Assembly: GCA_050084515.1 (NCBI GenBank)
Contig: CM114271.1
Span: 1,550,001-1,614,000 of the forward strand
Reading direction: 5' to 3'
Length of the DNA: 64,000 nucleotides
Source of the DNA: Blasia pusilla
Taxonomy: Eukaryota
This document shows, in pieces, positions 1 through 64,000 of this stretch (positions within the stretch are counted from its first letter, which is position 1; every line of letters begins with the position of its first letter). The translations under genes were made by a program, and so were the position numbers. Below the pieces are notes generated by a model. That model searched no databases, was not told where the DNA came from, and saw nothing but the letters and a program-made list of their open reading frames with translations.

Positions 1-2639
1 TTAGCGTGGCATAGAGAAATTGGATGTAGATGAGCAAGTATTAGTCATCTCTTCTCTTCTACCATACTCACTTTGAGTTTCTCCATTAGTAACTTTGTAC
101 CTAGCAAGATAGTCATTTATTTATACATATTTCATGATATCGTAAACCTTATGACATTGGATAGAGCTATGACTACACCATCATGATACAATATATTAGA
201 TAACCACTATATTGAAAAATAAGCATGAGTAAAATTGACATTAACAAACGGGTTTTTCAATCACACAACTTTAATTCCCTCCATTGGGTGCTATATATCC
301 AACTTCATACTTTTTAAGTGTCAATAATACATTAAGTGGGACTCTTAGAGCAACTAAGACATATGTGCTTCATCCTCCTCAAAGCATAGGTCTCTATTGG
401 AGTATAGCTTCTACTTGGATTTTAGGGTAGTATTATTAATCATGGAAGGCCACCCAAATATCTAAATATAGCCAATATCATGAATGTTTGTGATTGCCCA
501 TCAAACTAAACATTCAACCCTCCATTGTAGATATTTGGGTGAGATAAAATTCAATATATATCTCCAAACTATTTAAAGGCTAGTGCAATTTACAAACATT
601 GCTATTGGCCTCATTAACTCTAAGATTCTTTCTGCATATGTACTCTAAGAGGAGTTACTTTTTTTAGTACTTCTACTCGTAAAGAAGTGAAGCATACCTT
701 CCTTCTTATAAAAGCAAGGTTTGTTTGACAATAGTAAGTTCATATTTTTTAAGATTGGAGTGAATTTTATACATGTATGAACTTTTCTTTCTATAAGATA
801 TGACCTCCTCTAGCATCAATACAAATTTCTACTAATATTGGAGCTTCAATAATGGCCGACATGTCATGGTTAGAGGATACACAAAGTAGAGTTTAGAGAC
901 GTTTGAACCACTTGGAGATGCAACGGAGCTACCAAAACAATATTTGCATGGATCTAAGATCTTATTTAATGATGTTGTAAAGTAGAGAACATGAAAGGTA
1001 CATACTTACGGAATGCATTTCATAGGCGCTCTCATTATTTCCATTTGGAGAAGGATAGTAGCTTCATTGCACATATTGTATTCTTAATGGAATAGTAAGA
1101 GGTTACCTTTGTATATTTGTGTATAGCTCATCTCCTAGTATCAATCGTCTTCCCCTATAGTAACAACCTTTGTCTATGAACACTCTTTCCATACTTAAGG
1201 CCAACCACACTTACATGTCAAAATCAAAACACATTGCACAATGGACATAGTGTCAATATCTCACACTTATCGCTACTCAATTTAAATGCTCTTTAAGGTA
1301 GTTAGTTGCTTGTATAACTCGGAATGCAACCCTGAAACATAGGTATGTAGGGTCTATATATCAAGCAACATACTAGCGCATTTCATGCACGCTTATTTAG
1401 GCACAATCTTCTAATTATACTATTGTAATCAAACACAAGAATAACTTTTAACAAAATGTTCAAAACAATCACTCCAAGAAATTGTCACTTCATGATTTTG
1501 ATATTGATGAAGCGCATCTTAGGCAACATATTTTTTCCCCCTAATTTATATCTATTATTATAGAGACATGCTCTCAACAACCAATATGCGGCCACTTTTC
1601 AGGGTTTTGAGTTTTAGAACAATCGGGACTAACACGGCAGGAGGGATAACCAAATTCTTTAACACGGCGAGAATGGATACTATTATGTATTAATGAGAGA
1701 ATTTATAGTAGCACAGATGTAAGCATCCGTGTTACTCTTATCCTATGGTAGAAAACGTGCAGAGTAACTTGCATTCTGCAAGCTCTGCACTTGGAGTCCA
1801 CTTCTTGTAGGGGTCGTAACAAACACCTCCCAAGTTAACTAGACCCCTTTGCCACTTAACTACTAAAAAAAGAAGGGTGTACCAATGGTACTCATAATTA
1901 CAACATCTACCGTTTCCACTTTGATTCCACTATCATTTCACCACTCACAATCTCTTGAGACACGAATTTCATAACAGACTTGTCATTCACATGCATAAGC
2001 ATCCACCGGGAGGGGATACTACAAAACTAGTGTGCGACCCTTTGAAAGGGAGGGGGGAAGAAAATAATTAATTAATATACACGTGTAGTGGATAATGTAG
2101 AGGACGAGGAAAAAAACAAAGAATACCTTTAGGGGCCGTAAAGAGGTAATGGGTAAGGGGGGAATAAATAAATATAGCGGAGGTAACCCCCTTAAGAGAG
2201 AACTCCAAATCAAATTGGGGCATAAGAGGGGTTAGAAAAGAAATAAAAAACATGAAAAACGAAAGCATCGAAAATGCCGCAGCGAAGTGAAAATCCGAGG
2301 CTTCCTCCCACGAGGCTCGCGGAATGAGGTCCGGGCCGAAGCTGTAGTCGTGAGGCTCGGCGGATACGAAGCCTTCCTGTGGCTGTGAGTGAGTGAGATC
2401 AGTTAGTTCTTTCTCCATTCCATGGCCCTTCACTTTTCCTGTGCAGTGGCCGATGTCTGCGGATCCTATTCGCGCAGTGGATAAATGGATTTTCAATTCT
2501 CTGGTCAGCAGAGCTCAGTCCTCGGCGGTGTCCTCACGTTCCCCAGGCCGCGAGAGATCGCTGTCTACTCTAGCGACTTGCGAAGCTCGAGTCTTCTCCT
2601 CCGTGTCATCAATTGAAGCGCAATTCGATTTGAAAAGAA

Positions 2640-2670
2640 AGAGAGAGAGAGACAGAGAGACAGAGAGAGA
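2640..2670 (+). repeat. (GA)n microsatellite in the 5' UTR/proximal promoter of the PGLP gene
   Basis: Imperfect GAGA run (agagagagagagacagagagacagagagaga) ~75 nt upstream of the ATG at 2744. Confidence 0.8.
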
Positions 2671-2743
2671 TTGATTGTGAGAATTAGCATTCAGAGATTG
2701 GTTTCTGAGGGTCTGAGGATTAGAGAGGAGGGAGGGGCATAAA

Positions 2744-5700
2744 ATGCAGGCCACTGGTGGAGTGTGCCTGAGCGGCGCGAGGGTGGGGGTGAATTGCGCT
2801 CATGTGTTGAGTTTGGCTAGGTCTGTTGCAACAAGAAGGAATGCGGGGTTGAGTTCGGTATTCAAAACTGGTTATCTGTACCCGCATATAGCCCACATTT
2901 CGTCGGTGGTTGGCAAGCAGTCGGCGTTGACAAAGGCGCAGAGAAGTCAGTCGTTTGAGCCAGTAAGGATGTCGTTGGACGGAAATGGGAGCACTGCTGG
3001 TAAACATCTCATCTACTCGTCGCTATCCGAGCTATTTCAGAGATGTAATAAGCATCCGGAACGCCTGGATTCTCTGGAGCAATTTCCATGCGCTGACCTC
3101 TCTTCAGTAGTTTACATGGCAATTTCCGGAGCTGTAGTAACGTTTGGTGAAGCGGAAATTGTAAGAGCTGATGGTGGACTGATTCTATGTCCAGGGAAGC
3201 CTGCCCCACGTTTGAGCGATGCGGCTCAGCTGATTTCCGGTGTGGAAACGTTCGTTTTCGACTGCGACGGTCTGTGAGAGTCTTGAGCACCGAACTTTCA
3301 ATGGACTCTTTCAAAGCGCTGTTTTCGTTACGAACGCGATTGCCCAATTACCGTTTTTTGCAATCGAGATATGATCAATCAATGCCGATGGTTGTAGCAC
3401 TTTAGAGACGGAGCGCTTGCGTCCGTCCATCTGCTCCATGTCGTAGTTCTGAGGATCACTCTGTTCCGATTGCCCATTTTTATTTGAATAATGCAGGAGT
3501 GATCTGGAAGGGAGACACACTTATAGAGGGCGTTCCTGAGACGCTCGACCTTCTTCGGTCCTTGGTAAGTCCCAGAATCCAAAGGTGCTCATTTCTCAGT
3601 CGTGGTAGTTGCAGCATATTACATGCTCAGACTATGTCAGGAACGCTTATGATCTGTGACAAGAGTTGAGCGTGCGAACATCATGACGAGTAGCTTTCGA
3701 TTGCCAATTGAGTGGACTGACATGTGTGTTGTGACTCCACAGGGCAAAAAGCTCATTTTCGTTACCAACAACTCCACAAAATCACGCAAGCAGTACGGAA
3801 AGAAATTCGAATCCCTAGGCCTGGATGTCAGTGAGGTAAATTCAGCTCAAAGTTGTGTAGAAGCTTTGAAGGAAGCTGAAAAAGTGTAGGCTGGAGCATC
3901 GCAAAATTTGTATTGGCTGTTTTTCCAGGGAATGTACAGGACTGGACACTGCAGGGCAGCTGAGCACCTTCATCACAGAAAACGTCTATTTTCTTTGATT
4001 TCTTTTTCTGAGTCAGACAACAGAAACCTAGACCAAAGTGAAGCGATGAGATGCTAGGCCTATTTCAATTATCCTTCTATGGTCTGGGATGGGAGGATTC
4101 TTCACAGTTCCGGCAGGAGATAAGAGAGCCAGAGTCTCACCATTTTACATTTTAGATCCCTTAGGACGTGCAGCACGTCTTCGGGACATCGCCAAGCACT
4201 GTATTCCTTTATCATACAGAAGACATTTTGAGCAGGAATTTGAGACTCCTTGATGCAGGAGGAGATATTTTCATCGTCGTTTGCGGCTGCCGGGTACTTG
4301 AAAGCTACCAACTTCCCTGCTGAGAAGAAGGTGAAGACTGAATGCTTATCCTGAATGAAAACCAATTCTCTCTTCTAGTTGTGTGGAAGCTCCAAACTCT
4401 GACTGACAGACAGACTTGGGTTTCTCTTTCCAGTTTTTGAGTTTGTTGATCGTTTGAGGCTGTGGATTTGCAGTCTGGATACTGGGAATATTCTACTCAT
4501 GAACTTGTCGATTCCAACAGGTCTATATCATAGGTGAGGTTGGAATTCAACTGGAGCTGGCACAAGCGGGTATTCAGTACATTGGTGGACCTGTAATTTC
4601 CTTGCTCCTCCCTTTGAACTTGATTCTTTTGCCCTTTGGGTCCCCCTTACTTCTGTCTTCACAGGCTCCTTCCATCCTTGTACGTTCAATGGATTTTTTT
4701 GTTTATTGCTGCTATCAGTTGATGAATTATCGTATACAACTAGGGTCATTGAGGTTTACTGTTCTACGGGTTGCATGATGATGACAGGAGGATGGTGACA
4801 AGAAGATAGACCTGGCACCAGGAAATTTTATGGAGCACGATCATGATGTACGTCTTTAATCTGTTTCTGGAAGATGTACTCCCTACTTGTGTGCTTGAAT
4901 GAATGCTTTTCCATGCTTGACCACAAGTAGGTCCTCTTCGGTCATTCTTCTCATGGTTCTGTGATTTCCAACTCTATCGTGGTCAGATCTTTGAAGCAAT
5001 GGTTTGAAGATGTAACCCACAAGATGTTCATTTCTTTGTTGTAGGTTGGAGCTGTTGTAGTCGGGTTTGATCGGTATATAAACTACTACAAGCTTCAGTA
5101 AGTATTTTTTGACTGCTTCCAAGGGAATCTAGGGTGGAACGTAAGCCTAGAAGTTTTGGTATTTCCTGTCAAGATGCAGAGTGATGAGTTCCTCGTCAAG
5201 ACCCCAAAAAATGGACTTTGTGACCTTATCGATCTGGAATTGTCGTTCATATGTGCATGTATGTTGGGGTTTCTGGCACTGTGTAGTAGTTTGCACTGGA
5301 AGCCATTTCTTAACTGGGAGGAGTTTTCTGTGGCTCACTTCATTGTTGTTATGTGGGTTCCAGATATGCAACTCTCTGCCTAAGAGAGAATCCTGGCTGC
5401 ATTTTTATTGCTACCAACTGTGATGCTGTAACCCATCTCACAGATGCTCAGGAATGGGCTGGTGGGGGTTCCATGGTTGGTGCGATAAAGGGATCCACCA
5501 AGAAAGAACCAACAGTTGTTGGGAAACCTTCAACTTGGATGCTGGATTATTTGGCTGACAAGTAAGTGGGCTATTGATCCAGTCGTTATATGGAGTTTCC
5601 TCCAGGACTACCCTTTGAAATGTCCGAGAAATGTCAACAAGATTGCCTGGTCTTATCTGAGGGTTTGTATGATTGAAGGACAAGAATATAGTAAATCTAC

Positions 5701-6262
5701 TCCACAAGTCCGGCATTATCATCTTGTAGTTTACTTTCATGAACACTGAAGAAGAGCAGGACTACTTGCAGAGACGTCAGGGCTTAGAAAGATGATGAAT
5801 AGTTTACATGGGTGCTCACCATCATTGAACAGGTTCAGCATCAGCAAGTCACAGATTTGTATGGTAGGAGACAGGCTGGACACCGACATTCTCTTTGGGC
5901 AGAATGGTGGATGTAAAACTCTGCTAGTTCTTTCTGGTAAGTGGGACATTTTTCATTTTCTCCAGATATCTTCTATTAGAAGAGTAACAAAACAGCACCA
6001 CATATTTATGAATGCAGCTGGAAACAGATCATGAAATTAGAGTAAAATTATACTCCAATTGTCAGATAGATTTTCAAGGGTTGATGAAGGTCTGGCTTTG
6101 TTGTATAAATACGCTCCCTTACAAAAATCTTGATCACATTTGTTTCTTACAGGAGTCACAGACCTCAAGACACTTCAAAGTCCAGAGAACTCCATTCAAC
6201 CTGATTTCTTCACCAACCAACTATCTGATCTCTTGGCTGCTAAGGAGTTGGCAACTGTATAG
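2744..6262 (+). CDS. PGLP1: Phosphoglycolate phosphatase, chloroplastic (HAD IIA family), 11 exons, ~386 aa
   Basis: Hand-spliced GT-AG exons: 2744-2999, 3195-3269, 3497-3564, 3743-3835, 4259-4330, 4521-4592, 4788-4847, 5045-5097, 5364-5561, 5833-5936, 6153-6262 (1161 nt, in frame, TAG stop). Motifs [38 protein letters not shown] and [18 protein letters not shown] match plant PGLP1. The S/A/R-rich N-terminus resembles a transit peptide. Confidence 0.95.
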
Positions 6263-7726
6263 AGTGGACTCTTTAGGGGTTAGACCCAAGTGTACATTGT
6301 ATTTATTGTGGTATTCGGTTAACTTCAATTCAACACTGGTGATGTCTACCCACTGTCTGCTCCATGCTCTTAAGTGGACTCAACGCAGAGTATTTCAGCA
6401 ACATAGTGAGATCTCAGAGTGAAATTCACAGCTCATTCTTGGTTGGTTGGAAATAGTGATCTCATCATTATTTACAGTTGTTTCAGCTGATCTATTGTAT
6501 CTTCCTGGTTGTCCCCACAATACTCCTCAGGGTTTCTTACCTGGACCTCATATGCTGATTCTTTCAGGCAACCTGGGTCACTTGCCCAAAAGAATTAGAA
6601 GAGAGCTAAGGACCTCTCTCTTGGGTGTTTGTGGAGCTTGTACCACAAGAATTGTCCATCATAGCAGGGAAATTTCCATTATGTTGGTCATATAACAGAG
6701 CATCTACCTAGACTGTTTTTTTGTGAGCTCATTTCATGTTGGATTCCATAATTGTGACAGGTGTCGAAAGGTTTCATACAACACGTGTGATGATTTTTGA
6801 TACAGGTTAGGTTTTCATCAGATGAGGCGGTCAGAAAGAGGGAAAGATTCAAATCAGATTTGTCAACAGGAAAATTTCTGGTAAAAAACACGTGATTGAA
6901 ATCCATGTTGGAAAGAGCCACTGAAAACGAGTTCGGGAAATTTTCACCCCAAAAATTGAACTCCCGACTTTATTTTGGCAAAATTTAATGTTCTCTCCAT
7001 TTTGTGAGATTCTTCCATTGTTCTTTTCTCTATCTATCCCTCCACCCTTGAACCCTATGCATAGGTTGAGCTACGAAATACTAATGGATTATAGATGCCT
7101 CTCATTACTCTTTCCGTGATTAAAGTGGTGCTCATCTCATAAAATTTAAAGAATCCTCCTTAAGGTGAGATACCCCACCTAAGAGGTTTCTTTTGGAAAA
7201 CTAGTTTAAATGAGATGTGTGGCATAAAGGAAAATTCCTGGCTTGAAAAATTGGGTCTAGAGGAAGCTTTGGCAGGATACTCACATGACAAATTTCATAA
7301 GAAAATCTACAAGAAAATTTAGATGGAATGGATATATGTATGAGATTGTAATAGAGCCCTTGTAAGGCTTCATTTTCTTGCAAGTTGTAAGGCTTTAAAA
7401 ATGAGTCCTGTTTCCTGGATTTTTTTTTCTAACCACTGAAAAACAATTTTTTTTTATGGTAACAACTTCCTAAACATCTTCTTAGTGTTCATGACAATAG
7501 CTATGACCTCATGGGAGGAGGATAACTTCTTGATTTGTAAGAGTCTCTCTGCTTGATACATGACCCTTGGACAACAAGATAATGTTTCCACAATGCGGGC
7601 AAAGAAATTTTTTTCCATGGATAGTATGATTATGAATTTGATGCATCACCTTACGAATAATTTATATGTTTTTCCGATGTTTTATCATTTATAGTGTTTG
7701 AAAAGTGTGAAGAATTTTTTCTTAAC

Positions 7727-7760
7727 ACTAGTAGTGTATAACTTGTGCCTTGCACTAGAC
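7727..7760 (-). mobile_element. Decayed Helitron-type 3' terminus
   Basis: Minus strand ends in CTAG|T, preceded ~12 nt upstream by a degenerate hairpin (plus strand cttgtgc-ctt-gcactag). Confidence 0.45.
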
Positions 7761-8130
7761 TAGACAACATGCATCCCACAAACTATAATTATATTCTCCG
7801 CATTATGTGAACAAAATTTTCTTGTTTTCCTATTATCATGTATCAAGGGGATAGGTGTTTACAAGTCAAGAAGCCAATATCCAATAATAGTATAAATAAG
7901 CGAAAAAAAAATTGTGGCCAGATTTAACTTAGGCGGAACTATGTTGTGGCCAAATTTAATATAGTTTGCACCCTCCACAAGACTAATCTTGTTGCACAAA
8001 AACTCGAGAGATTTTCTTGTTGGTCCCAAAGATTTTCTTGTTGGTCATAGTATGAGAAATGTTTTCTTGTTGCCATGTGTTAAGCATGCAAGTGTTTGCA
8101 AATGAAGAAGCCAATCTCTAATAATAGCAT

Positions 8131-8160
8131 ACTAGTGTATGTTCGTTTGATGTACGAGTT
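8131..8160 (-). mobile_element. Decayed Helitron-type 3' terminus
   Basis: Plus strand actagtgtatgttcgtttgatgtacgagt: a CTAG|T end on the minus strand with a degenerate subterminal hairpin. Confidence 0.4.
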
Positions 8161-9413
8161 TAAATAATCTATCAATAGGACTAATGTTTGATTAACTCCC
8201 AAAATTTTCAAGTGATATTTTGAATAAATTTTACATGATTCATTGGTTGAGAGATTGAAAGATCCTATTGGTTTTGTATGCTAGGTATTAAAAGGAGGAG
8301 ATTAAAAAATGAAGGGACACTCTCCAATAATAATAATAATATTAGTATGCAGATAGATTTTGCCCCCACATAAGCCCTATTTTACACACTACTATTTATT
8401 TTTCATCACACATGTCGAACACAAGAAGAGGTGGACAAATCAAGAAAAATTATCATCATGTCATGTTACTAACAATATTAGGATAATTCTAACATTATGA
8501 AGCCTTGTATAAAACAATCTTAAATTTTTTTTAATATGAAGTTAAAGAGAGTATGGATAAATTTTTTTCTTAGCATTCCATATATGAGGTTTTTTTAAAT
8601 TATTATTCTTAAATTATTCCCTATTTTAAGTTATTAAAGAGAGAAGCTATTATTGGGTTCTTAAATTAATTTTAATATTAAAAAATTATGACAAAATAGA
8701 TTCTAGAGTAAGTTTTTTTATCTCTTCTCTTTCTTGACTTTTCCCAATCTTCCTTAATAAAAGGAAATTTTGAGTTTAATCATGAGGAAATTTTAACTAT
8801 ATCTTGGAAAAAAGTTGAATATGATGGGTTAATATGAGGAGAGGGAATAGGATAACGATGGGATAAAATATTATTTAAAAAAAAGATAGCAATGAATTGA
8901 TTTTTAAGAAATGACGAGATGGGAGCAAGGTTGCACACAGACAAAGTCCGTGTCCATGGACATGTCTATGTTCGTGCAAGCGCAGGTACCTGCGCTCGCA
9001 CCAAGTCTGCCTCAGAGCCGGCCACCTAGATCTCCGATGATGGAGCCTGCGCTTGCTCGAACAAGAATTGTAACACATTTCCAAAGGTACTCGTAGTACA
9101 TGGAAGACATGGTAATTCATTGATTTTGTCCTTTCTAAAGTATCGAACCAGAATATTTGAGATCAAATTTCCATCGTTGAAAATATTCATACTTGAATAT
9201 CCAACCGATAAAGTTTTCAAATCATATTTTATATGGCTGAAAATATTTGATAAAAATAGGTAATCGTAAGTTTTTTCCATTGTTAAAATTTCGATTGATG
9301 ATTTTTTTCATTAAAATTTTTAGTTTCCATTCCCATAACCCAATACGTGACTTACAACAGTTATAGTCCCTACTAATGGCTTATTAATTTCACGTTTATC
9401 TCTTAGGCTCTTA

Positions 9414-9910
9414 CTAGTAGGATGCCCGCGTGATTTACAGGTGCAAGAGGGAATGATATGCAAGTACATATTTTGGAAAATTTAACAAATTATTTTTTAT
9501 TTCATTCAATTATTTATTTATAAACCACATTTTTGTGTACTTTTTGTCCTTATTTGAATGTCCGTCATTTCCAATTGTAATGTGGATGGAACTTCTATGG
9601 CCCACTCTAGATACTGCTACGAACAATTGACCATGTGAGAAGATGGGAATAGATGAATAAGTTTTTACTTTTTGCACTGTTGGACCTTGAGACTTATTAA
9701 TAGTTTATTGCAAAATTTAGACGAATAGGGAATTAAACCTACGTAAGTCAAAAGGAAAACTGGAGTCAGATGCGATCAATGGGATACATGGAATAAAAAA
9801 TTGATCTCCAATATGTTTCCCCATGATGATTTTTGGATGTAGAAGATGTTGCATGAAACCATGAATCACCAATCTAGTCCCATTTGCTTGTCCCTTCAAA
9901 GGACAAGTAA
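9414..9910 (-). mobile_element. Helitron 3' remnant with PIF1-type helicase C-terminus (pseudogenised)
   Basis: Minus-strand translation across frameshifts gives ANGTRLVI...FPIRLNFAI/TINKSQG...PIFSHGQLFVAVSRV (PIF1 helicase C-terminal motifs), followed by a GC-rich degenerate hairpin and a CTAG|T end at 9414. Confidence 0.88.
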
Positions 9911-10165
9911 ACAGGACTGAGTTGGTCATTATGTATAGGCAATCGTACATCAAAATATCTCTAATAAGATCTTGGATTAAAGATTCCAAAAAAATAAAGG
10001 AGTACAATTCGTTACAAGGCTACGATAGACATTACGAAAGAAATATTTGTCTCTCTCTCAAACCTCCTAGTGAGAGGCTTGGGTTATCCAAATATCAAGA
10101 GGGCCATTGCCTATTGCTTCATTGTCAATGAGAGTAGGTTCAACAAAGAGAGAATTGTAGAAAAC

Positions 10166-10255
10166 TTTAGCATAACTAAAGTTAGCGTTTAGGGTTTAAA
10201 ATAAACTAAACCCTAAACTGAAATTGCTAAAGAAGTTAACTTTAGTTATGCTAAA
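10166..10255. repeat. Short nested inverted repeat (foldback)
   Basis: Perfect 19-bp IR: tttagcataactaaagtta (10166-10184) / taactttagttatgctaaa (10237-10255). Inner 12-bp IR: gtttagggttta (10187-10198) / taaaccctaaac (10207-10218). Confidence 0.85.
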
Positions 10256-10258
10256 AAA

Positions 10259-11100
10259 TTAGCGGCTTCGCAATCGAACTAAAACCCTTGACGTACTGTC
10301 GATAGAAGTTCGCCAATCCCATGAATGCACAAACTCAACTCATATCTGTAGGGCGTGGAATGCGTGAAATAGCATCTACCTTTGTCTATTGCACACCAAG
10401 GCCCCCTGGATATATCGTATGATCCAAGTACTCAATCTGGCCATAGAAGACCTTGCACTTGCATGGATGTAGCTTCAGCCCATGTAAGTGCAATCGTCGA
10501 AATACATCCTCTAGATGTCGCTCATGCTTCTCAACCATGGCGCTAAAGACTACGATATCATCAATATAACACCTAGCAAAATGGAGACCTGCCAAGATCC
10601 TATCCATGACCCTCTGAAACTCAGCCGGGGCATTCTTTAACCCGAATGGTAAGAAGCGCCACTGGTACAAAAAATCCTTCCCGTGAGGATTGATGCCTCA
10701 AAATACCGTCTACTGCATGTCCTCCAATCTGATAGGCAGCTGATGGTATCCGACTCGCAAATCCAATGAACTGAAGACCTTTGCATGCCCAATCGCATCA
10801 AAGATCTCCTCAAGGGTGGGCATGGCATACCTATCGGACTTCGTCTGCAGATTGATAGGTCGGTAATCTCCACACATATTCCTATCCGTCCAGTTGCCAT
10901 GCACATCCTTTTGGCGGGCATGACAGTGGCATATGCATACTCTCCATGCGACATCTCCACTAGTCCTACTCCAACCAAGTCCTCGCTCCTACTCTGAATC
11001 ATAGCCCTCTCCATGTCACTGTACCTGTAGGATCGTCGGAAGATCGACGTGTCACTCGACAACTCAATGCGGATCCTTGGACCCTTCAGCGTATCCAAAT
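10259..11100 (-). pseudogene. Gypsy reverse transcriptase (frameshifts and stops)
   Basis: RMCGDYRPIN-like motif (NMCGDYRPIN), MPTLEEIFD, LDLRVGYHQL, YQWRFLPFGLKNAPAEFQRVMD, CYIDDIVVFS, GLKLHPCKC, FMGLANFYRQYVKGF. Breaks off at ~10259. Confidence 0.92.
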
Positions 11101-11499
11101 CATGCATACTAAATGCAAAACAACTCCTATAACTCCTAAGGAACTGGTGTATCCGGCACCGCTCTCCTCCTGTCAACTTAAGGCCCATATCTGGCTCCCA
11201 AGTCTCCATCGTGACTACGGTAGGACTCTCTGGCGCGGGTGTCGGTGGTTGGTGCAACCCCGTCTCAGACAATAGAACTCTCATCTCCACGTGCAGTACC
11301 CACACCACACTCGATGCTGTGGCTATCATCTCTGGCGTACCTGCAAAACATCCCAAGAAGTCCAAGGGTGACTAATCTGATCACTCTTGGGGTGTCAATC
11401 TCCTTGGATCTCGCCCCTAGCCGCTGCCTCAACCGTCTCGGTACGCATGGGGCTCACCAACGCAACATCTATGATATGTTGCATCCTCAAACGACGCTA

Positions 11500-12457
11500 A
11501 TCAGCTACTCCTAAGCTGAAAATCCATGTCAAGAAGTTCAGGTTCATCGCCTGACCCAAGACATGATGTCGTGATGCCTCTGATAGTGATGGTACTACCG
11601 TCACTTCTGTGGGGAATCCCATCGCTTGCTCTCGCTCATCGACGTTGGGCTCCACCAACCTCTATACTTGGTCATCCCAAACCAAGCCAGGTCCGGCCTC
11701 CTTGAATGCATAGGAAGTGGGGAAACTCACCAATGTGGGAAAGGCTGCACGTGGCCTGCCAATCTTGTTGACCATAGTCAACAGCGGTCGATCATCTAGC
11801 ATGTGATCGACGACTCGTATCCAATATAGAATCCACCAAAAAATCGGAGGGATGCTCCACTCTTGCATAAGCCTTCCGCAACACCTCGTGTGGTACCAAG
11901 TTGGTCCATCAAAGACGCGGGCAATGTGTTCGTAAACCCACACTCGCTGCATCTAAGAACACTGCCAAGCCGATCCATGCGCGCACTTGATGTGCACTCG
12001 TGACCATACGGGACCTCGAATCGCCCAAAATTGGCACATTCTCCAAAATGTATGCTGGAGAACGAGGTTGATGCTCATGTAAATGTCGCAAGATCCGCAT
12101 CATCTCCCAAAACAACATGGACCGAGTGTTAGCTACCCCGCTACCTCGTCCAACACTCGGTTGGCCCTGATACGGCCAACCAACAATAACCAAGCCTATG
12201 ATCCCTATCCGCTCCAAGTCTTGCGCCCCCAAAAATGAAATGTCCCTCGGTAGGGAACTCTAGTAACCCTAAATGGCGGACGGAGACAACAAGTTGGGGA
12301 AACAGAGGCGTAACAACGCCACATAGTGAAGTGAAGCACGCCTTGCAACATCATCAATCTCCACATACATGTACTGCTGCATGCGCACTCCAGCATGCAA
12401 AACAATAGCTAACCCAGTGCTGATCCCTCCAAAGAGATCCAACACCCGAATACCCAT
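11500..12457 (-). pseudogene. DNMT3-like C5-cytosine methyltransferase domain embedded in the Gypsy pol region
   Basis: Motifs I-X in canonical order: I IRVLDLFGGISTGL; II YVEIDD; III RDI; IV GWPYQG (PC changed to PY); V RSMLFWE; VI ILENV; VII DAASVG; VIII HCPRL*WTNL; IX EREQAMGFP; X RHHVLGQAM. Several stops and one frameshift near 11800. Confidence 0.9.
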
Positions 12458-12879
12458 TCTCTAGGATGCACCACACAATCGGGTGGTGTCCAAAGGGGTC
12501 AAAGTAGCACTCCTGCCTACCTGGGGTTCCTCTCACCCGTCACACTCTAGTGCAAGCATCTCGCTCCACGGGGTCTGCACATGCTCAGTGCATAAGCGTC
12601 GAAGCTCTTCAGTCGAGCCCCAAAGTGGCACCTCTCCTCCAGGGACTGATGCGGCTACCATGACACTCCTCTCCATAGAAATGTCAGGAATTGGAGTATC
12701 CTCTGCATGGACATGTCCCTCAATCAAATCACGAAGCCAAGTGATGGCAGTGCTAAATGCTGCTAAGGTCGCCATCTCTCCTGGCCGTCGTTCGATCACT
12801 GCACATGTGAATCGAATGGGTAATGAGCTAAGGCGCCCATCACCGACTGCCATCTTGGTATGTTTGATGCTGACTCCTC

Positions 12880-13212
12880 CTAGTAATCCAAGGAAAATCC
12901 CATCGGGTATAACACTGCTCCACCAACCAAGACGTCGTAGGACTCGGCATCTATCACTATCGCCTTGGCTCGTACAAGAGACTCATCTGTAGGATGTCCT
13001 GGGTGAATCCTCACCACGACCTCATGTTGAGTGATATACTGTGTGGTACTCACTCCACCGAAGGATGTCTGTATCCGGTATGGACAAGGCTCCACATCGG
13101 CCCTTGTCAATCCCAATCCTCTTAATGACGGTTTCCCCAACATCAGGGGTTGCGCTCTTGAATCCAACAAGACGCGCTGTGGACTAAAAGCTCTACCTCC
13201 AGGACTCACCAA
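12880..13212 (-). pseudogene. Gypsy aspartic protease
   Basis: VLLDSRAQ (LDSGA motif with G to R) and C-terminal YDVLVGG motif. Confidence 0.8.
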
Positions 13213-14107
13213 CGGGACGACCTCTCCTCAGTTATCCAGCAATAAAACACCAGGAGAAGCCATGGCACGCTCTATCGCGGATCTAGCGGGCATCTCCGCC
13301 ATCCTAGCAGCCGCAGCCTGCTATGAATCTGACGTGGACGGCCCGAGCATCCGCTCCAAGGGCAGGTCCATCACCTCCTCTACAATCACCTCTTAACGTG
13401 ATGTAGGAAATCAAACTCCACGCTCACATAGCCTAGCAGCCAGTCAAAAAACCTCGGCGGGCGTACCTCCCAACGTCATAACATCGGAAGCAGAAAATAA
13501 AGGAGCGCAGTACACAACGGTGGCCCCCCAACAACGTTCTCGACACATACCCCTCCTGAGCATCACCAATAGGAGTCTTCGCGCTGGCTTCTCCCATCGC
13601 CCTCCGTGCCTACACACCAACAACATCACCAACTCTCCAATAACTCTGATCAAGACCCATCGATGGGGTCCTCATCGCCTTGGACAACATGTGAAAGACT
13701 GAGGAAGCCTAATCTGTTTCCTGGCTTCCCCTCGCTGCGGATCCAACTCTGCGGCTGCTCCACGCGTCACAACTGCGGCGGCCTCCATCTAGGCAGTCCC
13801 GCACATCCAACCAGGATCCTCCATATCTCTGGCTGCTCCATATGATGTCGATGCCACAGATCCCGCATCGGGTAATCTCAATGCCATAGCGGCAATCTTC
13901 TCATGTAGTTGATGTATGAGCAGCTATCCTAGCCTCACGCCCAGCGTCTTCCTCGACGCGTCTAGGTGGTGGGACTCTATCTTCTCCACAAGCAGCTCCA
14001 CCACCATGTCGGGCAGCTCCACTTCCTCGTCCTCCAATGGGACCACCTGGTGAACGATATCTAGGCCCACCCGAACCGGCTATTCGCTTTGGTGCCCTCT
14101 TTGGCCC

Positions 14108-15262
14108 TCAATCCGGACGTAAATCGGGATGTAAATTGAAACACCTGGCGCGTGAATGACCATACCTATGACAATAGTCACACTGATAATCTCCTAGTGC
14201 AGCACTATCTCCTCCTCCATGCTGAGGCACACGTCCATGACCATGATGAGTGCAATCACGCTGATGATGGGCTCCACCACATAACCAACAAGTAATCATA
14301 GGCGGCTGCTGATGAGCCACATATGATGGTGTAGATCTCTGTGGCACGGCCTCCCGATATCCTCCTTGAGCTCATGGTACCACAGTTGACCTATCTCGGA
14401 GTCCACATTGTTGCACTGGTGGTGTAGACAATCGTGACTGCTCTCGCCCAGAACCCATGGTGGCTACGCTCTCCTTCGACATATTGCGCTCAATGTTCTT
14501 GGCGGTCTTAAAAACATCTCTCAACATAGGGGAGGTGTTCATAAGAAGTACCCCCTCCCGCACTCGTGCCCGCAGGGTCTGGTTGGGCATCGCGTACCAT
14601 GACTGGATAGCTTGAGCCTCTGTCACTCCCTGAGTGACATTGATCAACCGACGCAAGCGAGTGTAAGCCTCATGAAAACTCTCACCCGAGCGCCTGTGGA
14701 AGTCATGGATGCTCCGCAATTTCTCCGTCCGTACCCCCTGGTAGCTCGTCCTCAACTCAACGAAGAACTCAACCACGGGGTTGAACCTAGGACAAACCCG
14801 ACTAGATGGTGCAACTGTTCCAGTGCGAGTGACCCCTCCTAAAACATCACTAGTGGAAGAGGAAATAGCCTCTCCTGACTCCTCCTCCTCATCTGGGAAC
14901 GGCTCCGTCCATGACACATAGTGTGGGTCATAGTAGAGTCGCTATGCCTCAATCTCTTGGGCATGCCTTTGGGAGAACTCATGGTAATCGTCCATGGGGA
15001 CCCCCTCTAAATGCTGGAACATACCATTCCATGTTGTAAACGGGTTGAACTCTCTAGAATTCCTAGCCTGTTGTGAGTCACACAAACTCCTAAACTCCGC
15101 AATGAAGTCATGTAGTTCTTTTGTTCCTACAACACCCGAAAACCGACGCGGTCCTCTACCTCGGTCGTCCATCTCGTACGCCCAACTAGTAGGACCACTC
15201 AATATATACGGTGGATCACTAACACACTCCTCTATACACTCCCCCTTGTTTGAAGACGACAT
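14108..15262 (-). pseudogene. Gypsy gag with two zinc knuckles
   Basis: Retrotransposon gag-like segment (FHRRSGESFHEAYTRLRRL) followed by CWLCGGAHHQRDC and CDYCHRYGHSRARC. Confidence 0.82.
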
Positions 15263-17003
15263 AGAAGGAGATTGAGGTGGTCTTTCGCGTGGAGATCCTC
15301 AAAACCTCACACCACTCCGGGTAAACTCTCCAGAGCTACTCTCAGATCCACTACCTCGCCTCTCAAAATCCTGAAAGGACGCCGTGATGACCCTCATGCC
15401 CCTCTCACACAATCACTCTCAATCTCGTGAGTAATCCCTCAATCACTCAAACTAAACATGCGGCACTCAATCTTCACTCTCTCACTAAGACATGTGCTGT
15501 ACGGCAACAAGTAGTGTGGTGCGGAAAATCAACCAATTTATCATCTCATCGACAAACAATCCTCAACTCTCGACATCCCACACAGGTCTATGTCGCCTAA
15601 ATCCATACATCCTCGATGCTCCTAGCATCAACACAAAACCCAACATCCCCAATAACTTCCTAATATCCGAAAATCCCTCACACGTGCAAGGTAAGATACT
15701 AGAATGGATAACATGACAATAATGTCGATGTCGCTCCTCGGCAATTGCAAATCTCAACCCCAACTCGATCGTGAAGACAACTCCTCCAATCAGCAAGTTG
15801 TACTCCTCGTACTGACGCTGCTCAAACCTCCTCGATGTGCGGTGCAGGTCCAGTGGTCAGGTACAGCATTGGCAGCACAGAACGGCTACAAACGGCACGA
15901 CACTCGAGAATGGGGTACGGTGCGGCCACGAGGGGCACGACCCAGAAATTGGCGGCGCATTGCGGCTACGGGCGTCACTACACAGTACTCGATCATCGTC
16001 GAGCGGCTACCAATCACAACATAGCAGCATGAAATAAAAACTCAAACACCATAACCCAAGATCATCTGCCATCATTTGGTTGATGACGAATTTGCGATGA
16101 CGGTGGTGGCCAAAACAAAGTACGTGGTGGCGACATAAGTCAGAGAATCAACGGTTGTCGTGGAAGACCCTCCACTCCGTAATGGCGGCAATGGCAACCA
16201 AAGGGTGGACAACGGACGAACGCGACTATGAGCAGCGCTAGGCGGCCGACGGTGGACCGTTGACGGTGACGGTTGACCGTTGATGGTGACGGTTGATAAT
16301 TGATGGTGATGGTTGACCATCAATGGTGGACCGTTGACGGTGACTATGAGGGCAATGGCCACCGCCGGCGTGGCGGCTGGTTTAGGGTTTGAACAATTTA
16401 ACCCTAAAAATCGCCTAGCAATCGTAGTTTTGCAAGATTGACCATAAATTTTTTCTCGAAACTCCAAATTGCGCACCGTCTATTGCACAACATGCATAGC
16501 TTGACGATCTACAACAATGTCAAAAAATATTTAGAATCGAACATTCCAGTAAAAATTGACAGGAATTGTTGTAAAGCCAAATGTCTCCTTCTCCTACACG
16601 AAATTTGGTAGCGCTTCCGCGCTGATTTCTCCCAACGAAAATATAAAACCTATGAGAATATAAATCAGCAAGCTTCATGGTGATCCCAAGAGCACTGGTA
16701 TGGGGCAATCCACCCCCATACTTAATCCCTATAGAAAATTGGGCAGCGCTTCCGCGCGCCACTCTTCCACACGAAAAATCGACAAAGGAAATATCACAAG
16801 TAAGCGGCTCTTGCTCCGGTGAGTACTCCCATGAGTCAAGAAGCGGGGAACACTGTTCCCTAACCTGCACGAAATATTGAGCAACCAACGAGCTCTCCCA
16901 TGAAGCTCTCTCACTCACTCATTCTCTCTTTGTAAAATAAGATCCAATCTCTCTCACAACATCATAGTTCTCACATGTGTGCACTCACATATGTCTCTCT
17001 CAA

Positions 17004-17450
17004 TGTCAAACCAAACCCACTCTCATAATGAGAGGCTTGGGTTACACACACAAGGCAAGCAAGACCATAGCTTTGCCGCCTCATGCCAAGAGGTTCAACG
17101 AAAAAAGAATGAGCTTTCAAGCTCCCTCTCCTTGATGTATACCCCTCCCCTCTCCCAAGCTCTCTCCATGGTAACCTATGCTCCCAAGTCATCTCCTTGG
17201 CTCTTGACATGATGTAAGAGATCAAGGGCCACTTACCAAAAAATAGAAAGTTGATCATATACTGAAAATGATACTTACCTAAAATAGGAAGTTCCTCAAT
17301 ATGACTCCAAATGAGCCGAAACGAAGGGAAAACCTACTATCTTAGGTTTTTCAGGGCCTCAATAGGTCATCCTCGACCACTAAGCCTTTCCTCCACTACT
17401 CACAAAGGTGCTCTACTAGATCTCATCGATCTATCCTAAAAGACGTGATA
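17004..17450 (-). repeat. Putative 5' LTR (~447 bp) of the DNMT-Gypsy
   Basis: Homologous to 51340-51783, which starts TGTCA and contains a matching TGACA end. This copy starts TATCA (G to A). The outer end is firm because homology ends there; the inner end is inferred from the TGTCA/TGACA inverted pair only. Confidence 0.6.
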
Positions 17451-19755
17451 TTAAGGTTAGGGTTAGGGTTGCTTGTACATACCCTATATAATTGAGAAGG
17501 GGATCAACCTCCACTAATTCTCTCATTGCAAATTTTGTTCTCCATGGTGGTGTGTGAGTGTGAGAGCCGTTTCCCACCTCTTATGCTTCTTTAGCAGTTT
17601 TCCACATGGTATTAGAGCGATAAGAGAACATCACTTGAAATTCTTGGTGTTTGAGGAGAGAAGAGAGGCAAGAGGAGGCACTGTTTCAATTTGGGAGAAG
17701 AAAATTTTGTTTAGAGATTAATGGGTGCAGATTTCAGGTGGAACTTTGATGGTGATAAAACTTTGGAGGCATTTTTGAATGCTTTCCGGTCGATTTAGCC
17801 ATCTAGGTCCGCAACGGCTAGAACAATGCCCAAGGTTGTTTCCAGTCGTCTTGTATAGCTCGTTGAGAGCTTTCGAACGCATCCAAAATCGCTTGATTCA
17901 GACATATTGAGCTCTTGCAGTTATAATTTAAGTGTAGGAAAGTGTAATTAATGAAGAAAAGTTGTGTAGTTTGCTCTCTATAGACTAATTTCGACTAGTT
18001 CTTTCATAAAGTTGATCAATTTTGGCAAATTTCACGTCGATTTCTATGTAGGAGTGGTCTATGCTTCAATTGGAGAAGTAGGGAGCCAGAAATTACATTT
18101 TTGTGAGTAAAATCGTTCGTCATGGAGTATTCCTCAACAACAATCACAGATGAGAAGCTAGATAAGTAGAATAACAATGTTTGGAAGTTTCGCATGAAAC
18201 AATTTCTCATGGATCAAGAACTATGGGATGTTGTCACAGGTGATGAAGCCAAGCCAAAAGGTTTCTCAATAGACTTGAATGTTCGCGCTTGGAACAAACG
18301 CGCAAGGCAAGTAATCCAATATATTTCAATAACAATTAGTTCGCCAATGATAGGTCACAATCAAGATGTTGATATTCTAAAGGAGACCTGGAATGCATTG
18401 GAAAATCTGTTCCAGATATCTACAAAGGCGAGAATGCTTGAATTGAAATAAGAATTGAACGAAGTGAGGAAAGGATCGTAGAGAATCAATGATTATATTT
18501 TGAGTATTAGACATATTGTTGAACAGTTGAATAACATTGGAGTGAGAGTAGAAGATGATGATCTCATTTTGTTCACTCTTCAAGGCCTTCCAAGGATTAC
18601 AAGTCCTTTGAGACCTCTATCTCTGTGAGAGAAAAGTATCCAATCTTTCAAGAGTTAGTCCCTCTGTTAATTAGTGAAGAGATGCGCCTAGTGGGCAACG
18701 GTAGCTCGTCTAGTGTGCAAGAGAGTGCGCTATTTGCAGGGTAGGGATTGTGAGAAGCTTCCGTGGTTGAAGTGGATATCAAGTATATGAAGGAAGAGGC
18801 ACTAAATATAACGTCACTCAATCAACTACGAACCAATACCAAACACAATCACAAGGTGGTGATGGTGGAAACCGTTGGGATTGAGGTTAGCTACAGAGGG
18901 TCCTTGGATCTTGCAATTAGTGTGGGATAAAAGGTCACTATGAAAAGTTTTGTTTCAAGAAGAAGGCAAATATGAGAACAAGAGCCTTACAACAACAAAA
19001 CTATATAGAGCAACAACACCAAGAACAACAACATTTACAAACGGAGCATCTCTTGGTCATGACTCATCATATGGGAGCAATGGTCAAGAAAGACTCGACA
19101 ACATATTGATTCATTGATTCTGGTCCATCAAATCATGACCTCACAAGCTAAATGGTTTAGTAGTTTAGAGATGGTGGAAGATCCTGCAATTATGCTCAGA
19201 GGAGATGACATTCAACATCATATCACGCAAACCGGTAAAATTCTAATAACATCAGATGGTCTTTGTGCTCTTGGAAATATTCTCTATGTTCCTACCATTG
19301 CAAAAAACCTGATCTCTGTAGGACATATAGTAGAACAGGGTTATCAAGTGAAGTTTAACGCATATGGTTGTTTCATTGAAACAATGGATGATCAAACTAC
19401 GATAGCCAAAGAAACTAGATCTGGAAGAATGTTCAGATTATATATTTCTATGCCAGAGATTAAAACATCAATGTATGGTGAAACCGGCCAACAAGTCATA
19501 GATCTAAATGTGTGGCATAAAATAATTGGACATATGAATCTTCAAAGATTACAGAGTCTTTCATCATCTAATATAGTAATGTGACTCCCTAAATTAGCGA
19601 GTTCTGCTACATTAGAGGTATGTCCTACTACGTTAGAGGTATGTCCTACTTGCCAATTTGGAAAACAAGCTAGATTTCCTTTTCCAAAGCAAGGTAGGAG
19701 AGCATCCAGGATATTGGAGTTGATCCACAATGATGTGTGGATAACATCACAACAT
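17451..19755 (+). mobile_element. Ty1/Copia element, 5' half (partial LTR, PBS, gag, protease, start of integrase)
   Basis: LTR ends ...ttttccaCA at 17606, followed by PBS tggtattagagc (tRNA-iMet type). Protein motifs: WKFRMKQFL..ELWDVVTG, degenerate CCHC, IDSGPSNH, WHKIIGH..CPTCQFGKQ, LELIHNDVW. Breaks at 19755. Confidence 0.92.
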
Positions 19756-19785
19756 GAATATGACTAGGTGCCTATATATCTGACT

Positions 19786-19910
19786 TTTAAATGACTGTAT
19801 ATTATTTTAGTATGACTTGGTATATGTTTGGATCAGTAGTTTAAATGACTGCATATTGTTTTAGTATGACTTGGTACATGTTTGACATCAGTAGTTTAAA
19901 TGACTACATA
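19786..19910. repeat. ~54-bp tandem repeat within an ATGACT-rich tract
   Basis: Units start tttaaatgact at 19786, 19840 and 19895. The ATGAC(T) motif recurs through 19759-19982, like CACTA subterminal repeats. Confidence 0.8.
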
Positions 19911-20760
19911 TGGTGTGATATGACTAGAGTTTGGCTACATTATATGACTGAATGATTTATGACTAATATGATTCATATGACATTTAAATAACTTCAAGTT
20001 ATGGGAAACAGAAGTAGGTCTTATGATAGGCATGAACGTCTAATATTAGCCTATGATTTCTTCAAATTTACTTCAGGCAAAAGTACTGAACCTCCAAGAG
20101 CATCACCCAAAGTGTATTGGGGTGGCATATCAGCCTCCTTTGGCTACCATAACTTATGATGGAAGAATGCAAAATGGAAAATCTTCAGATCCACCCGTAC
20201 CACCCCCGATGGGATATCACTCCCATGAAATTTTTGTTGTCCACTCAAGCCGGTTACATTACCAGTGCCCAGAATTTTCCTACTGAGCTTGAGCTTTAGG
20301 AGTTGAACCTCAGCTCCCACATGAATCTGCAAACCCAAGATCCCGGGATGAGTCTTTGGAGGAAAAAATGCATAAACTTGGTGTTGGACATATAACACAA
20401 CACATTATTAGTTACAATTCTTTCAATTGAAAAATATTATAGCACTTGAATAAAGTTTTGATTATCATACCAAGCAAGAAAGTTTTTCTTCCAAATCCAC
20501 GTGTATACCTTCCCAGTGTATTTCTTGTTGCTTCTTGACTTTACATCGCTGTCATGTTCACTACTTGCAGCTTGAATGGCGTCAAAATGCACTCTTGTAA
20601 CACGTCTCTTTTTCTTCGTAGAACACTCTTTCTTCCCAAACAATGAAACCTGCATAGTACAAAAGGATATTAAAATAAAGGAAAAGAAATTTTGTTATGT
20701 TGAATGTACATCAATAGAAGGCTACTGATATATAGCTATAATATCAGAGAGGGAAATATA

Positions 20761-21400
20761 CCAAGCTGGAGCTTGACATTTACTTCTTATACATACTTAC
20801 TTGATGTACATAATCTCTTGCTGTAAAAAAATGAAAATCTCTTTGAATCTATAGTAAGTGTAAGGATAACAAGTGTAAGGATGTACCAAGCTAGAAATTG
20901 ATATTTACTTGCTGTACATAATCTCTTGCTGGAAAAAAATGAAGGTCTCTTTGAAACTATAGTAAGTGTAAGGATGCACCAAGCTGGTAACTAACATTTA
21001 CTTGCTCTACACAATCTCTTGCTGAAATAAATTTAAGATCTCTTTGAAACTATAATAAGTGTAAGGATAACAAAAGTAGAGAGGGGAAGAAAAGGAAACT
21101 TGAGAGGGTTGTTGTTTTAGGTATGTTATCAAAGCAGAAAACGATATACAAAGGGTTCTACAAAACTCTATTCGAATATTCAAAGCCAAGGTTGGTTTGG
21201 GTTTAGGGTTAGGTGAAGGGTCATCCATTGTCTACATTAATGTTAATTTTTGTTACCACGGATTTAGTGAATTCATACAGAGTGGCAGATCCTAAATTAA
21301 AACCTACCAAGCTTGAACTTCATATTTACTTGTTGTACATAATCTTAAACCACAATGCATTGAAGATCTCTTTGAAACTATAGAAAGGGTAAGGATAACA
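20761..21400. repeat. Degenerate ~95-125-bp repeats inside the CACTA
   Basis: ccaagct...catttactt...aatctcttgctg...tctctttgaaactata..gtaaggat copies at ~20761, 20886, 20979 and 21307. Confidence 0.75.
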
Positions 21401-24199
21401 AAAGAACGGAGGGGAAGAAAACCAAACCTGAGAGATTTGTTGCTTTAGGGTTTTCAGACGGCGAGCAGGATTTTGATTCATTTCCCTTCTTGACTCACAC
21501 AACAACGGTATTCATAAGAAACTAAGAGAATCTGCACTTACAAAGGATATACTTTCTATAAACCAAATCAGAATTTTCTAAACTCAATACTTACGAGCTC
21601 GAGTCCCTTCAGTTTGCCCATCCAAGTCCCTTGAAGCTACATGTGGACATACCCCCACTTTTATTTGTGGGTTTGGAGAGACTAGGGGCCATGAAAGACT
21701 AACTGTCACTTTGCTGCGAATGTACACTTGTCCCAACAAATCCCAATGGCCCATAAGAAAATGTTGAGTCAGAACCTTCTCCTGCACTTGGATAAGGGGG
21801 CGGAGGGCATGGTGCTCCATCCTATCCACACATGGAGATAACACTCTTACATCCTTCATCAACACTATAGACAAGAAATCAGGACTTCACAATCTGAAAA
21901 AACATGCAGAACCAGGAAAGGATAATGGCCACTTTTCGAGTCATCATGAGAAGATAAAGAGTTAAAGAGTCATCATTTCTTACAAATAGAGAATTTGATC
22001 ACAAATAAAAAATGTGGAAAGAAGTTTACACATGGCCTTGCCCATGGTTGGCTTGAAGAACCAAGTTGAATGGGTCCCCATTGCTGTTGACTCCCCATCG
22101 GAGTCAAAGTTTGTGTATGAGGACCCCATTCGGCGTGAGATCCAGATGGTAGAGATGGCTGGGTATTGCCTACCCAAGGGCGTTCTACAAGTCTAGGTTG
22201 CGACCAAGACATGCCTCCAGGCCATTGGCCTTGAGCGGTCATGTGTCCAGCCGTAGGAGTTTGTTGACCCCATTGAGGTCGGGGGGAGGGTATAGGGGCA
22301 ACCCATAAGAGCTATGTGGGCCATGATTCAACATCGATGGCTCACGCTCATGAGTGTACCACCTTGTACCCATTGGTCCATCCCAGTATTGGCTACCACT
22401 CTCTAGCCATGGGGAATATTGCCAACCCATTTCTGATCTCCCACTTTGACCTGAATCATGTGCCTTATAACTCACATGAGATTCGTGGAATTCTCTCCCT
22501 CCAATACCGTGAGCATATGAAAGAGAAATAAAAGTTAGTGTACTATAATATATAAACACAGAGATTGGAAGAATCATGTATCCCACACACAATCTTATTG
22601 AAGATGGTACATAACATATCATTGTAATCACCCTTTTGACTTGGATCCAATGGAATGTCGGCCCACTATCCTTATTCACGAATGGAGGATCAGGTACATC
22701 TTCCTCCTCATCATTCTGGTATTCTGAATCTTCAGTTGGCATATAATATGGATTTTTCATTTTATTATCCTTAAGGCTTTCAAGCATTGAAGGACATGGT
22801 AAGCTCTCCAAGATCTTTGATGTCAATCTTGAACTTTTTCGCTTTTCCACTACCTCTGCCACTATTGCTCTACAACATGAGGCTTTCTTGGATGCCTTTT
22901 CCGGTCTCAGCCTTTCCAAACAATGATTTGATCATCAATTATCTATGTAAGATCATGAAACTCTTATTTTCTACGAATAAGGAAACTACATGCAAGAAGG
23001 AATGGAAAACCATGCAATATTATTGCAATTCACATCTCATGCAAGGTAGTGAACTGCTTACTCTCAGGGAATAGCACCAAGAATTTCTACTGCTCTTCTA
23101 TTGTTTTCCCTTATCTTTCGTGCCCGTTCTTGTTCAATTGGGAGTAGAGCATGAAGGTCCTTATCGAGTAGGTCTGGACTCTCAAATCCATCATCAATAT
23201 AAGAGTTCTCCAAGTTTGAAGAGTTGGTGGGCGTATTAGGATGTCTAAAGTTGTAATATGCAGAGGTGATGTTTCTCTCCCATAAGTCATTGCCTCTCTT
23301 TCAAAACCCTTAGATATTTCTTGCCCCTCTGTGCCCAAATCAGAAGCCACCACATCTTTGCTGAGATCTGCCCCCTCCATGGTTGCACATAGATTTGAAA
23401 GGTGCCCTATAGAATCTAGTCTACTCACACTTGACGTATTACTATTCTCTTTGACTATAGATGCAGTGGAAATCCTATTTTGCATCTCGTAATTCTTTTT
23501 GTGGCCTTGGTCAAGTTCCCTTGTCTGCCCTATCTTATCCTCTTTTTCATGTGCATCTGCATATTTCATTTCACCATCAGAAACAATGCTTTCATTACCC
23601 TTGATATTATCCTCTCCAAGGACATTCTCTACATCACTCGGCAAGGGCCCCCATCTCTCATCAATAAGATCATCATACACCACTTCAAGGCCCAAGCCTT
23701 CAACCCATCAAGAAGTTCCCCACTTGCATCAAGTAGGCCTTTAGAAGCAAGAATAGCCTCAAGGTCTGATCGAGTTCGCCCCTTACCACCTATTGTACTA
23801 CCTTGGAGGGCATATGAAAGGCCCTCCACTCTGAAAGGTTCTGTTGAAAAATTTCGTCAAGGAGTTGAATGAGGAGAGTTATCATGCATGATTGAAAAAT
23901 GCAAAAATCTCACACAAAGGTTAAACCAGAACCATGACTTTTGACTAACTTCTCAAAGCAAACCGCATGTATGTCAAATATTTGAACAAAAGGAAAATTA
24001 AATCTCTAAATTCTCTTTGGAGCTCTCTTCTTCAGAAATCTCTTCTGTGGACACGTGGATGTTAGGGATATTATTAAAATCTCTATTTGCTGTCACCACC
24101 TCTTCAGTAGTGAGCTCTATAGCACCTAGAGTGTTAGCTAGTGGCTCTCTTCTTGATGGCATTTCAATCTGGTCAATTGCAACAGAATGTCCTTCATCT

Positions 24200-27100
24200 A
24201 GGTTACCACCATCATAGATATCCAAAATTACTCAACGGGATCTAGCTTCTTTTCTCAAAACAACCTTCCATCCACTTCCTTGGTTCGCATCTCCAAAGAA
24301 GACTTGTTCCACTTGAGATGGGAAGACAAAAAGTTGATGGTTGATAGGTTCACAAGATCTAAGATTTACAAGTAGGAAACCTTCACAGTCTCGCTTCATG
24401 GATGGCATCCATTATTTCCAATCTGCCCTCATCCATCTCCCTCTCATTAATATTACAGGTTGATAAACAATCCCGTAATGAAGCGCAATTATATCGACCA
24501 GAACTCCCACATATGAATAAGCACAATTATGATGATCATCACCCTCATCCAAAAATATTGCTCCAATTCCACTATTGTAAGTGGAGTATGCATTATATCC
24601 ACCCTCTCCCTCTACCCCATAATGATTGCCATAAGCCTTCATAGACTTGTATAAGAGAACTTTTGCTTGTGGAGGAATTGACAAAGCCAATAGCTCTTCG
24701 TCCATCTTCCCATCTTTTTCCCTAGCATCTCGAAGGATAGCTGGTTGAATGCACTCTTCAAAAGAAATTGATGCATTCTCAGCCTCAAATTTCCTGGTAG
24801 AAAGAAAGAACATCACCAAGGAATAAGGTGACGTGGAAGATGAAACAAACATGTAAGGTTCAGTAGATCAGGTTCAGGGTTTCCATACATTGAATTCATT
24901 GAATATAGTTGAAATTTACCTGCGCCACGTGACCATACACTCCATATTGTGTAGGACATAGTGGTGTGCCAAGATAGTCATTTCTCGGGATAATCTAATT
25001 TCACGTCCTGCACCTTCCAACTCCTCCCCTACAACCCCTTCTTCTTCCTTGTCATCTCATATTCGTGTCCTCATATCCTCAAATCTTTTCATATGCTCAG
25101 TCATAAATCCCAATGCCTCATCTTTGATATACCCCTCCGCCATACATCCCTTTGGACGAGCTTTAGAACTGACATATTTTTTCAGAGTAGCCATGTATCT
25201 TTCCATTGAATACATCCATCGGCAAGCTTAAGGCCCACATATATGCAATTCTTGGACAACGTGGATAAGAAGATGTGTCATCACATCAAAAAATGATGGT
25301 GGAAAATGCATCTCCAATAGGCAAAGGGTAATTGCTGTATCCTTATGTAGTTGTTCATAGTATGTAGGATCATACACTTTACAACACAATAACCTAAATA
25401 TCGTACTCAAACGCATGATTGATGAGCCAATTGGATCCTTCATTAGCCCACGAAGGACAAAGGGAAGGATTTGGTGAATCAACACATGATAATCATGTGA
25501 CTTCATGGATCCCAATTTCTTTTTAACCACGTGCTTCTTCAACTCCGTTCTATATCCCGTAGGCACTTTTGTGGACTCAATCCTAGCTAGGAAAATGGAC
25601 ATTTCATGAGGTGATAAAACATAATCACATTGAGGTTTCACTAGCCCTGTTGCTTTACTTGGATGGCGTTGTAACCATAAGTGAGGTTGAATTCCACAAG
25701 CCTCCTTTAAAATCTAATAGTGCAATTGCTATTATAAAGGAAAGCTTCGTACCTCCAAAAGAAACATGCAAGAAATCTTGTTGTAAACCCAAGGAATCAT
25801 CATCTCCGTCAAAAGTATTAAGATAAAAAATATTGTCATGTCTTTTGTAGTGGAAGGAAGAGTTTCTGTGTGACATTTCATAAGAGATTAGAGGTTGAAT
25901 CCAATAAGTCATAAATGATTTGTTAAGGAGAAGGATAACCAGTAAGTACGATCCATTGATGTTATTGCCTCTTTGATCTCATCATAGATCACTTTTATTT
26001 GAACTTCTTTCTCCATCATGTGAATATTGAACAATGTGGATACCCTTCGCATCAATGGACTCTTTGCATACACATTAGGCGCACGTAGAAGATAAGGATA
26101 ACGAGATATGAGGTGTAACCCCACTATTGTTGAAAATACACTTCACCGAAGAAGAAAAAAAAGATTAACAAGATTTGTAGTAAGTCAAATCCCTGCTCGT
26201 GTATCCTCATATGAAGGAGGTAGCTTAGTGGGTGTCAAATCGAGGTCGCCTTAGACAAAATGCTAGAAAACTTGATTATCTGCACATTCTTGAAGATAAG
26301 CTCTTTATGTTGATTAGGCTCTTTTGTAATCCATTGATTGAAAGTTATTATAATTTCTTGTATAGCAAGTGGAAGGAGATCCTGAGTAATTCTCGATTTG
26401 TTTTTGGAATAATAGATGATTCTTCCTTTTGAATGATCTGGGACATATGATCTATCAAGATAGATGAACGTCTAGTCATGATAGGGGTGACCAAAGATCA
26501 TTTCATCTGATGTAATCCTTGGTGGTGGTGGTCTAGACTCCCTCTCACCATTGAATCGAGGGCCGTAAGGTTGCCCCCTCCAAACATGGTCTAGTGGAAG
26601 ATGTCTTCTATGACTGCCAAAAATGGGCTTTCCACATTTTTTGGAGAAATCTGAATCCACATACGGTACATGCAAGTTTTCCACCATGGCTTTGCCTTGA
26701 GATTGTGCCATAGGCTGGATAATCATTTATAGTCCACAAGATCATGGCTCTAAATTTGAACCCATGTGGTCTTTTCACATTGTGGAATTCAATTCCATTC
26801 CACAACTCCCTAAACTCCTCTATCAAGGGGGCCAAGAAGGTGTTGATATTCTCTCCATTCACACTCTCCTTACCAGGTATGATAAGAGCTAACATTACAA
26901 AAAACTTTTTTGTTTGAAGCCAAGGTGGAAAATTTTAGTTAACCAATAGGATTGGCCATGTTGACCATGAGCTTGCCTTATCAGAGTATGGATTGACTCC
27001 GTCAAGTGCTAAACCAAACCTACAATTTCTACCCTCTACAGCAAAATCTGGGTACAAACGACCAATATAATTCCAAGCCTTGCTGTCCCCTGCATGTCTT

Positions 27101-27953
27101 ACCATGCCATCCTTACTTTTTTTCTCAGAAGACCAACTCAATAACTGTGACAAGGCCCTACACCTATACATACGCTGGATCCGGGGAATTACAGGGAAGT
27201 GTCTCAATACCTTGTTTGGTACTAAAGACTTCCCGACTTGCTTGAACCTAGCATTCCCACACTTCGGGAAAATTTATGCACCTTCGAAGTCCCCTCGAAA
27301 TAGAACACAACCTTTAGGGCATGCATGGATAGAGTTGTAGCTCATACCAAGTTTACTAATGAGTTTATCTGCTGCATAGTATGATGGTGGGACAAGATTT
27401 TCAGATGAGAGTATCATCTTACGTAGGAGTTTCAATATCTCATCAATTACAATATTAGGGACCCCATGGGTCGTACCAATATTGAAAAGGAGCATAACAA
27501 ATACAAGTAAAGAAGGCTTGGCTTCAAGGAAGAGTAGCTTGTAAGCTCATGAAAATCTGATGGAATATTTGGATCATTGGTTTCATTGAGATTCCCGTTC
27601 TCTGTCCCACTTTCATCAACAGCCATATCCTCATCATGGAGGTGATCATATTCTCTAAAAATATCATTCAGCATCTGGGGAACATCAATATCAACATCCA
27701 AATCAGGATTTTCTGGATGTGAGATTTCAGGTCTAACATCGGATTGCATAATGCGCTCACGTTGCTCCTTGTCATTAACCTCTTGTTGTGTGAGCCACTC
27801 CTCACCTGAAGAGTCCCACTTCTCCCTACTTTTTGGAACTCGAAAAAGATGAGATCGACCATTTTTCCTCAAATGGTCTTCTACCTTTGCTAGTCCCAAG
27901 GTAGTTCTGCCCATGCACTCTGTACAAGGGCATCTTGCCCTCTTCCTCCCCAA
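24200..27953 (-). pseudogene. CACTA TnpD/Tnp2 transposase
   Basis: RCPCTEC, YNSIHACPKGC, RHFPVIPRIQRMY, FGLALDGVNPY, STWPILLVN, LWTINDYPAYG, MKSHDYHVL, EMHFPPSFFDVMTHLLIH (Transposase_21 / DUF4218-like). Disrupted by stops and frameshifts. Confidence 0.92.
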
Positions 27954-29392
27954 TTTACGAGACCTATCGCACTCCCTTTGTCACAACTTATAGTTGTGTG
28001 CTTGGATTCTATGAGGATGTGTCAAATGCAAGCGGACATGAGCAGTCCTTTGTGACATCATCACCCCTATCTCGAGTTAATAAGAATAGAAGTAAATGAA
28101 TGAAGGAAATTATGGCATCCCATTGTTCCTAACATTGTAAACATGGAAGTGAAAATGTTTCAGTATGGTGGATATCTATTGGAGCAGAATATGTTGATTT
28201 CAATATAAATGAAGGGAGAATCTATAATTATCCACCTACCTTGAGTATGAGGTATACCCCTCCGGGAAATATAAACCTCCAGTCCATATCCTTCTTTGAT
28301 AGTGATAATTTGATCCTCTACAATCCGCAAATGCACTTTGACACACACCTTCACAACATGACATATGTAGATGTCTTAAGTATATGCAAAGAGATTGTAT
28401 CACACGAATGATCAGATATAAATACATCATTACAGTTTGAATACTATAAGGTGGTATAAGATTTATTTTACCCTAAGTCTATGTGCACTTGAAGTGATGA
28501 TTTATCTATGATTTCAGAATTTCAGACCATTTCGATGTCAAGTGCCTTATCTTTAGGTTTGAAGGGTAGGGTTATTTCTTCTATATTTCTTCATGTAAAC
28601 ATTGTAGCTTTGAGTTTTTTTTGGGCATATTATTCATTAAAAAAAAATCACACAGTCGGAGGATTAGCCCTCATTGCTAACAAAATCCGGTTCAATTTTT
28701 TGCCACATCACAACTCCATAAACACATTGCTGCCCTGATTTTTTTTCATCCAAAATACTACATTTTGTGGTAGATTTTGTGTGATATTGAATTCTATGTT
28801 GATGCTATGGAAAGATATAGAAAATCAAACCACTTAGCCAATGCATTCATGCAAAAATTGAAATCATCCACGTTTACATAAACTGCAATATTCTGGTCGA
28901 AAAATGTTGGCTAGCCCTAAACCCTCCGGTACCTAAACCTCCCGTGGAGTCCAAGACTCACCGGGTGGTCCCAAGTTCTCCAAACCTTGTGGGTCTCCAA
29001 GTGTGGAGGACCATGACTTGGCCATTTTGACCGGTCCGTCAACTCGATAGCGTTAGCAATAAGATTCGACACCTTCCTTGAGGCACAAGTCACCTCTTGC
29101 GTTCCGATGACATGTTGGTTCAAATACCCGTCACACGCTCACACCTGTCATCTGCGAATTTCTGTCTCCTATTGTCATCTCGTCTGGTTGATTCCGCTTA
29201 CTGCACTCACATCTGGGAATTTCGCGTGCTTCGCGTCGCTTAGCGTTCTCCTTCTTCACTATTTGCTCTTCCTAAGTTTGATACTGAAGTCTGTGTCACC
29301 GTTTGCCTCACGGGATCGAGACGCACTCGGTTTGATCTCGGCGATTGGTTTCAGGCACGGGAATTGTGAATCAACGTTCTGTCTTCGAGAAT

Positions 29393-29671
29393 ATGGAGGC
29401 TCCCAAGACTCCGCATGCCGTGTCCGACGTGGACGCAGGAAGCAAGAGCTCTACAATCCGTAACTGGTGTAGTGGAGTCTGTGGCGCAATGGTAGGAAAA
29501 CGCAGGGCCTGCAGAGTTTCTGTCGACGAGGTCTCGCAGCCGGGTCCAGTCGAAGCCCAGCAAGACCAGAAATTGAAAGACAGCCAGAAGAAAAAATCGA
29601 CTAGCAGCCGTTCTTCCCCTGCACTGGTAGTCAACTACTTCCCGACTGGCCAATTTCTGGGTCGCATCTGA
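29393..29671 (+). CDS. Small single-exon protein (92 aa) of unknown function
   Basis: ATG at 29393 and TGA at 29669-29671 in a GC-rich, non-TE context. Basic/Ser-rich region with C-terminal PALVVNYFPTGQFLGRI, which resembles from memory a conserved motif of uncharacterised small plant proteins. Confidence 0.65.
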   Translation: MEAPKTPHAVSDVDAGSKSSTIRNWCSGVCGAMVGKRRACRVSVDEVSQPGPVEAQQDQKLKDSQKKKSTSSRSSPALVVNYFPTGQFLGRI

Positions 29672-31524
29672 GTTGTTGATGGAGTACATGTGAGGGTTAC
29701 CTGGTGAGGTGCACCGCATTCACCGGCTCCCTCGACGTCAGTGGCTGTTCGGACGGGCTTCCGTTGATATGTTGCTTTGGTGGGAGGTTCCAAAGCTTGC
29801 GCTCGGGTGCACTGTTGGAATCTTCATGATCATGAATCTCTCGCTATCTAGTTAGCTTGGCGGCACAAGAGAGACTCCAGAGTCTTCGGAAACTGCAGGG
29901 TTCGGGAACAAAGGGACTCCCCTGTTCTCCTGGCATGAACCACCGCCACGGGCTGCAGCCAAACGAATGAGAAGCAGAAGAGATCGTCCCTGCGGCGGAC
30001 ACGACCAAGTGGCCCATCCGGGCAAAAGTTCTACATCATGCCAAATGCGAACATCCGATGTCCGTGGTGCAGTTGGCCGTTCCTTCACGCTTCTAGTAAA
30101 ATCACCTGGTGCCTGTCTCCAAGTACACGACGTCGACGGCATATTATTGATTTTGCAGCGTTTTCTGCAGTCAATGCACCGAGAGTCACGGAGAAGGTAG
30201 CGTTTGGACTTCCTGCTGTTCAATTTTGAAGCAACGTTCGACGATTCCAAGCGGCACATTCCAATACTCAAATTTGCAACAGTGATGACCATGCAGCAAC
30301 ACCGGAAGTCCCACATCTTCGTGCCGTACTGCAATTCTCGGATTGAATTACTGTATGACCACATATAGGACCACTTTCTATAGCTTGACTACGATATGTG
30401 AAAGTAGCTTGTAGGTGCTCTGCATTCAGGTTTAGAGCAGAGCAGCTCCGTAGACCGTAGACACGATGGAAAGGGCAGAAGCAAAGACAGAGCTAGCGTC
30501 AATCAACCTAGAAGCAGTAGCTGATAGATTCAGTTCTTTTAGCCGGAGAAATAGTGTGCGTTAGCACGTCTTGGATGGACTGTGCCGCATAGACCAAATT
30601 CAGTTTTGCTCGCGGAATCGATTGCCACAGTTTACTCAGGCGTCTCACTCAAACGCTTGAATAACTAATTTTGAATCGTTGGACTATTCTACTCCGGCAT
30701 CGCACCTATTTTTATGACAAATAATTGGTAGCCTTCTTCATTTTCTTAAGCGCTCCATTCCTCACAAATCAAGAGAAATGATTCCAGACTACGCAAGCTC
30801 ACTCTCTCAACAACCTCGACGGGGAATCTGGATAGATTTGTCCCCTCGATTCCAGCTCGGCGAAGTGTCGTCGTGGCTCAACTCTAAAGTCCAGCTGAGA
30901 CGGGGGCGTCTCAGGAACTGCATTTGTTGTCAAGGACGCTCGCGACTCTAAGCAACTCGAATCTGCGCAAAGTGACTAACGACACGTAGTCATCAGAAAC
31001 CCATTTGAAAAATCATCATGACTGTCTGCAATTTATGGGAAAACTTTTTCGAAACTAATATGGCCTAAAAGGGCGATAAACACATCTGATACAAACGACG
31101 AAGACGTGTAGTGATCCCACACGGAGTCAAGAATGATGGTTCGTTTAAATTTATGATCTAAGTCTACTAAATCTAGTCCAACAAAATCTAGTCCAACAAT
31201 GGTGAAGTCTCAGAGTTTCCTTTTCTTATCCCTGTTTCCACACCGGTGATTCTTGTCTTCACCGAGAGCAGTCTCTGACCCGAGTCATTGCGCGTGAATG
31301 ACCGTCAAATGATTTGCAAACCTTAAGAAAAAATTTGAGTCATATACAAGCAACCTCGGCAGCGAAAGAGAGCGATGAAACACAAGGCTTGAACAACTCA
31401 AGTGAATTAAGGCGATGAAACAAAGTGCACCAATGAACGGGCAGAACCGGGGCTACGTGTTGACCTAGCCGGGAAAATTCAAAGAAGTCCGGGCCAAGTT
31501 CGAACTTTCCGGATGCAATTCCAA

Positions 31525-34500
31525 CAGGGGCTGGAGATTTCCCGGAAACTTGCTGGACGGAAAGGGATAGGGCAGTTTTCTACTGAATAGGTGACGGAAA
31601 TACGCCGTTCCGACGGCATGCCACTCGGATTCTGGTTGTCGGCAAAAGAGTCATTCCGGTTTGCTGCCCCATCAGTTGCCGGCTGCCGGAAAACTAGAAA
31701 CTATCAGATCTAATCGAGGCCCTCCATCTTAGGGCAAGCCGCCACGTCAGGACTCGGGAGTTGGGCGACTCGGGCAGTCAGGCCTGGACAAGACTCCGAG
31801 CCTCCGAGGGGGTAGAGTGGAGGGGTTGGCATTTGCATGCCTCCTTTTGTCTGAGTTTTTCACCTCGACTGCGCGCGACTCCTCGCTCTCTCGTTGTTGT
31901 AAACGCTCTCTCATTTGTTGTTGGAACTTGGAAGTCGCTGTGAGCTCGGAGCATCGGTGTTTTTTTGGTTAGCCCCTCGTTTGGTGCTTCGCGTCGCTGT
32001 AGCTAGTTGTTATTTCGCGCTCCCTCGTTGATGCTCGCTCTGTGCGTTGTTTGAGCTGTAGACTTTGATTGGGTTCGAGAGAAAGGAACTACAACGGAGG
32101 GACATGGATATAGTGGCACCCTTCGCCTTCTTGGGCGCATAAGAACCCGCTTTCTTGACAGGTTTATGTTGCGCAGCTTACATAGCTTCGCTTAGAGTTT
32201 TACCCAGGTGGAGCCTTGGGTAGGGCAATAGGGCTCGCGGGTTTGGATTACTTTAGTGAAGTGCACAACAGTAAGAGAAAAATTGTAGAATATAGTAGGT
32301 CCTTTACACCATATTTTAGTATCTACGTCATAGTTTACACTCTCTGAGCCTCTATATGGCTAAGAGACAACGAACAATGAATGAGATGCTACACAAGGAA
32401 GTTAGTCAAGACTTTGCAGAGGAGAACAGTAGGTCAGGATCATCGGATGGGAGAGAAGGGGACAAATCAAATACTTCTCCGACAAGTCAGAGTGAGAATA
32501 ACAGATTGGCTTGGAAGGATGTTTTGTATACTTTGTTCCATTGGATAGAATTCCATGTAGAATCTGGTCGGATTTTTTGCAAAGTTTGTAGATAGGGTAA
32601 GGGGAAAAGCTCCTTTGCCAGGGATGGTGCCATTAACTGTAAGGTTTCGGCCTTCACAGATCATGGTAATAAGCACATGAAGCTTGCATGGGCTGCGAAT
32701 ATGGGGAACAGATCCTTGGCCAAGGCTATAGCCACTACAAACGGACTTGTGATATTGCACTTTTGACTTTGTTCAAATGTGCATATTTCGTTGCAAAGGA
32801 AGCCTTGCCATTTTCGAAGTTCTCAAATCTGTGTAAGTTATTGATTTCTGTGAATGCACCTATAACCCGCGACTTGTACCAAGATGAAAAAATTTGTGCT
32901 GATATGTGTTATTATATTAGCTAGGTTCTTCTCAGGAGGAACCTTTCTAAAGTGCAACAATCTCCTTTCTTTGGGATAATGATTGACGAGTCCACAGATA
33001 TGTCTGTCACTGGACACCTTGTTGTATTTGCAACTTACTTAGATGAGGGGCAAGTAGAGAGTTGTTTTATAGGATTGCTACAATATCCAGAGAAATGTTC
33101 GAACGCAATCACTAACAATTTGTTGGAGTTGATAAAGGATTCGGGACTTGAGGGATCAAAACTGGTTGCCTTTGGATCTGATGGAGCTTCTACTATGGTA
33201 GGAAGCCAAAACGGAGAAGCATCTCAGTTGAAACAGAAGTTCAATCCTTTTATGTTGTCTGTGCATTGTGTGACGCACAGGACGAATCTCGCTGCTTTAA
33301 CAGCAGCAAAAGGTGTAGAGTGTAAGGAAATATCTATAGAAGTAGATTCAATCTTGAATGCAGTAGCTGGATATTTTAGAAGGTCGTCCAAGAGGAAGTG
33401 TGGTCTTGCAACTTTGCAAGAGAAGTTGAACGATTCTCAGAAAGTGATGAAGAGGTACCACAAGATTCGCTGGTTGTCACGTTGGCAGGTTGTTACTACT
33501 TTATGAGACTCATTGGAATGTGTCCTTGCATATTTCAGAGATATCTCGCCCTCGGAAGATGATGGTAATGCTGCAAATTTGTATAACAAACTCAGATCAT
33601 TTCAGATGATCTATCAGCTGTACTTTTTGGCAGATATTTTGTTTCTTCTTGCTAACTTGAGTAAGGTGTTCGAATATAAGTTTGTAGATGTTAGTACCAT
33701 AGGTAGTATGGTGACTTCTGAAATAGCTTCCATAACAATGAATTTTGTAATGGAGAACCTTGATCTGAATGCCTCCACTTTCTCTGAAGAAAGTGGTTAT
33801 CACATTCTACCAGACTTTGATCCTCCAGGGGGTTATTTGAAACGTTTACAATCTGAGATTAGGGGCAGAAAGTTCCATAGCATAGAAATGTTGAGGAATC
33901 GGACAGGAAAGGATCTAGAGGATGCCTTGTTGTTTCAAAAGAATTTTTGTGAGAGTATTTGTGTAGCTTTACGAGATCGGTTTAGGGATAACAACTTGAT
34001 TAGTGCTATGAGGATAATGAATCCTCTACACATGCCTTCAAGGCAAGTGGGACTAAATAGTTGGGGTTGTAAGGAATTGGATGACCTCTGTGCACATTTT
34101 GGGACGGACTTACCCTTCAAAGGTCACTTGCAACCTTCTTTACTAAGTGTAGAAGCTGTGAAAAAAGAGTTTCAATCATTTAAGCTCATGGCCACCACGG
34201 AGTGGAAAGATCGGAACTTCAAGGACTTGTGGGCTATGGTAAGTTGGAGCCCGTCCTTGCAATGCAAGTTCTCTAACTTGCTCATTTTAGCCAATATTGC
34301 TAAGGTATAGTGTGTTAATACTGCTATTTGTGAGAGAGCTTTCTCTGTGCAGAATGTGATTAAGACTAAAAGTAGGAATAGGTTAATGACAAAGCATTTG
34401 GATGATGTTCTTAGGATTGCCTTAGAGGGGAAAATAGATGATTATGAAGCTTTGTTGGTTGAATCCGTAGTTCTTTGGAAGAATTCAGCACACTTTAGGT

Positions 34501-35045
34501 ATGTGTATGCCAATCCTGAGAGATGTATTCCTCAGATAGAAATTCCACCAGAGGTTCGCGTAAATTTAAATGCTTTAGACCCAAGTGAAGTTGTTATGGA
34601 TGTGTAAGATGAGGGGGAAAAGCTTAGTGGTAGGGATAAGTGGGTCCTTTTTCTAATACATTGAAGCCAGGTTCACATCCTGCCAAGGATGATGTAGTAA
34701 AAGAAAGTGTGAAGTGAATTTTTGCAATAAAATTGAGGTCAAGAAGAGGTTGAAGTGAAGTAGAAATGAAAAGAGGCTTAGGTCCAAAAGATACGTGGAA
34801 AAAATTTTCCGGTTAGTATTTCAAATACCAAGATATCACCCAAACAACATTCCGAGCAATCCGAAATGAACTGTGGAGAAGAATAAAATTTCGAAAAATT
34901 TCTGAAAACTTAAAAAAAATCCCAAAAATTTCCTGGGAGTTTCAAATATTGCCTTATGAAAACGGTTAAAATTTTTTAATTAACGGTTTATTCAACCTAC
35001 ACCCAGAAACTTACCCCCTCTTGTAAAAAAACTCCTCAGACCCTG
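31525..35045 (+). mobile_element. hAT transposon (boundaries tentative)
   Basis: Imperfect candidate TIRs CAGGGGCTGGAG (31525) and reverse-complement CAGGGTCTGAGGAG (35045), with CCGG-rich subterminal tracts. No matching 8-bp TSD was found, so the ends are uncertain. Confidence 0.55.
32356..34607 (+). pseudogene. hAT transposase (ZNF862/DUF4371-like with hATC dimerisation domain)
   Basis: IFCKVC, FGIMIDESTD, FGSDGASTMVG, HCVTHRTNLA, IRWLSRW, CERAFSVQNVIKTKSRNRL. In-frame stops at 32593, 32922, 33504 and 34308, plus a frameshift near 32680. Confidence 0.92.
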
Positions 35046-36779
35046 TGGTGCACATGGTATAGGAGACTCGAAGAGGCTGAACCAGGTCCTCAAAACGCAT
35101 GGACTAATTAATCTACGTACAATTTTCAACCGTGAAGTTTGACACTAGAGAATATGGTTTTCTTCGACTTATGTTGTCCGTGGTATATCTGCCCGTACTC
35201 CTGAGAGTAACAAGCCTGCTGGAGTCAATCAGATACAAGAATCAGCCAATAACTTAGATTTGTAACTCATTCCATGTTGTGGTCGAGAGCTAGACAAGAG
35301 GATCAACACTCGAAGGAGTATAGCGGGTCTAGTTGGAGAGAGCGCCAAAGTTTGTCTGTACGTACTAGAAATATTAATCGAGCAGATTTCAGAATTTCCC
35401 ATGTCTAGCTTCTTTCATTTTCTTAGAATCTCCTTCTAATTGAAGGGTAGATTCTTGGGGCAGGAAAACTTCATCGGGTTCTTATGCGCCATCGCCATCG
35501 ACGGACATAGTTCCTCATAGCTCGTAAGATCAATCTGTTGAAATATGTGACTAAAAGGTAGTAATCATTTCAAATTCAGTCATGTCTACTCTGAATGACT
35601 ACTTTTAACACATATATGTAAGTCCATTAAGACAAAAATAATAGGATAGTAAGATAAAATAGCAATATGTTTCAATTTTGTTTTTCCAAGAAAATAATTT
35701 TATTAACTCATAATTTCTTTCGTTAATATTATAATGGATGATACTAAATATATAATAAATAATAATAGGAGAATTTTAAAAATAGCAATAAATTCAAAAT
35801 TTTGTCTCTCTCTCTCTCTTCTCTCTTCACATTTGATGGCAAGGAACAATGAATTGTAAAGGAGGAGTAAATATTATTTAAATTTTATGGAAGGATGAAA
35901 TTAATCAGGGGAGTGAGATATCATTCAAATTTTGATTGAGTGGTGGAATTATGATTGGATGACAGAATCTGAGCCAACACAAGGTATTATTACTCTTCTT
36001 AGATTCAAGGAAATAGAAATTATATTTAAACCTTGGAATAAAAATACGATTACTTTAAAAATAATCATGTTAATTCAAATTTCATATGTTGGGAAAGAAA
36101 AAATAATTTGAATGGAAAAGGGAAATGATTCCATTGATTAAGATTAACTTGAATTTTGTTAGTGTATGTTATTTTGGTGGGAAGAGTGGAAGGGGAAGAG
36201 TAGGTATTGTTCAAACTTTTACGGAGTGAAGATTATTTAGGAGAGGTGGGTAATAGTTAAACATGAAATTTTCTTACTCTTTTTTTATTTAAAAAAGTGT
36301 AAAGCATTTAGATAGAGCTTACTCAGCATAGATCTCTAGATTCAAGATAGAATTATGCTACCTTGGTTTAGTTTGTTAAAGTCTATAGATGCTCTTATAT
36401 GTATCTTTCTTTCTATTGTAAGTTGAGTGTTTTCTCATTATTGTATGTATAAAGAAATACCTTCGGAGTCCCACCTTGAGGGCAAGGTTGTACATGGACA
36501 TATTCTGTGTCGGTGGAAATGTCCATCGCTAAGACGGACACATCTTCCACGGCCCACATGAATCCTTATTTTAATAAATCCACAAAAATGTGTTGAGATC
36601 GGAGGTTTGAAGCTTTGCTCTTATCCACACAAAAGAAATTGCAGTTTCCACTTACACAGTTCTCACTGAAAAAATTGTGTATTAAATACATCTTTGAGAT
36701 TATGGTAGGCAAGCTCTATAGAGAGCTATATGTCCCATACGTATTTTTTATTTTTCAAACTTTGTTATTCATATCAATA

Positions 36780-38760
36780 TAAATGGCCTTGATTCCTAGA
36801 AAGAAAAATTACATCGAGAGACCTTGGAAAATTCAAACATAGAAAAGAAACACCTATCGGATCCAAATCAAATTTATTGTCATAATGAGAAACCATGGCA
36901 AAGGGAAATGGAGGCACCAAGAGTCCTTGGGTTGAAGAATCTAAGATATCCTTATAATGAGTGCAAGGGAATCAAATTGATATTCTTGCAGAGATTAGAA
37001 AAATATTTGATTCAATGCAAGCCATATCCTCCAAGATATAGGATTTGGAGAAATAAATTCTGACTCTTTTGATGAAGAGTGGAAATCAAGTTATGTAGGT
37101 TACAAAGTAGAACAATAGTAGAATTAGAGCCATGTTGAGGATCAAATCAACCAAGTAGACACTAGTCAAACCCTTAATAAGGGATTATAAATCCCTAGAA
37201 TGATCAATGAAGCATTCCATCATTTTGAAGAAGGAATTAGGAAGGGTCTTCAATCTGATCTTGGTAAAAAAGTAGATGAATATTAAGATTCAATTAACAA
37301 GGTTTCCTTTGAAATGGGAACTGATGACCCATGCTTTGAGGAAGCCCAAGAATCTTACTCCACTGCTTTGCGAGTGGCATATAAGGCTCTATTCCAAGGA
37401 AACCAAACAAGTACTCTCAGACTAGCATTCACAATGATATTATTAAAAATATAAAGTACACACAATGCTATCCAAGGCTAAAGCCATTATGCCACAAAGA
37501 AACTAACACCTCATCTTGGACTTAACTACATGTAGATCCATGCTTGCCCAAATGGATGCATGTGTCCCATCCATGACAGTAAGGTCGCCCCATCAAAAGA
37601 AAAAGCATGCCAAACAAGGGGAATTATTTGTGAGTGTATACTACATGTTTTTTTCTTCCAAAGAATAGTTTATTTTCTAACACAAAGTGGTAATGCAAAA
37701 AAGATTCAATATAGTAAGTAGTCCCACTCTTCCCTAGTTAACTTTTCATTATTTTACATTATGGTTTTTTGGTTGATAGGATGGAGGCTCAAAGGACAGG
37801 AAAGCAGAGGTACCTACTTGATTCATGGGGTGCAATGGCCTATGCAAGGGTACCATCCAAGATATCAAATGCAACAATGGCCTGAAATAATGGTGAGTGA
37901 GAATGGAACAAATAAGATCTTAATTTTCAATTACAAAGAGACTTTTTGGTTGCCCTGGGGTGTTAGAGAGTACGTGGGCACAGTTTGAGCCTATGTAAGA
38001 CATGAAATTTGATGTGGCAAACCCTATCTATTTTGAGCTTGCATATGCATATGAAATTGGAGCTTTGAATGACTTTTTGCCATGGTGAAGGATCTATTCC
38101 ACCTACTTGGGGTGCTTATGTTGAAGGAGAGTCTTTCTATCCACCTCCTACTCACCCATAACAACCTCCTCTTGGTAAGAAATCAGACCTTAGTTCAACA
38201 ATGTCTGCCCGCTCACATTTTTTTTTGGTCTTTAAATGATCCTACATATATCTATTGTTGGTGGAGTATAAACTCTCCCATTGCTCATAGGAAGAGAAAA
38301 GGATTATGAAGCATGAAAGGCAACAACCAAGATTTGAAAACATGAAAGTTTGTTGCCAATTGTTGAAGTGACTCCAAATGGTGAGATAGCGTATGGATGT
38401 GAAAGCAAGGAAAATTGGTATGATAATGTTAAGGCATATTTCCACTACCATCTTGATGTTAATAAGCGATCAGTTATGGCATACTCCTCTACAAGATCTT
38501 ATGAACTGCTTTGCTACAAGATCTTATGAAGAGAGAAAGGGCCAAATTGAAGAAAGTGTGGAAAGAGCAAGGAGGTACTTTTAAATGCCTTGCACTTATG
38601 GATGTACATCCTCGAATATGGAAAAATTCAAAAACATATTGGCCATCTCCAAAAGGAGAGGTCTGATCTAAATGCATGAAGGCTAATGGGGAAAATGTGG
38701 AGCATATGAATCCTTATGAGAGACATAGATATGTCGGCCAAAGGAATTATATGGTGTATA
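36780..38760 (+). mobile_element. Highly degraded, internally deleted CACTA element
   Basis: LRYPYNECKG (transposase-associated Zn motif remnant), GLNYM*IHACPNGC at ~37518-37560, then TnpA-like fragments. Confidence 0.7.
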
Positions 38761-41668
38761 TGGTGTACTCTAGAGTACTAAGAAGTTATTTTTTGTTAGT
38801 GGAGTTGCCAATGCTTCATCAACTGGTCACACTCGCAAAATGTATATTTGGTCTTCTATGTAGAAAAAAGACCATGGAAAAAACCCTACATTGGAAGACT
38901 TGTCTGATTCCTTTAGAGCACGTCAAATTCAAAGATATAGAAAAAGATATAAAATATCAAAGAGCCACCAATTTTTCACCACAAAGGTACCTTACAATAA
39001 TTTACATTGGTAGTTTTCTTCATTAGTTGTAGGAGAAATAAGTGTGATGCCTACAAGATACTATCTACTAGTTGCATTTGTTTAAAATCTGACGACCAAG
39101 TTGAAACATACTAACACAACTCAATCTTTTTGGTCTTTTGTAGAGTGAGATGATAAGTTTGTTTGGAAGAATAAACTGGTTGGAGAAGCTAAAGCACAGA
39201 AGCTCAGGTAGTAAGTATGAAGGCTCTTTATATATGTTAGATGATGGACATGCTCCTATTCCAAACATTAGTAGTGGATTTGGAGTTATAGAAAATTCAT
39301 CCCTTCCATTTATGCCTAATCCCTTCCCTATCCCTACTAAAACTCATATTTCTCAATTAGTTTCTTTAACTCTTCCTACTCTAGAAGTTCCAAATTTCGC
39401 ACCATCTCCTTCACCATCTTGTCATGCGCATACACATCGTTGATCACATCCAAACACCACACACGTAGATCCACACATAAATAAAATGCATTCATGTATA
39501 TACCTCAAGACCACACAACAAAATCAGTGTAATTAAAACTTGCTCACACAACCTACTCCACTCTCGAATCTACATCGGCATATAGGGCCACATCCATCCT
39601 CCGCTACCAGGCAATCCGGACGCTAGCACCCTAGTTCCTACTATACACAAAGCAAGAGAGGTGCTTCTAGGCTAGGGCCCAACATGACAAAGATGGCTTG
39701 GGAAAGTCATCTTTCCCTCTCTTATAGCCTTGAGAAGAGCCTCTTTCCCCAAAAATAGCCTCCAAAAGATAAAGTCCATGCACAAATTACCAAGGACATA
39801 CAAGACCTCAAAACGCACAAAATGCAAGGTTGCATACGGAAAAAGTTGGTGTCTACGTACAAGTCCATGTCCACGGATTTGTGTCCATTCCTAGGATGGA
39901 CATGTTTGTGCATGCATGGATACCCGCAGCCCGCACCTAAGCCTACCCCGCCTGCAATGTAGATTTGTGCTCGGCCAGCCCGCACCTAGTCTAAGAACTC
40001 GTCCCCCAACTGGTAGTATGCATTGGCCCACGAGCAAGCATGCAGCAGACCTGCATGATATGGGAAATGCTATGAGAAAATGTGGGCTTAGGGCGGGCCG
40101 GTGTGGTATGTGCAGGCCATTTTTTTCCACTAAAAATGTGAGTATATACCCATTCCCGTGTCTTGAGCCTAGGCAGATCATAGGGATACTAAAAAATACA
40201 TATACAACGAGAAAGCTCGCCTTTCAAGGACCTTCATGCTCTCACTCTTGTAATTGATAGAATTATAGATACATAGGCAACAGTATATTTGTTAAAAAGC
40301 CGAAAGGGATGAGAGAAAATTGGTGTTGGAAGGGTTGGTGGGATTATTGGTGGGAAAAAATACTATGCTAAACCAATTTCACTTAAAGTAACTGTTGTGA
40401 AAGTTGATGTTATTGTTATTCATGATGGTGGTCCATAGTTTCCTTATCCAAACATGATATGCCACCATAAACACACCTAAAGCATATTGTTGGATGTCCA
40501 CTTTTCACGCCTAAGAAATCAATTAAGAAGATCCTTCCTACAAGAGTTTAGTGTAAAATAATACATGCATCTTTCCTTTGTGAAGATTGTGGGTAATTTT
40601 ACAAGTGGAGCCTACTTTGGAGGTTGGAAAATGAAGGTTTTGATTATAGCTTTGCTTTCAATATTTGAAAACTCTATAACGAGAAACCATGTTATTTTAT
40701 TAAACATCTTTCTCCACCTCTAATGTTGAATTTTGACTATCTTGATACTATTTGCAATATGGATATTAACTTTCTTCATTTAAGGGAACATATGTTTACG
40801 AAGGTATCTATATTCTTAATTTCAGTGTATTGACACATTTAAAAGAACCTTGCCCTAAGCATAAGTACAAGCCAAATGTGTATTATTGTCTAGCTTGCCA
40901 TTTGAACTTCATTTGATGCATTCCTTGGATTCCGATGCTCTAAGGAAGAGTAGTGATCTCTTGCATTTCATTCTTATTTTACATTAGAAGCCATGTTTGC
41001 CATTCTAGTTTGTTGTTGCTACTTAGAGCAGGAAATAATTCCCATAGAATGTCTAGGTGAGGTACTAGTTAGAAGAAGAAATAACCCACTAAACTAATTG
41101 AATTCATATTGATTCTTCTCAAAGAAAAGTTATGAAGAATCGTTTGGAGATTTGCACTCAAAATCACAAGTAATTTTGGTTTCAATACAAGTAGAGTTTG
41201 TACAAAAGTAGTCACTTGCCTCCATTTACAACTATGCACGGTCCTAAGATAATTATTCATATTCTTAAATAATAGACTAAATTAGATCATCATTATCGAA
41301 TAATGCAGGGGTACATGTCAAGATTCTAAATAAAAGTACAACTAATTACACTCTCTAGTAGAATCAAAAAATCGTACACGTAAATTTGTGATGAAGATTC
41401 CAATACAAGGAATCTTCAGACACTAAAATATACGTAAATCTAGTCATTAGTCTTACTTTAAGTTTTACACCTGTCATTAGTTGCAGAATCTAGTGTCTAA
41501 ACCATGTATTCCTTCTAGTGAAAAAAAGCTAGACTAAATATACAAAGACCTCATCACATATAGCAAAGATTGGATAAACAACAAAAATAGAGAAGGTTTC
41601 CTAACATGGAAAAAATTGCAAAACCTTATATATCGATTATACCCATGATCCAAAATTAGGAGGACTAC

Positions 41669-44481
41669 TTAGTTAGATATATTTAAAGGCTCCGAAATCT
41701 CATCAAGAAATGAGTGAAGAGCTTGATATGAAGAGCCACCCTTTGCCCTGGTTTTTGACAACATCCTTTTGAAATATTTTATATTGCTCTTTATTTCTTC
41801 GACTTGTTCAGATTGATCCATCGTCAACATCCTAATTGCCTTCTCCAAATCTTCCCTGCCAACGTTGTTATAATCCTCATTTGCACTCTTCATCGCCCAT
41901 CCTACCTTCCACACATTCGTCACAATCCTGCATAGAACAAAATTATTCAACATATGTAGCTTTTCAACGTATATTCTAAGAAAATTGTTATAAATTTTTT
42001 GAGAATCTAGTAAACACTAGAGAAACATGCATGCTCTTATATTGGACTAACTACAAAAAGTAAATATAAAGAAGATTATTTCCAACAAGTTAAAAAAAAG
42101 AAATATTTTTTATATTTAATTTCTTGGAAATGGATACGTCTAATGCAAAGGTTCAAAGAGAGGAGAATAAACTAAAATGTGAATCCCTGCACATACATAA
42201 AAAAAATTAAAAAATTAAAATTACAACAGGAGCTAATTAAAATTCATGTAGATATTATAGTGTTTCAATTGCAGGTTTCTCACACCATAGTGGATAACCA
42301 ACCAACATCCAAAGTCAAACTTGTGAACAACATGGGAGAATAAAACCCGTCACTTATGGTCAAAAACCTTTATGTTCAAACAAAAGAAAAAAGAAACACT
42401 AGACTTGCAATCGATCCGAAGCCTCGTGCAAAAAAAGCTGGAGCAGGACAAAAGACTAAACTTGTGCCCGATACGGAGGAAGAAAAGGCAAGAAGTCAAA
42501 GACACATGTCATGCCAACCATTGAAACATAGGAGCAAATTTTCTTACCGGGCAGTCATCGGTTGGTCCAGAGCAACAGGCCATGGGATAATCGGCACTCC
42601 AGCGCATAAGCTCTCGAGGATCGAATTCCACCCGCAGTGCGTCATGAAGCTACCCACAGATGGATGCTCGAGGATTTGGGCCTGTGGCGCAAACCCTCGT
42701 TCCACGAAGCCTCGGCCTTTCGTCCGATCGTTGAAATCGGGGGGTAACACGGATGCCACATCACACGCCTCCGATAATCTCAAAACCCACAAGAAGCGCA
42801 CCCCGCTAGATTGCAATGCATGCGCCAACTCCAACATAGAGTGAGGTCCGATGTTGATCACAGTTCCGAAAGCGATATATAGCACCGATGTCGGCGGCTG
42901 CATGTCTAGCCATCGCAGGCACTCGGATGTGGTTGAAGAACACGTGGTCGACATCATCTTTCCGAATCCTTCAATTTTTGCGATGGGACCAATGGAAAGG
43001 ATCCTTGTAACCTGCATCTCTTAGTTTTACAATACTAGTTAGTATTTAACACCGTAGTACTTTTGAATTTTAAGTCCCATATGAAGGTTGCATTAGTCCA
43101 CAATGCCACGTGTAATATCATCCCCGAAAGGTGGTGTTACAACTTGAATAGGTGGTCACCGGAGTACAGATCACTTCTCTTTGCACTTATCCGAAATCTA
43201 CTCCTTTCCATAGGGTTCCACAAAGTCCCGTCAAGGCATAAGAGCACTTTTGTAGTGCAAAAGTACTCCTATTTTCTATATTCTATTTATATGTATATTT
43301 CTCTTCTCTTGTGTAGTGCAACAATTAAGAAACAACGGAGGATTAGTAGAAAGACGATGAAAGAATTCTGCAGGCGAGAAAGGGTGTGGGCGTGGTGACC
43401 GGGAAGACGTATTACCGGGCGGTTTTCCGCTGTCGCTCGTGGTTCCCAGATCGTCTGGATCTTCCGCACGGAATCGAGAGGTGCATATGCGTCCAGTTCC
43501 CGCGCTTGATTTATCAGAACCGCAGTCGCTCTCTCCACTCGCTCCAGCTGGAACTTGAAGAACTCAGGATCGCTGAAGATGTCCAGAGGCAGATCATGAA
43601 CGCGAGCGAATGGCAGCTCCGGAATGGGCTTGCTCCTTACCTCCACGTTCGCGGGATCTCGGAGCTCCAGCTTCGGCTCCGACGGACCTAGCAAACAGCC
43701 CAAAGCGTACGCCGAACCGCAGGGATAGATGGGGTACCACGCGGCTCCCAATTCGTCCGCTACGTCCTGCCAAGAATTCCAACGGAAGATCAACGTTTTC
43801 TCAAAACTTTTCATCAGTTGATAAAATCGCTCACAGCGCAATCTCATTCCAGGACTGCAGATCTCGTCTGCTGCTGGATCGCTCGGAGTTCTCGGGATTC
43901 AATGCTACCTGCGCTTGTCATGGAGCACAGGATCGCTCAGAGCTCTGACGATTCGCTGCTCCCATAAGAGCTCTTGCGACTCAGGTTGTCGCAGGACTCG
44001 TGTCGATCGAGAAAGAGTATTGAGGGGAAGTCAATCTCAAACGACGGAGAGAAAGAAAATCGGAGGCAGGCGATGGGAGGCTCACCTTGAGCCACGGGAA
44101 GAACATGTCACAGATTATGCTGGTGACAGGTTCAGAGCCCTCGACCTCCTTGTCTCGAAGCAGCCTCTGCCTCAAGGGTTGAAAGCCGTCCCTCGCACTA
44201 TCGCACAAGATCGTCGAGCCTGTGATCTCCGCCAAGTTCACCGACACTCCTGGCTCAATTCTCAAATCCACGCCTTTCAGAGCACCCTGGGCTGCCATAG
44301 CTTCGACCTCTGCCTTGAAAGCTCGCCCGGAAAAAGCCGTCACTATGGTCCTACCAGCGTACCGACTGTCGTTGCTGAGGAGGTACATGATATGACTGTA
44401 CACATAAGTATGGCTTGCAAGATCTGCCGGTGCCAGAAGCACATGCGCCCTTGGACGCGCCATCCCGCTCTCCCACGCCAT
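41669..44481 (-). CDS. Family-1 UDP-glycosyltransferase (UGT-A), 4 exons, ~489 aa
   Basis: Exons 44481-44086, 43766-43416, 43011-42548, 41927-41669 (GT-AG, in frame). N-terminal His (LASH), ICDMFFPW, SVLYIAFGT, PSPG box FAPQAQILEHPSVGSFMTHCGWNSILESLCAGVPIIPWPVALDQ, C-terminal GGSS. Confidence 0.93.
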
Positions 44482-44490
44482 GGGTAATTC

Positions 44491-44818
44491 TCAAACTCCT
44501 ATCGTTCCGATTGATCACAGCCCCTGCAATTCAGCGTTCCCTACGCATAATCCAGTCACATAAATCCCCTTTCAACTCCTATCGCTCAATTGATCACAGC
44601 CCGCGCAATTCAGCGTCCCCTGCGCACATGCCAGTGACATAAAATCCCCTTTCAACTCCTATCGCTCAATTGACCACAGCCCGCGCAATTCAGCGTCCCC
44701 TGCGCATATGCCAGTGACATAAAATCCCCTTTCAACTCCTGTCGTTCAAATTGATCACAGCCCGTGCAATTCAGCGTCACATGTGCATCATCGAGTGACG
44801 TACAATACCTCTTCAACT
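44491..44818. repeat. 80-bp tandem repeat, 4 units, directly upstream of UGT-A
   Basis: Units at 44491, 44571, 44651 and 44731 (ttcaactcctatcgctcaattgatcacagcccgcgcaattcagcgtcccctgcgca.atgccagtgacataaaatcccct). Units 2 and 3 differ at only two positions. Confidence 0.95.
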
Positions 44819-45608
44819 GAAACTGCCAGCGACTGCTGTGATATGGTCAGGGATCCATCCACTCTCTCGAACGAAACTCCCTAAATACACAGAAAGTTAC
44901 TTTTGTGAGTTAACTAACTATAACATTAATTAATAAATGAAAATGGTTTTTTAGTAATTTAGAAATCTTGACCGGCGTATAGAACTTGTTAGATTCTATG
45001 TCAAGATCAAATATGTGATAAGTGGAAGGGGTCTCATAACCCAAGTCGATTTCTCGTGGACTAGAATATCACTTGTGGACTAGAAGTCTTTGGTTTAGGG
45101 TCAATTTCCGTTCAACCGAACTCCCTAGCTTTGTTTATTCCTTTTTGGAAATGCTTTTTTAACACTCAATATGGTCTGACCGGGAACTTCTAAATGCTTT
45201 CCGGCTTTTTTACCAAGAAACTGCATTTCCCGCGTTTTCCAAACTTTTACTGGTCGGCTCGGGAATTCTCAAATTTTACCGGCCGGCCTTACAAAGAACG
45301 CCGGTTCTGGGCGCCTGTAGGGTGGGTTTCTCATACGAGGCCGGCGAGTTCTTTCCCTCCGCAGGGTTGCTTCGCTTTGAGCTGCCCGCCTACCCGCCTT
45401 TGGAGCAGCCGAGACAATTTATAGACCGGTACAGATGTTGAGTAAATAGATCCACACTTCGGCACCCAAACTGTGATGCATAGGATCGGTGGGCATCGGT
45501 TTGTTTCTTTCTCAAGTATCCCCAAAGTCGTTGAGTCGCGACCGGAGCAGCAGCAGTATCGGCGTAGCAATCTCAAGGCCTCGGCGATTCCAATTTCCGA
45601 AGCTGGGG

Positions 45609-48600
45609 ATGGAGCCAGCATTTCAGCGCGAGCGTCGGCCTCATTTGCTGCTAGTGCCAGCAGGTATTAGCGGCCATTACGCGCCAGTCCTGCAGCTCTT
45701 GTACCACCTCAACGAAGTCCACAACAACAACGCTGCGAAACTTATGGTGACATTGATCAGCAATGAGAAACGCGTTTTGGAGTTGTCGGAGTTGCATTCC
45801 AGAGGCGACTTCCAGCGCTTGGACCTTCGACTGTTGGTAGTCTTCACATCGCCTTTGCCCGCGCACAATGATCCACGCTTTCCTTCCAGGCCCTGGACGT
45901 CTTGCCGGATTCTAATGAAGGATTACAATTCTTACATGGATAATTGGATCCGGGAACTGGATCCCGCTGAAGCGCCCACCTGCATGATTGCTGACATGTT
46001 CTTCGATTGGACTCAGGTGAGGGAGTGAGAGTCTCCTTTCGTTTGGCAGACTTCCAGGCTTTCATCGACCAGTGCTTAATTTGCAGAAAGGTGTGGATTG
46101 ACCTTGCATTTGGTCTCTAGACAGAACGGCTGCACATGCGAGGTCCATGTGAACTGATTTCGAGTCTGTAACGCTTTGCAGCTTACGAGTATCTCAGCTC
46201 GCTGCACCATAAGCTCGTTGACATGCTGACGATTTTGTGCAATTGCAATGTAGGACTATCTTTAGCCTCTGCAGGAATCTGCCCTGAATTTTCCCGCAGC
46301 ATGAGCGAGTGTTTCGACGTCATGATGGTTCTCGTTTTGTGCAATTGTGAGCGAGGACTATCTGTAGCCTCCCTGCTAGGATCTGGATATCCCGCACCAC
46401 GAGCGAGCTTTTTCGAAATCGTGGTGGCGCTCGTTGTGCGCAAAATTCCAAGCTAGGACTATCTGTAGCTGCCCCGCCAGAATCTGCTGTGAACTTTCTG
46501 TAGGAGGGGTGAGGTTTGTCGACATCACGATGGCGGTGCTCAATTTGTGCAATCGCAAGCTCGCTGGTTAAGAAGCTTAGGACCATCTATGGCCGCCGTA
46601 CTAGAAAGTGAAACCGCTGCACTATGAGAATCGGAAATCTATGAAGCACGAATTTGATCATCTTGTGGCGGTTGCAGAGCACAGCAGAGAAGTTGGGAAT
46701 TCCTTGGCATGTGTTGTTTTCGACGGCTTCCTGGTACTTGTTCACCTCCATCACTGGGTCGGAGCTGCTCAGCTCAGAACTGAAGGACGAGCCCATGCCC
46801 AAGCTCACGTTCGGCCGCATCCGACACCTTCCCCCGGAAATGTGCGAGAACCCGGAATTCTTCGCAACGCTAACCAAAGCGTTGATAAAAGCTTCTGCAA
46901 TTCTAGTGAACACAGCCGAAGAACTGGATGCCCAAACGGGAGGACTCATCGCCATTCGGGCTCTGCTGGAAGATTTGGCGATCGCTGGTAATTGCCCGGT
47001 AAGCCACCTACTCCGAGAACTCTGCTGCCCCATGAGATGCACTGTCTGGCAGGGGATTAGATTATGCAGGAAACGAACTTCTGCTTTGAGAACGATCAGA
47101 AAAAGGTTCTTTCAGATGACGTCGTACCATCTGTTAGCCGCTCCCGAGGAATGCACTTGCGAGAGCCCGGTAATCCATTGTCCTCTATTCCCGAGCTCTG
47201 ATTTAGGGACAGCTTCCGATCGAGTGGCTCGAATTCACCACCAATGGCATCCGAAGTCTCCAGCAAAAGCATTAGTGAGTAAGTGAAGTAACTGTTGGAA
47301 ATCCTGAACGGAGGGTAGCTTACAGTCGAGCGGTGAGAGTGTACGAATATTCACTCTCTTTTTCGGTCGTAAAATTTACAGAAACTCTCGCTCCACATGT
47401 TCCACACATGTGAAGAATGTGGCGATATTTCTAAAAGCTGATCTTGCAAGTTAGCTGGCTGAAATAGAGTTAGTACACCAAGCCTGTTAAAACCGAAAGT
47501 GTAAAGTTACTTTGTCTGGATGTCAAGGTTTCGTGGGTCCTGATGAAGCTCTTTAAGATCCATTCTAGGAAGGTTCATACATCCCAGACATGAACCGTAT
47601 TTTTTCTCATGTCCGCGCTCACTACTAGATTCGATTTTTTATTTTAAAATCAAACCTACTATTTAACTAAGTAGACCATGAGCCTCCGCCAAAATCACGT
47701 GGTCTATTTATTCTTACTCATAGTTGGTGGGGATTATCCAGATCACAAGGTTTTTGAGGCATGATCACACAGTGTCCCTTGTTGAAATCGATGCGTGAGA
47801 TCGTGTTTTGTTGAAGGTGACCAGTGTTCGCATATTTTAGCGTTTCCCTGGAAGGAATCAAACACTGTGGGGACCGTGATGTCTGATGCAGGCTCCGAGA
47901 GTGCTGCCCGTGGGGCCGCTGGCGCACATCCCAGGATTCTCCCGCATACCTTTCACGGAGTCAAGCGCAGAATGCCTGCGGTGGCTGGACTCGCAGAGGG
48001 AGTCGTCGGTGCTGTACATCGCGTTCGGCAGCATCGCCAACATCAGCCCCGCGGCGATGCTCGAGTTGGCTCACGGGCTGGAGACCAGCGGCGTGCCATT
48101 CCTGTGGGTCCTTAAAGCCCCTGTATCCAGCAAGCCGAGTCCCTCGGCGGATGTCCGGAGCCTCCTTCCCCCGGGCTTCCAAGAGCGTACCACAGGCCAG
48201 GGCTTCATCGAGACGGGGTGGGCCCCACAGCAGCAGATACTGGCCCACCGTTCAACGGGTGCGTTTATGTCGCACTGCGGCTGGAACTCCACGCTGGAAG
48301 CGATTTGTGCCGGCGTTCCGATCATCACTTGGCCTATATTTGCCGACCAACCGTTGAATGCCAGGTGCGTGCAATATTCTGCGGTTCTATTTAATAGTGT
48401 TTTTAACTCCGTGGTTTTTTTCGTCGGGTTTGTTCAATTCATTTACGGTCCTAAATTTGCCCGGTCTCCTTGGAAAAAAATAAAATTCCCAAGTTTTGTT
48501 CCAATCTAGTAAAGTAGAGGACCCCGCCTCTCCCCCCGTCCTTTCCTTGAACTCCGCTCGATTAGAGAAAACCCCCTTAGTTTGTTTTTAATAGGTTGCA

Positions 48601-50286
48601 CTTCTTTGCGATGAAGAATCTCATGGTCTTATTAGTATAGATGTTTGACCCCATTTTGACCCCATTTGTAAACAAAATGGGGTGGGAACTCTCTTCAAAG
48701 CAATCCCCACTTCCTATTTTACAAAAGCTGAATCATATGATTTCCCGTTGTTAGGATGGCCGGGCGATAAACCCAAAATCGACAACCTTGGTTGTTGTCG
48801 AATGGTCGCGTGGGTGGAGGGAAGTGGTGTAAGCGTGGAACGGTTTGCGCTTACAACACTTCCCTCCACCCACGGGACCATCCGAACATCAATGAATGTT
48901 GTCGGTTTTGGAAATATTGTTCTCTGTTTTCGATGAGTTGTGGTGTGGTAAAGTGGTTTAAGAATGTATGTGTTCTTTACCAAACCGAGAAGTAGGTATG
49001 TGTTTGATACCGAGGAGTAGGTATTTGTTTTGACAAAACAAATACCTACTGCTCCGTATGGTAGAGAAAGTTCCCTTTAAAGGTTCTTACATATCTTGAA
49101 AAATAAATAGAATGAACCAAATGCCATTGTGAGTTTCATGAAGCCCAATCTTGCTAGAAAAATTTATTTGCATATGGCAAGTGGGGAAAATTTTGGCGTC
49201 AAATGGGGTATGTAAACTCATGGGATCATGAGAAGACTCGAAAATGTAGTATCCTATATTTATCGACTCGGAGTGATGACCCCAAGCATCATAATATGTG
49301 ATGTGAGGTCAAACAAGACTCGGGCATAGACCGCTAGCCCCTTAGATTTGTGCTCCAATCAAACTTCTTATCCCTTCTTAACGTACTTTAAGTACATAAA
49401 TTTTATATCCATTGATATGGTTCAAAGAAAGTATCAACCTAAGTATTGTATTGGCCATATCCTTTCCAATACACCCAAACTCAAGTATATTTTTTGGAGA
49501 GTAGCAAATCAATTAGAATTTCCCTAGATGGCTTGTCATTTAACCATGACGTGAATGCTCATATTTATTTGGCTTCCTCATTAACCAAACGTAAATAGAT
49601 GAATGAAAGGGGGCTTAACTAGAGGTCGGAAAATTGTCGCACAAGCTTACATATGTGACTAACATGTATATTTTTTCGTCCTTTCTCCACCTAGTATATA
49701 AGTGGATCCTATAAAAATAATTTTTATATTTTATATTTGAGACTTCGTATTATTATTTAATTCTCTTACATGTATAAATAATTTATAGAAATTAATGAAA
49801 AAACTTGTTTACGGAAAAAATTAAGTTAACACGCTAAGCCCATGTAAGCATTTTATATTTTCCTATATCATGGATGGATGTTTGAATTAATTTACAATTT
49901 CTTAAAATAGCGATTTTGCAACACCTTTCTACCCTCTCTAGTAAGTCTACTTTGGGCAAATGATTATTGGTTTTAAGGGTATCAAAAGTCAAGCATTGCC
50001 TTTAATCGAAACCAAGATGATGGTTTTTGGCAATGGGTTCAGGTTTCTCGTGGAGGTGGAGAAAGTAGGACTAAGCATGACAAGTGCAGGAGAAGAAGAC
50101 AACTTGGATGATGTGCAAAGAGAAGATGTGGCAAGTGTTATAGAGTTAATGATGATTGCACCAAAAAGGCAGGAAATCAAGAAAAACTCACTTAGGATGA
50201 AGCAAATCTTGGCAAACACAATCGCAAAGGGAGGCACATCGCAAAGAGTCTTGCAGTCTTTCTTGGAGGAAGTGATTTCAACATGA
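45609..50286 (+). CDS. Family-1 UDP-glycosyltransferase (UGT-B), 4 exons, ~481 aa
   Basis: Exons 45609-46016, 46678-46998, 47892-48364, 50043-50286. HLLLVPAGISGH, IADMFFDW, SVLYIAFGS, PSPG box WAPQQQILAHRSTGAFMSHCGWNSTLEAICAGVPIITWPIFADQ, C-terminal GGTS. Confidence 0.93.
46220..46560. repeat. Degenerate ~100-bp tandem repeat in UGT-B intron 1
   Basis: ttgtgcaa..aggactatct.tagc motif recurring at ~46235, 46337 and 46434, with a partial copy at 46546. Confidence 0.65.
48650..49050. repeat. Foldback/MITE-like insert with several hairpins in UGT-B intron 3
   Basis: Stem 48803-48835 / 48848-48880 (31 of 33 pairs), extendable to ~48774-48911. Perfect 17-bp stem 49016-49032 / 49034-49050. Short IR accccattt/aaatggggt at ~48659-48683. 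Confidence 0.75.
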
Positions 50287-51339
50287 CATGACGTGTACTA
50301 CATTAACAAGTTGTATACCAATTTTTTTAATGGAGGAATTTGAAAGGAAAATTTTCCTTGATTCGATATTATGCAAAAAAACTTTGGATTTGTGATTTAG
50401 GGTTTCTACATATGTTTTGTAGTTATATTCTTTTTTTCAACTCAAGCAAAGAAATGTAATCCTTTGTCTCAAATCTAAAAGATAAGGATGTTAGCCACAT
50501 GGGATGAAATTGTAAAATGTGATATAACAATCCACTCGCATAATTGCATTGCACCTTTTATCGTGTTGAGAGAGTCTAGATGAGGATTTACTAACATAAA
50601 AATTGCTTTGGAAAAATAAAGCTAAGGGTTCTTATTGAGAATTTAGACATCTTGGGAGACAACTAGTCAATGTTGAGTCTGCGTATTGCGAACCACGATT
50701 GGGTTAGGGTCAAAATCAAGGGCCCAAAATAGAAAATGAGGAAAGTGGATAGGGTACCAATGGAGAACCCCCAAAATAACTATGGGGGGCACTACTCTCC
50801 CTCCCTACCATCTCAAATCCATGAACAAGTGATTCATCGTAATGTGTGTTTGGTCATGTTTCAAGTTTGAGCTAAGAAACTATTCATGATCGATATACCT
50901 TGAGGAAATAACCAACGACTCAACGAGCTTTGATATAGGTGAGCAACTTGGAAAGATTGGTTGAGACTTGGGGAAGACAAGGCAGACAATGCGCACCTTG
51001 GACGACTTGGACCCGTTTAGCAATTAGAAACAACCTAAGTTATCTAAAAGATGCGTAGCCGGTTGAGTAAGACTGAATCTAAGATTTCCACTTGCAAAGC
51101 TGAAAGTTGGCAGTGCCTCAAGGCAAAGTAAGGAGGAGTAAAAGTTGAACTCTACAACACCAAGAAATGGAGAACTTCCATATGAAGCCTTCATAGATAG
51201 ATCAAAATTTTGAAATCTAACATGCAAGAAGTAATAATTACGTCTTTATGTCTTTTTTGGAATATTTGTGATGATGTCATTTCCTCCTTATGTCCCAAGC
51301 CTAAGTCACCTTATGGAACTTTCCATTACTTGTAAAGAT

Positions 51340-54300
51340 TGTCACGACTTTTAGGATAGATCGACAAGATCTAGTAGAGCGCCTTCAGAGATACTGGAAG
51401 ACAACCTCAAGAGGTCGAGGATGACGTGCTGTGGCCACGGGTAACTTGAGAGAGCAGGTTTCCCCTTTGTTTCTGCTCATTTGGAGCCATATTCAGAAAC
51501 TTAATATTTTGGATAAGTTTCTATTTGGAGTATACTTTACTTTCCACTCTGGGAAGGGGGCCTATGATCTGCTACAGCAGCTCAAGAGCTAAGTAGATGA
51601 CCTGCGAGCATATGTTACCGAGGAGAGAGCTTGGGAGAGGGAAAGGGGTATACCTCCAAGAGAGAGAGCTTGAGAGCTCATTCTCTCTTTGTTGAACCTC
51701 TTGGCATGAGGCGGAGCTATGGTCCTCCTTGCCTCGTGTGTGTAACCCAAGACTCTCATTAGGAGAGTGGGTTTGGTTTGACATGAGAGAGAGTGCACAC
51801 CATAGAAATCTTGGTGTGAGATGTGATGTGAGATCTACTTCATTTACAAAGAGAGAGTGAGAGGGCTTGAATGGAGGAGCTCGTTGATCACTCGTTGTTG
51901 GTGCAGGTTGGAGATCGTGTTTCCCGTTCAGCGGCTCATAGGAGTGCTCATGGGAGCAAGAGCCGCTCCGTTTGTTATTTTGTTGTTCAATTTTTCGTGT
52001 GGGAGAGTGGCACGCGGAAGGGTTGCCAAAATTTGGTTACAAATTGTGTATAGGGGCGGGTTGCCTCATGTCGATGCTCTCAAGAGTACCTTGTAGCTTA
52101 TTAGTTGTTGTATTTACAAGTTTGGAATTTTTGTTGGGAGAAATCAAAGCGGAAGCCCTGCCAAATTTTCTGTAGGAGTGGAGATTGAAGAGCTACACGA
52201 CAGTCCCCGTTTTGTTTTTGGGAAGGTCAAATAAAGAAACCAATTTGATATTGTTGTAAATCCATAAGCTGTGCACGTTATGGAAGAAACGGCTTGCAAT
52301 TAAAACATATGAGCAAGAAGTTATGATCATTTAGGGTTCTTAAGAACGTGCACAGCTTACGGCACCGCGTGAGGAAGGAGCACATTTCGAAATTCTTGGT
52401 AACTTCTTTGTTGAGGGAGAAATTTTTTTAAAAAAAATTTATCATTGGAGAAAGGAGAAGTGAAACTTAGGATCTTGAGATTAAAGTGTGTGGAAACTTC
52501 ATTTAGTGGGAGTTGACCCAATATTTATGGGGCTTGGTGGAGTATAAGCCAAATGTGAGTAATTTTAATGAGTTGACCCTTAGTTTAAGGAGTTAGTGGA
52601 GTTGGAAAAAAAAACTTAGATATTTTGAATAAGGTCAAAATAGAACCATTTTTATCCACATGAAATATATTGTAATTAATGTTCACTTTCACCGTCCATG
52701 CGGGCCGTTCTTGCTCCGTCCATTGGCCGCCGTCGACGACATTCTTCACCGTTGTTGATTGGACGGTGACTTTTTTGGAGTCATGGGATCGCCATTTCTT
52801 TTCACTTTGCTATGTTGTAATTGGTAGCCGCTCGACGACAATCTAGTATCGTGTCATGATGTCCGTAGGCGCAAGGCGCTGCCGATTGCCGCGTTGTGCT
52901 GCTCGTGGCCATACTGCACCATCTCCATCACGGAGCCACACCATCATTGTGGAGCAGATTATGTTTTTTTTATTGATAAGGTATGCCAATGAGTGCCGCA
53001 ACCTATTCTCGAGTGTTGTGTCATACCCTTTGAGTCGTTCCGTGCCGCTAGTGCCACACCGTATCACTAGACCCGCACCGCACATCGAGGAGATTTGAGC
53101 ATCGTCAGTATCAAGGGAGTACAACATGCTATTGAGAGGAGTTTGTCTTTATGATTAAGTTGGGGTCGAGGTTTCCAATTTCTGAGGAGCGATCAACATT
53201 ATTGTCAGGTTATCCATGTAGAAAACTGCTAAAGAAGCATAACTGGTGGAAAACGGCTCTCTCAATCAGTTATATAGATGTTCCTTTCTCAATTATATAG
53301 GTTATGTACAAGAAATCCTAACCCTAATCTTAACCATACTCTTGAGTTAGACTAATTGTGATTAACTAACCAAAGTTAAGATAATCGCGATTAACTGACT
53401 AACCATGATTAAGCTTCCCTACTTCATGTGAGTACCAAATGTAGGAGTTCAGGTGTCTCATGAGCTTGACTATAACTCAATCTTCAATATCCCCCTCAAG
53501 CTCATATTGATATCTCTAATGTCTAAATCATTTCTAAACATCTCAAACTTATCTCTAGACAATGTCTTTGTAAAGATGTCACCAATTTGCTGATCTGTAC
53601 TTATATACAAAAGATCAATTTCTCCTACAAGCACTTTCTCTCTGATAAAATGATAGTGCACCTCAACATGCTTTGTACGAGCATAGAACACAAGGTTATT
53701 AGCAAGCTTGATGCTACTAATATTGTCTGCATATATTACAGTAGGTCCTAAGTCACTAACACCAATCTCAACAAGTAATCGATGAAGCCACACCACCTCA
53801 CATGTTGTATTGGTTGCTCCTCTGTACTCAGCCTCTCTTGAAGATAAAGCAATTGTAAGTTGCTTCTTTGAAGCCCAACTTATACCTACGCTTCCCAGAG
53901 TAAATGAATAACCAGATGAGGAGTGTCAATCAGATACGCTTCCTGCCCAATCAGCATCCGTGAATCCCTCTAATTGTAAACGCGGAGAAGGTTAAATTAA
54001 GCCCGAATTGAACAGATAATTTCACATACTGCATAATCCTCCTCAAACATCAAGGTAAGATTTTCGGGGTGCTTACATAAATTGGCTCACTAGGCCAACT
54101 CCATAGCTCAAATCTGGCTTGGTTATAGTCAAATAGATCAAACTTCCAACCATGTGCATGTACATATTAGAATCTGCAAGCACCTCTCCTTCATCCACTT
54201 TTAGCTTCATACTTTGGTCCAATAGACTAGAGATTGGCTTACAAGCCGTCATACCATATTTTGAAAGCATGTGAAGAGCATTTTGTCGTTGTAGTAACCA

Positions 54301-57300
54301 CATGCTCTCTCCAACCTTGATAAACTCAATACCAAAGAAGTACTTAAGTTCTCCCAAGTCCTTCATATCAAATTCTCCTTCTAATTTTAGCTTGATTTTT
54401 TGTACGATATCCTCAATACTCCCAATAATCAAGAGATCATCAACATACAACACAATAATTATCGTATGATCTTGTCCTCTCAAGACATATAACGAGGAGT
54501 CAGAATCACATACCCTAAAACCCAACTCTTGTAGGACGTATGTAATCTTGCCATACCAAGCTCTTGGAGCTTGTTTGCGCCCGTATTGAGCTTTTTTCAA
54601 CTTGCATATGCAAAATGGAAGCTCGGGATGCTCGTATCTATGTGGTTGAGTCATATATACCTCCTCATATATATCTCCCTTCAAGAAGGCATTCTTGACA
54701 TCCATGTGATATAATCTCCATTTCTTACTTACTACAACTGCAACCATTGTTCTCGCAGTTGCCATCTTTGCAACAAGACTAAAAGTTTCCTCATAATCAA
54801 TGCCATATTGTTATGCATAGCCCTTAGCCACCAATCTCGATTTGTATTTGTTAACTGTACCATCTTGATTGCACTTGATTTTGTAAACCCATTTGCAACC
54901 AATAGCTTCCTTACCGTAAGGTATATCAACCAGCTCCCAGGTCTGTTGATGTCTTAATGCAGCAAGTTCTTCCTCCATAGCTTCAATCCATTCGACTTTA
55001 CTTGCAGCTTCTCCAAAATAACTTGGCTCCTATTCTTGAAGGATAGTCATCTTATATGCATGATGTGTTGCAAGAAAGCCTTTATGTATAAATCTATGAA
55101 CAAGATGTGTGATTCTACTTGATCTACAAAGTTTTTTTTTGGAGGTAGATGCTTCTCACACCTGACTCAAGCTCTGACTAGTGTCAATAGATTGAATACG
55201 TACATTTCCCATCGATGGACTCACAAATTTAACTGACGAATCTAAGACCTCTCCTAATCCTGCGCTAGTACTTGGGGAATTTGGGGGGATTTGAAGACAA
55301 TGTCTATTGGTTTACAATCATATTCTCCTCCTCAACGGAAAAGTTTAAACGTGGAATGGGCTCAGATGGAGCATACCATGATTTTAGCTCATCAAAGACA
55401 ACATCGTGATTAATAATAAGGTGCCTAGAGGATGGAATGTAGCACTTATACCCCTTAGTTCCATCAACATAGCCAATGAATATACATCTTTGAAATTCAG
55501 ATTTGGGGTCTAATTTTTGACGTCTTTCAGAAGGAACATGAGCATAACAAATACAACCAAATACTTTCAAGAAGGAAAATCAGGTTTATTTCCTATGAAG
55601 ACTTCAAATGGAGTCTTATCATGAAACTCTGCTATTGGAGTTCGGTTGATTAAGAAGACTACATATGCTACAGCCTGTGCCCAATACACCTTAGGCATGT
55701 TCTTTTCATTCAGCATAGTTCGTGCCACCTCAGCAATATTCCGATTTTGCCTCTCAGCCACTCTATTTTGTTGTGGAGTGTAATGGCAAGTCCCATGACG
55801 TTGGATGTCATTCTGACGTAAGTAGTCATCAAACTTTATTGAAATATACTCTCCTTCTCCATCACAATGCAATTTCAGAATGAGTTCTCAATCTGCTTCT
55901 CTACTAGAACTCTATATGTTTGGAACACTTAGAATACTTCTGACTTGGCTTTCAGAAAGTATACCCATACAAACCTAGAGAAGTCATCAATAAATGAAAC
56001 AGAGTACTGAAAACCACTAAGGTTATGTTGTGATGTTGTCCACATACCACTATGAATCACTCCAATATCTTGGATGCTCTTCTACCTTGCTTTGGAAATG
56101 GAAATCTAGCTTGTTTTCCAAATTGGCAAGTGGGACTCGCTAATTTAGGAAGTCCAATTACTGGATTAGATGATGAAAAACTTTGTAATCTTAGAAGATT
56201 CATATGTCCAATTCTCTTATGCCACATATTTAGATTTGTGACTTGTTGGCCAATTTGACCATACATTGCTATTTGAATCTCTGGCATAGAAACGTCTAAT
56301 TTGAACAATCTGCCAGATCTAGTTCCTTTGGCTATCATAGTGTGGTCATCCATTGTTTCAATGAAACAAACATCTATGTTAAACTTCACTTGATAACCCT
56401 GTTCTTCTATCTCCTACAAAGATAAAGTTTCTTTCAATGGTAGGAACATAGAGAACATTTCCAAGAGCACAAAGACCATCAGATGCTATTAGAACTTTAT
56501 CTGTACCCGTGATATGATGTTGAGTGTCATCTCCTATGAGCACAATTGCAAGATCTTTCACCGGTACTGATAAAGTTCTAATAGCATCTGATAGCATCCC
56601 TATATTGTGATATCATGTGATTTGATGCACTAGAGTCAATGTGTCAATCTGCTGTCGAGTCTTCCTTGACCATTGCTCCTATAAAATGAGTCATGACCAA
56701 GATACGCTCAATTTGTGAATGTTGTTGTTCTTGGTACTGCCATTGGTGGTGTTGCTCCACATAATTTTGTTGTTGTAAGGCTCTTGTTCTCATATATGCC
56801 TTATTCTTGAGGCAAAACTTTGCAACACTCACTAAGCTTTGAACAAAATTTCCTTCTCCCAAACTGGAATTATGCCTTCTCTTTCCTCTCTTTTCTCCTC
56901 AAACACCAAGAATTTCAAATGATATTCTCCTATGGCTCTGGTCCATAGAAAATTGCTAAAGAAGCATAACTGGTGGAAAATAGCTCTCTCACTCACACAC
57001 CACCATGGAGAACAAAATTTTGCAATGAGAGAATGAGTGGAGGCTGGTTCACTTCTCAATTATATAGGGTATGTACGAGCAACCCTAACCCTAATCTTAA
57101 CCATACTCTCGAGTTAGACTAATTATTATTAACTAACCATAGTTAAGATAATGGCGCTTAACTGAGTAACCATTATTAAGCTTCCCTATTTCGTGTGAGT
57201 ACCAAATATAGAAGTTTAGATATCTCATGAGCTTTACTGTAACTCAATCTTCAATAATCCATTCTTGTCTTTTGCCTTGCAGGTGTTAAGGATTTCCGAG

Positions 57301-57774
57301 TATTGGGTAGTTATTTGGGGATATTGGATTTCGTGCAGATGTTGAGAGCATCATTGATGTATGGGTTTAGGGGACATAGACCTGTGTGGGATATCAAGAG
57401 TTGAGGGTATGTGTTGTTTATGAGTCGATAGATCAGCCACTTTGCCGCACCACGCCGCTTGTTGCCGCACAACACACATCCCAATGAGAGAGTGTAGCTT
57501 GAGTGTCGCATGTCAGATGGAGTGATTGAATGATTACTCGCAAGGTTGAGAGTGATCGCATGAGAGGGGCACGAGGGTCATCACAACGTCCTTTTGGAAC
57601 TTTGAGAGGTGAGGTGATGGACCTGAAAGTAGCTCTAAGGGGTTTACCCGGAGTGGTGCGAGGTTTCAAGGATCTCCACGTGAGAGACCACCTCGATGTC
57701 CTTCTCTTTCGTCTTTAGACAAGGGGGAGAGTACAGGGGAGTTTGTTGGTGTATCACCACATATATTGAATGGT
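51340..57774 (+). mobile_element. Second copy of the DNMT-Gypsy family: 5' LTR, leader and first gag codons only; interrupted by a Copia
   Basis: Reverse complement of 17450 down to ~15194. Starts TGTCACGACTTTTAGGATAGATCG. Homology resumes after the Copia at 57257 and stops at ~57774. Confidence 0.88.
53217..57256 (-). mobile_element. Ty1/Copia element with both LTRs and 5-bp TSD; gag largely deleted
   Basis: TSD ATCCA at 53212-53216 and 57257-57261; the empty site gttatccattc is seen in the paralogous Gypsy at ~15702-15712. LTRs at 53217-53489 and ~56946-57256, PPT at 53490-53504. Integrase (YTPQQNRVAER), RT (HMDVKNAFL, LYVDDLLI), RNase H (TKHVEVHYHFIRE). Confidence 0.95.
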
Positions 57775-57782
57775 ATCATATA

Positions 57783-60700
57783 TATCATAAAACATACATC
57801 GCTGACATACCATACTCACATACATACATACATAGAGGAGAGCATCCACAAACACAAGTGTACCACAACTGAAATATGTGAAAGACCTACTGTCATAAAA
57901 CACGTATAGAATCACATACAATCGAGCCAAACCCACTCCACGATGGGAGAATCCAGGTTGAAGCTTGCGGGAACCACCATAGCCAAGAGCTCTACTCACT
58001 ACCAAGGCTAACTCCCAACGCAACAAGCTCAACTTAGAGAACTAACTGTTCTTTGAGTGCACTCCACACTATATCCTCCAACCTAAGAGCGGGCCCTATT
58101 GGAAAAGTCACCCTCAATTGAGTAACCCCCAACCCTATGTATGAAACCGCATCTCTACCTAGACACTACGGCTCTATATAAGGTATGGCCTCTACTAGCA
58201 TACTATATTCTACGACATAATCTGTATGGTCATGACAACTGTCGTGCGAATCCACATCGTCATACAACATACATCGCTGACATACCATACTCACATACAT
58301 ACATAACATAGACGAGAGCATCCACAAACACAAGTGTACCACAACTCGCCCCCGAAACTGGCGGTTAGGTCCCTCTTACTCCCAAGTAGCCCTATACATC
58401 TACTACATGCTATACACCTTCTTGGGTGCACGAATCAGAAGGCCGGATGCTAGGTTGCCCCATCGTTAGTCGCCCATCTGTAATCCATATCATGCAAAGA
58501 TCAAGTCATCTACCGCTCCTAAGTACATCGAGGACAAACCCACCTTCCAGTAGGAACAACATCCATTCGTGGAGTCAAACATATCATGTGCCAACCCTAG
58601 AACACCGATCACACACCAACATACGGGTTGCGTTACCAGCAAACCCACACAACATGCATCTCAAGCTAGCACGTATCATGGCTAAGCTTGGGTCAACAGT
58701 ACCATCCACATTTGGAAGATGACATGGCGCACAATTACGCACATGGTCCTTCCAAAAAACTCCATTACGACCCTCCGATATGAGAACTCCAAAAGCTAAC
58801 ACCTCGCCCACTCGTAAAATAGTACGGCCTGCCATCACATCCAACGTTGTCGGTGCAATCTGCTGCAAATAGACATAGTCCCCCACATGGAACTTACGAA
58901 TCGATGGTCGATAATCTCCACCCCGAATGGTTGCATAACGCAACGTATCCCTGTGTTGAGCAATGGCAAGATTCTCAAAGGTTGTTGGCATAACTCTCTG
59001 AAAGAGCTCTGCCCGCTGAGAACACACTCTCATCCACATCTCTGGGTCATCAAGGTTCACCACCTCACTAGACTCCCAATTAATTGCTACTGGAAAGTGT
59101 GGATCTTGGCAGTATATCAAAAAATAAGGTGAGAAGGAAGCCAAGGATGATTGGCGACTAAACCTATACCCCATGGCTAACCATGGCAACTCAATATCCC
59201 AGTCTCCAAGATGCTCCTTCTGTAGGCCATACTTGCGCAATGCCCTCTTCACCGTCTGAACCACATGCTCAGCCAAACCATCCGCCTCTGGATGATCTCG
59301 AGACGTGGTCCGATCATCAATCAACGCCTTGTCACACAAGACCTAAAACTCACTCTGAAACTCTGTACCCTGGTCGGTCAACACTTCAGCTGGTGCACCA
59401 AAATGACTAAGCACTCTATCAAGAAACGCATATGCCGTTCCCTCACTTGCCTTGTCAGGTAATGCCACCAACTCAATCCACTTGGAGAAGTGCTCCACCA
59501 TCACCAACACATATCGATGATGTAAATACCAACGGTAACGGTCCCGCAAAGTCCACACTCCAATGGTAACCCAACCCCATAATAGGCAAGGGGTGTAACT
59601 GTGGTGTAGGGGCATTGAATGATGCCCTCACCCGGTCACAAACCATACAACGTGACACCAACTGCTGCACGTGAGTATGCATGCCACGCCACCAATACTG
59701 ACCAAGGAATAAGCTATACGTACGCTTTACCCCAAAATGTCCCAACTCCTCATGGGCATGTCATACAATGCGCTCTCTCTGAGCCAAATGCGGCACTACT
59801 CGTACTCTACCATCCTCCCACACACGGAGAATATGTGTTCCCTCCAATCGATACCTCTTAGCACGTTGAAGAACACGGTCTCGATCCTTGGCACTCACTA
59901 TGCCTGGCACCCTACTGTCCGTAGGAACTCCAACACCAACGCATCATCATGAATATCACGCTGATCCGTACCACCATCTCCAACCTTAGGATCTGAAGGC
60001 TGGCCATCTACCCTCTGACTAGAGTAAGATGTCATGTGGTCTTCCATACTAGAGTCCACCCCTAACCAACATAAAAAGGCGGATGCATGCCAACCTGGCC
60101 ATGCCATCTAGCCCTAGTTGCATCCTCTTGGCTAGTACATGGGTTCCTACTCAACCCATCAGCATCAAGGTTGGCAACTCCAGGTCTATGTACCACCTGG
60201 AAGTCATACTCCTGTAAGATAAGAGCCCACCGTGCAAGCTTCCCTGTAAGCTTGTTAGACTCCATCAACCACTTGAGCGGCTGGTGATCAGTAACAAGGG
60301 TAAAGTGTGTGCCAAACAAGTAACACCTAAAGTGTGCCATAGCCCACACTACTGCCAAGCACTCTCCCTCATATGAACTATAGCGCGACTCTGTTGCATT
60401 ATTCGAATGACTTGCATAGGCCACCACAAACTCCATGTGCTCATCATCATATTGTGTCAACACCGCTCCAAGTCCCAACCTACTCCAATCAGTGTGTAAC
60501 TGAAATGGGCGCCCTCTGATAGGTCTCCTCAAGATAGGTGCCATCACCAGCTAGGCCTTGAGCTCCACAAAAGCTCTCTTCTGATCATCTCCCCAGTGCC
60601 ACTCTTGATCTGATTTCAACAATTGGTTCAAAGGCTTTGCCATAGCACTAAATCCCTTCACATACCTCCGATAGTAGTTCGCCAATCCCATGAATGCCCG

Positions 60701-61198
60701 AACTCTACTCACATCTACCGGACGAGGAATAAGTGCAATAGCCTCCACCTTTACTTGCTGAACTCCCAAACCACCTCGATAGATCACATAACCCAAGTAC
60801 TCAACATCCTCATGGAAGAACTTACACTTTCTTGGATGCAAACGTAGACCATGAGCTTTCAACCGCTCAACACAATCTGCAAATGTATCTGATGCTCCTC
60901 CACCGTATTATTGAACACCAAGATATCATCAATGTAACACCGAACAAAATCCAACCCTGGTAGGATCCTGTCCATCACTCTCTGAAACTCGGCAGGTGCA
61001 TTCTTCAACCCAAAGGATAAGAATTTCCACTGGTACAAACAATCCTTGCCATGAGAGTTGACATCCCAAAATGTTGTCTTGGCCTTGCCACTCTCTCGAA
61101 TCGGCAACTGATGGTATCCTGCTCGAAGATCCAAAGTACTGAATCTTTGCATGTCCCACCGCATCAAAGATCTCCTTTGGTGTAGGCATGACATATCT
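57783..61198 (-). mobile_element. Ty3/Gypsy element, 3' part (RT-RNase H-integrase-PHD, PPT, 3' LTR); same lineage as the DNMT-Gypsy
   Basis: RT: LDLRAGYHQ, FGLKNAPAEFQRVMD, CYIDD. RNase H: LHTDWS, EGECLA, TDHQPL. Integrase: GHFG..CMVC, VDFAGP, TDQGTEF, DGLAE. PPT gggggcgag at ~58345-58353; LTR TGTGG...ATGACA at ~58343-57891. Confidence 0.92.
58519..58658 (-). pseudogene. PHD finger at the integrase C-terminus
   Basis: Restoring one G at 58595-58597 gives CMLC-GFAGNATRMLV-CDRC-SRGW-HMIC-LTPRMDVVPTGR-WVCPRC-T*, a canonical C4HC3 PHD with the conserved Trp. Confidence 0.9.
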
Positions 61199-61202
61199 TA
61201 GT

Positions 61203-63923
61203 ATCACAACATAGCCTTAGTGGTTGATAGTACTTTGTTTCATTTATTGATGACTTCTCTAGGTATATATGGGTATACTTTCTGAAAGCCAAGTCAGAGG
61301 TATTCTCAATGTTCTAAACATTCAGAGTTATAGTAGAGAAGTAGATTGGAGAACACATTTTGAAATTGCGTTGTGATGGAGGAGGAGAGTATCTTTCAAC
61401 AGAGTTTAATGACTATTTACGTCAGAATAGCATCCAACGTCAAGTGACTTGCCGTTACACTCCACAACAAAATGGAGTGGCTGAGAGGAAGAATCGACAT
61501 ATTGCTAAAGCGGCACAAGCTATGTTGAATGAGAAGAACATGCCTAAGGTGTATTGGGTAGAGGCTGTAGCATGTGTAGTCTTCTTAATCAACCAAACTC
61601 TAACAACGGGAGTTCATTATAAAACTCCATTTGAAGTCTTCATAGGAAGTAAACCTGATTTTTCCTTCTTGAAAGTATTCGGCTATATTTGTTATGCTCA
61701 TGTCCCTTCTGAGAGACGTAAAAAATTAGACCCCAAGTGTGAAAGATGTATCTTCATTGGTTATACTGATGGAACTAAGGGGTATAAGTGCTACATTCCA
61801 TCCTCTAGGCAACTTATTATTAGTCAGGATGTTGTATTTGATGAACTACTCGATGAGCTAAAGTCATAGTATGCTCCATCTGAGCCTACTCCACCTCTAA
61901 ATTCGTTTGTTGAGGGGGAGAATATGACTGTAAATCAACAGACATTGTCTTCAACTTCCCCAAGTACTAGTGCAGGATTATGAGAGGTCCTAGATTTATC
62001 GGCTAAATCTATGAGTCCATGGATGGGAAGAGTACGTATTCAATTTTTTGACACTGGTCAGAGCTTGAGTGAGGAGTCAGAGGCATCTACCTGTAAACAA
62101 CAACTTCGTAGATCAAGTAGAGTTACACATCCAGTTCATAAATTCATAAATGAAGATTTTCTTGCGAAACATCATACATATATGATCACTATCCTTCAAG
62201 AACAGGAGCCGAGTTTTTTTCAAGAAGCTGCAAGTAAAGTCGAATGGATTGAAGCTATGGAGAAAGAGCTTGTTGCATCAAGATATCAACAGACATGGAA
62301 GCTGATTGATATACCTTTCGATAAGGAAGCTATTGGTTGCAAATGGGTTAACAAAATCAAGCACAATCAAGATGGTACAATTAACAGATACAAATCGAGA
62401 TTGGTGGCTAAAGGCTATGCACAACAATATGACATCGATTATGAGGAAATATTTAGCCCTGTTGCAAAGATGGCGACTACGAGAACAGTGGTTGTAGTTG
62501 AAGTAAGTAAGAAGTGGAGATTACATCACATGGATGTCAAGAATGCTTTCTTGAATGGAGATCTATACGAGGAGTTAGAACCACCTAGATACAAGCATAC
62601 CAAGTTTCCATTTCACGTATGCAAGTTGAAGAAAGCTCTATACGGGCTCAAACAAGCTCCAAGAGCTTGGTATGGCAAGATTACATACGTCCTACAAGAG
62701 TTGGGTTTTAGGGTATGTGATTCTGACTCCTCGTTATATGTCTTGAGAGGACAAGATCATACGACTCTCATTGTGTTGTATGTTGATGATCTTCTGATTA
62801 TTGGGAGTACCGAAGAAATGGTATAACAAGTCAAGCTTAAGTTACAAGCAGAATTTGATATGAAGGATTGGGAGAACTCAAGCACTCCCTTGGTATTGAG
62901 TTTATCAAGGTTGGAGAGAGCATGTGTTTATTACAATGACAATATGCTCTTCATATGCTTTCAAAATATGATATGACGGCTTATAAGCCAATCTCTACAC
63001 CGTTGGATCAGAATGTGAAGCTAAGAGTGAATGAAGGAAAGTTGCTTACAGATTCTAATATGTACAGGCGCATGGTTGGAAGTTTGATCTATCTAACTAT
63101 AACCAGACTAGATTTGAGCTATGCTCTTGGCATAGTGAGCCAATTTATGCAAGCATCTGGAAAACCTCACCTTAATGCTATGAGGAGGATTATGCGGCAT
63201 GTGCAATTCTCTATTCAATTCGGGCTTCAATTTGAACCTTCTCCGAGTTTTCAATTACAGGGATTCACAAATGTTGATTGGGCAGGAAGCGTGTCTGATC
63301 AACACTCCACATCTGGTTATTCATTTACTTTGGGAAGCGCAACTATAAGTTGGGCTTCAAAGAAGCAACCTATCGTTGTTTTATCTTCAATAGAGGCTAA
63401 GTACAGAGGAGCAACCAATGCAGCATGTGAGGCAGTGTGGCTTCATCGATTACTTGTTGAGATTGATGTTAGTAGCTTAGGACCTAGTATAATATATGCA
63501 GACAATATTAATAGCATCAAGCTTGCTAATAATCCTGTGCTTCATGCTTGTACAAAGCATGTTGAGGTGCACTATCATTTTATCAGAGAGAAAGTGCTTG
63601 CAGGAGAAATAGATCTTATGTACATAGTACATATCAGCAAATTGATGACATCTTTACAAATGCATTGTCTAGAGATAAGTTTCAGATGTTTAGAAATGAT
63701 TTAGGCGTTAGAGATATCGATATGAGCTTGAGGGGGAGTATTGAAGATTGAGTTACAATCAAGCTCATGAGACACTAGAACTACTACATTTGGTACTCAT
63801 ACAAAGTAGGGAAGCTTAATCTTGGCTAGTCAGTTAAGAGCGATTATCTTAACTAAGGTTAGTTAATCATAGTTAGTCTAACTCGAGACTATGGTTAAGG
63901 TTAGGGTTGCTTGTATATACCCT
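61203..63923 (+). mobile_element. Ty1/Copia element, 3' half (integrase core, RT, RNase H, PPT, partial 3' LTR)
   Basis: FIDDFSR, LRCDGGGEY, YTPQQNGVAERKNR, MDVKNAFLNG, LYVDD, TKHVEVHYHFIRE. PPT gagggggag, then LTR from 63739. Same family as 17451-19755 and 53217-57256. Confidence 0.93.
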
Positions 63924-64000
63924 TGTAAATAAAATTGGGTTGTGTTCATCTATATTACTAAAAGAGGACCGGGTTTGGAAAACCCCTCCTCTTGTGTCGA
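63924..64000. mobile_element. Probable start of another LTR element nested in the Copia 3' LTR
   Basis: Homology to the Copia LTR stops after ...ataccct, and unrelated sequence begins with TG (TGTAAAT) and runs off the window. Confidence 0.5.

Follow-up and report, generated by a model that had tools for sequence, protein, structure and literature searches.

The window, a stretch of 64,000 nucleotides of the Blasia pusilla contig CM114271.1, contains a decayed retroelement that is almost certainly a Ty3/gypsy-type member with a DNMT3-type cytosine-5 DNA methyltransferase (DNMT) domain between protease (PR) and reverse transcriptase (RT). As a whole, it is best explained, and with high confidence, as a dead copy of the kind named 'Gypsy-DNMT3' of streptophytes (bioRxiv 10.64898/2026.05.21.726589), in which the DNMT3 domain is integral to the family. 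The domain-bearing copy (copy 1) comprises the following features.

10260..16035, minus strand: copy 1, a 3'-truncated, decayed gypsy-type element with gag, PR, DNMT and partial RT (tblastn, blastn, reads)
14108..15298, minus strand: gag (residues 9-354 of Marchantia model P0187 against 15157-14120, 45% identity)
12814..13320, minus strand: aspartic protease region (residues 975-1142 of relative P0004 aligned to 13320-12814, 35.5%)
11500..12463, minus strand: DNMT3-like C5 cytosine methyltransferase domain, broken (frame reading, Pfam, phmmer, alignment, tree)
11201..11499, minus strand: DNMT-RT linker, site of the conserved in-frame stop in the close family
10260..11200, minus strand: RT, N-terminal two thirds, in several frames, cut off at 10260 (RVT_1; Marchantia model P0186)

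A dead copy in the window

According to tblastn, the Marchantia models P0187 and P0186 are collinear on copy 1 from 15157 to 10260. At the truncated 3' end, the blastn match to locus L060 stops at 10264, and paralogue RNA and DNA reads continue into unlike sequence at 10259. Homology to a third copy in the window extends upstream as far as 17448, and the 5' end is therefore not fixed. Two read joints (17059/10136 and 10155/17122) have sides of 20 nt only. The gag open reading frame (ORF) contains two zinc-knuckle-like motifs, C-x2-C-x3-H-x4-C at 14290-14252 and C-x2-C-x4-H-x4-C at 14182-14141; its sole Pfam match was a weak one to zf-C2H2_10, and zf-CCHC was significant in relative P0053. The window's own PR ORF gave no significant Pfam match, and the gag and PR assignments in copy 1 rest on homology to relatives. 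The P0004 protease probe matches residues 850-917 of P0053, overlapping the Asp_protease_2 stretch of that protein (796-888); the active site reads D-S-R in copy 1 versus D-S-G in P0004. The RT was recognized by RVT_1 at 10697-10386 (E 1.7e-21) and by tblastn of P0186 (residues 696-970 against 11200-10260, 62%). PR and RT thus flank the methyltransferase on the same strand, as an earlier sequence-only reading of this DNA had proposed.

That reading placed the methyltransferase at 11500-12457, which was right to within 6 bases. Joining 12463-11792 to 11799-11500 of the next frame, and reading stops as X, gives a full C5 methyltransferase domain. The domain is intronless, non-permuted and collinear with intact relatives over its whole length. 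It had also been claimed that all ten C5 motifs occur in order; the collinear alignment and the preserved motifs I, II and VI agree with such an order, but motifs IV, VIII, IX and X are damaged in the window copy. Motifs I (LFGGIS), II (the Glu of YVEID) and VI (ILENV) are intact when aligned to intact relatives. Motif IV reads GWPYQG versus GWPCQG in relatives, replacing the catalytic cysteine with tyrosine, while motifs VIII (HCPRL*W versus HRPRLWW), IX (EREQAMGF versus ERERAMGF) and X (LGQAMN versus LGQAMD) differ as well. Motifs I, II, IV, VI, VIII, IX and X were compared singly, and the stretches between them (III, V, VII) by the alignment, which has no rearrangement.

The domain is interrupted by five in-frame stops (two after SPSAI, then one each in PRL*W, at HAR* and in DDQV*R) and by one frameshift near 11800. 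With these lesions, the Cys-to-Tyr exchange and an RT cut at 10260, the window copy is dead and non-functional; the suggestion that its enzyme could methylate fails for this copy, since a dead fragment cannot do so. The degree of breakage and the RT truncation at 10260 were absent from the earlier reading. No RNA reads of at least 95% identity were found on 11506-12258 in three RNA runs bearing the same species label, and because copy 1 is badly decayed, their absence is uninformative on the family. RNA reads outside this interval were mostly partial matches from paralogues.

The element family and the class of its domain

Relative P0053 is a single uninterrupted ORF of 2188 amino acids in which Pfam identified zf-CCHC, Asp_protease_2, DNA_methylase, RVT_1, RNase H (RH) and integrase (IN). 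Closterium proteins share the order gag-PR-DNMT-RT-RH-IN, and so do annotated models from two liverworts (Marchantia polymorpha and Calypogeia fissa) and one moss (Sphagnum troendelagicum); unbroken ORFs occur in each of these groups. Marchantia MARPO_0091s0058 runs from DNMT to RVT_1 to RNase H. By tblastn, P0187, P0186 and P0053 were collinear on the window and on loci L060, L011 and L033. Reading frames, alignments and relatives therefore agree with the initial description of a Ty3/gypsy-type element with a DNMT3-like, non-permuted, intronless methyltransferase between PR and RT. The earlier reading had allowed for a one-off insertion or captured retrocopy, but the domain occupies the same place in P0053, the Marchantia models, L060, L011 and L033, and is thus no captured retrocopy. 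Among the best 150 representatives, 12 had PR-DNMT and/or DNMT-RT, 57 had RH-DNMT and/or DNMT-IN, and 81 had DNMT alone.

The RT-RH region of P0053 was closest to Ty3 (7q5b, E 2.3e-91; 4ol8, 5.3e-72). The order gag-PR-RT-RH-IN with a Ty3-like RT is present in the family, with RVT_1, RT_RNaseH and rve detected on window copies 1 and 2. The integrase is of the DDE type with Integrase_H2C2 and rve; a phage-integrase (tyrosine recombinase) match, as expected of DIRS elements, was found in no Pfam scan. The window domain was 46-59% identical to models of Marchantia polymorpha (10 models), Calypogeia fissa and Sphagnum troendelagicum. In a quick maximum likelihood IQ-TREE search of 95 rows, which held neither host DNMT3 nor DRM sequences and excluded split matches and rows not spanning probe positions 8-300, it fell in a 9-row clade with Marchantia and Calypogeia rows (SH-aLRT 100). 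Clusters at 90% identity contained 18 (P0187) and 11 (P0181) member sequences. A UGT ORF in the window, a host gene, had its highest identities (54-61%) to liverwort proteins.

Two further copies lie elsewhere in the window.

57785..61200, minus strand: copy 2, 3' part of a second member, from another subfamily (80% nucleotide identity to L060)
61198-60633, minus strand: copy 2 RT (tblastn collinearity, Pfam)
60550-60062, minus strand: copy 2 RNase H (RT_RNaseH, E 3e-37)
59942-58923, minus strand: copy 2 integrase (rve, E 2.3e-10)
near 58700-58590, minus strand: decayed PHD-like C-x2-C...C-D-R-C stretch of copy 2 (by eye)
57785..58346, minus strand: split direct repeat at the 3' end of copy 2 (B1 58346-58260, A2 about 58259-57871, B2 57870-57785)
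51342..57774, plus strand: copy 3, a copy-1-like element represented by its 5' region alone, reaching roughly 100 nt into gag (blastn)

Copy 2 aligns with L060 7359-10791 over 3490 positions, and L060 has the DNMT upstream; a Copia insertion at about 61203 removes the 5' part of copy 2. Pfam found nothing significant on the PHD-like stretch or the C-terminal integrase stretch of this copy. Its B1 and B2 repeats (87 nt) are 96.5% identical, and the 5' repeat A1 of L060 matches 58098-57880. L060 and L033 each have two B repeats around A2, L011 has a single B before its contig ends, and the layout A1...B1-A2-B2 recurs in L072 and L079. With A1 standing at the 5' end without an adjacent B, the ends of L060, L033, L072, L079 and window copy 2 are split rather than two identical LTRs. 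Sensitive blastn of the copy 2 A2/B sequence, run on the 5' regions of both copy 1 and copy 3 to find A1 of copy 1, returned only 12-nt chance matches. Copy 3 is divided by a Copia insertion at 53218-57256; its segments 51342-52329, 52800-53217 and 57257-57774 match 17448-16439, 16034-15704 and 15709-15194 at 74-80% identity. Just 10 nt separate its end from the 3' end of copy 2, a spacing that fits an insertion of copy 2 into copy 3. The 5' region of copy 1 matches 52800-57774 in inverted orientation; a reading of this match as the inverted terminal repeat of a single element was weighed and dropped in favor of a separate, oppositely oriented copy 3.

As regards the class of the domain, Pfam PF00145 scored the window domain alone at 22.0 and 20.7 bits (cut-off 22, E 1e-4 to 3e-4), a borderline result; intact relatives passed with 27.7-46.9 bits. 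A phmmer search of 1.84 billion representatives with the window domain yielded 833 matches at E<=1e-3, 350 at <=1e-10 and 9 at <=1e-30, the top match having E 2.3e-52. Against the PDB, the best chains for the single window sequence were DNMT3A catalytic domains, collinear, at E 8e-5. The family profile matched DNMT3A (5.5e-18, in three collinear stretches), DNMT3B (1e-16) and DNMT3C (6e-16), the DNMT3A/B/C chains ranging from 5.5e-18 to 6e-15. Weaker matches were tobacco DRM (7e-8), M.HhaI (1e-6) and DRM2 (1e-4), and DNMT1 was absent from the profile matches at E <=0.01. An AlphaFold model of relative P0185 had a mean pLDDT of 71, with 85-91 across most of the domain, and its top Foldseek matches were all DNMT3A/B/C (E 6e-17), with target-normalized TM scores of 0.74-0.82 for chains of the catalytic domain alone and a sequence identity of just 19-22%. 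DNMT2 scored far below DNMT3 with both the profile and Foldseek. By sequence profile and predicted fold, then, the nearest solved structures are DNMT3A/B/C.

Host DNMT3 enzymes carry companion reader domains, PWWP and ADD in animals and a DUF in plants. Pfam found neither PWWP, ADD nor the plant DNMT3 companion domain in relatives P0004, P0182, P0187 and P0053, consistent with a captured catalytic domain and not a host-type DNMT3 gene. Motif IV reads GWPCQG in 51 of 80 related loci and GWECQG in 8, and PCQ is present in all aligned named relatives; 6 of the 63 loci that cover the domain have it free of stops. Median pairwise dN/dS among metagenome copies was 0.55 for DNMT (1983 pairs), 0.39 for RT-RH (810) and 0.63 for gag-PR (1121), values well under 1 yet not low, which come from non-independent pairs and are raised by post-insertion decay. 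Between the window and other copies, dN was 0.34 for DNMT, 0.22 for RT-RH and 0.56 for gag-PR, with dS saturated.

A conserved stop between methyltransferase and reverse transcriptase

In all 51 close-family metagenome loci that span the DNMT-RT junction in one frame, an in-frame stop occurs at one aligned position (TAG in 35, TAA in 16), and RT lies in the same frame as the upstream ORF. This count leaves out one locus aligned in two pieces and nine with partial junction cover; the 51 loci derive from few metagenome data sets, probably representing one or few host genomes, and most copies are decayed. Directly after the stop, 47 of the 51 loci have CAACCC, and the six bases are nearly invariant. 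The stop is found across subfamilies with only 48% protein identity, and in L037 it is the sole stop in the aligned stretch. Furthermore, five Marchantia models and one Calypogeia model terminate within about 2 residues of this position. The eight distant loci that cross the junction carry a sense codon at this position, and more distant relatives consist of one single ORF without the stop. In copy 1 the conserved stop was not located, as its linker is too diverged, is frameshifted and does not align.

Since a conserved TAG or TAA follows the DNMT, the domain terminates the gag-PR reading frame in the closest family. The earlier claim of a polyprotein domain inside pol therefore needs amending for the closest family, where the DNMT precedes the stop and closes the gag-PR frame. 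Read-through of the stop is probably, though by no means surely, the route of pol expression. Alternatively, the stop may not be programmed for read-through: it could be a defect passed on from a single dead master lineage, or pol might be expressed via spliced or subgenomic RNA or by re-initiation. This possibility, doubtful but serious, draws on the decay of most of the 51 copies, the few data sets behind them and the single ORF of more distant relatives. Moreover, the plant-virus read-through consensus is UAG-CAR-YYA, which CAA-CCC fits in part only; CAA-CCA was seen in one locus, L037. An inherited defect or another expression route is harder to reconcile with a stop shared by subfamilies so diverged, including the otherwise uninterrupted L037, with the Marchantia and Calypogeia models that end there, with an RT frame kept in all 51 loci, and with the near-invariance of the six bases after the stop.

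Possible function and likeness to known systems

Because hosts rely on cytosine methylation as their main weapon against transposons, a transposon with its own de novo methyltransferase presents a paradox. The dinoflagellate and the charophyte alga of the published cases are hard to handle genetically. Land plants have the same kind of element, and its long ORFs and its near-identical clusters of multiple copies in Marchantia polymorpha, Calypogeia and Sphagnum bring the problem within reach of a tractable model. In active relatives, ORF1 (Gag-PR-DNMT) would be produced in excess, and RT-RH-IN would be made only via occasional read-through of the stop. The methyltransferase would enter the particle together with Gag, and the packaged enzyme could methylate the element's own new double-stranded cDNA, or the fresh insertion, such that the new copy would join the genome already marked. 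Methylation of the element's own cDNA is offered as a tentative function of the intact relatives. That bryophytes including Marchantia polymorpha harbor a young, possibly active lineage, whose DNMT3-type enzyme is made at Gag level before a programmed read-through stop, is packaged and methylates its own cDNA, is a rather unlikely scenario when taken in full. If true, an active packaged enzyme would represent a transposon-encoded writer of DNA methylation in land plants that may mark the host methylome too, testable by Marchantia genetics. The stop after the DNMT is in itself a testable statement of dosage, as the enzyme would come with Gag and not with RT. Models such as Mp_8g17980, labelled in databases as DNA methyltransferases, could be miscounted as host DNMT genes.

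The domain could serve other ends. It might be an RNA m5C methyltransferase that modifies genomic RNA, might work in trans at host chromatin or at the target site, or might blunt silencing by binding host methylation factors in the manner of DNMT3L, whether as partner or as decoy. Such uses are unlikely, though they carry appreciable weight: the ORF1 position upstream of the stop, at Gag level, suits an abundant, particle-associated or RNA-facing role equally well, and DNMT3 enzymes are oligomeric in the matched solved structures. The PCQ, ENV and R-x-R motifs are nevertheless conserved in intact relatives, which argues for catalysis over a pure decoy, and the fold is nearest to the DNA-acting DNMT3, the RNA enzyme DNMT2 scoring far lower. 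Passages of de Mendoza et al. (2018, PMC5890265) bear on both sides. There, the Gypsy DNMT domain of Klebsormidium nitens did not methylate DNA in yeast, a result its authors regard as inconclusive since human DNMT3B failed too, and they raised RNA methylation for another class. On the other hand, SymbioDIRS DNMT3 domains carried out de novo CG methylation of DNA in yeast, and cDNA self-methylation was proposed by the authors.

Returning to the domain as an integral part of the family, a one-off event, in which a host DNMT3 retrocopy or fragment landed in this gypsy copy, has a negligible probability. The window does hold a single domain-bearing copy, copies 2 and 3 being without that part there, but the same order recurs in P0053, P0004 and P0138, in Closterium and Marchantia models and in 80 metagenome loci; copy 2 shares 80% identity with the domain-bearing L060; and constraint on the DNMT is similar to that on the other domains. 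A host DNMT3 pseudogene merely adjoining transposon debris would also be DNMT3-like and broken, yet is extremely improbable given the lack of introns, the one-strand continuity with gag-PR upstream and RT downstream, the collinearity with single proteins holding all domains, and closest relatives that are all retroelement proteins.

Among known systems, the catalytic domains of host DNMT3A/3B/3C are the top profile and fold match, with the same linear motif order and a similar length. Host DNMT3, including plant DNMT3 (Yaari et al. 2019, PMC6453930), has companion domains, whereas the present domain is flanked by retroelement domains. The DRM enzymes, distant DNMT3 relatives in streptophytes, have a permuted motif order unlike that of the present domain; their match to the family profile is confined to motifs I to about VI, a segment located C-terminally in the DRM chain, and is far weaker (E 7e-8 to 1e-4).

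Published cases come from a dinoflagellate and a charophyte alga (PMC5890265), and the passages of that paper confirm what the earlier reading stated on DNMT-bearing retrotransposons. KnitGypsy-Dnmt3 of K. nitens, the first described of the streptophyte Gypsy-DNMT3 kind, is reported there to have its DNMT3 within a Gypsy pol, repeats like those of DIRS elements and a Ka/Ks<0.2. Like the present family, it has an intronless, non-permuted DNMT3-type domain in a polyprotein with gypsy-type enzymes, a streptophyte host, repeats of the DIRS type (A...B-A-B) and signs of purifying selection on the domain. Its host is an alga, the only one named for it in those passages, which do not mention Marchantia, whereas the present family occurs in a land plant, in liverworts and in Sphagnum. 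Kinship to KnitGypsy-Dnmt3 is suggested by shared architecture and repeat type; no named K. nitens protein was among the cluster members of relatives that were examined. The kind of element is already published. A literature search found no paper describing DNMT-carrying gypsy elements in land plants, in line with the earlier remark that they had not been characterized there, though Marchantia, Calypogeia and Sphagnum gene models are already in public databases.

SymbioDIRS-Dnmt3 of Symbiodinium, as described in the same passages, likewise has a DNMT3-type domain in a retroelement polyprotein and A-coding-B-A-B repeats, and two domain orders coexist in it as they do here (PR-DNMT-RT and RH-DNMT-IN). 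It is, however, a DIRS element with a tyrosine recombinase, while the present family has a DDE integrase with an H2C2 zinc domain and a Ty3-like RT-RH. A leaky stop between upstream and downstream frames is the arrangement of the murine leukaemia virus (MLV) type, and PR in the gag frame that of the avian type. The present family resembles the MLV type in that its stop is in frame and the enzymes beyond it keep that frame; this stop, whose use is predicted, follows PR and DNMT, versus gag in the MLV type.

Copy 1 and its methyltransferase domain

The layout of copy 1, a dead, 3'-truncated gypsy-type retroelement, was obtained from stop-to-stop open reading frames (ORFs) and three-frame translation and comprises four parts on the minus strand.

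Copy 1 and its parts
about 16035 down to 10260, minus strand: gypsy-type retroelement (copy 1)
15298-14108, minus strand: gag region with two zinc-knuckle-like motifs
13320-12814, minus strand: protease (PR) region
12463-11500, minus strand: methyltransferase (DNMT) domain
about 11200-10260, minus strand: first two thirds of RT (RVT_1, E 1.7e-21 on 10697-10386)

The methyltransferase is read in one frame over 12463-11792 and in the next over 11799-11500, with a frameshift near 11800, and carries in-frame stops (two after SPSAI, then PRL*W, HAR* and DDQV*R); furthermore, the catalytic Pro-Cys has become Pro-Tyr. This decay went unmentioned in the sequence-only reading. The RT ends abruptly at 10260, where the homology of relatives also stops, and paralogue reads continue past this end into unlike sequence. 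Adjoining the cut-off RT, ORFs at 9510-10019 (minus strand) resemble by eye the C-terminus of a PIF1/Helitron-type helicase, with no Pfam match at E<=0.001. Depth in a DNA run was 5-20x that of neighbouring bins at 11255-11505, 13263-13513, 14769-15019 and 16777-17500; parts of the element are therefore present in that genome at much higher copy number than the DNMT core. In three RNA runs under the same species label, the interval 11506-12258 drew no reads at >=95% identity, an absence that says nothing firm about expression of the family; RNA reads elsewhere on copy 1 were mostly partial matches from paralogues.

The PF00145 search proposed by the sequence-only reading was borderline on the window sequence alone (22.0 and 20.7 bits, cut-off 22). 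A 224-residue N-terminal piece of the domain, with stops written as X, was searched against 1.84 billion representatives and matched 833 proteins at E<=1e-3, 350 at E<=1e-10 and 9 at E<=1e-30 (best 2.3e-52). Alignment to intact relatives spans the whole domain. The claim of ten motifs in order stands as to the usual linear order and, among motifs compared singly (I, II, IV, VI, VIII, IX and X), as to FGG of motif I, the Glu of motif II and ENV of motif VI, which are intact; motifs IV, VIII, IX and X are damaged, with single substitutions or a stop relative to the family.

DNMT3A catalytic domains were the best matches in a single-sequence PDB search (E 8e-5, collinear). A family profile of 13 relatives matched DNMT3A (E 5.5e-18), DNMT3B (1e-16), DNMT3C (6e-16), tobacco DRM (7e-8), M.HhaI (1e-6), DRM2 (1e-4) and DNMT2 (above 1e-3); DNMT1 was not among the profile matches at E <=0.01. 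The DNMT3A match is made up of three segments in collinear order, covering motif I, motifs IV-VIII and motifs IX-X, and for DRM, profile positions 240-370 map to the C-terminal end of the chain, as expected of a permuted enzyme. The AlphaFold model of the related protein P0185 has a mean pLDDT of 71 (85-91 across most of the DNMT domain); Foldseek ranks only DNMT3A/B/C structures at the top (E 6e-17), with a target-normalised TM of 0.74-0.82 for chains with the catalytic domain alone. Comparison with solved structures thus supports the assignment as DNMT3-like and non-permuted.

Position of the methyltransferase in related elements

Architecture probes (gag, PR, RT, RH, IN and PHD) were applied to the 150 best representatives.

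DNMT placement among the 150 best representatives
12: type A, PR-DNMT and/or DNMT-RT, the window's order
57: type B, RH-DNMT and/or DNMT-IN, often with a PHD finger at the end
81: DNMT alone, mostly short fragments

Both placements are also borne out by Pfam. The type A protein P0053 is one 2188-aa ORF with zf-CCHC, Asp_protease_2, DNA_methylase, RVT_1, RNase H and integrase, and Ty3 is nearest to its RT-RH (7q5b, E 2.3e-91); RT-RH-DNMT-IN is found in P0010, P0018 and P0021, with a PHD finger in P0010. Type B forms a separate group of gypsy-type polyproteins with a DNMT, more numerous than type A (P0010, P0018, P0019, P0021 and 53 others), including a Scenedesmus sp. protein annotated 'pol'. 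In a quick maximum-likelihood tree of 95 DNMT rows from the window and its relatives, every one of the 49 type B rows is parted from every one of the 20 type A rows by a single branch with SH-aLRT 95, and the window's domain falls in a 9-row clade that includes the sequences of Marchantia and Calypogeia (SH-aLRT 100).

Named type A relatives are found in Closterium species, Calypogeia fissa, Sphagnum troendelagicum and Marchantia polymorpha (ten models, including Mp_8g17980, Mp_4g09160 and MARPO_0091s0058), and the land-plant models share 46-59% identity with the decayed domain of the window. Clustering at 90% identity gives a P0187 cluster of 18 sequences and a P0181 cluster of 11, which points to several near-identical copies. 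Two Marchantia models, P0187 (gag-PR-DNMT) and P0186 (DNMT-RT-RH), are collinear with copy 1 and three metagenome elements by tblastn. The claim of a gypsy retrotransposon with DNMT between PR and RT is therefore upheld by the domain order, RVT_1 and the Ty3-like P0053. A host pseudogene is ruled out by the shared element architecture and this collinearity, and a one-off captured retrocopy by the identical order across relatives and the collinear Marchantia models.

In the metagenome locus L011 the gag-PR-DNMT frame ends in a single stop and RT resumes in the same frame. With the L011 DNMT-RT junction as query (stop written X), a stop was found at one aligned position in all 51 close-family loci spanning the junction in one alignment (TAG in 35, TAA in 16; example site L011:11474-11482), directly followed by CAACCC in 47. 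These loci lie among L001-L062, L066 and L075 and include subfamilies down to 48% protein identity; in L037 the junction stop is the sole stop in the alignment. In all eight distant loci that cross the junction, at 25-32% identity, the position is occupied by a sense codon; a further locus gave an alignment split in two, and coverage of the junction was partial in 9. Among the gene models, five from Marchantia and one from Calypogeia terminate within about two residues of the stop position. Two other Marchantia models continue into RT without some residues around it, as though gene prediction had removed the stop by splicing. The site was not found in the copy 1 linker, which is too diverged. 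TAA in 16 loci may reflect G-to-A decay of TAG.

The conserved position of this in-frame stop makes the DNMT the last domain of the gag-PR frame: in this family ORF1 encodes Gag-PR-DNMT, and RT-RH-IN follows the stop in an unchanged frame. The domain had been read as part of a pol polyprotein; it is a polyprotein domain, but in the closest family it ends ORF1 upstream of the stop. Plant viruses use the read-through signal UAG-CAR-YYA, and the stop context of the elements is similar; from the sequence we infer programmed read-through here. Worth following up in Marchantia are the conserved stop, with what it means for the frame of the DNMT, and the occurrence of the domain at either of two positions in related lineages.

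Constraint, other copies and neighbouring sequence

A relative is encoded at 307 of the 384 pattern matches from the metagenome contig scan, and the set retained comprises 80 loci. Most are decayed. The DNMT domain is free of stops in 6 of the 63 loci covering >=300 of its 320 positions. Motif IV reads GWPCQG in 51 of the 80 and GWECQG in 8.

Median pairwise dN/dS (Nei-Gojobori, pairs with dS>0.15; pairs non-independent, ratios raised by decay after insertion)
DNMT: 0.55 (1983 pairs)
RT-RH: 0.39 (810 pairs)
gag-PR: 0.63 (1121 pairs)

Between the window copy and the others, dN was 0.34 for DNMT, 0.22 for RT-RH and 0.56 for gag-PR, with dS saturated. A fair reading is that constraint on the DNMT is intermediate between RT and gag.

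Further family members in the window
61200-57785, minus strand: copy 2, RT-RH-IN and 3' end, another subfamily
51342-57774, plus strand: copy 3, 5' region only of a copy-1-like element

Copy 2 shares 80% identity with L060, an element with the DNMT upstream, and breaks off at about 61203, where a Copia is inserted; copy 3 is split by another Copia (53218-57256). The ends of copies 2 and 3 lie 10 nt apart in opposite orientations (57774-57785), a spacing that fits insertion of copy 2 into copy 3, at the start of gag. One Copia family (53218-57256, 61203-63908 and 17451-19755; copies or fragments 79-89% identical; RVT_2 E 2e-49 at 54810-54073) has two of its three copies within DNMT-gypsy copies. 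CpG observed/expected was 0.75 and 0.57 in the copies versus 0.94 in the neighbouring gene region, as expected for methylated repeats. Sense-strand CpA exceeded TpG (1.38-1.56 versus 1.14-1.20 in copies 1 and 2; 1.47-1.52 versus 1.17-1.18 in L011 and L060), a G-to-A-type asymmetry that may be plain coding composition.

Elsewhere, transposase-related ORFs with DUF4371 (32925-34310, E 1.6e-7) and DUF4218 (25228-25713, E 7e-13) probably belong to DNA transposons. Exon-like ORFs at 5750-6034 and 2717-3277 suggest a HAD-type phosphatase gene, by eye phosphoglycolate phosphatase-like, and a 144-nt unit occurs four times in direct orientation at 20777-21449 (60-78% identity to the reference copy). 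UDP-glycosyltransferase ORFs cluster on both strands at 42544-48509; the host ORF at 47880-48392 finds its highest identities, 54-61%, in liverwort proteins of Riccia, Marchantia, Plagiochasma and Calypogeia.

Terminal repeats and known elements

Loci L011, L033 and L060 have direct repeats of 307-342 nt about 8.7 kb apart. A segment B of 87-95 nt lies on both sides of the 3' repeat (B1-A2-B2) and is not present beside the 5' repeat; the distant loci L072 and L079 also show A1...B1-A2-B2.

Split repeats
58346-58260: B1 of copy 2
about 58259-57871: A2 of copy 2
57870-57785: B2 of copy 2
Whole regions: window 57785-58346; L060:10236-10785; L033:10380-10951

The novelty claimed earlier was overrated, since in the available text of de Mendoza et al. 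2018 (PMC5890265) a Klebsormidium nitens Gypsy pol holds DNMT3, with DIRS-like repeats and Ka/Ks<0.2. According to the same text, the K. nitens domain gave no clear outcome when assayed in yeast, the domains of SymbioDIRS, a Symbiodinium element, methylate CG de novo, and cDNA self-methylation was proposed by the authors. For the present family we tentatively prefer, as a putative function, the reading that a DNMT packaged with Gag would methylate the cDNA of its own element. 'Marchantia' is absent from the main text of PMC5890265, the accessible parts of later citations place TE-borne DNMT3 only 'in streptophytes and dinoflagellates' (PMC12344493; bioRxiv 10.64898/2026.05.21.726589), and those of Yaari et al. 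2019 (PMC6453930) do not mention it. Full-text searches, with subscription papers, figures and supplements outside their reach, found no literature on DNMT-carrying elements in land plants. The element is thus of a known kind, here in a land plant. The split direct repeat layout is shared with DIRS-like elements; its pairing with a DDE integrase in one element, as here, is unusual, and by the figure 4 legend of de Mendoza 2018 (PMC5890265) the published K. nitens element, KnitGypsy-Dnmt3, has the same repeat layout.

Follow-up and report, generated by a model that had tools for sequence, protein, structure and literature searches.

In animals, DNMT3-type catalytic domains are paired with an ADD domain, a PHD-like reader of histone H3 that is unmethylated at lysine 4 (H3K4me0). 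Gypsy elements carrying a DNMT3 are known from streptophytes, and for those of Klebsormidium it was proposed earlier that the enzyme methylates the element's own cDNA or the new insertion; enzymes of Klebsormidium and Symbiodinium have been assayed for de novo CG methylation. As far as its accessible text goes, the paper on the EpiLTRs (bioRxiv 10.64898/2026.05.21.726589) regards the streptophyte Gypsy-DNMT3 elements as a separate acquisition, and an opinion paper of 2019 described methylase-encoding transposons as absent from land plants, naming the tracheophytes. Chromatin readers are also found on retrotransposons. Integrase C-terminal chromodomains reportedly guide new insertions into heterochromatin (Gao 2008, as cited), and the PHD finger is called, in excerpts of the published descriptions, a common accessory domain in green-algal LTR elements.

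In the window, i.e., the whole stretch of 64,000 nucleotides of Blasia pusilla DNA analysed here, a C4HC3 PHD finger ends the integrase of a degenerate and 5′-truncated Ty3/gypsy copy (61.2–58.5 kb, minus strand). We consider it likely, with a probability of about 70%, that this feature is the C-terminal integrase PHD of a long-dead copy of a green-lineage Ty3/gypsy element, that the intact kin of this copy are organized as gag-PR-DNMT3-RT-RH-IN-PHD, and that the PHD would tether integration to H3K4-unmethylated chromatin.

Six-frame translation of the minus strand yields an open reading frame (59342–58587) that terminates within the first half of the finger, which shares the integrase reading frame (58664–58596, Cys-x2-Cys to Cys-x2-Cys). 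The second half (58596–58522, from Gly-Trp-His to the last Cys-x2-Cys) and its stop codon (58519–58521) follow in a frame shifted by one base. With the break bridged, the zinc ligands are spaced C-x2-C-x11-C-x2-C-x4-H-x2-C-x14-C-x2-C, and all eight are retained together with the tryptophan preceding the histidine. The Pfam model PF00628 matches the two pieces with its positions 1–21 (13 bits, E 0.11) and 23–47 (22.2 bits, E 1.5e-4); jointly they span the whole model, and singly they stay below the gathering score of 24 bits because the frame break splits the domain. The PHDs of intact relatives reach 31–41 bits with the same model. A family HMM, built from the PHD segments of 108 relatives, gives 14.5 bits at 58664–58596 and 29.4 bits at 58596–58522, and no further credible match to it was found in the 64-kb window besides 58664–58522. 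Within the finger the reading frame changes once, at ~58596–58599, which fits one base missing in comparison with the intact relatives. In this respect the original prediction of a C4HC3 PHD hidden by a one-nucleotide deletion held; its placement of the finger directly after the integrase core has to be corrected, as the PHD forms the extreme C-terminus, ~210 residues past the rve core and beyond the integrase C-terminal region. A chance motif was rejected, since the site is the only one in 64 kb and the domain has homologues in more than 100 relatives, and so was an annotation artefact joining a host PHD exon to the element, since the domain terminates uninterrupted ORFs of transposable elements.

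The remaining domains follow along the minus strand in the Ty3/gypsy order (PF00078, PF17917, PF17921, PF00665): the reverse transcriptase (RT) in two frames (60554–61198; PF00078, E 1.6e-16 and 9.9e-5), RNase H (RH, 60065–60550; PF17917, E 3e-37), the H2C2 zinc-binding domain of the integrase (IN, 59476–59760; PF17921, E 1.2e-13), the catalytic core in another frame (rve, 59346–59627; PF00665, E 5.9e-11), and the integrase C-terminal region from the core to the PHD (58665–59342; 79% identity to the database proteins P0001 and P0002), which in an intact relative contains an SH3-like beta-barrel. Neither the window's copy nor the intact relatives gave a match to a chromodomain, and the integrase C-terminus is occupied by the PHD, so that the copy does not qualify as a chromovirus. 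From the RT to the PHD there are five frame changes and three in-frame stops. The copy is dead, and the value of this fragment is that of a pointer to its lineage. It ends at ~61199–61202, where a 5′-truncated Copia element starts (Copia homology from 61203). The part upstream of the RT is absent from the window, so that the copy's own DNMT is not visible; gag, PR, and DNMT were probably lost through a rearrangement at this Copia fragment.

The window contains a DNMT-bearing Gypsy element as well, element A (10257–15709, minus strand; identified by translation, PF00145, and tblastn with P0123 and P0124). It comprises a 5′ region, gag, protease (PR), a DNMT domain (PF00145, 22 bits), and an RT cut at ~10257; in the DNMT the catalytic Pro-Cys is changed to Pro-Tyr and Glu-Asn-Val is retained. 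The RTs of element A and of the PHD-bearing copy share 72% DNA identity over 569 bp and 68% protein identity (129 of 190 aligned residues), and the long RT blocks said to be common to the two elements were indeed found in both. The PHD-bearing copy is very probably not a sister element of a DNMT-less kind. Its RT-RH region is 81–86% identical to that of the DNMT-bearing Marchantia protein P0123, and in the RT-RH tree it joins P0123 and the Marchantia protein P0139 (SH-aLRT 93) and next element A (96). A DNMT is present in all three of these nearest relatives, and because of this phylogenetic bracketing we infer that the ancestors of the window's copy carried a DNMT, too.

At the 3′ end the copy has a terminal direct repeat. 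The proximal repeat copy X1 (58260–58346, minus strand) is 96.6% identical to the distal copy X2 (57785–57870, minus strand), which lies 475 bp from X1 and is likely the 3′ end of the element. Such an X-Y-X layout was found in 7 of 23 related loci examined, with the copies 450–489 bp apart. In related loci a Y at the 5′ end is combined with an X-Y-X at the 3′ end, a DIRS-like arrangement; in the window's copy the X-Y-X split repeat is present at the 3′ end and the 5′ end is missing. A search for direct repeats (LTRs) in the related metagenome locus L001 found none. A third element, of the same type as element A, is represented by a fragment that adjoins the 3′ end in opposite orientation (57257–57774, plus strand; blastn, 79.6% to 15709–15194); it resumes at 51342–53217 beyond a Copia insertion, and its collinear blastn matches reach 17448. 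Thus, what the original prediction took for diverged LTRs are in reality two different things, the DIRS-like split repeat that ends this copy and a piece of that third element. The PHD-bearing copy adjoins an element of its own lineage and two Copia elements, an anecdotal observation as a context for insertion into silent chromatin.

The intact organization of the lineage can be read from its relatives, which we took as the 120 listed matches to the integrase tail of the window's copy. Among the matches listed, 113 have a PHD (PF00628) and 38 a DNMT-like domain; the strict C4HC3 pattern is found in 108 of the 120, and in the PHD alignment (A1) all zinc ligands are invariant. Relatives were found in liverworts (Marchantia, Calypogeia), moss (Sphagnum), Coleochaete, and Klebsormidium (P0008, P0035). 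The original prediction placed PHD-bearing integrases also in the Selgy lineage of Selaginella; no Selaginella name occurs among the 120 matches listed, and the text of the REXdb paper contains neither "PHD" nor Marchantia. Two proteins, P0017 (1516 aa) and P0186 (2811 aa), show the order DNMT-RT-RH-IN-PHD within a single ORF, locus L001 has PR and DNMT in ORF1 and RT-RH-IN-PHD in ORF2, and the Marchantia gene model P0002 contains pieces of the DNMT together with IN-PHD. A second order, RT-RH-DNMT-IN-PHD, keeps both domains as well. Reciprocal searches with the DNMT gave 8 and 26 matches, mostly Marchantia gene models which end before the integrase and are therefore uninformative on the PHD; of these matches only P0146 and P0148 extend into the integrase, and each of them has the PHD.

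In addition, 80 related metagenome loci from a handful of metagenome sets were surveyed, and since they are non-independent (20 clusters at 90% and 7 at 80% DNA identity) they should be counted as ~7–20 independent families. Their PHDs were scored by HMM, as a strict C4HC3 regular expression missed most degenerate copies. With at least 1700 bp upstream of the RT, 55 of 56 loci have a DNMT there, the single exception being L041 with 2168 bp upstream; with at least 2900 bp downstream, 50 of 51 have the PHD, and the remaining locus, L076, is positive under a wider distance filter. Both domains, the DNMT upstream of the RT and the PHD at the C-terminus, are present in all loci that are informative on both sides (36 of 36) and, after clustering at 90% DNA identity, in all 11 informative clusters. 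Hence the two domains do not exclude each other, and the predicted order gag-PR-DNMT3-RT-RH-IN-PHD is seen directly in P0017, P0186, and L001. A programmed in-frame stop before the DNMT of locus L006 was rejected, as 38 of 48 aligned copies have TGG at this codon.

These data also bear on whether the window's copy could stem from a sister lineage that was without a DNMT from the outset. No DNMT is visible in the copy, and most of the close database ORFs (P0004–P0013) are without one; however, these short ORFs show no DNMT because they start only ~90–150 residues before the RT, that is, within the DNMT-RT linker. DNMT-bearing ORF1 proteins stop 85–150 residues past the DNMT, and in L001 both ORFs are adjacent with one stop between them. 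As, moreover, the copy nests among DNMT-bearing rows in the tree and nearly all loci with sufficient upstream sequence have the DNMT, such an origin is hardly credible.

The type of the methyltransferase was judged from the L001 homologue. Its best solved relatives are DNMT3A, 3C, and 3B (E ~6e-8), and the bacterial enzymes M.HaeIII and M.HhaI are weaker (5e-5 to 2e-4). By this ranking the DNMT of the lineage is DNMT3-like, nearer to DNMT3 than to the bacterial classes.

For the PHD the best sequence matches are CHD4, PHF12, BHC80 (E 5.5e-13), KDM5 PHD1, ATXR5, DPF, UHRF1, BAZ2, and AIRE. The structural matches include BAZ2A with an unmodified H3K4 peptide, UHRF1 with the unmodified H3 tail, ORC1b with unmodified H3, ATXR5-H3 (TM 0.85), and BHC80 (TM 0.78), and among the near ones also readers of other states, namely Ehd3 (H3K4me1) and the DPF fingers (H3K14 acylation). 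The model used, predicted for the L001 homologue, is poor overall (mean pLDDT 63, pTM 0.29) and confident only in the PHD block (pLDDT 83–87) and in the barrel (80–83). Both in sequence and in fold the nearest solved relatives are of the class reading the unmodified H3 tail (BHC80/BAZ2A/AIRE/KDM5 PHD1 type), and by this likeness the finger can be placed among the putative binders of the unmodified H3 N-terminal tail.

Many PHD fingers read H3K4me3, and a reader of this mark would steer insertion to active promoters. PHDs of cnidarian retrotransposons are, according to the excerpted literature, related to PYGO, an H3K4me reader. However, no H3K4me3 complex occurs among the sequence matches listed, nor is there an H3K4me3-titled entry among the structural matches listed; the top matches are BHC80, BAZ2A, ATXR5, UHRF1, KDM5 PHD1, and CHD4. 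We therefore regard this specificity as very improbable. PHD folds bind many partners, and the finger might instead be a zinc module for contacts with a host factor, in nuclear import, or during assembly of the intasome. Ahead of the first beta strand, acidic residues are few in the closest clade, which fits such a function and also speaks against the H3K4me0 assignment. On the other hand, the nearest solved fingers are H3-tail binders, and the motif kept in more than 100 relatives includes two features typical of H3-tail-binding fingers, the surface strand and the Pro-x-Gly-x-Trp turn, so that a non-histone role appears rather unlikely.

Thus, we suggest that the PHD most likely tethers integration to H3K4-unmethylated chromatin, as judged from its sequence relatives and by analogy to the chromodomains. 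Taking the terminal position on the integrase that the chromodomain has in chromoviruses, it would hold the intasome at nucleosomes without H3K4 methylation, so that new copies would avoid active promoters and go into silent, repeat-rich chromatin. The DNMT, coming from the upstream part of the polyprotein, would act separately and could plausibly methylate the element's own cDNA or the new insertion. Reader and writer would then share one element and probably work at different steps.

A tighter connection is conceivable, in which the PHD targets the DNMT itself to H3K4-unmethylated chromatin, by way of an uncleaved polyprotein or an integrase–DNMT complex, and thereby mimics the ADD domain of animal DNMT3. 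The complete co-occurrence in the informative loci would agree with it, as would the preservation of both domains across two domain orders, in one of which (RT-RH-DNMT-IN-PHD) the DNMT directly adjoins IN-PHD; algal DNMT3s are also reportedly without companion domains. In the clade of the window's copy, however, RT and RNase H separate the two domains, in L001, L002, and L031, which form one subclade, an in-frame TAG in the context TAG-CAR-YYA also intervenes between the DNMT and the RT side, and processing by the protease is expected to part the DNMT from IN-PHD. In addition, PHD-bearing relatives without a DNMT exist (P0100, P0105, P0088, P0111), and therefore the PHD has a function apart from the DNMT. 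Taken together, we think such strict coupling unlikely, and prefer tethering of integration with a separately acting DNMT. As a tentative extension, which we rather doubt, a whole super-clade of green-lineage Gypsy elements (chlorophytes, charophytes, and bryophytes, with both domain orders) may couple a DNMT3-type writer and an H3K4me0-type PHD reader as a functional unit, landing in unmarked or silent chromatin and methylating itself. If true, this would be a self-silencing "stealth" strategy, the logic of DNMT3-ADD rebuilt on a parasite.

Retrotransposons with chromatin tools of their own show parasites reading and writing the host epigenome. In the lineage described here a DNMT3-like domain and an integrase PHD are kept together in essentially every informative copy, and Marchantia, one of the plants in which the lineage is present, is amenable to genetics and has published chromatin maps. 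Therefore two ideas become directly testable: that readers borne by transposable elements choose the insertion sites, and that DNMTs borne by them methylate the element's own DNA.

The lineage of the window's copy belongs with the known streptophyte Gypsy-DNMT3 elements. Like KnitGypsy-Dnmt3 (de Mendoza et al. 2018, PMC5890265), as far as described in the main text of that paper, it has a Ty3/gypsy-type pol, an intronless DNMT3-like domain inside the polyprotein, a DIRS-like repeat structure, and a streptophyte host, and the IN-PHD proteins P0008 and P0035 from Klebsormidium are among the relatives recovered here. The word "PHD" is absent from the text and legends of that paper, of which Fig. 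4c or the supplements may show one, and no Klebsormidium protein with both DNMT and PHD was among our relatives. The host there is a charophyte alga, whereas here the elements occur in liverworts, a moss, and Coleochaete. The constant pairing with a PHD and the presence of Gypsy-DNMT3 elements in bryophytes were not found in the searchable literature text; methylase-encoding retrotransposons are thereby extended into bryophytes. The green-algal elements REM1 and Gypsy-7a_cRei of Chlamydomonas are likewise green-lineage LTR elements with a PHD in pol, according to the parts of their descriptions at hand; in Gypsy-7a_cRei, however, the figure legend puts the PHD between RNase H and integrase and mentions no DNMT. 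The EpiLTRs of Cymbomonas and Euglena also join DNA methyltransferase domains and a chromatin reader on LTR retrotransposons, but by the accessible account the methyltransferases are an adenine methyltransferase and a DNMT4-related DNMT, and the reader is a chromodomain. By analogy, the lineage resembles animal DNMT3 in pairing a DNMT3-type domain with a PHD-like reader; in contrast to the ADD fused to the methyltransferase, its reader would be a canonical PHD on the integrase, far from the DNMT in a polyprotein for which cleavage is expected. In chromoviruses, too, a chromatin reader ends the Ty3/gypsy integrase and is presumed, in the cited account (Gao 2008, as cited), to select the chromatin state in which insertion takes place. 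There it is a chromodomain with H3K9me as ligand, whereas here it is a PHD whose expected ligand is the unmodified H3 tail.

The PHD-bearing copy is a degenerate, 5'-truncated Ty3/gypsy element in which Pfam profiles identify reverse transcriptase (RT), RNase H (RH), the H2C2 zinc domain of the integrase (IN) and the rve core, in this order, from ~61198 down to 58522 on the minus strand. The integrase continues in an ORF at 59342-58587 (minus strand) that terminates in the first half of the PHD finger; a frame shift of one base relative to this ORF leads to the rest of the finger and its stop codon, at 58596-58519 (minus strand). Both pieces are recognized by PF00628 (profile positions 1-21 with 13 bits and 23-47 with 22.2 bits) and by a family HMM (14.5 and 29.4 bits), for which the site is unique in the 64 kb window, with no further credible match. 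As all eight zinc ligands are present as well (C-x2-C-x11-C-x2-C-x4-H-x2-C-x14-C-x2-C), the C4HC3 finger of the original prediction, split by a frame change, is borne out. Its position has to be corrected: the finger does not directly follow the integrase core but forms the extreme C-terminus, ~210 residues beyond the catalytic core. From RT to PHD the frame changes five times and is interrupted by three stops, the CpG observed/expected ratio is 0.54, and the copy is dead. It lacks its 5' part and adjoins a 5'-truncated Copia at about 61200. This second Copia of the window (61203-64000, plus strand), truncated in its integrase, is fused directly to the truncated RT, and the junction reflects a rearrangement rather than clean nesting of one element in the other.

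A search with the integrase tail matched 196 proteins, and the following figures refer to the 120 matches listed. The top matches among these, one metagenome protein and Marchantia polymorpha Mp_7g09570, are 79% identical to the tail. Calypogeia, Klebsormidium, Haematococcus and Chromochloris are further source organisms among the matches listed, and a name look-up adds Coleochaete scutata (a complete ORF from a transcript) and Hariotina reticulata. Precomputed Pfam annotation contains a PHD in 113 of the 120 and the strict C4HC3 pattern occurs in 108 of the 120, in the close clade almost always a few residues from the C-terminus. Judged from these sequences, the PHD finger is thus a conserved, lineage-wide component of this integrase; a chance motif is ruled out, as is an annotation fusion.

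The central question is whether the DNA methyltransferase (DNMT) and the PHD finger belong to the same element. PF00145 is annotated in 11 of the 120 proteins listed, 10 of which also carry a PHD, and BLASTP with DNMT domains detects a DNMT-like domain in 38 of the 120. According to Pfam scans, two proteins, each a single ORF (P0017, 1516 aa; P0186, 2811 aa), combine DNMT, RT, RNase H, integrase and PHD. A Marchantia gene model (P0002) also unites DNMT pieces and IN-PHD. Nine RT-RH-IN-PHD proteins served as queries against metagenome DNA and yielded 80 loci. In 56 loci the sequence upstream of RT is 1700 bp or longer, and 55 of these have a DNMT there (the exception is L041); 51 loci extend at least 2900 bp downstream, and every one of them has a PHD, L076 included. 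In the 36 loci that are informative on both sides, DNMT and PHD always occur together. The loci do not count as independent cases: they form 61, 20 and 7 clusters at 98, 90 and 80% DNA identity, respectively, and the 11 informative ones among the 20 at 90% each contain DNMT and PHD. The single ORFs and the co-occurrence in the loci support the architecture DNMT...RT-RH-IN-PHD that had been predicted for the intact lineage, and we put the probability of this reading at roughly 90%.

The copy in the window could still have belonged to a sister lineage devoid of DNMT. In the RT-RH tree, however, it groups with two Marchantia proteins, P0123 and P0139 (SH-aLRT 93), and next with element A (96), the DNMT-bearing Gypsy of the window, and this position makes such a sister lineage improbable. 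P0123, a PR-DNMT-RT-RH protein, is 81-86% identical to the RT-RH of the PHD-bearing copy and only 44-62% identical to element A; the RTs of the two window elements share 68% protein identity. Compared with element A, the PHD-bearing copy stands closer to the Marchantia DNMT elements within the tree set. The order in the window lineage is DNMT-RT-RH-IN-PHD. A second order, RT-RH-DNMT-IN-PHD, is found in P0041, P0055, P0070, P0073-75, P0082, P0084, P0085, P0089, P0090, P0095, P0099 and P0146, for example in the chlorophyte Hariotina reticulata, and the two orders form two clades with a fully supported split. The DNMT of the second order shares 31-41% identity with the Marchantia type; given this similarity and the separate RT clades, the same module occupies two slots of related elements.

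Element A (10257-15709, minus strand) comprises gag, protease, DNMT and an RT that breaks off at about 10257. It contains many stops; in its DNMT the catalytic Pro-Cys is mutated to Pro-Tyr, and this DNMT has at least 17 M. polymorpha gene models as relatives. A fragment of a third element (51342-53217 and 57257-57774, plus strand), which aligns collinearly with the 2.3 kb preceding the element A gag, is split by a Copia at 53280-57256 (LTRs 53280-53489 and 57047-57256). This fragment stops exactly at the 3' end of the PHD-bearing copy. One element of the lineage may have inserted into another. The window is otherwise plant-like, with Copia and Gypsy elements, a Tnp2/CACTA-type transposon (PF02992, PF13960, PF13963; 25231-27980, minus strand), a DUF4371 hAT-like ORF (32925-34307, plus strand) and two UDP-glycosyltransferase genes (PF00201), present as fragments in opposite orientation (42547-43020, minus strand; 47880-48506, plus strand), which are the sole host-like genes seen near the transposon cluster.

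In the intact locus L001 the gag-PR-DNMT ORF (976-5082) and the RT-RH-IN-PHD ORF (5086-8226) share one frame and are separated by a single TAG (L001:5083-5085), as in L002 (4661-4663) and L031 (502-504), the only three of the 80 loci aligned at this site. In all three the TAG is followed by CAR-YYA, which we take to be the leaky-stop context of tobamoviruses. This suggests a leaky stop with read-through control, by which the DNMT would reside on the abundant upstream product. Many database ORFs begin about 90-110 residues ahead of RT and Marchantia gag-PR-DNMT models stop 85-150 residues past the DNMT, both consistent with a TAG between DNMT and RT; other families (L006, P0017, P0186) have no stop there. 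Just past the PHD, 7 of 23 loci examined carry an X-Y-X repeat at the 3' end (for example L006:13026-13679) with X copies 450-489 bp apart, and in six loci Y also occurs at the 5' end. The window copy has X at 58260-58346 and 57785-57870, 475 bp apart. The repeat layout is DIRS/Ngaro-like; the integrase of the element is of the DDE type.

The DNMT of L001 has intact Pro-Cys and Glu-Asn-Val motifs and among solved structures has its best matches in DNMT3A, 3C and 3B (E about 6e-8), followed by M.HaeIII and M.HhaI (5e-5 to 2e-4). By sequence the PHD matches CHD4, PHF12, BHC80/PHF21A (E 5.5e-13), KDM5 PHD1, ATXR5, DPF2/3, KAT6A, UHRF1, BAZ2A/B, AIRE and KMT2C/D. A structure model of the C-terminal 273 residues from L001 (m59a1e7674b98) is poor overall (pLDDT 63) with two confident blocks, a small beta-barrel (80-83) and the PHD (83-87). 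Foldseek ranks the Tudor-PHD cassettes of PHF1, MTF2 and UHRF1 on top; as the rmsd is large, the modelled barrel and finger resemble these in domain composition only. The finger alone retrieves ATXR5-H3 (TM 0.85), BAZ2A with unmodified H3K4 peptide (about 0.8), BHC80 (0.78), and UHRF1 and ORC1b with unmodified H3; the titles of the matches listed include no H3K4me3 complex. The matched proteins are readers of H3K4me0 or the unmodified tail, in part as stated in the entry titles. In the reading with the best support, the PHD would tether the intasome to nucleosomes with unmodified H3 tails and bias insertion to silent chromatin, a guidance by H3K4me0 to which we give even odds. The original prediction proposed a strict coupling of PHD reader and DNMT writer. 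Its architecture is supported. The functional coupling is a possible but less probable reading, more plausible for the RT-RH-DNMT-IN-PHD order, where the DNMT abuts IN-PHD, but PHD-bearing relatives without DNMT exist (P0100, P0105, P0088, P0111). In the window lineage the DNMT belongs to the upstream part of the polyprotein, with RT and RNase H between it and the finger, and DNMT and IN-PHD therefore presumably work as two distinct proteins. In line with a proposal of de Mendoza et al. (PMC5890265), the target of the DNMT could be the DNA of its own element.

Gypsy elements with DNMT3 are already known from Klebsormidium (PMC5890265); the term PHD is absent from the text and legends of that paper. 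PHD fingers in retrotransposons are likewise known and described as widespread (PMC6673714, PMC8557442, PMC9940879). A 2026 preprint (bioRxiv 10.64898/2026.05.21.726589) presents LTR elements with methyltransferase plus chromodomain as new and refers to the streptophyte Gypsy-DNMT3 only as a case apart, and a 2019 opinion paper describes methylase-encoding transposons as absent from land plants such as tracheophytes. The searchable literature text yielded no description of the DNMT-PHD pairing or of such elements in bryophytes. Given the known Klebsormidium elements and the lack of text on the pairing, we assign the window copy to the Gypsy-DNMT3 kind, of which it is a new member; modestly new, at the level of the lineage, are the constant PHD pairing, the presence in bryophytes, the two domain orders and the possible read-through stop. 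The repeats of the Klebsormidium element, called DIRS-like in a 2018 figure legend (PMC5890265), match the split-repeat layout of the lineage described here. In chromoviruses, a chromodomain occupies the integrase position that is held here by the PHD finger, and this chromodomain steers integration to heterochromatin (Gao 2008, as cited).
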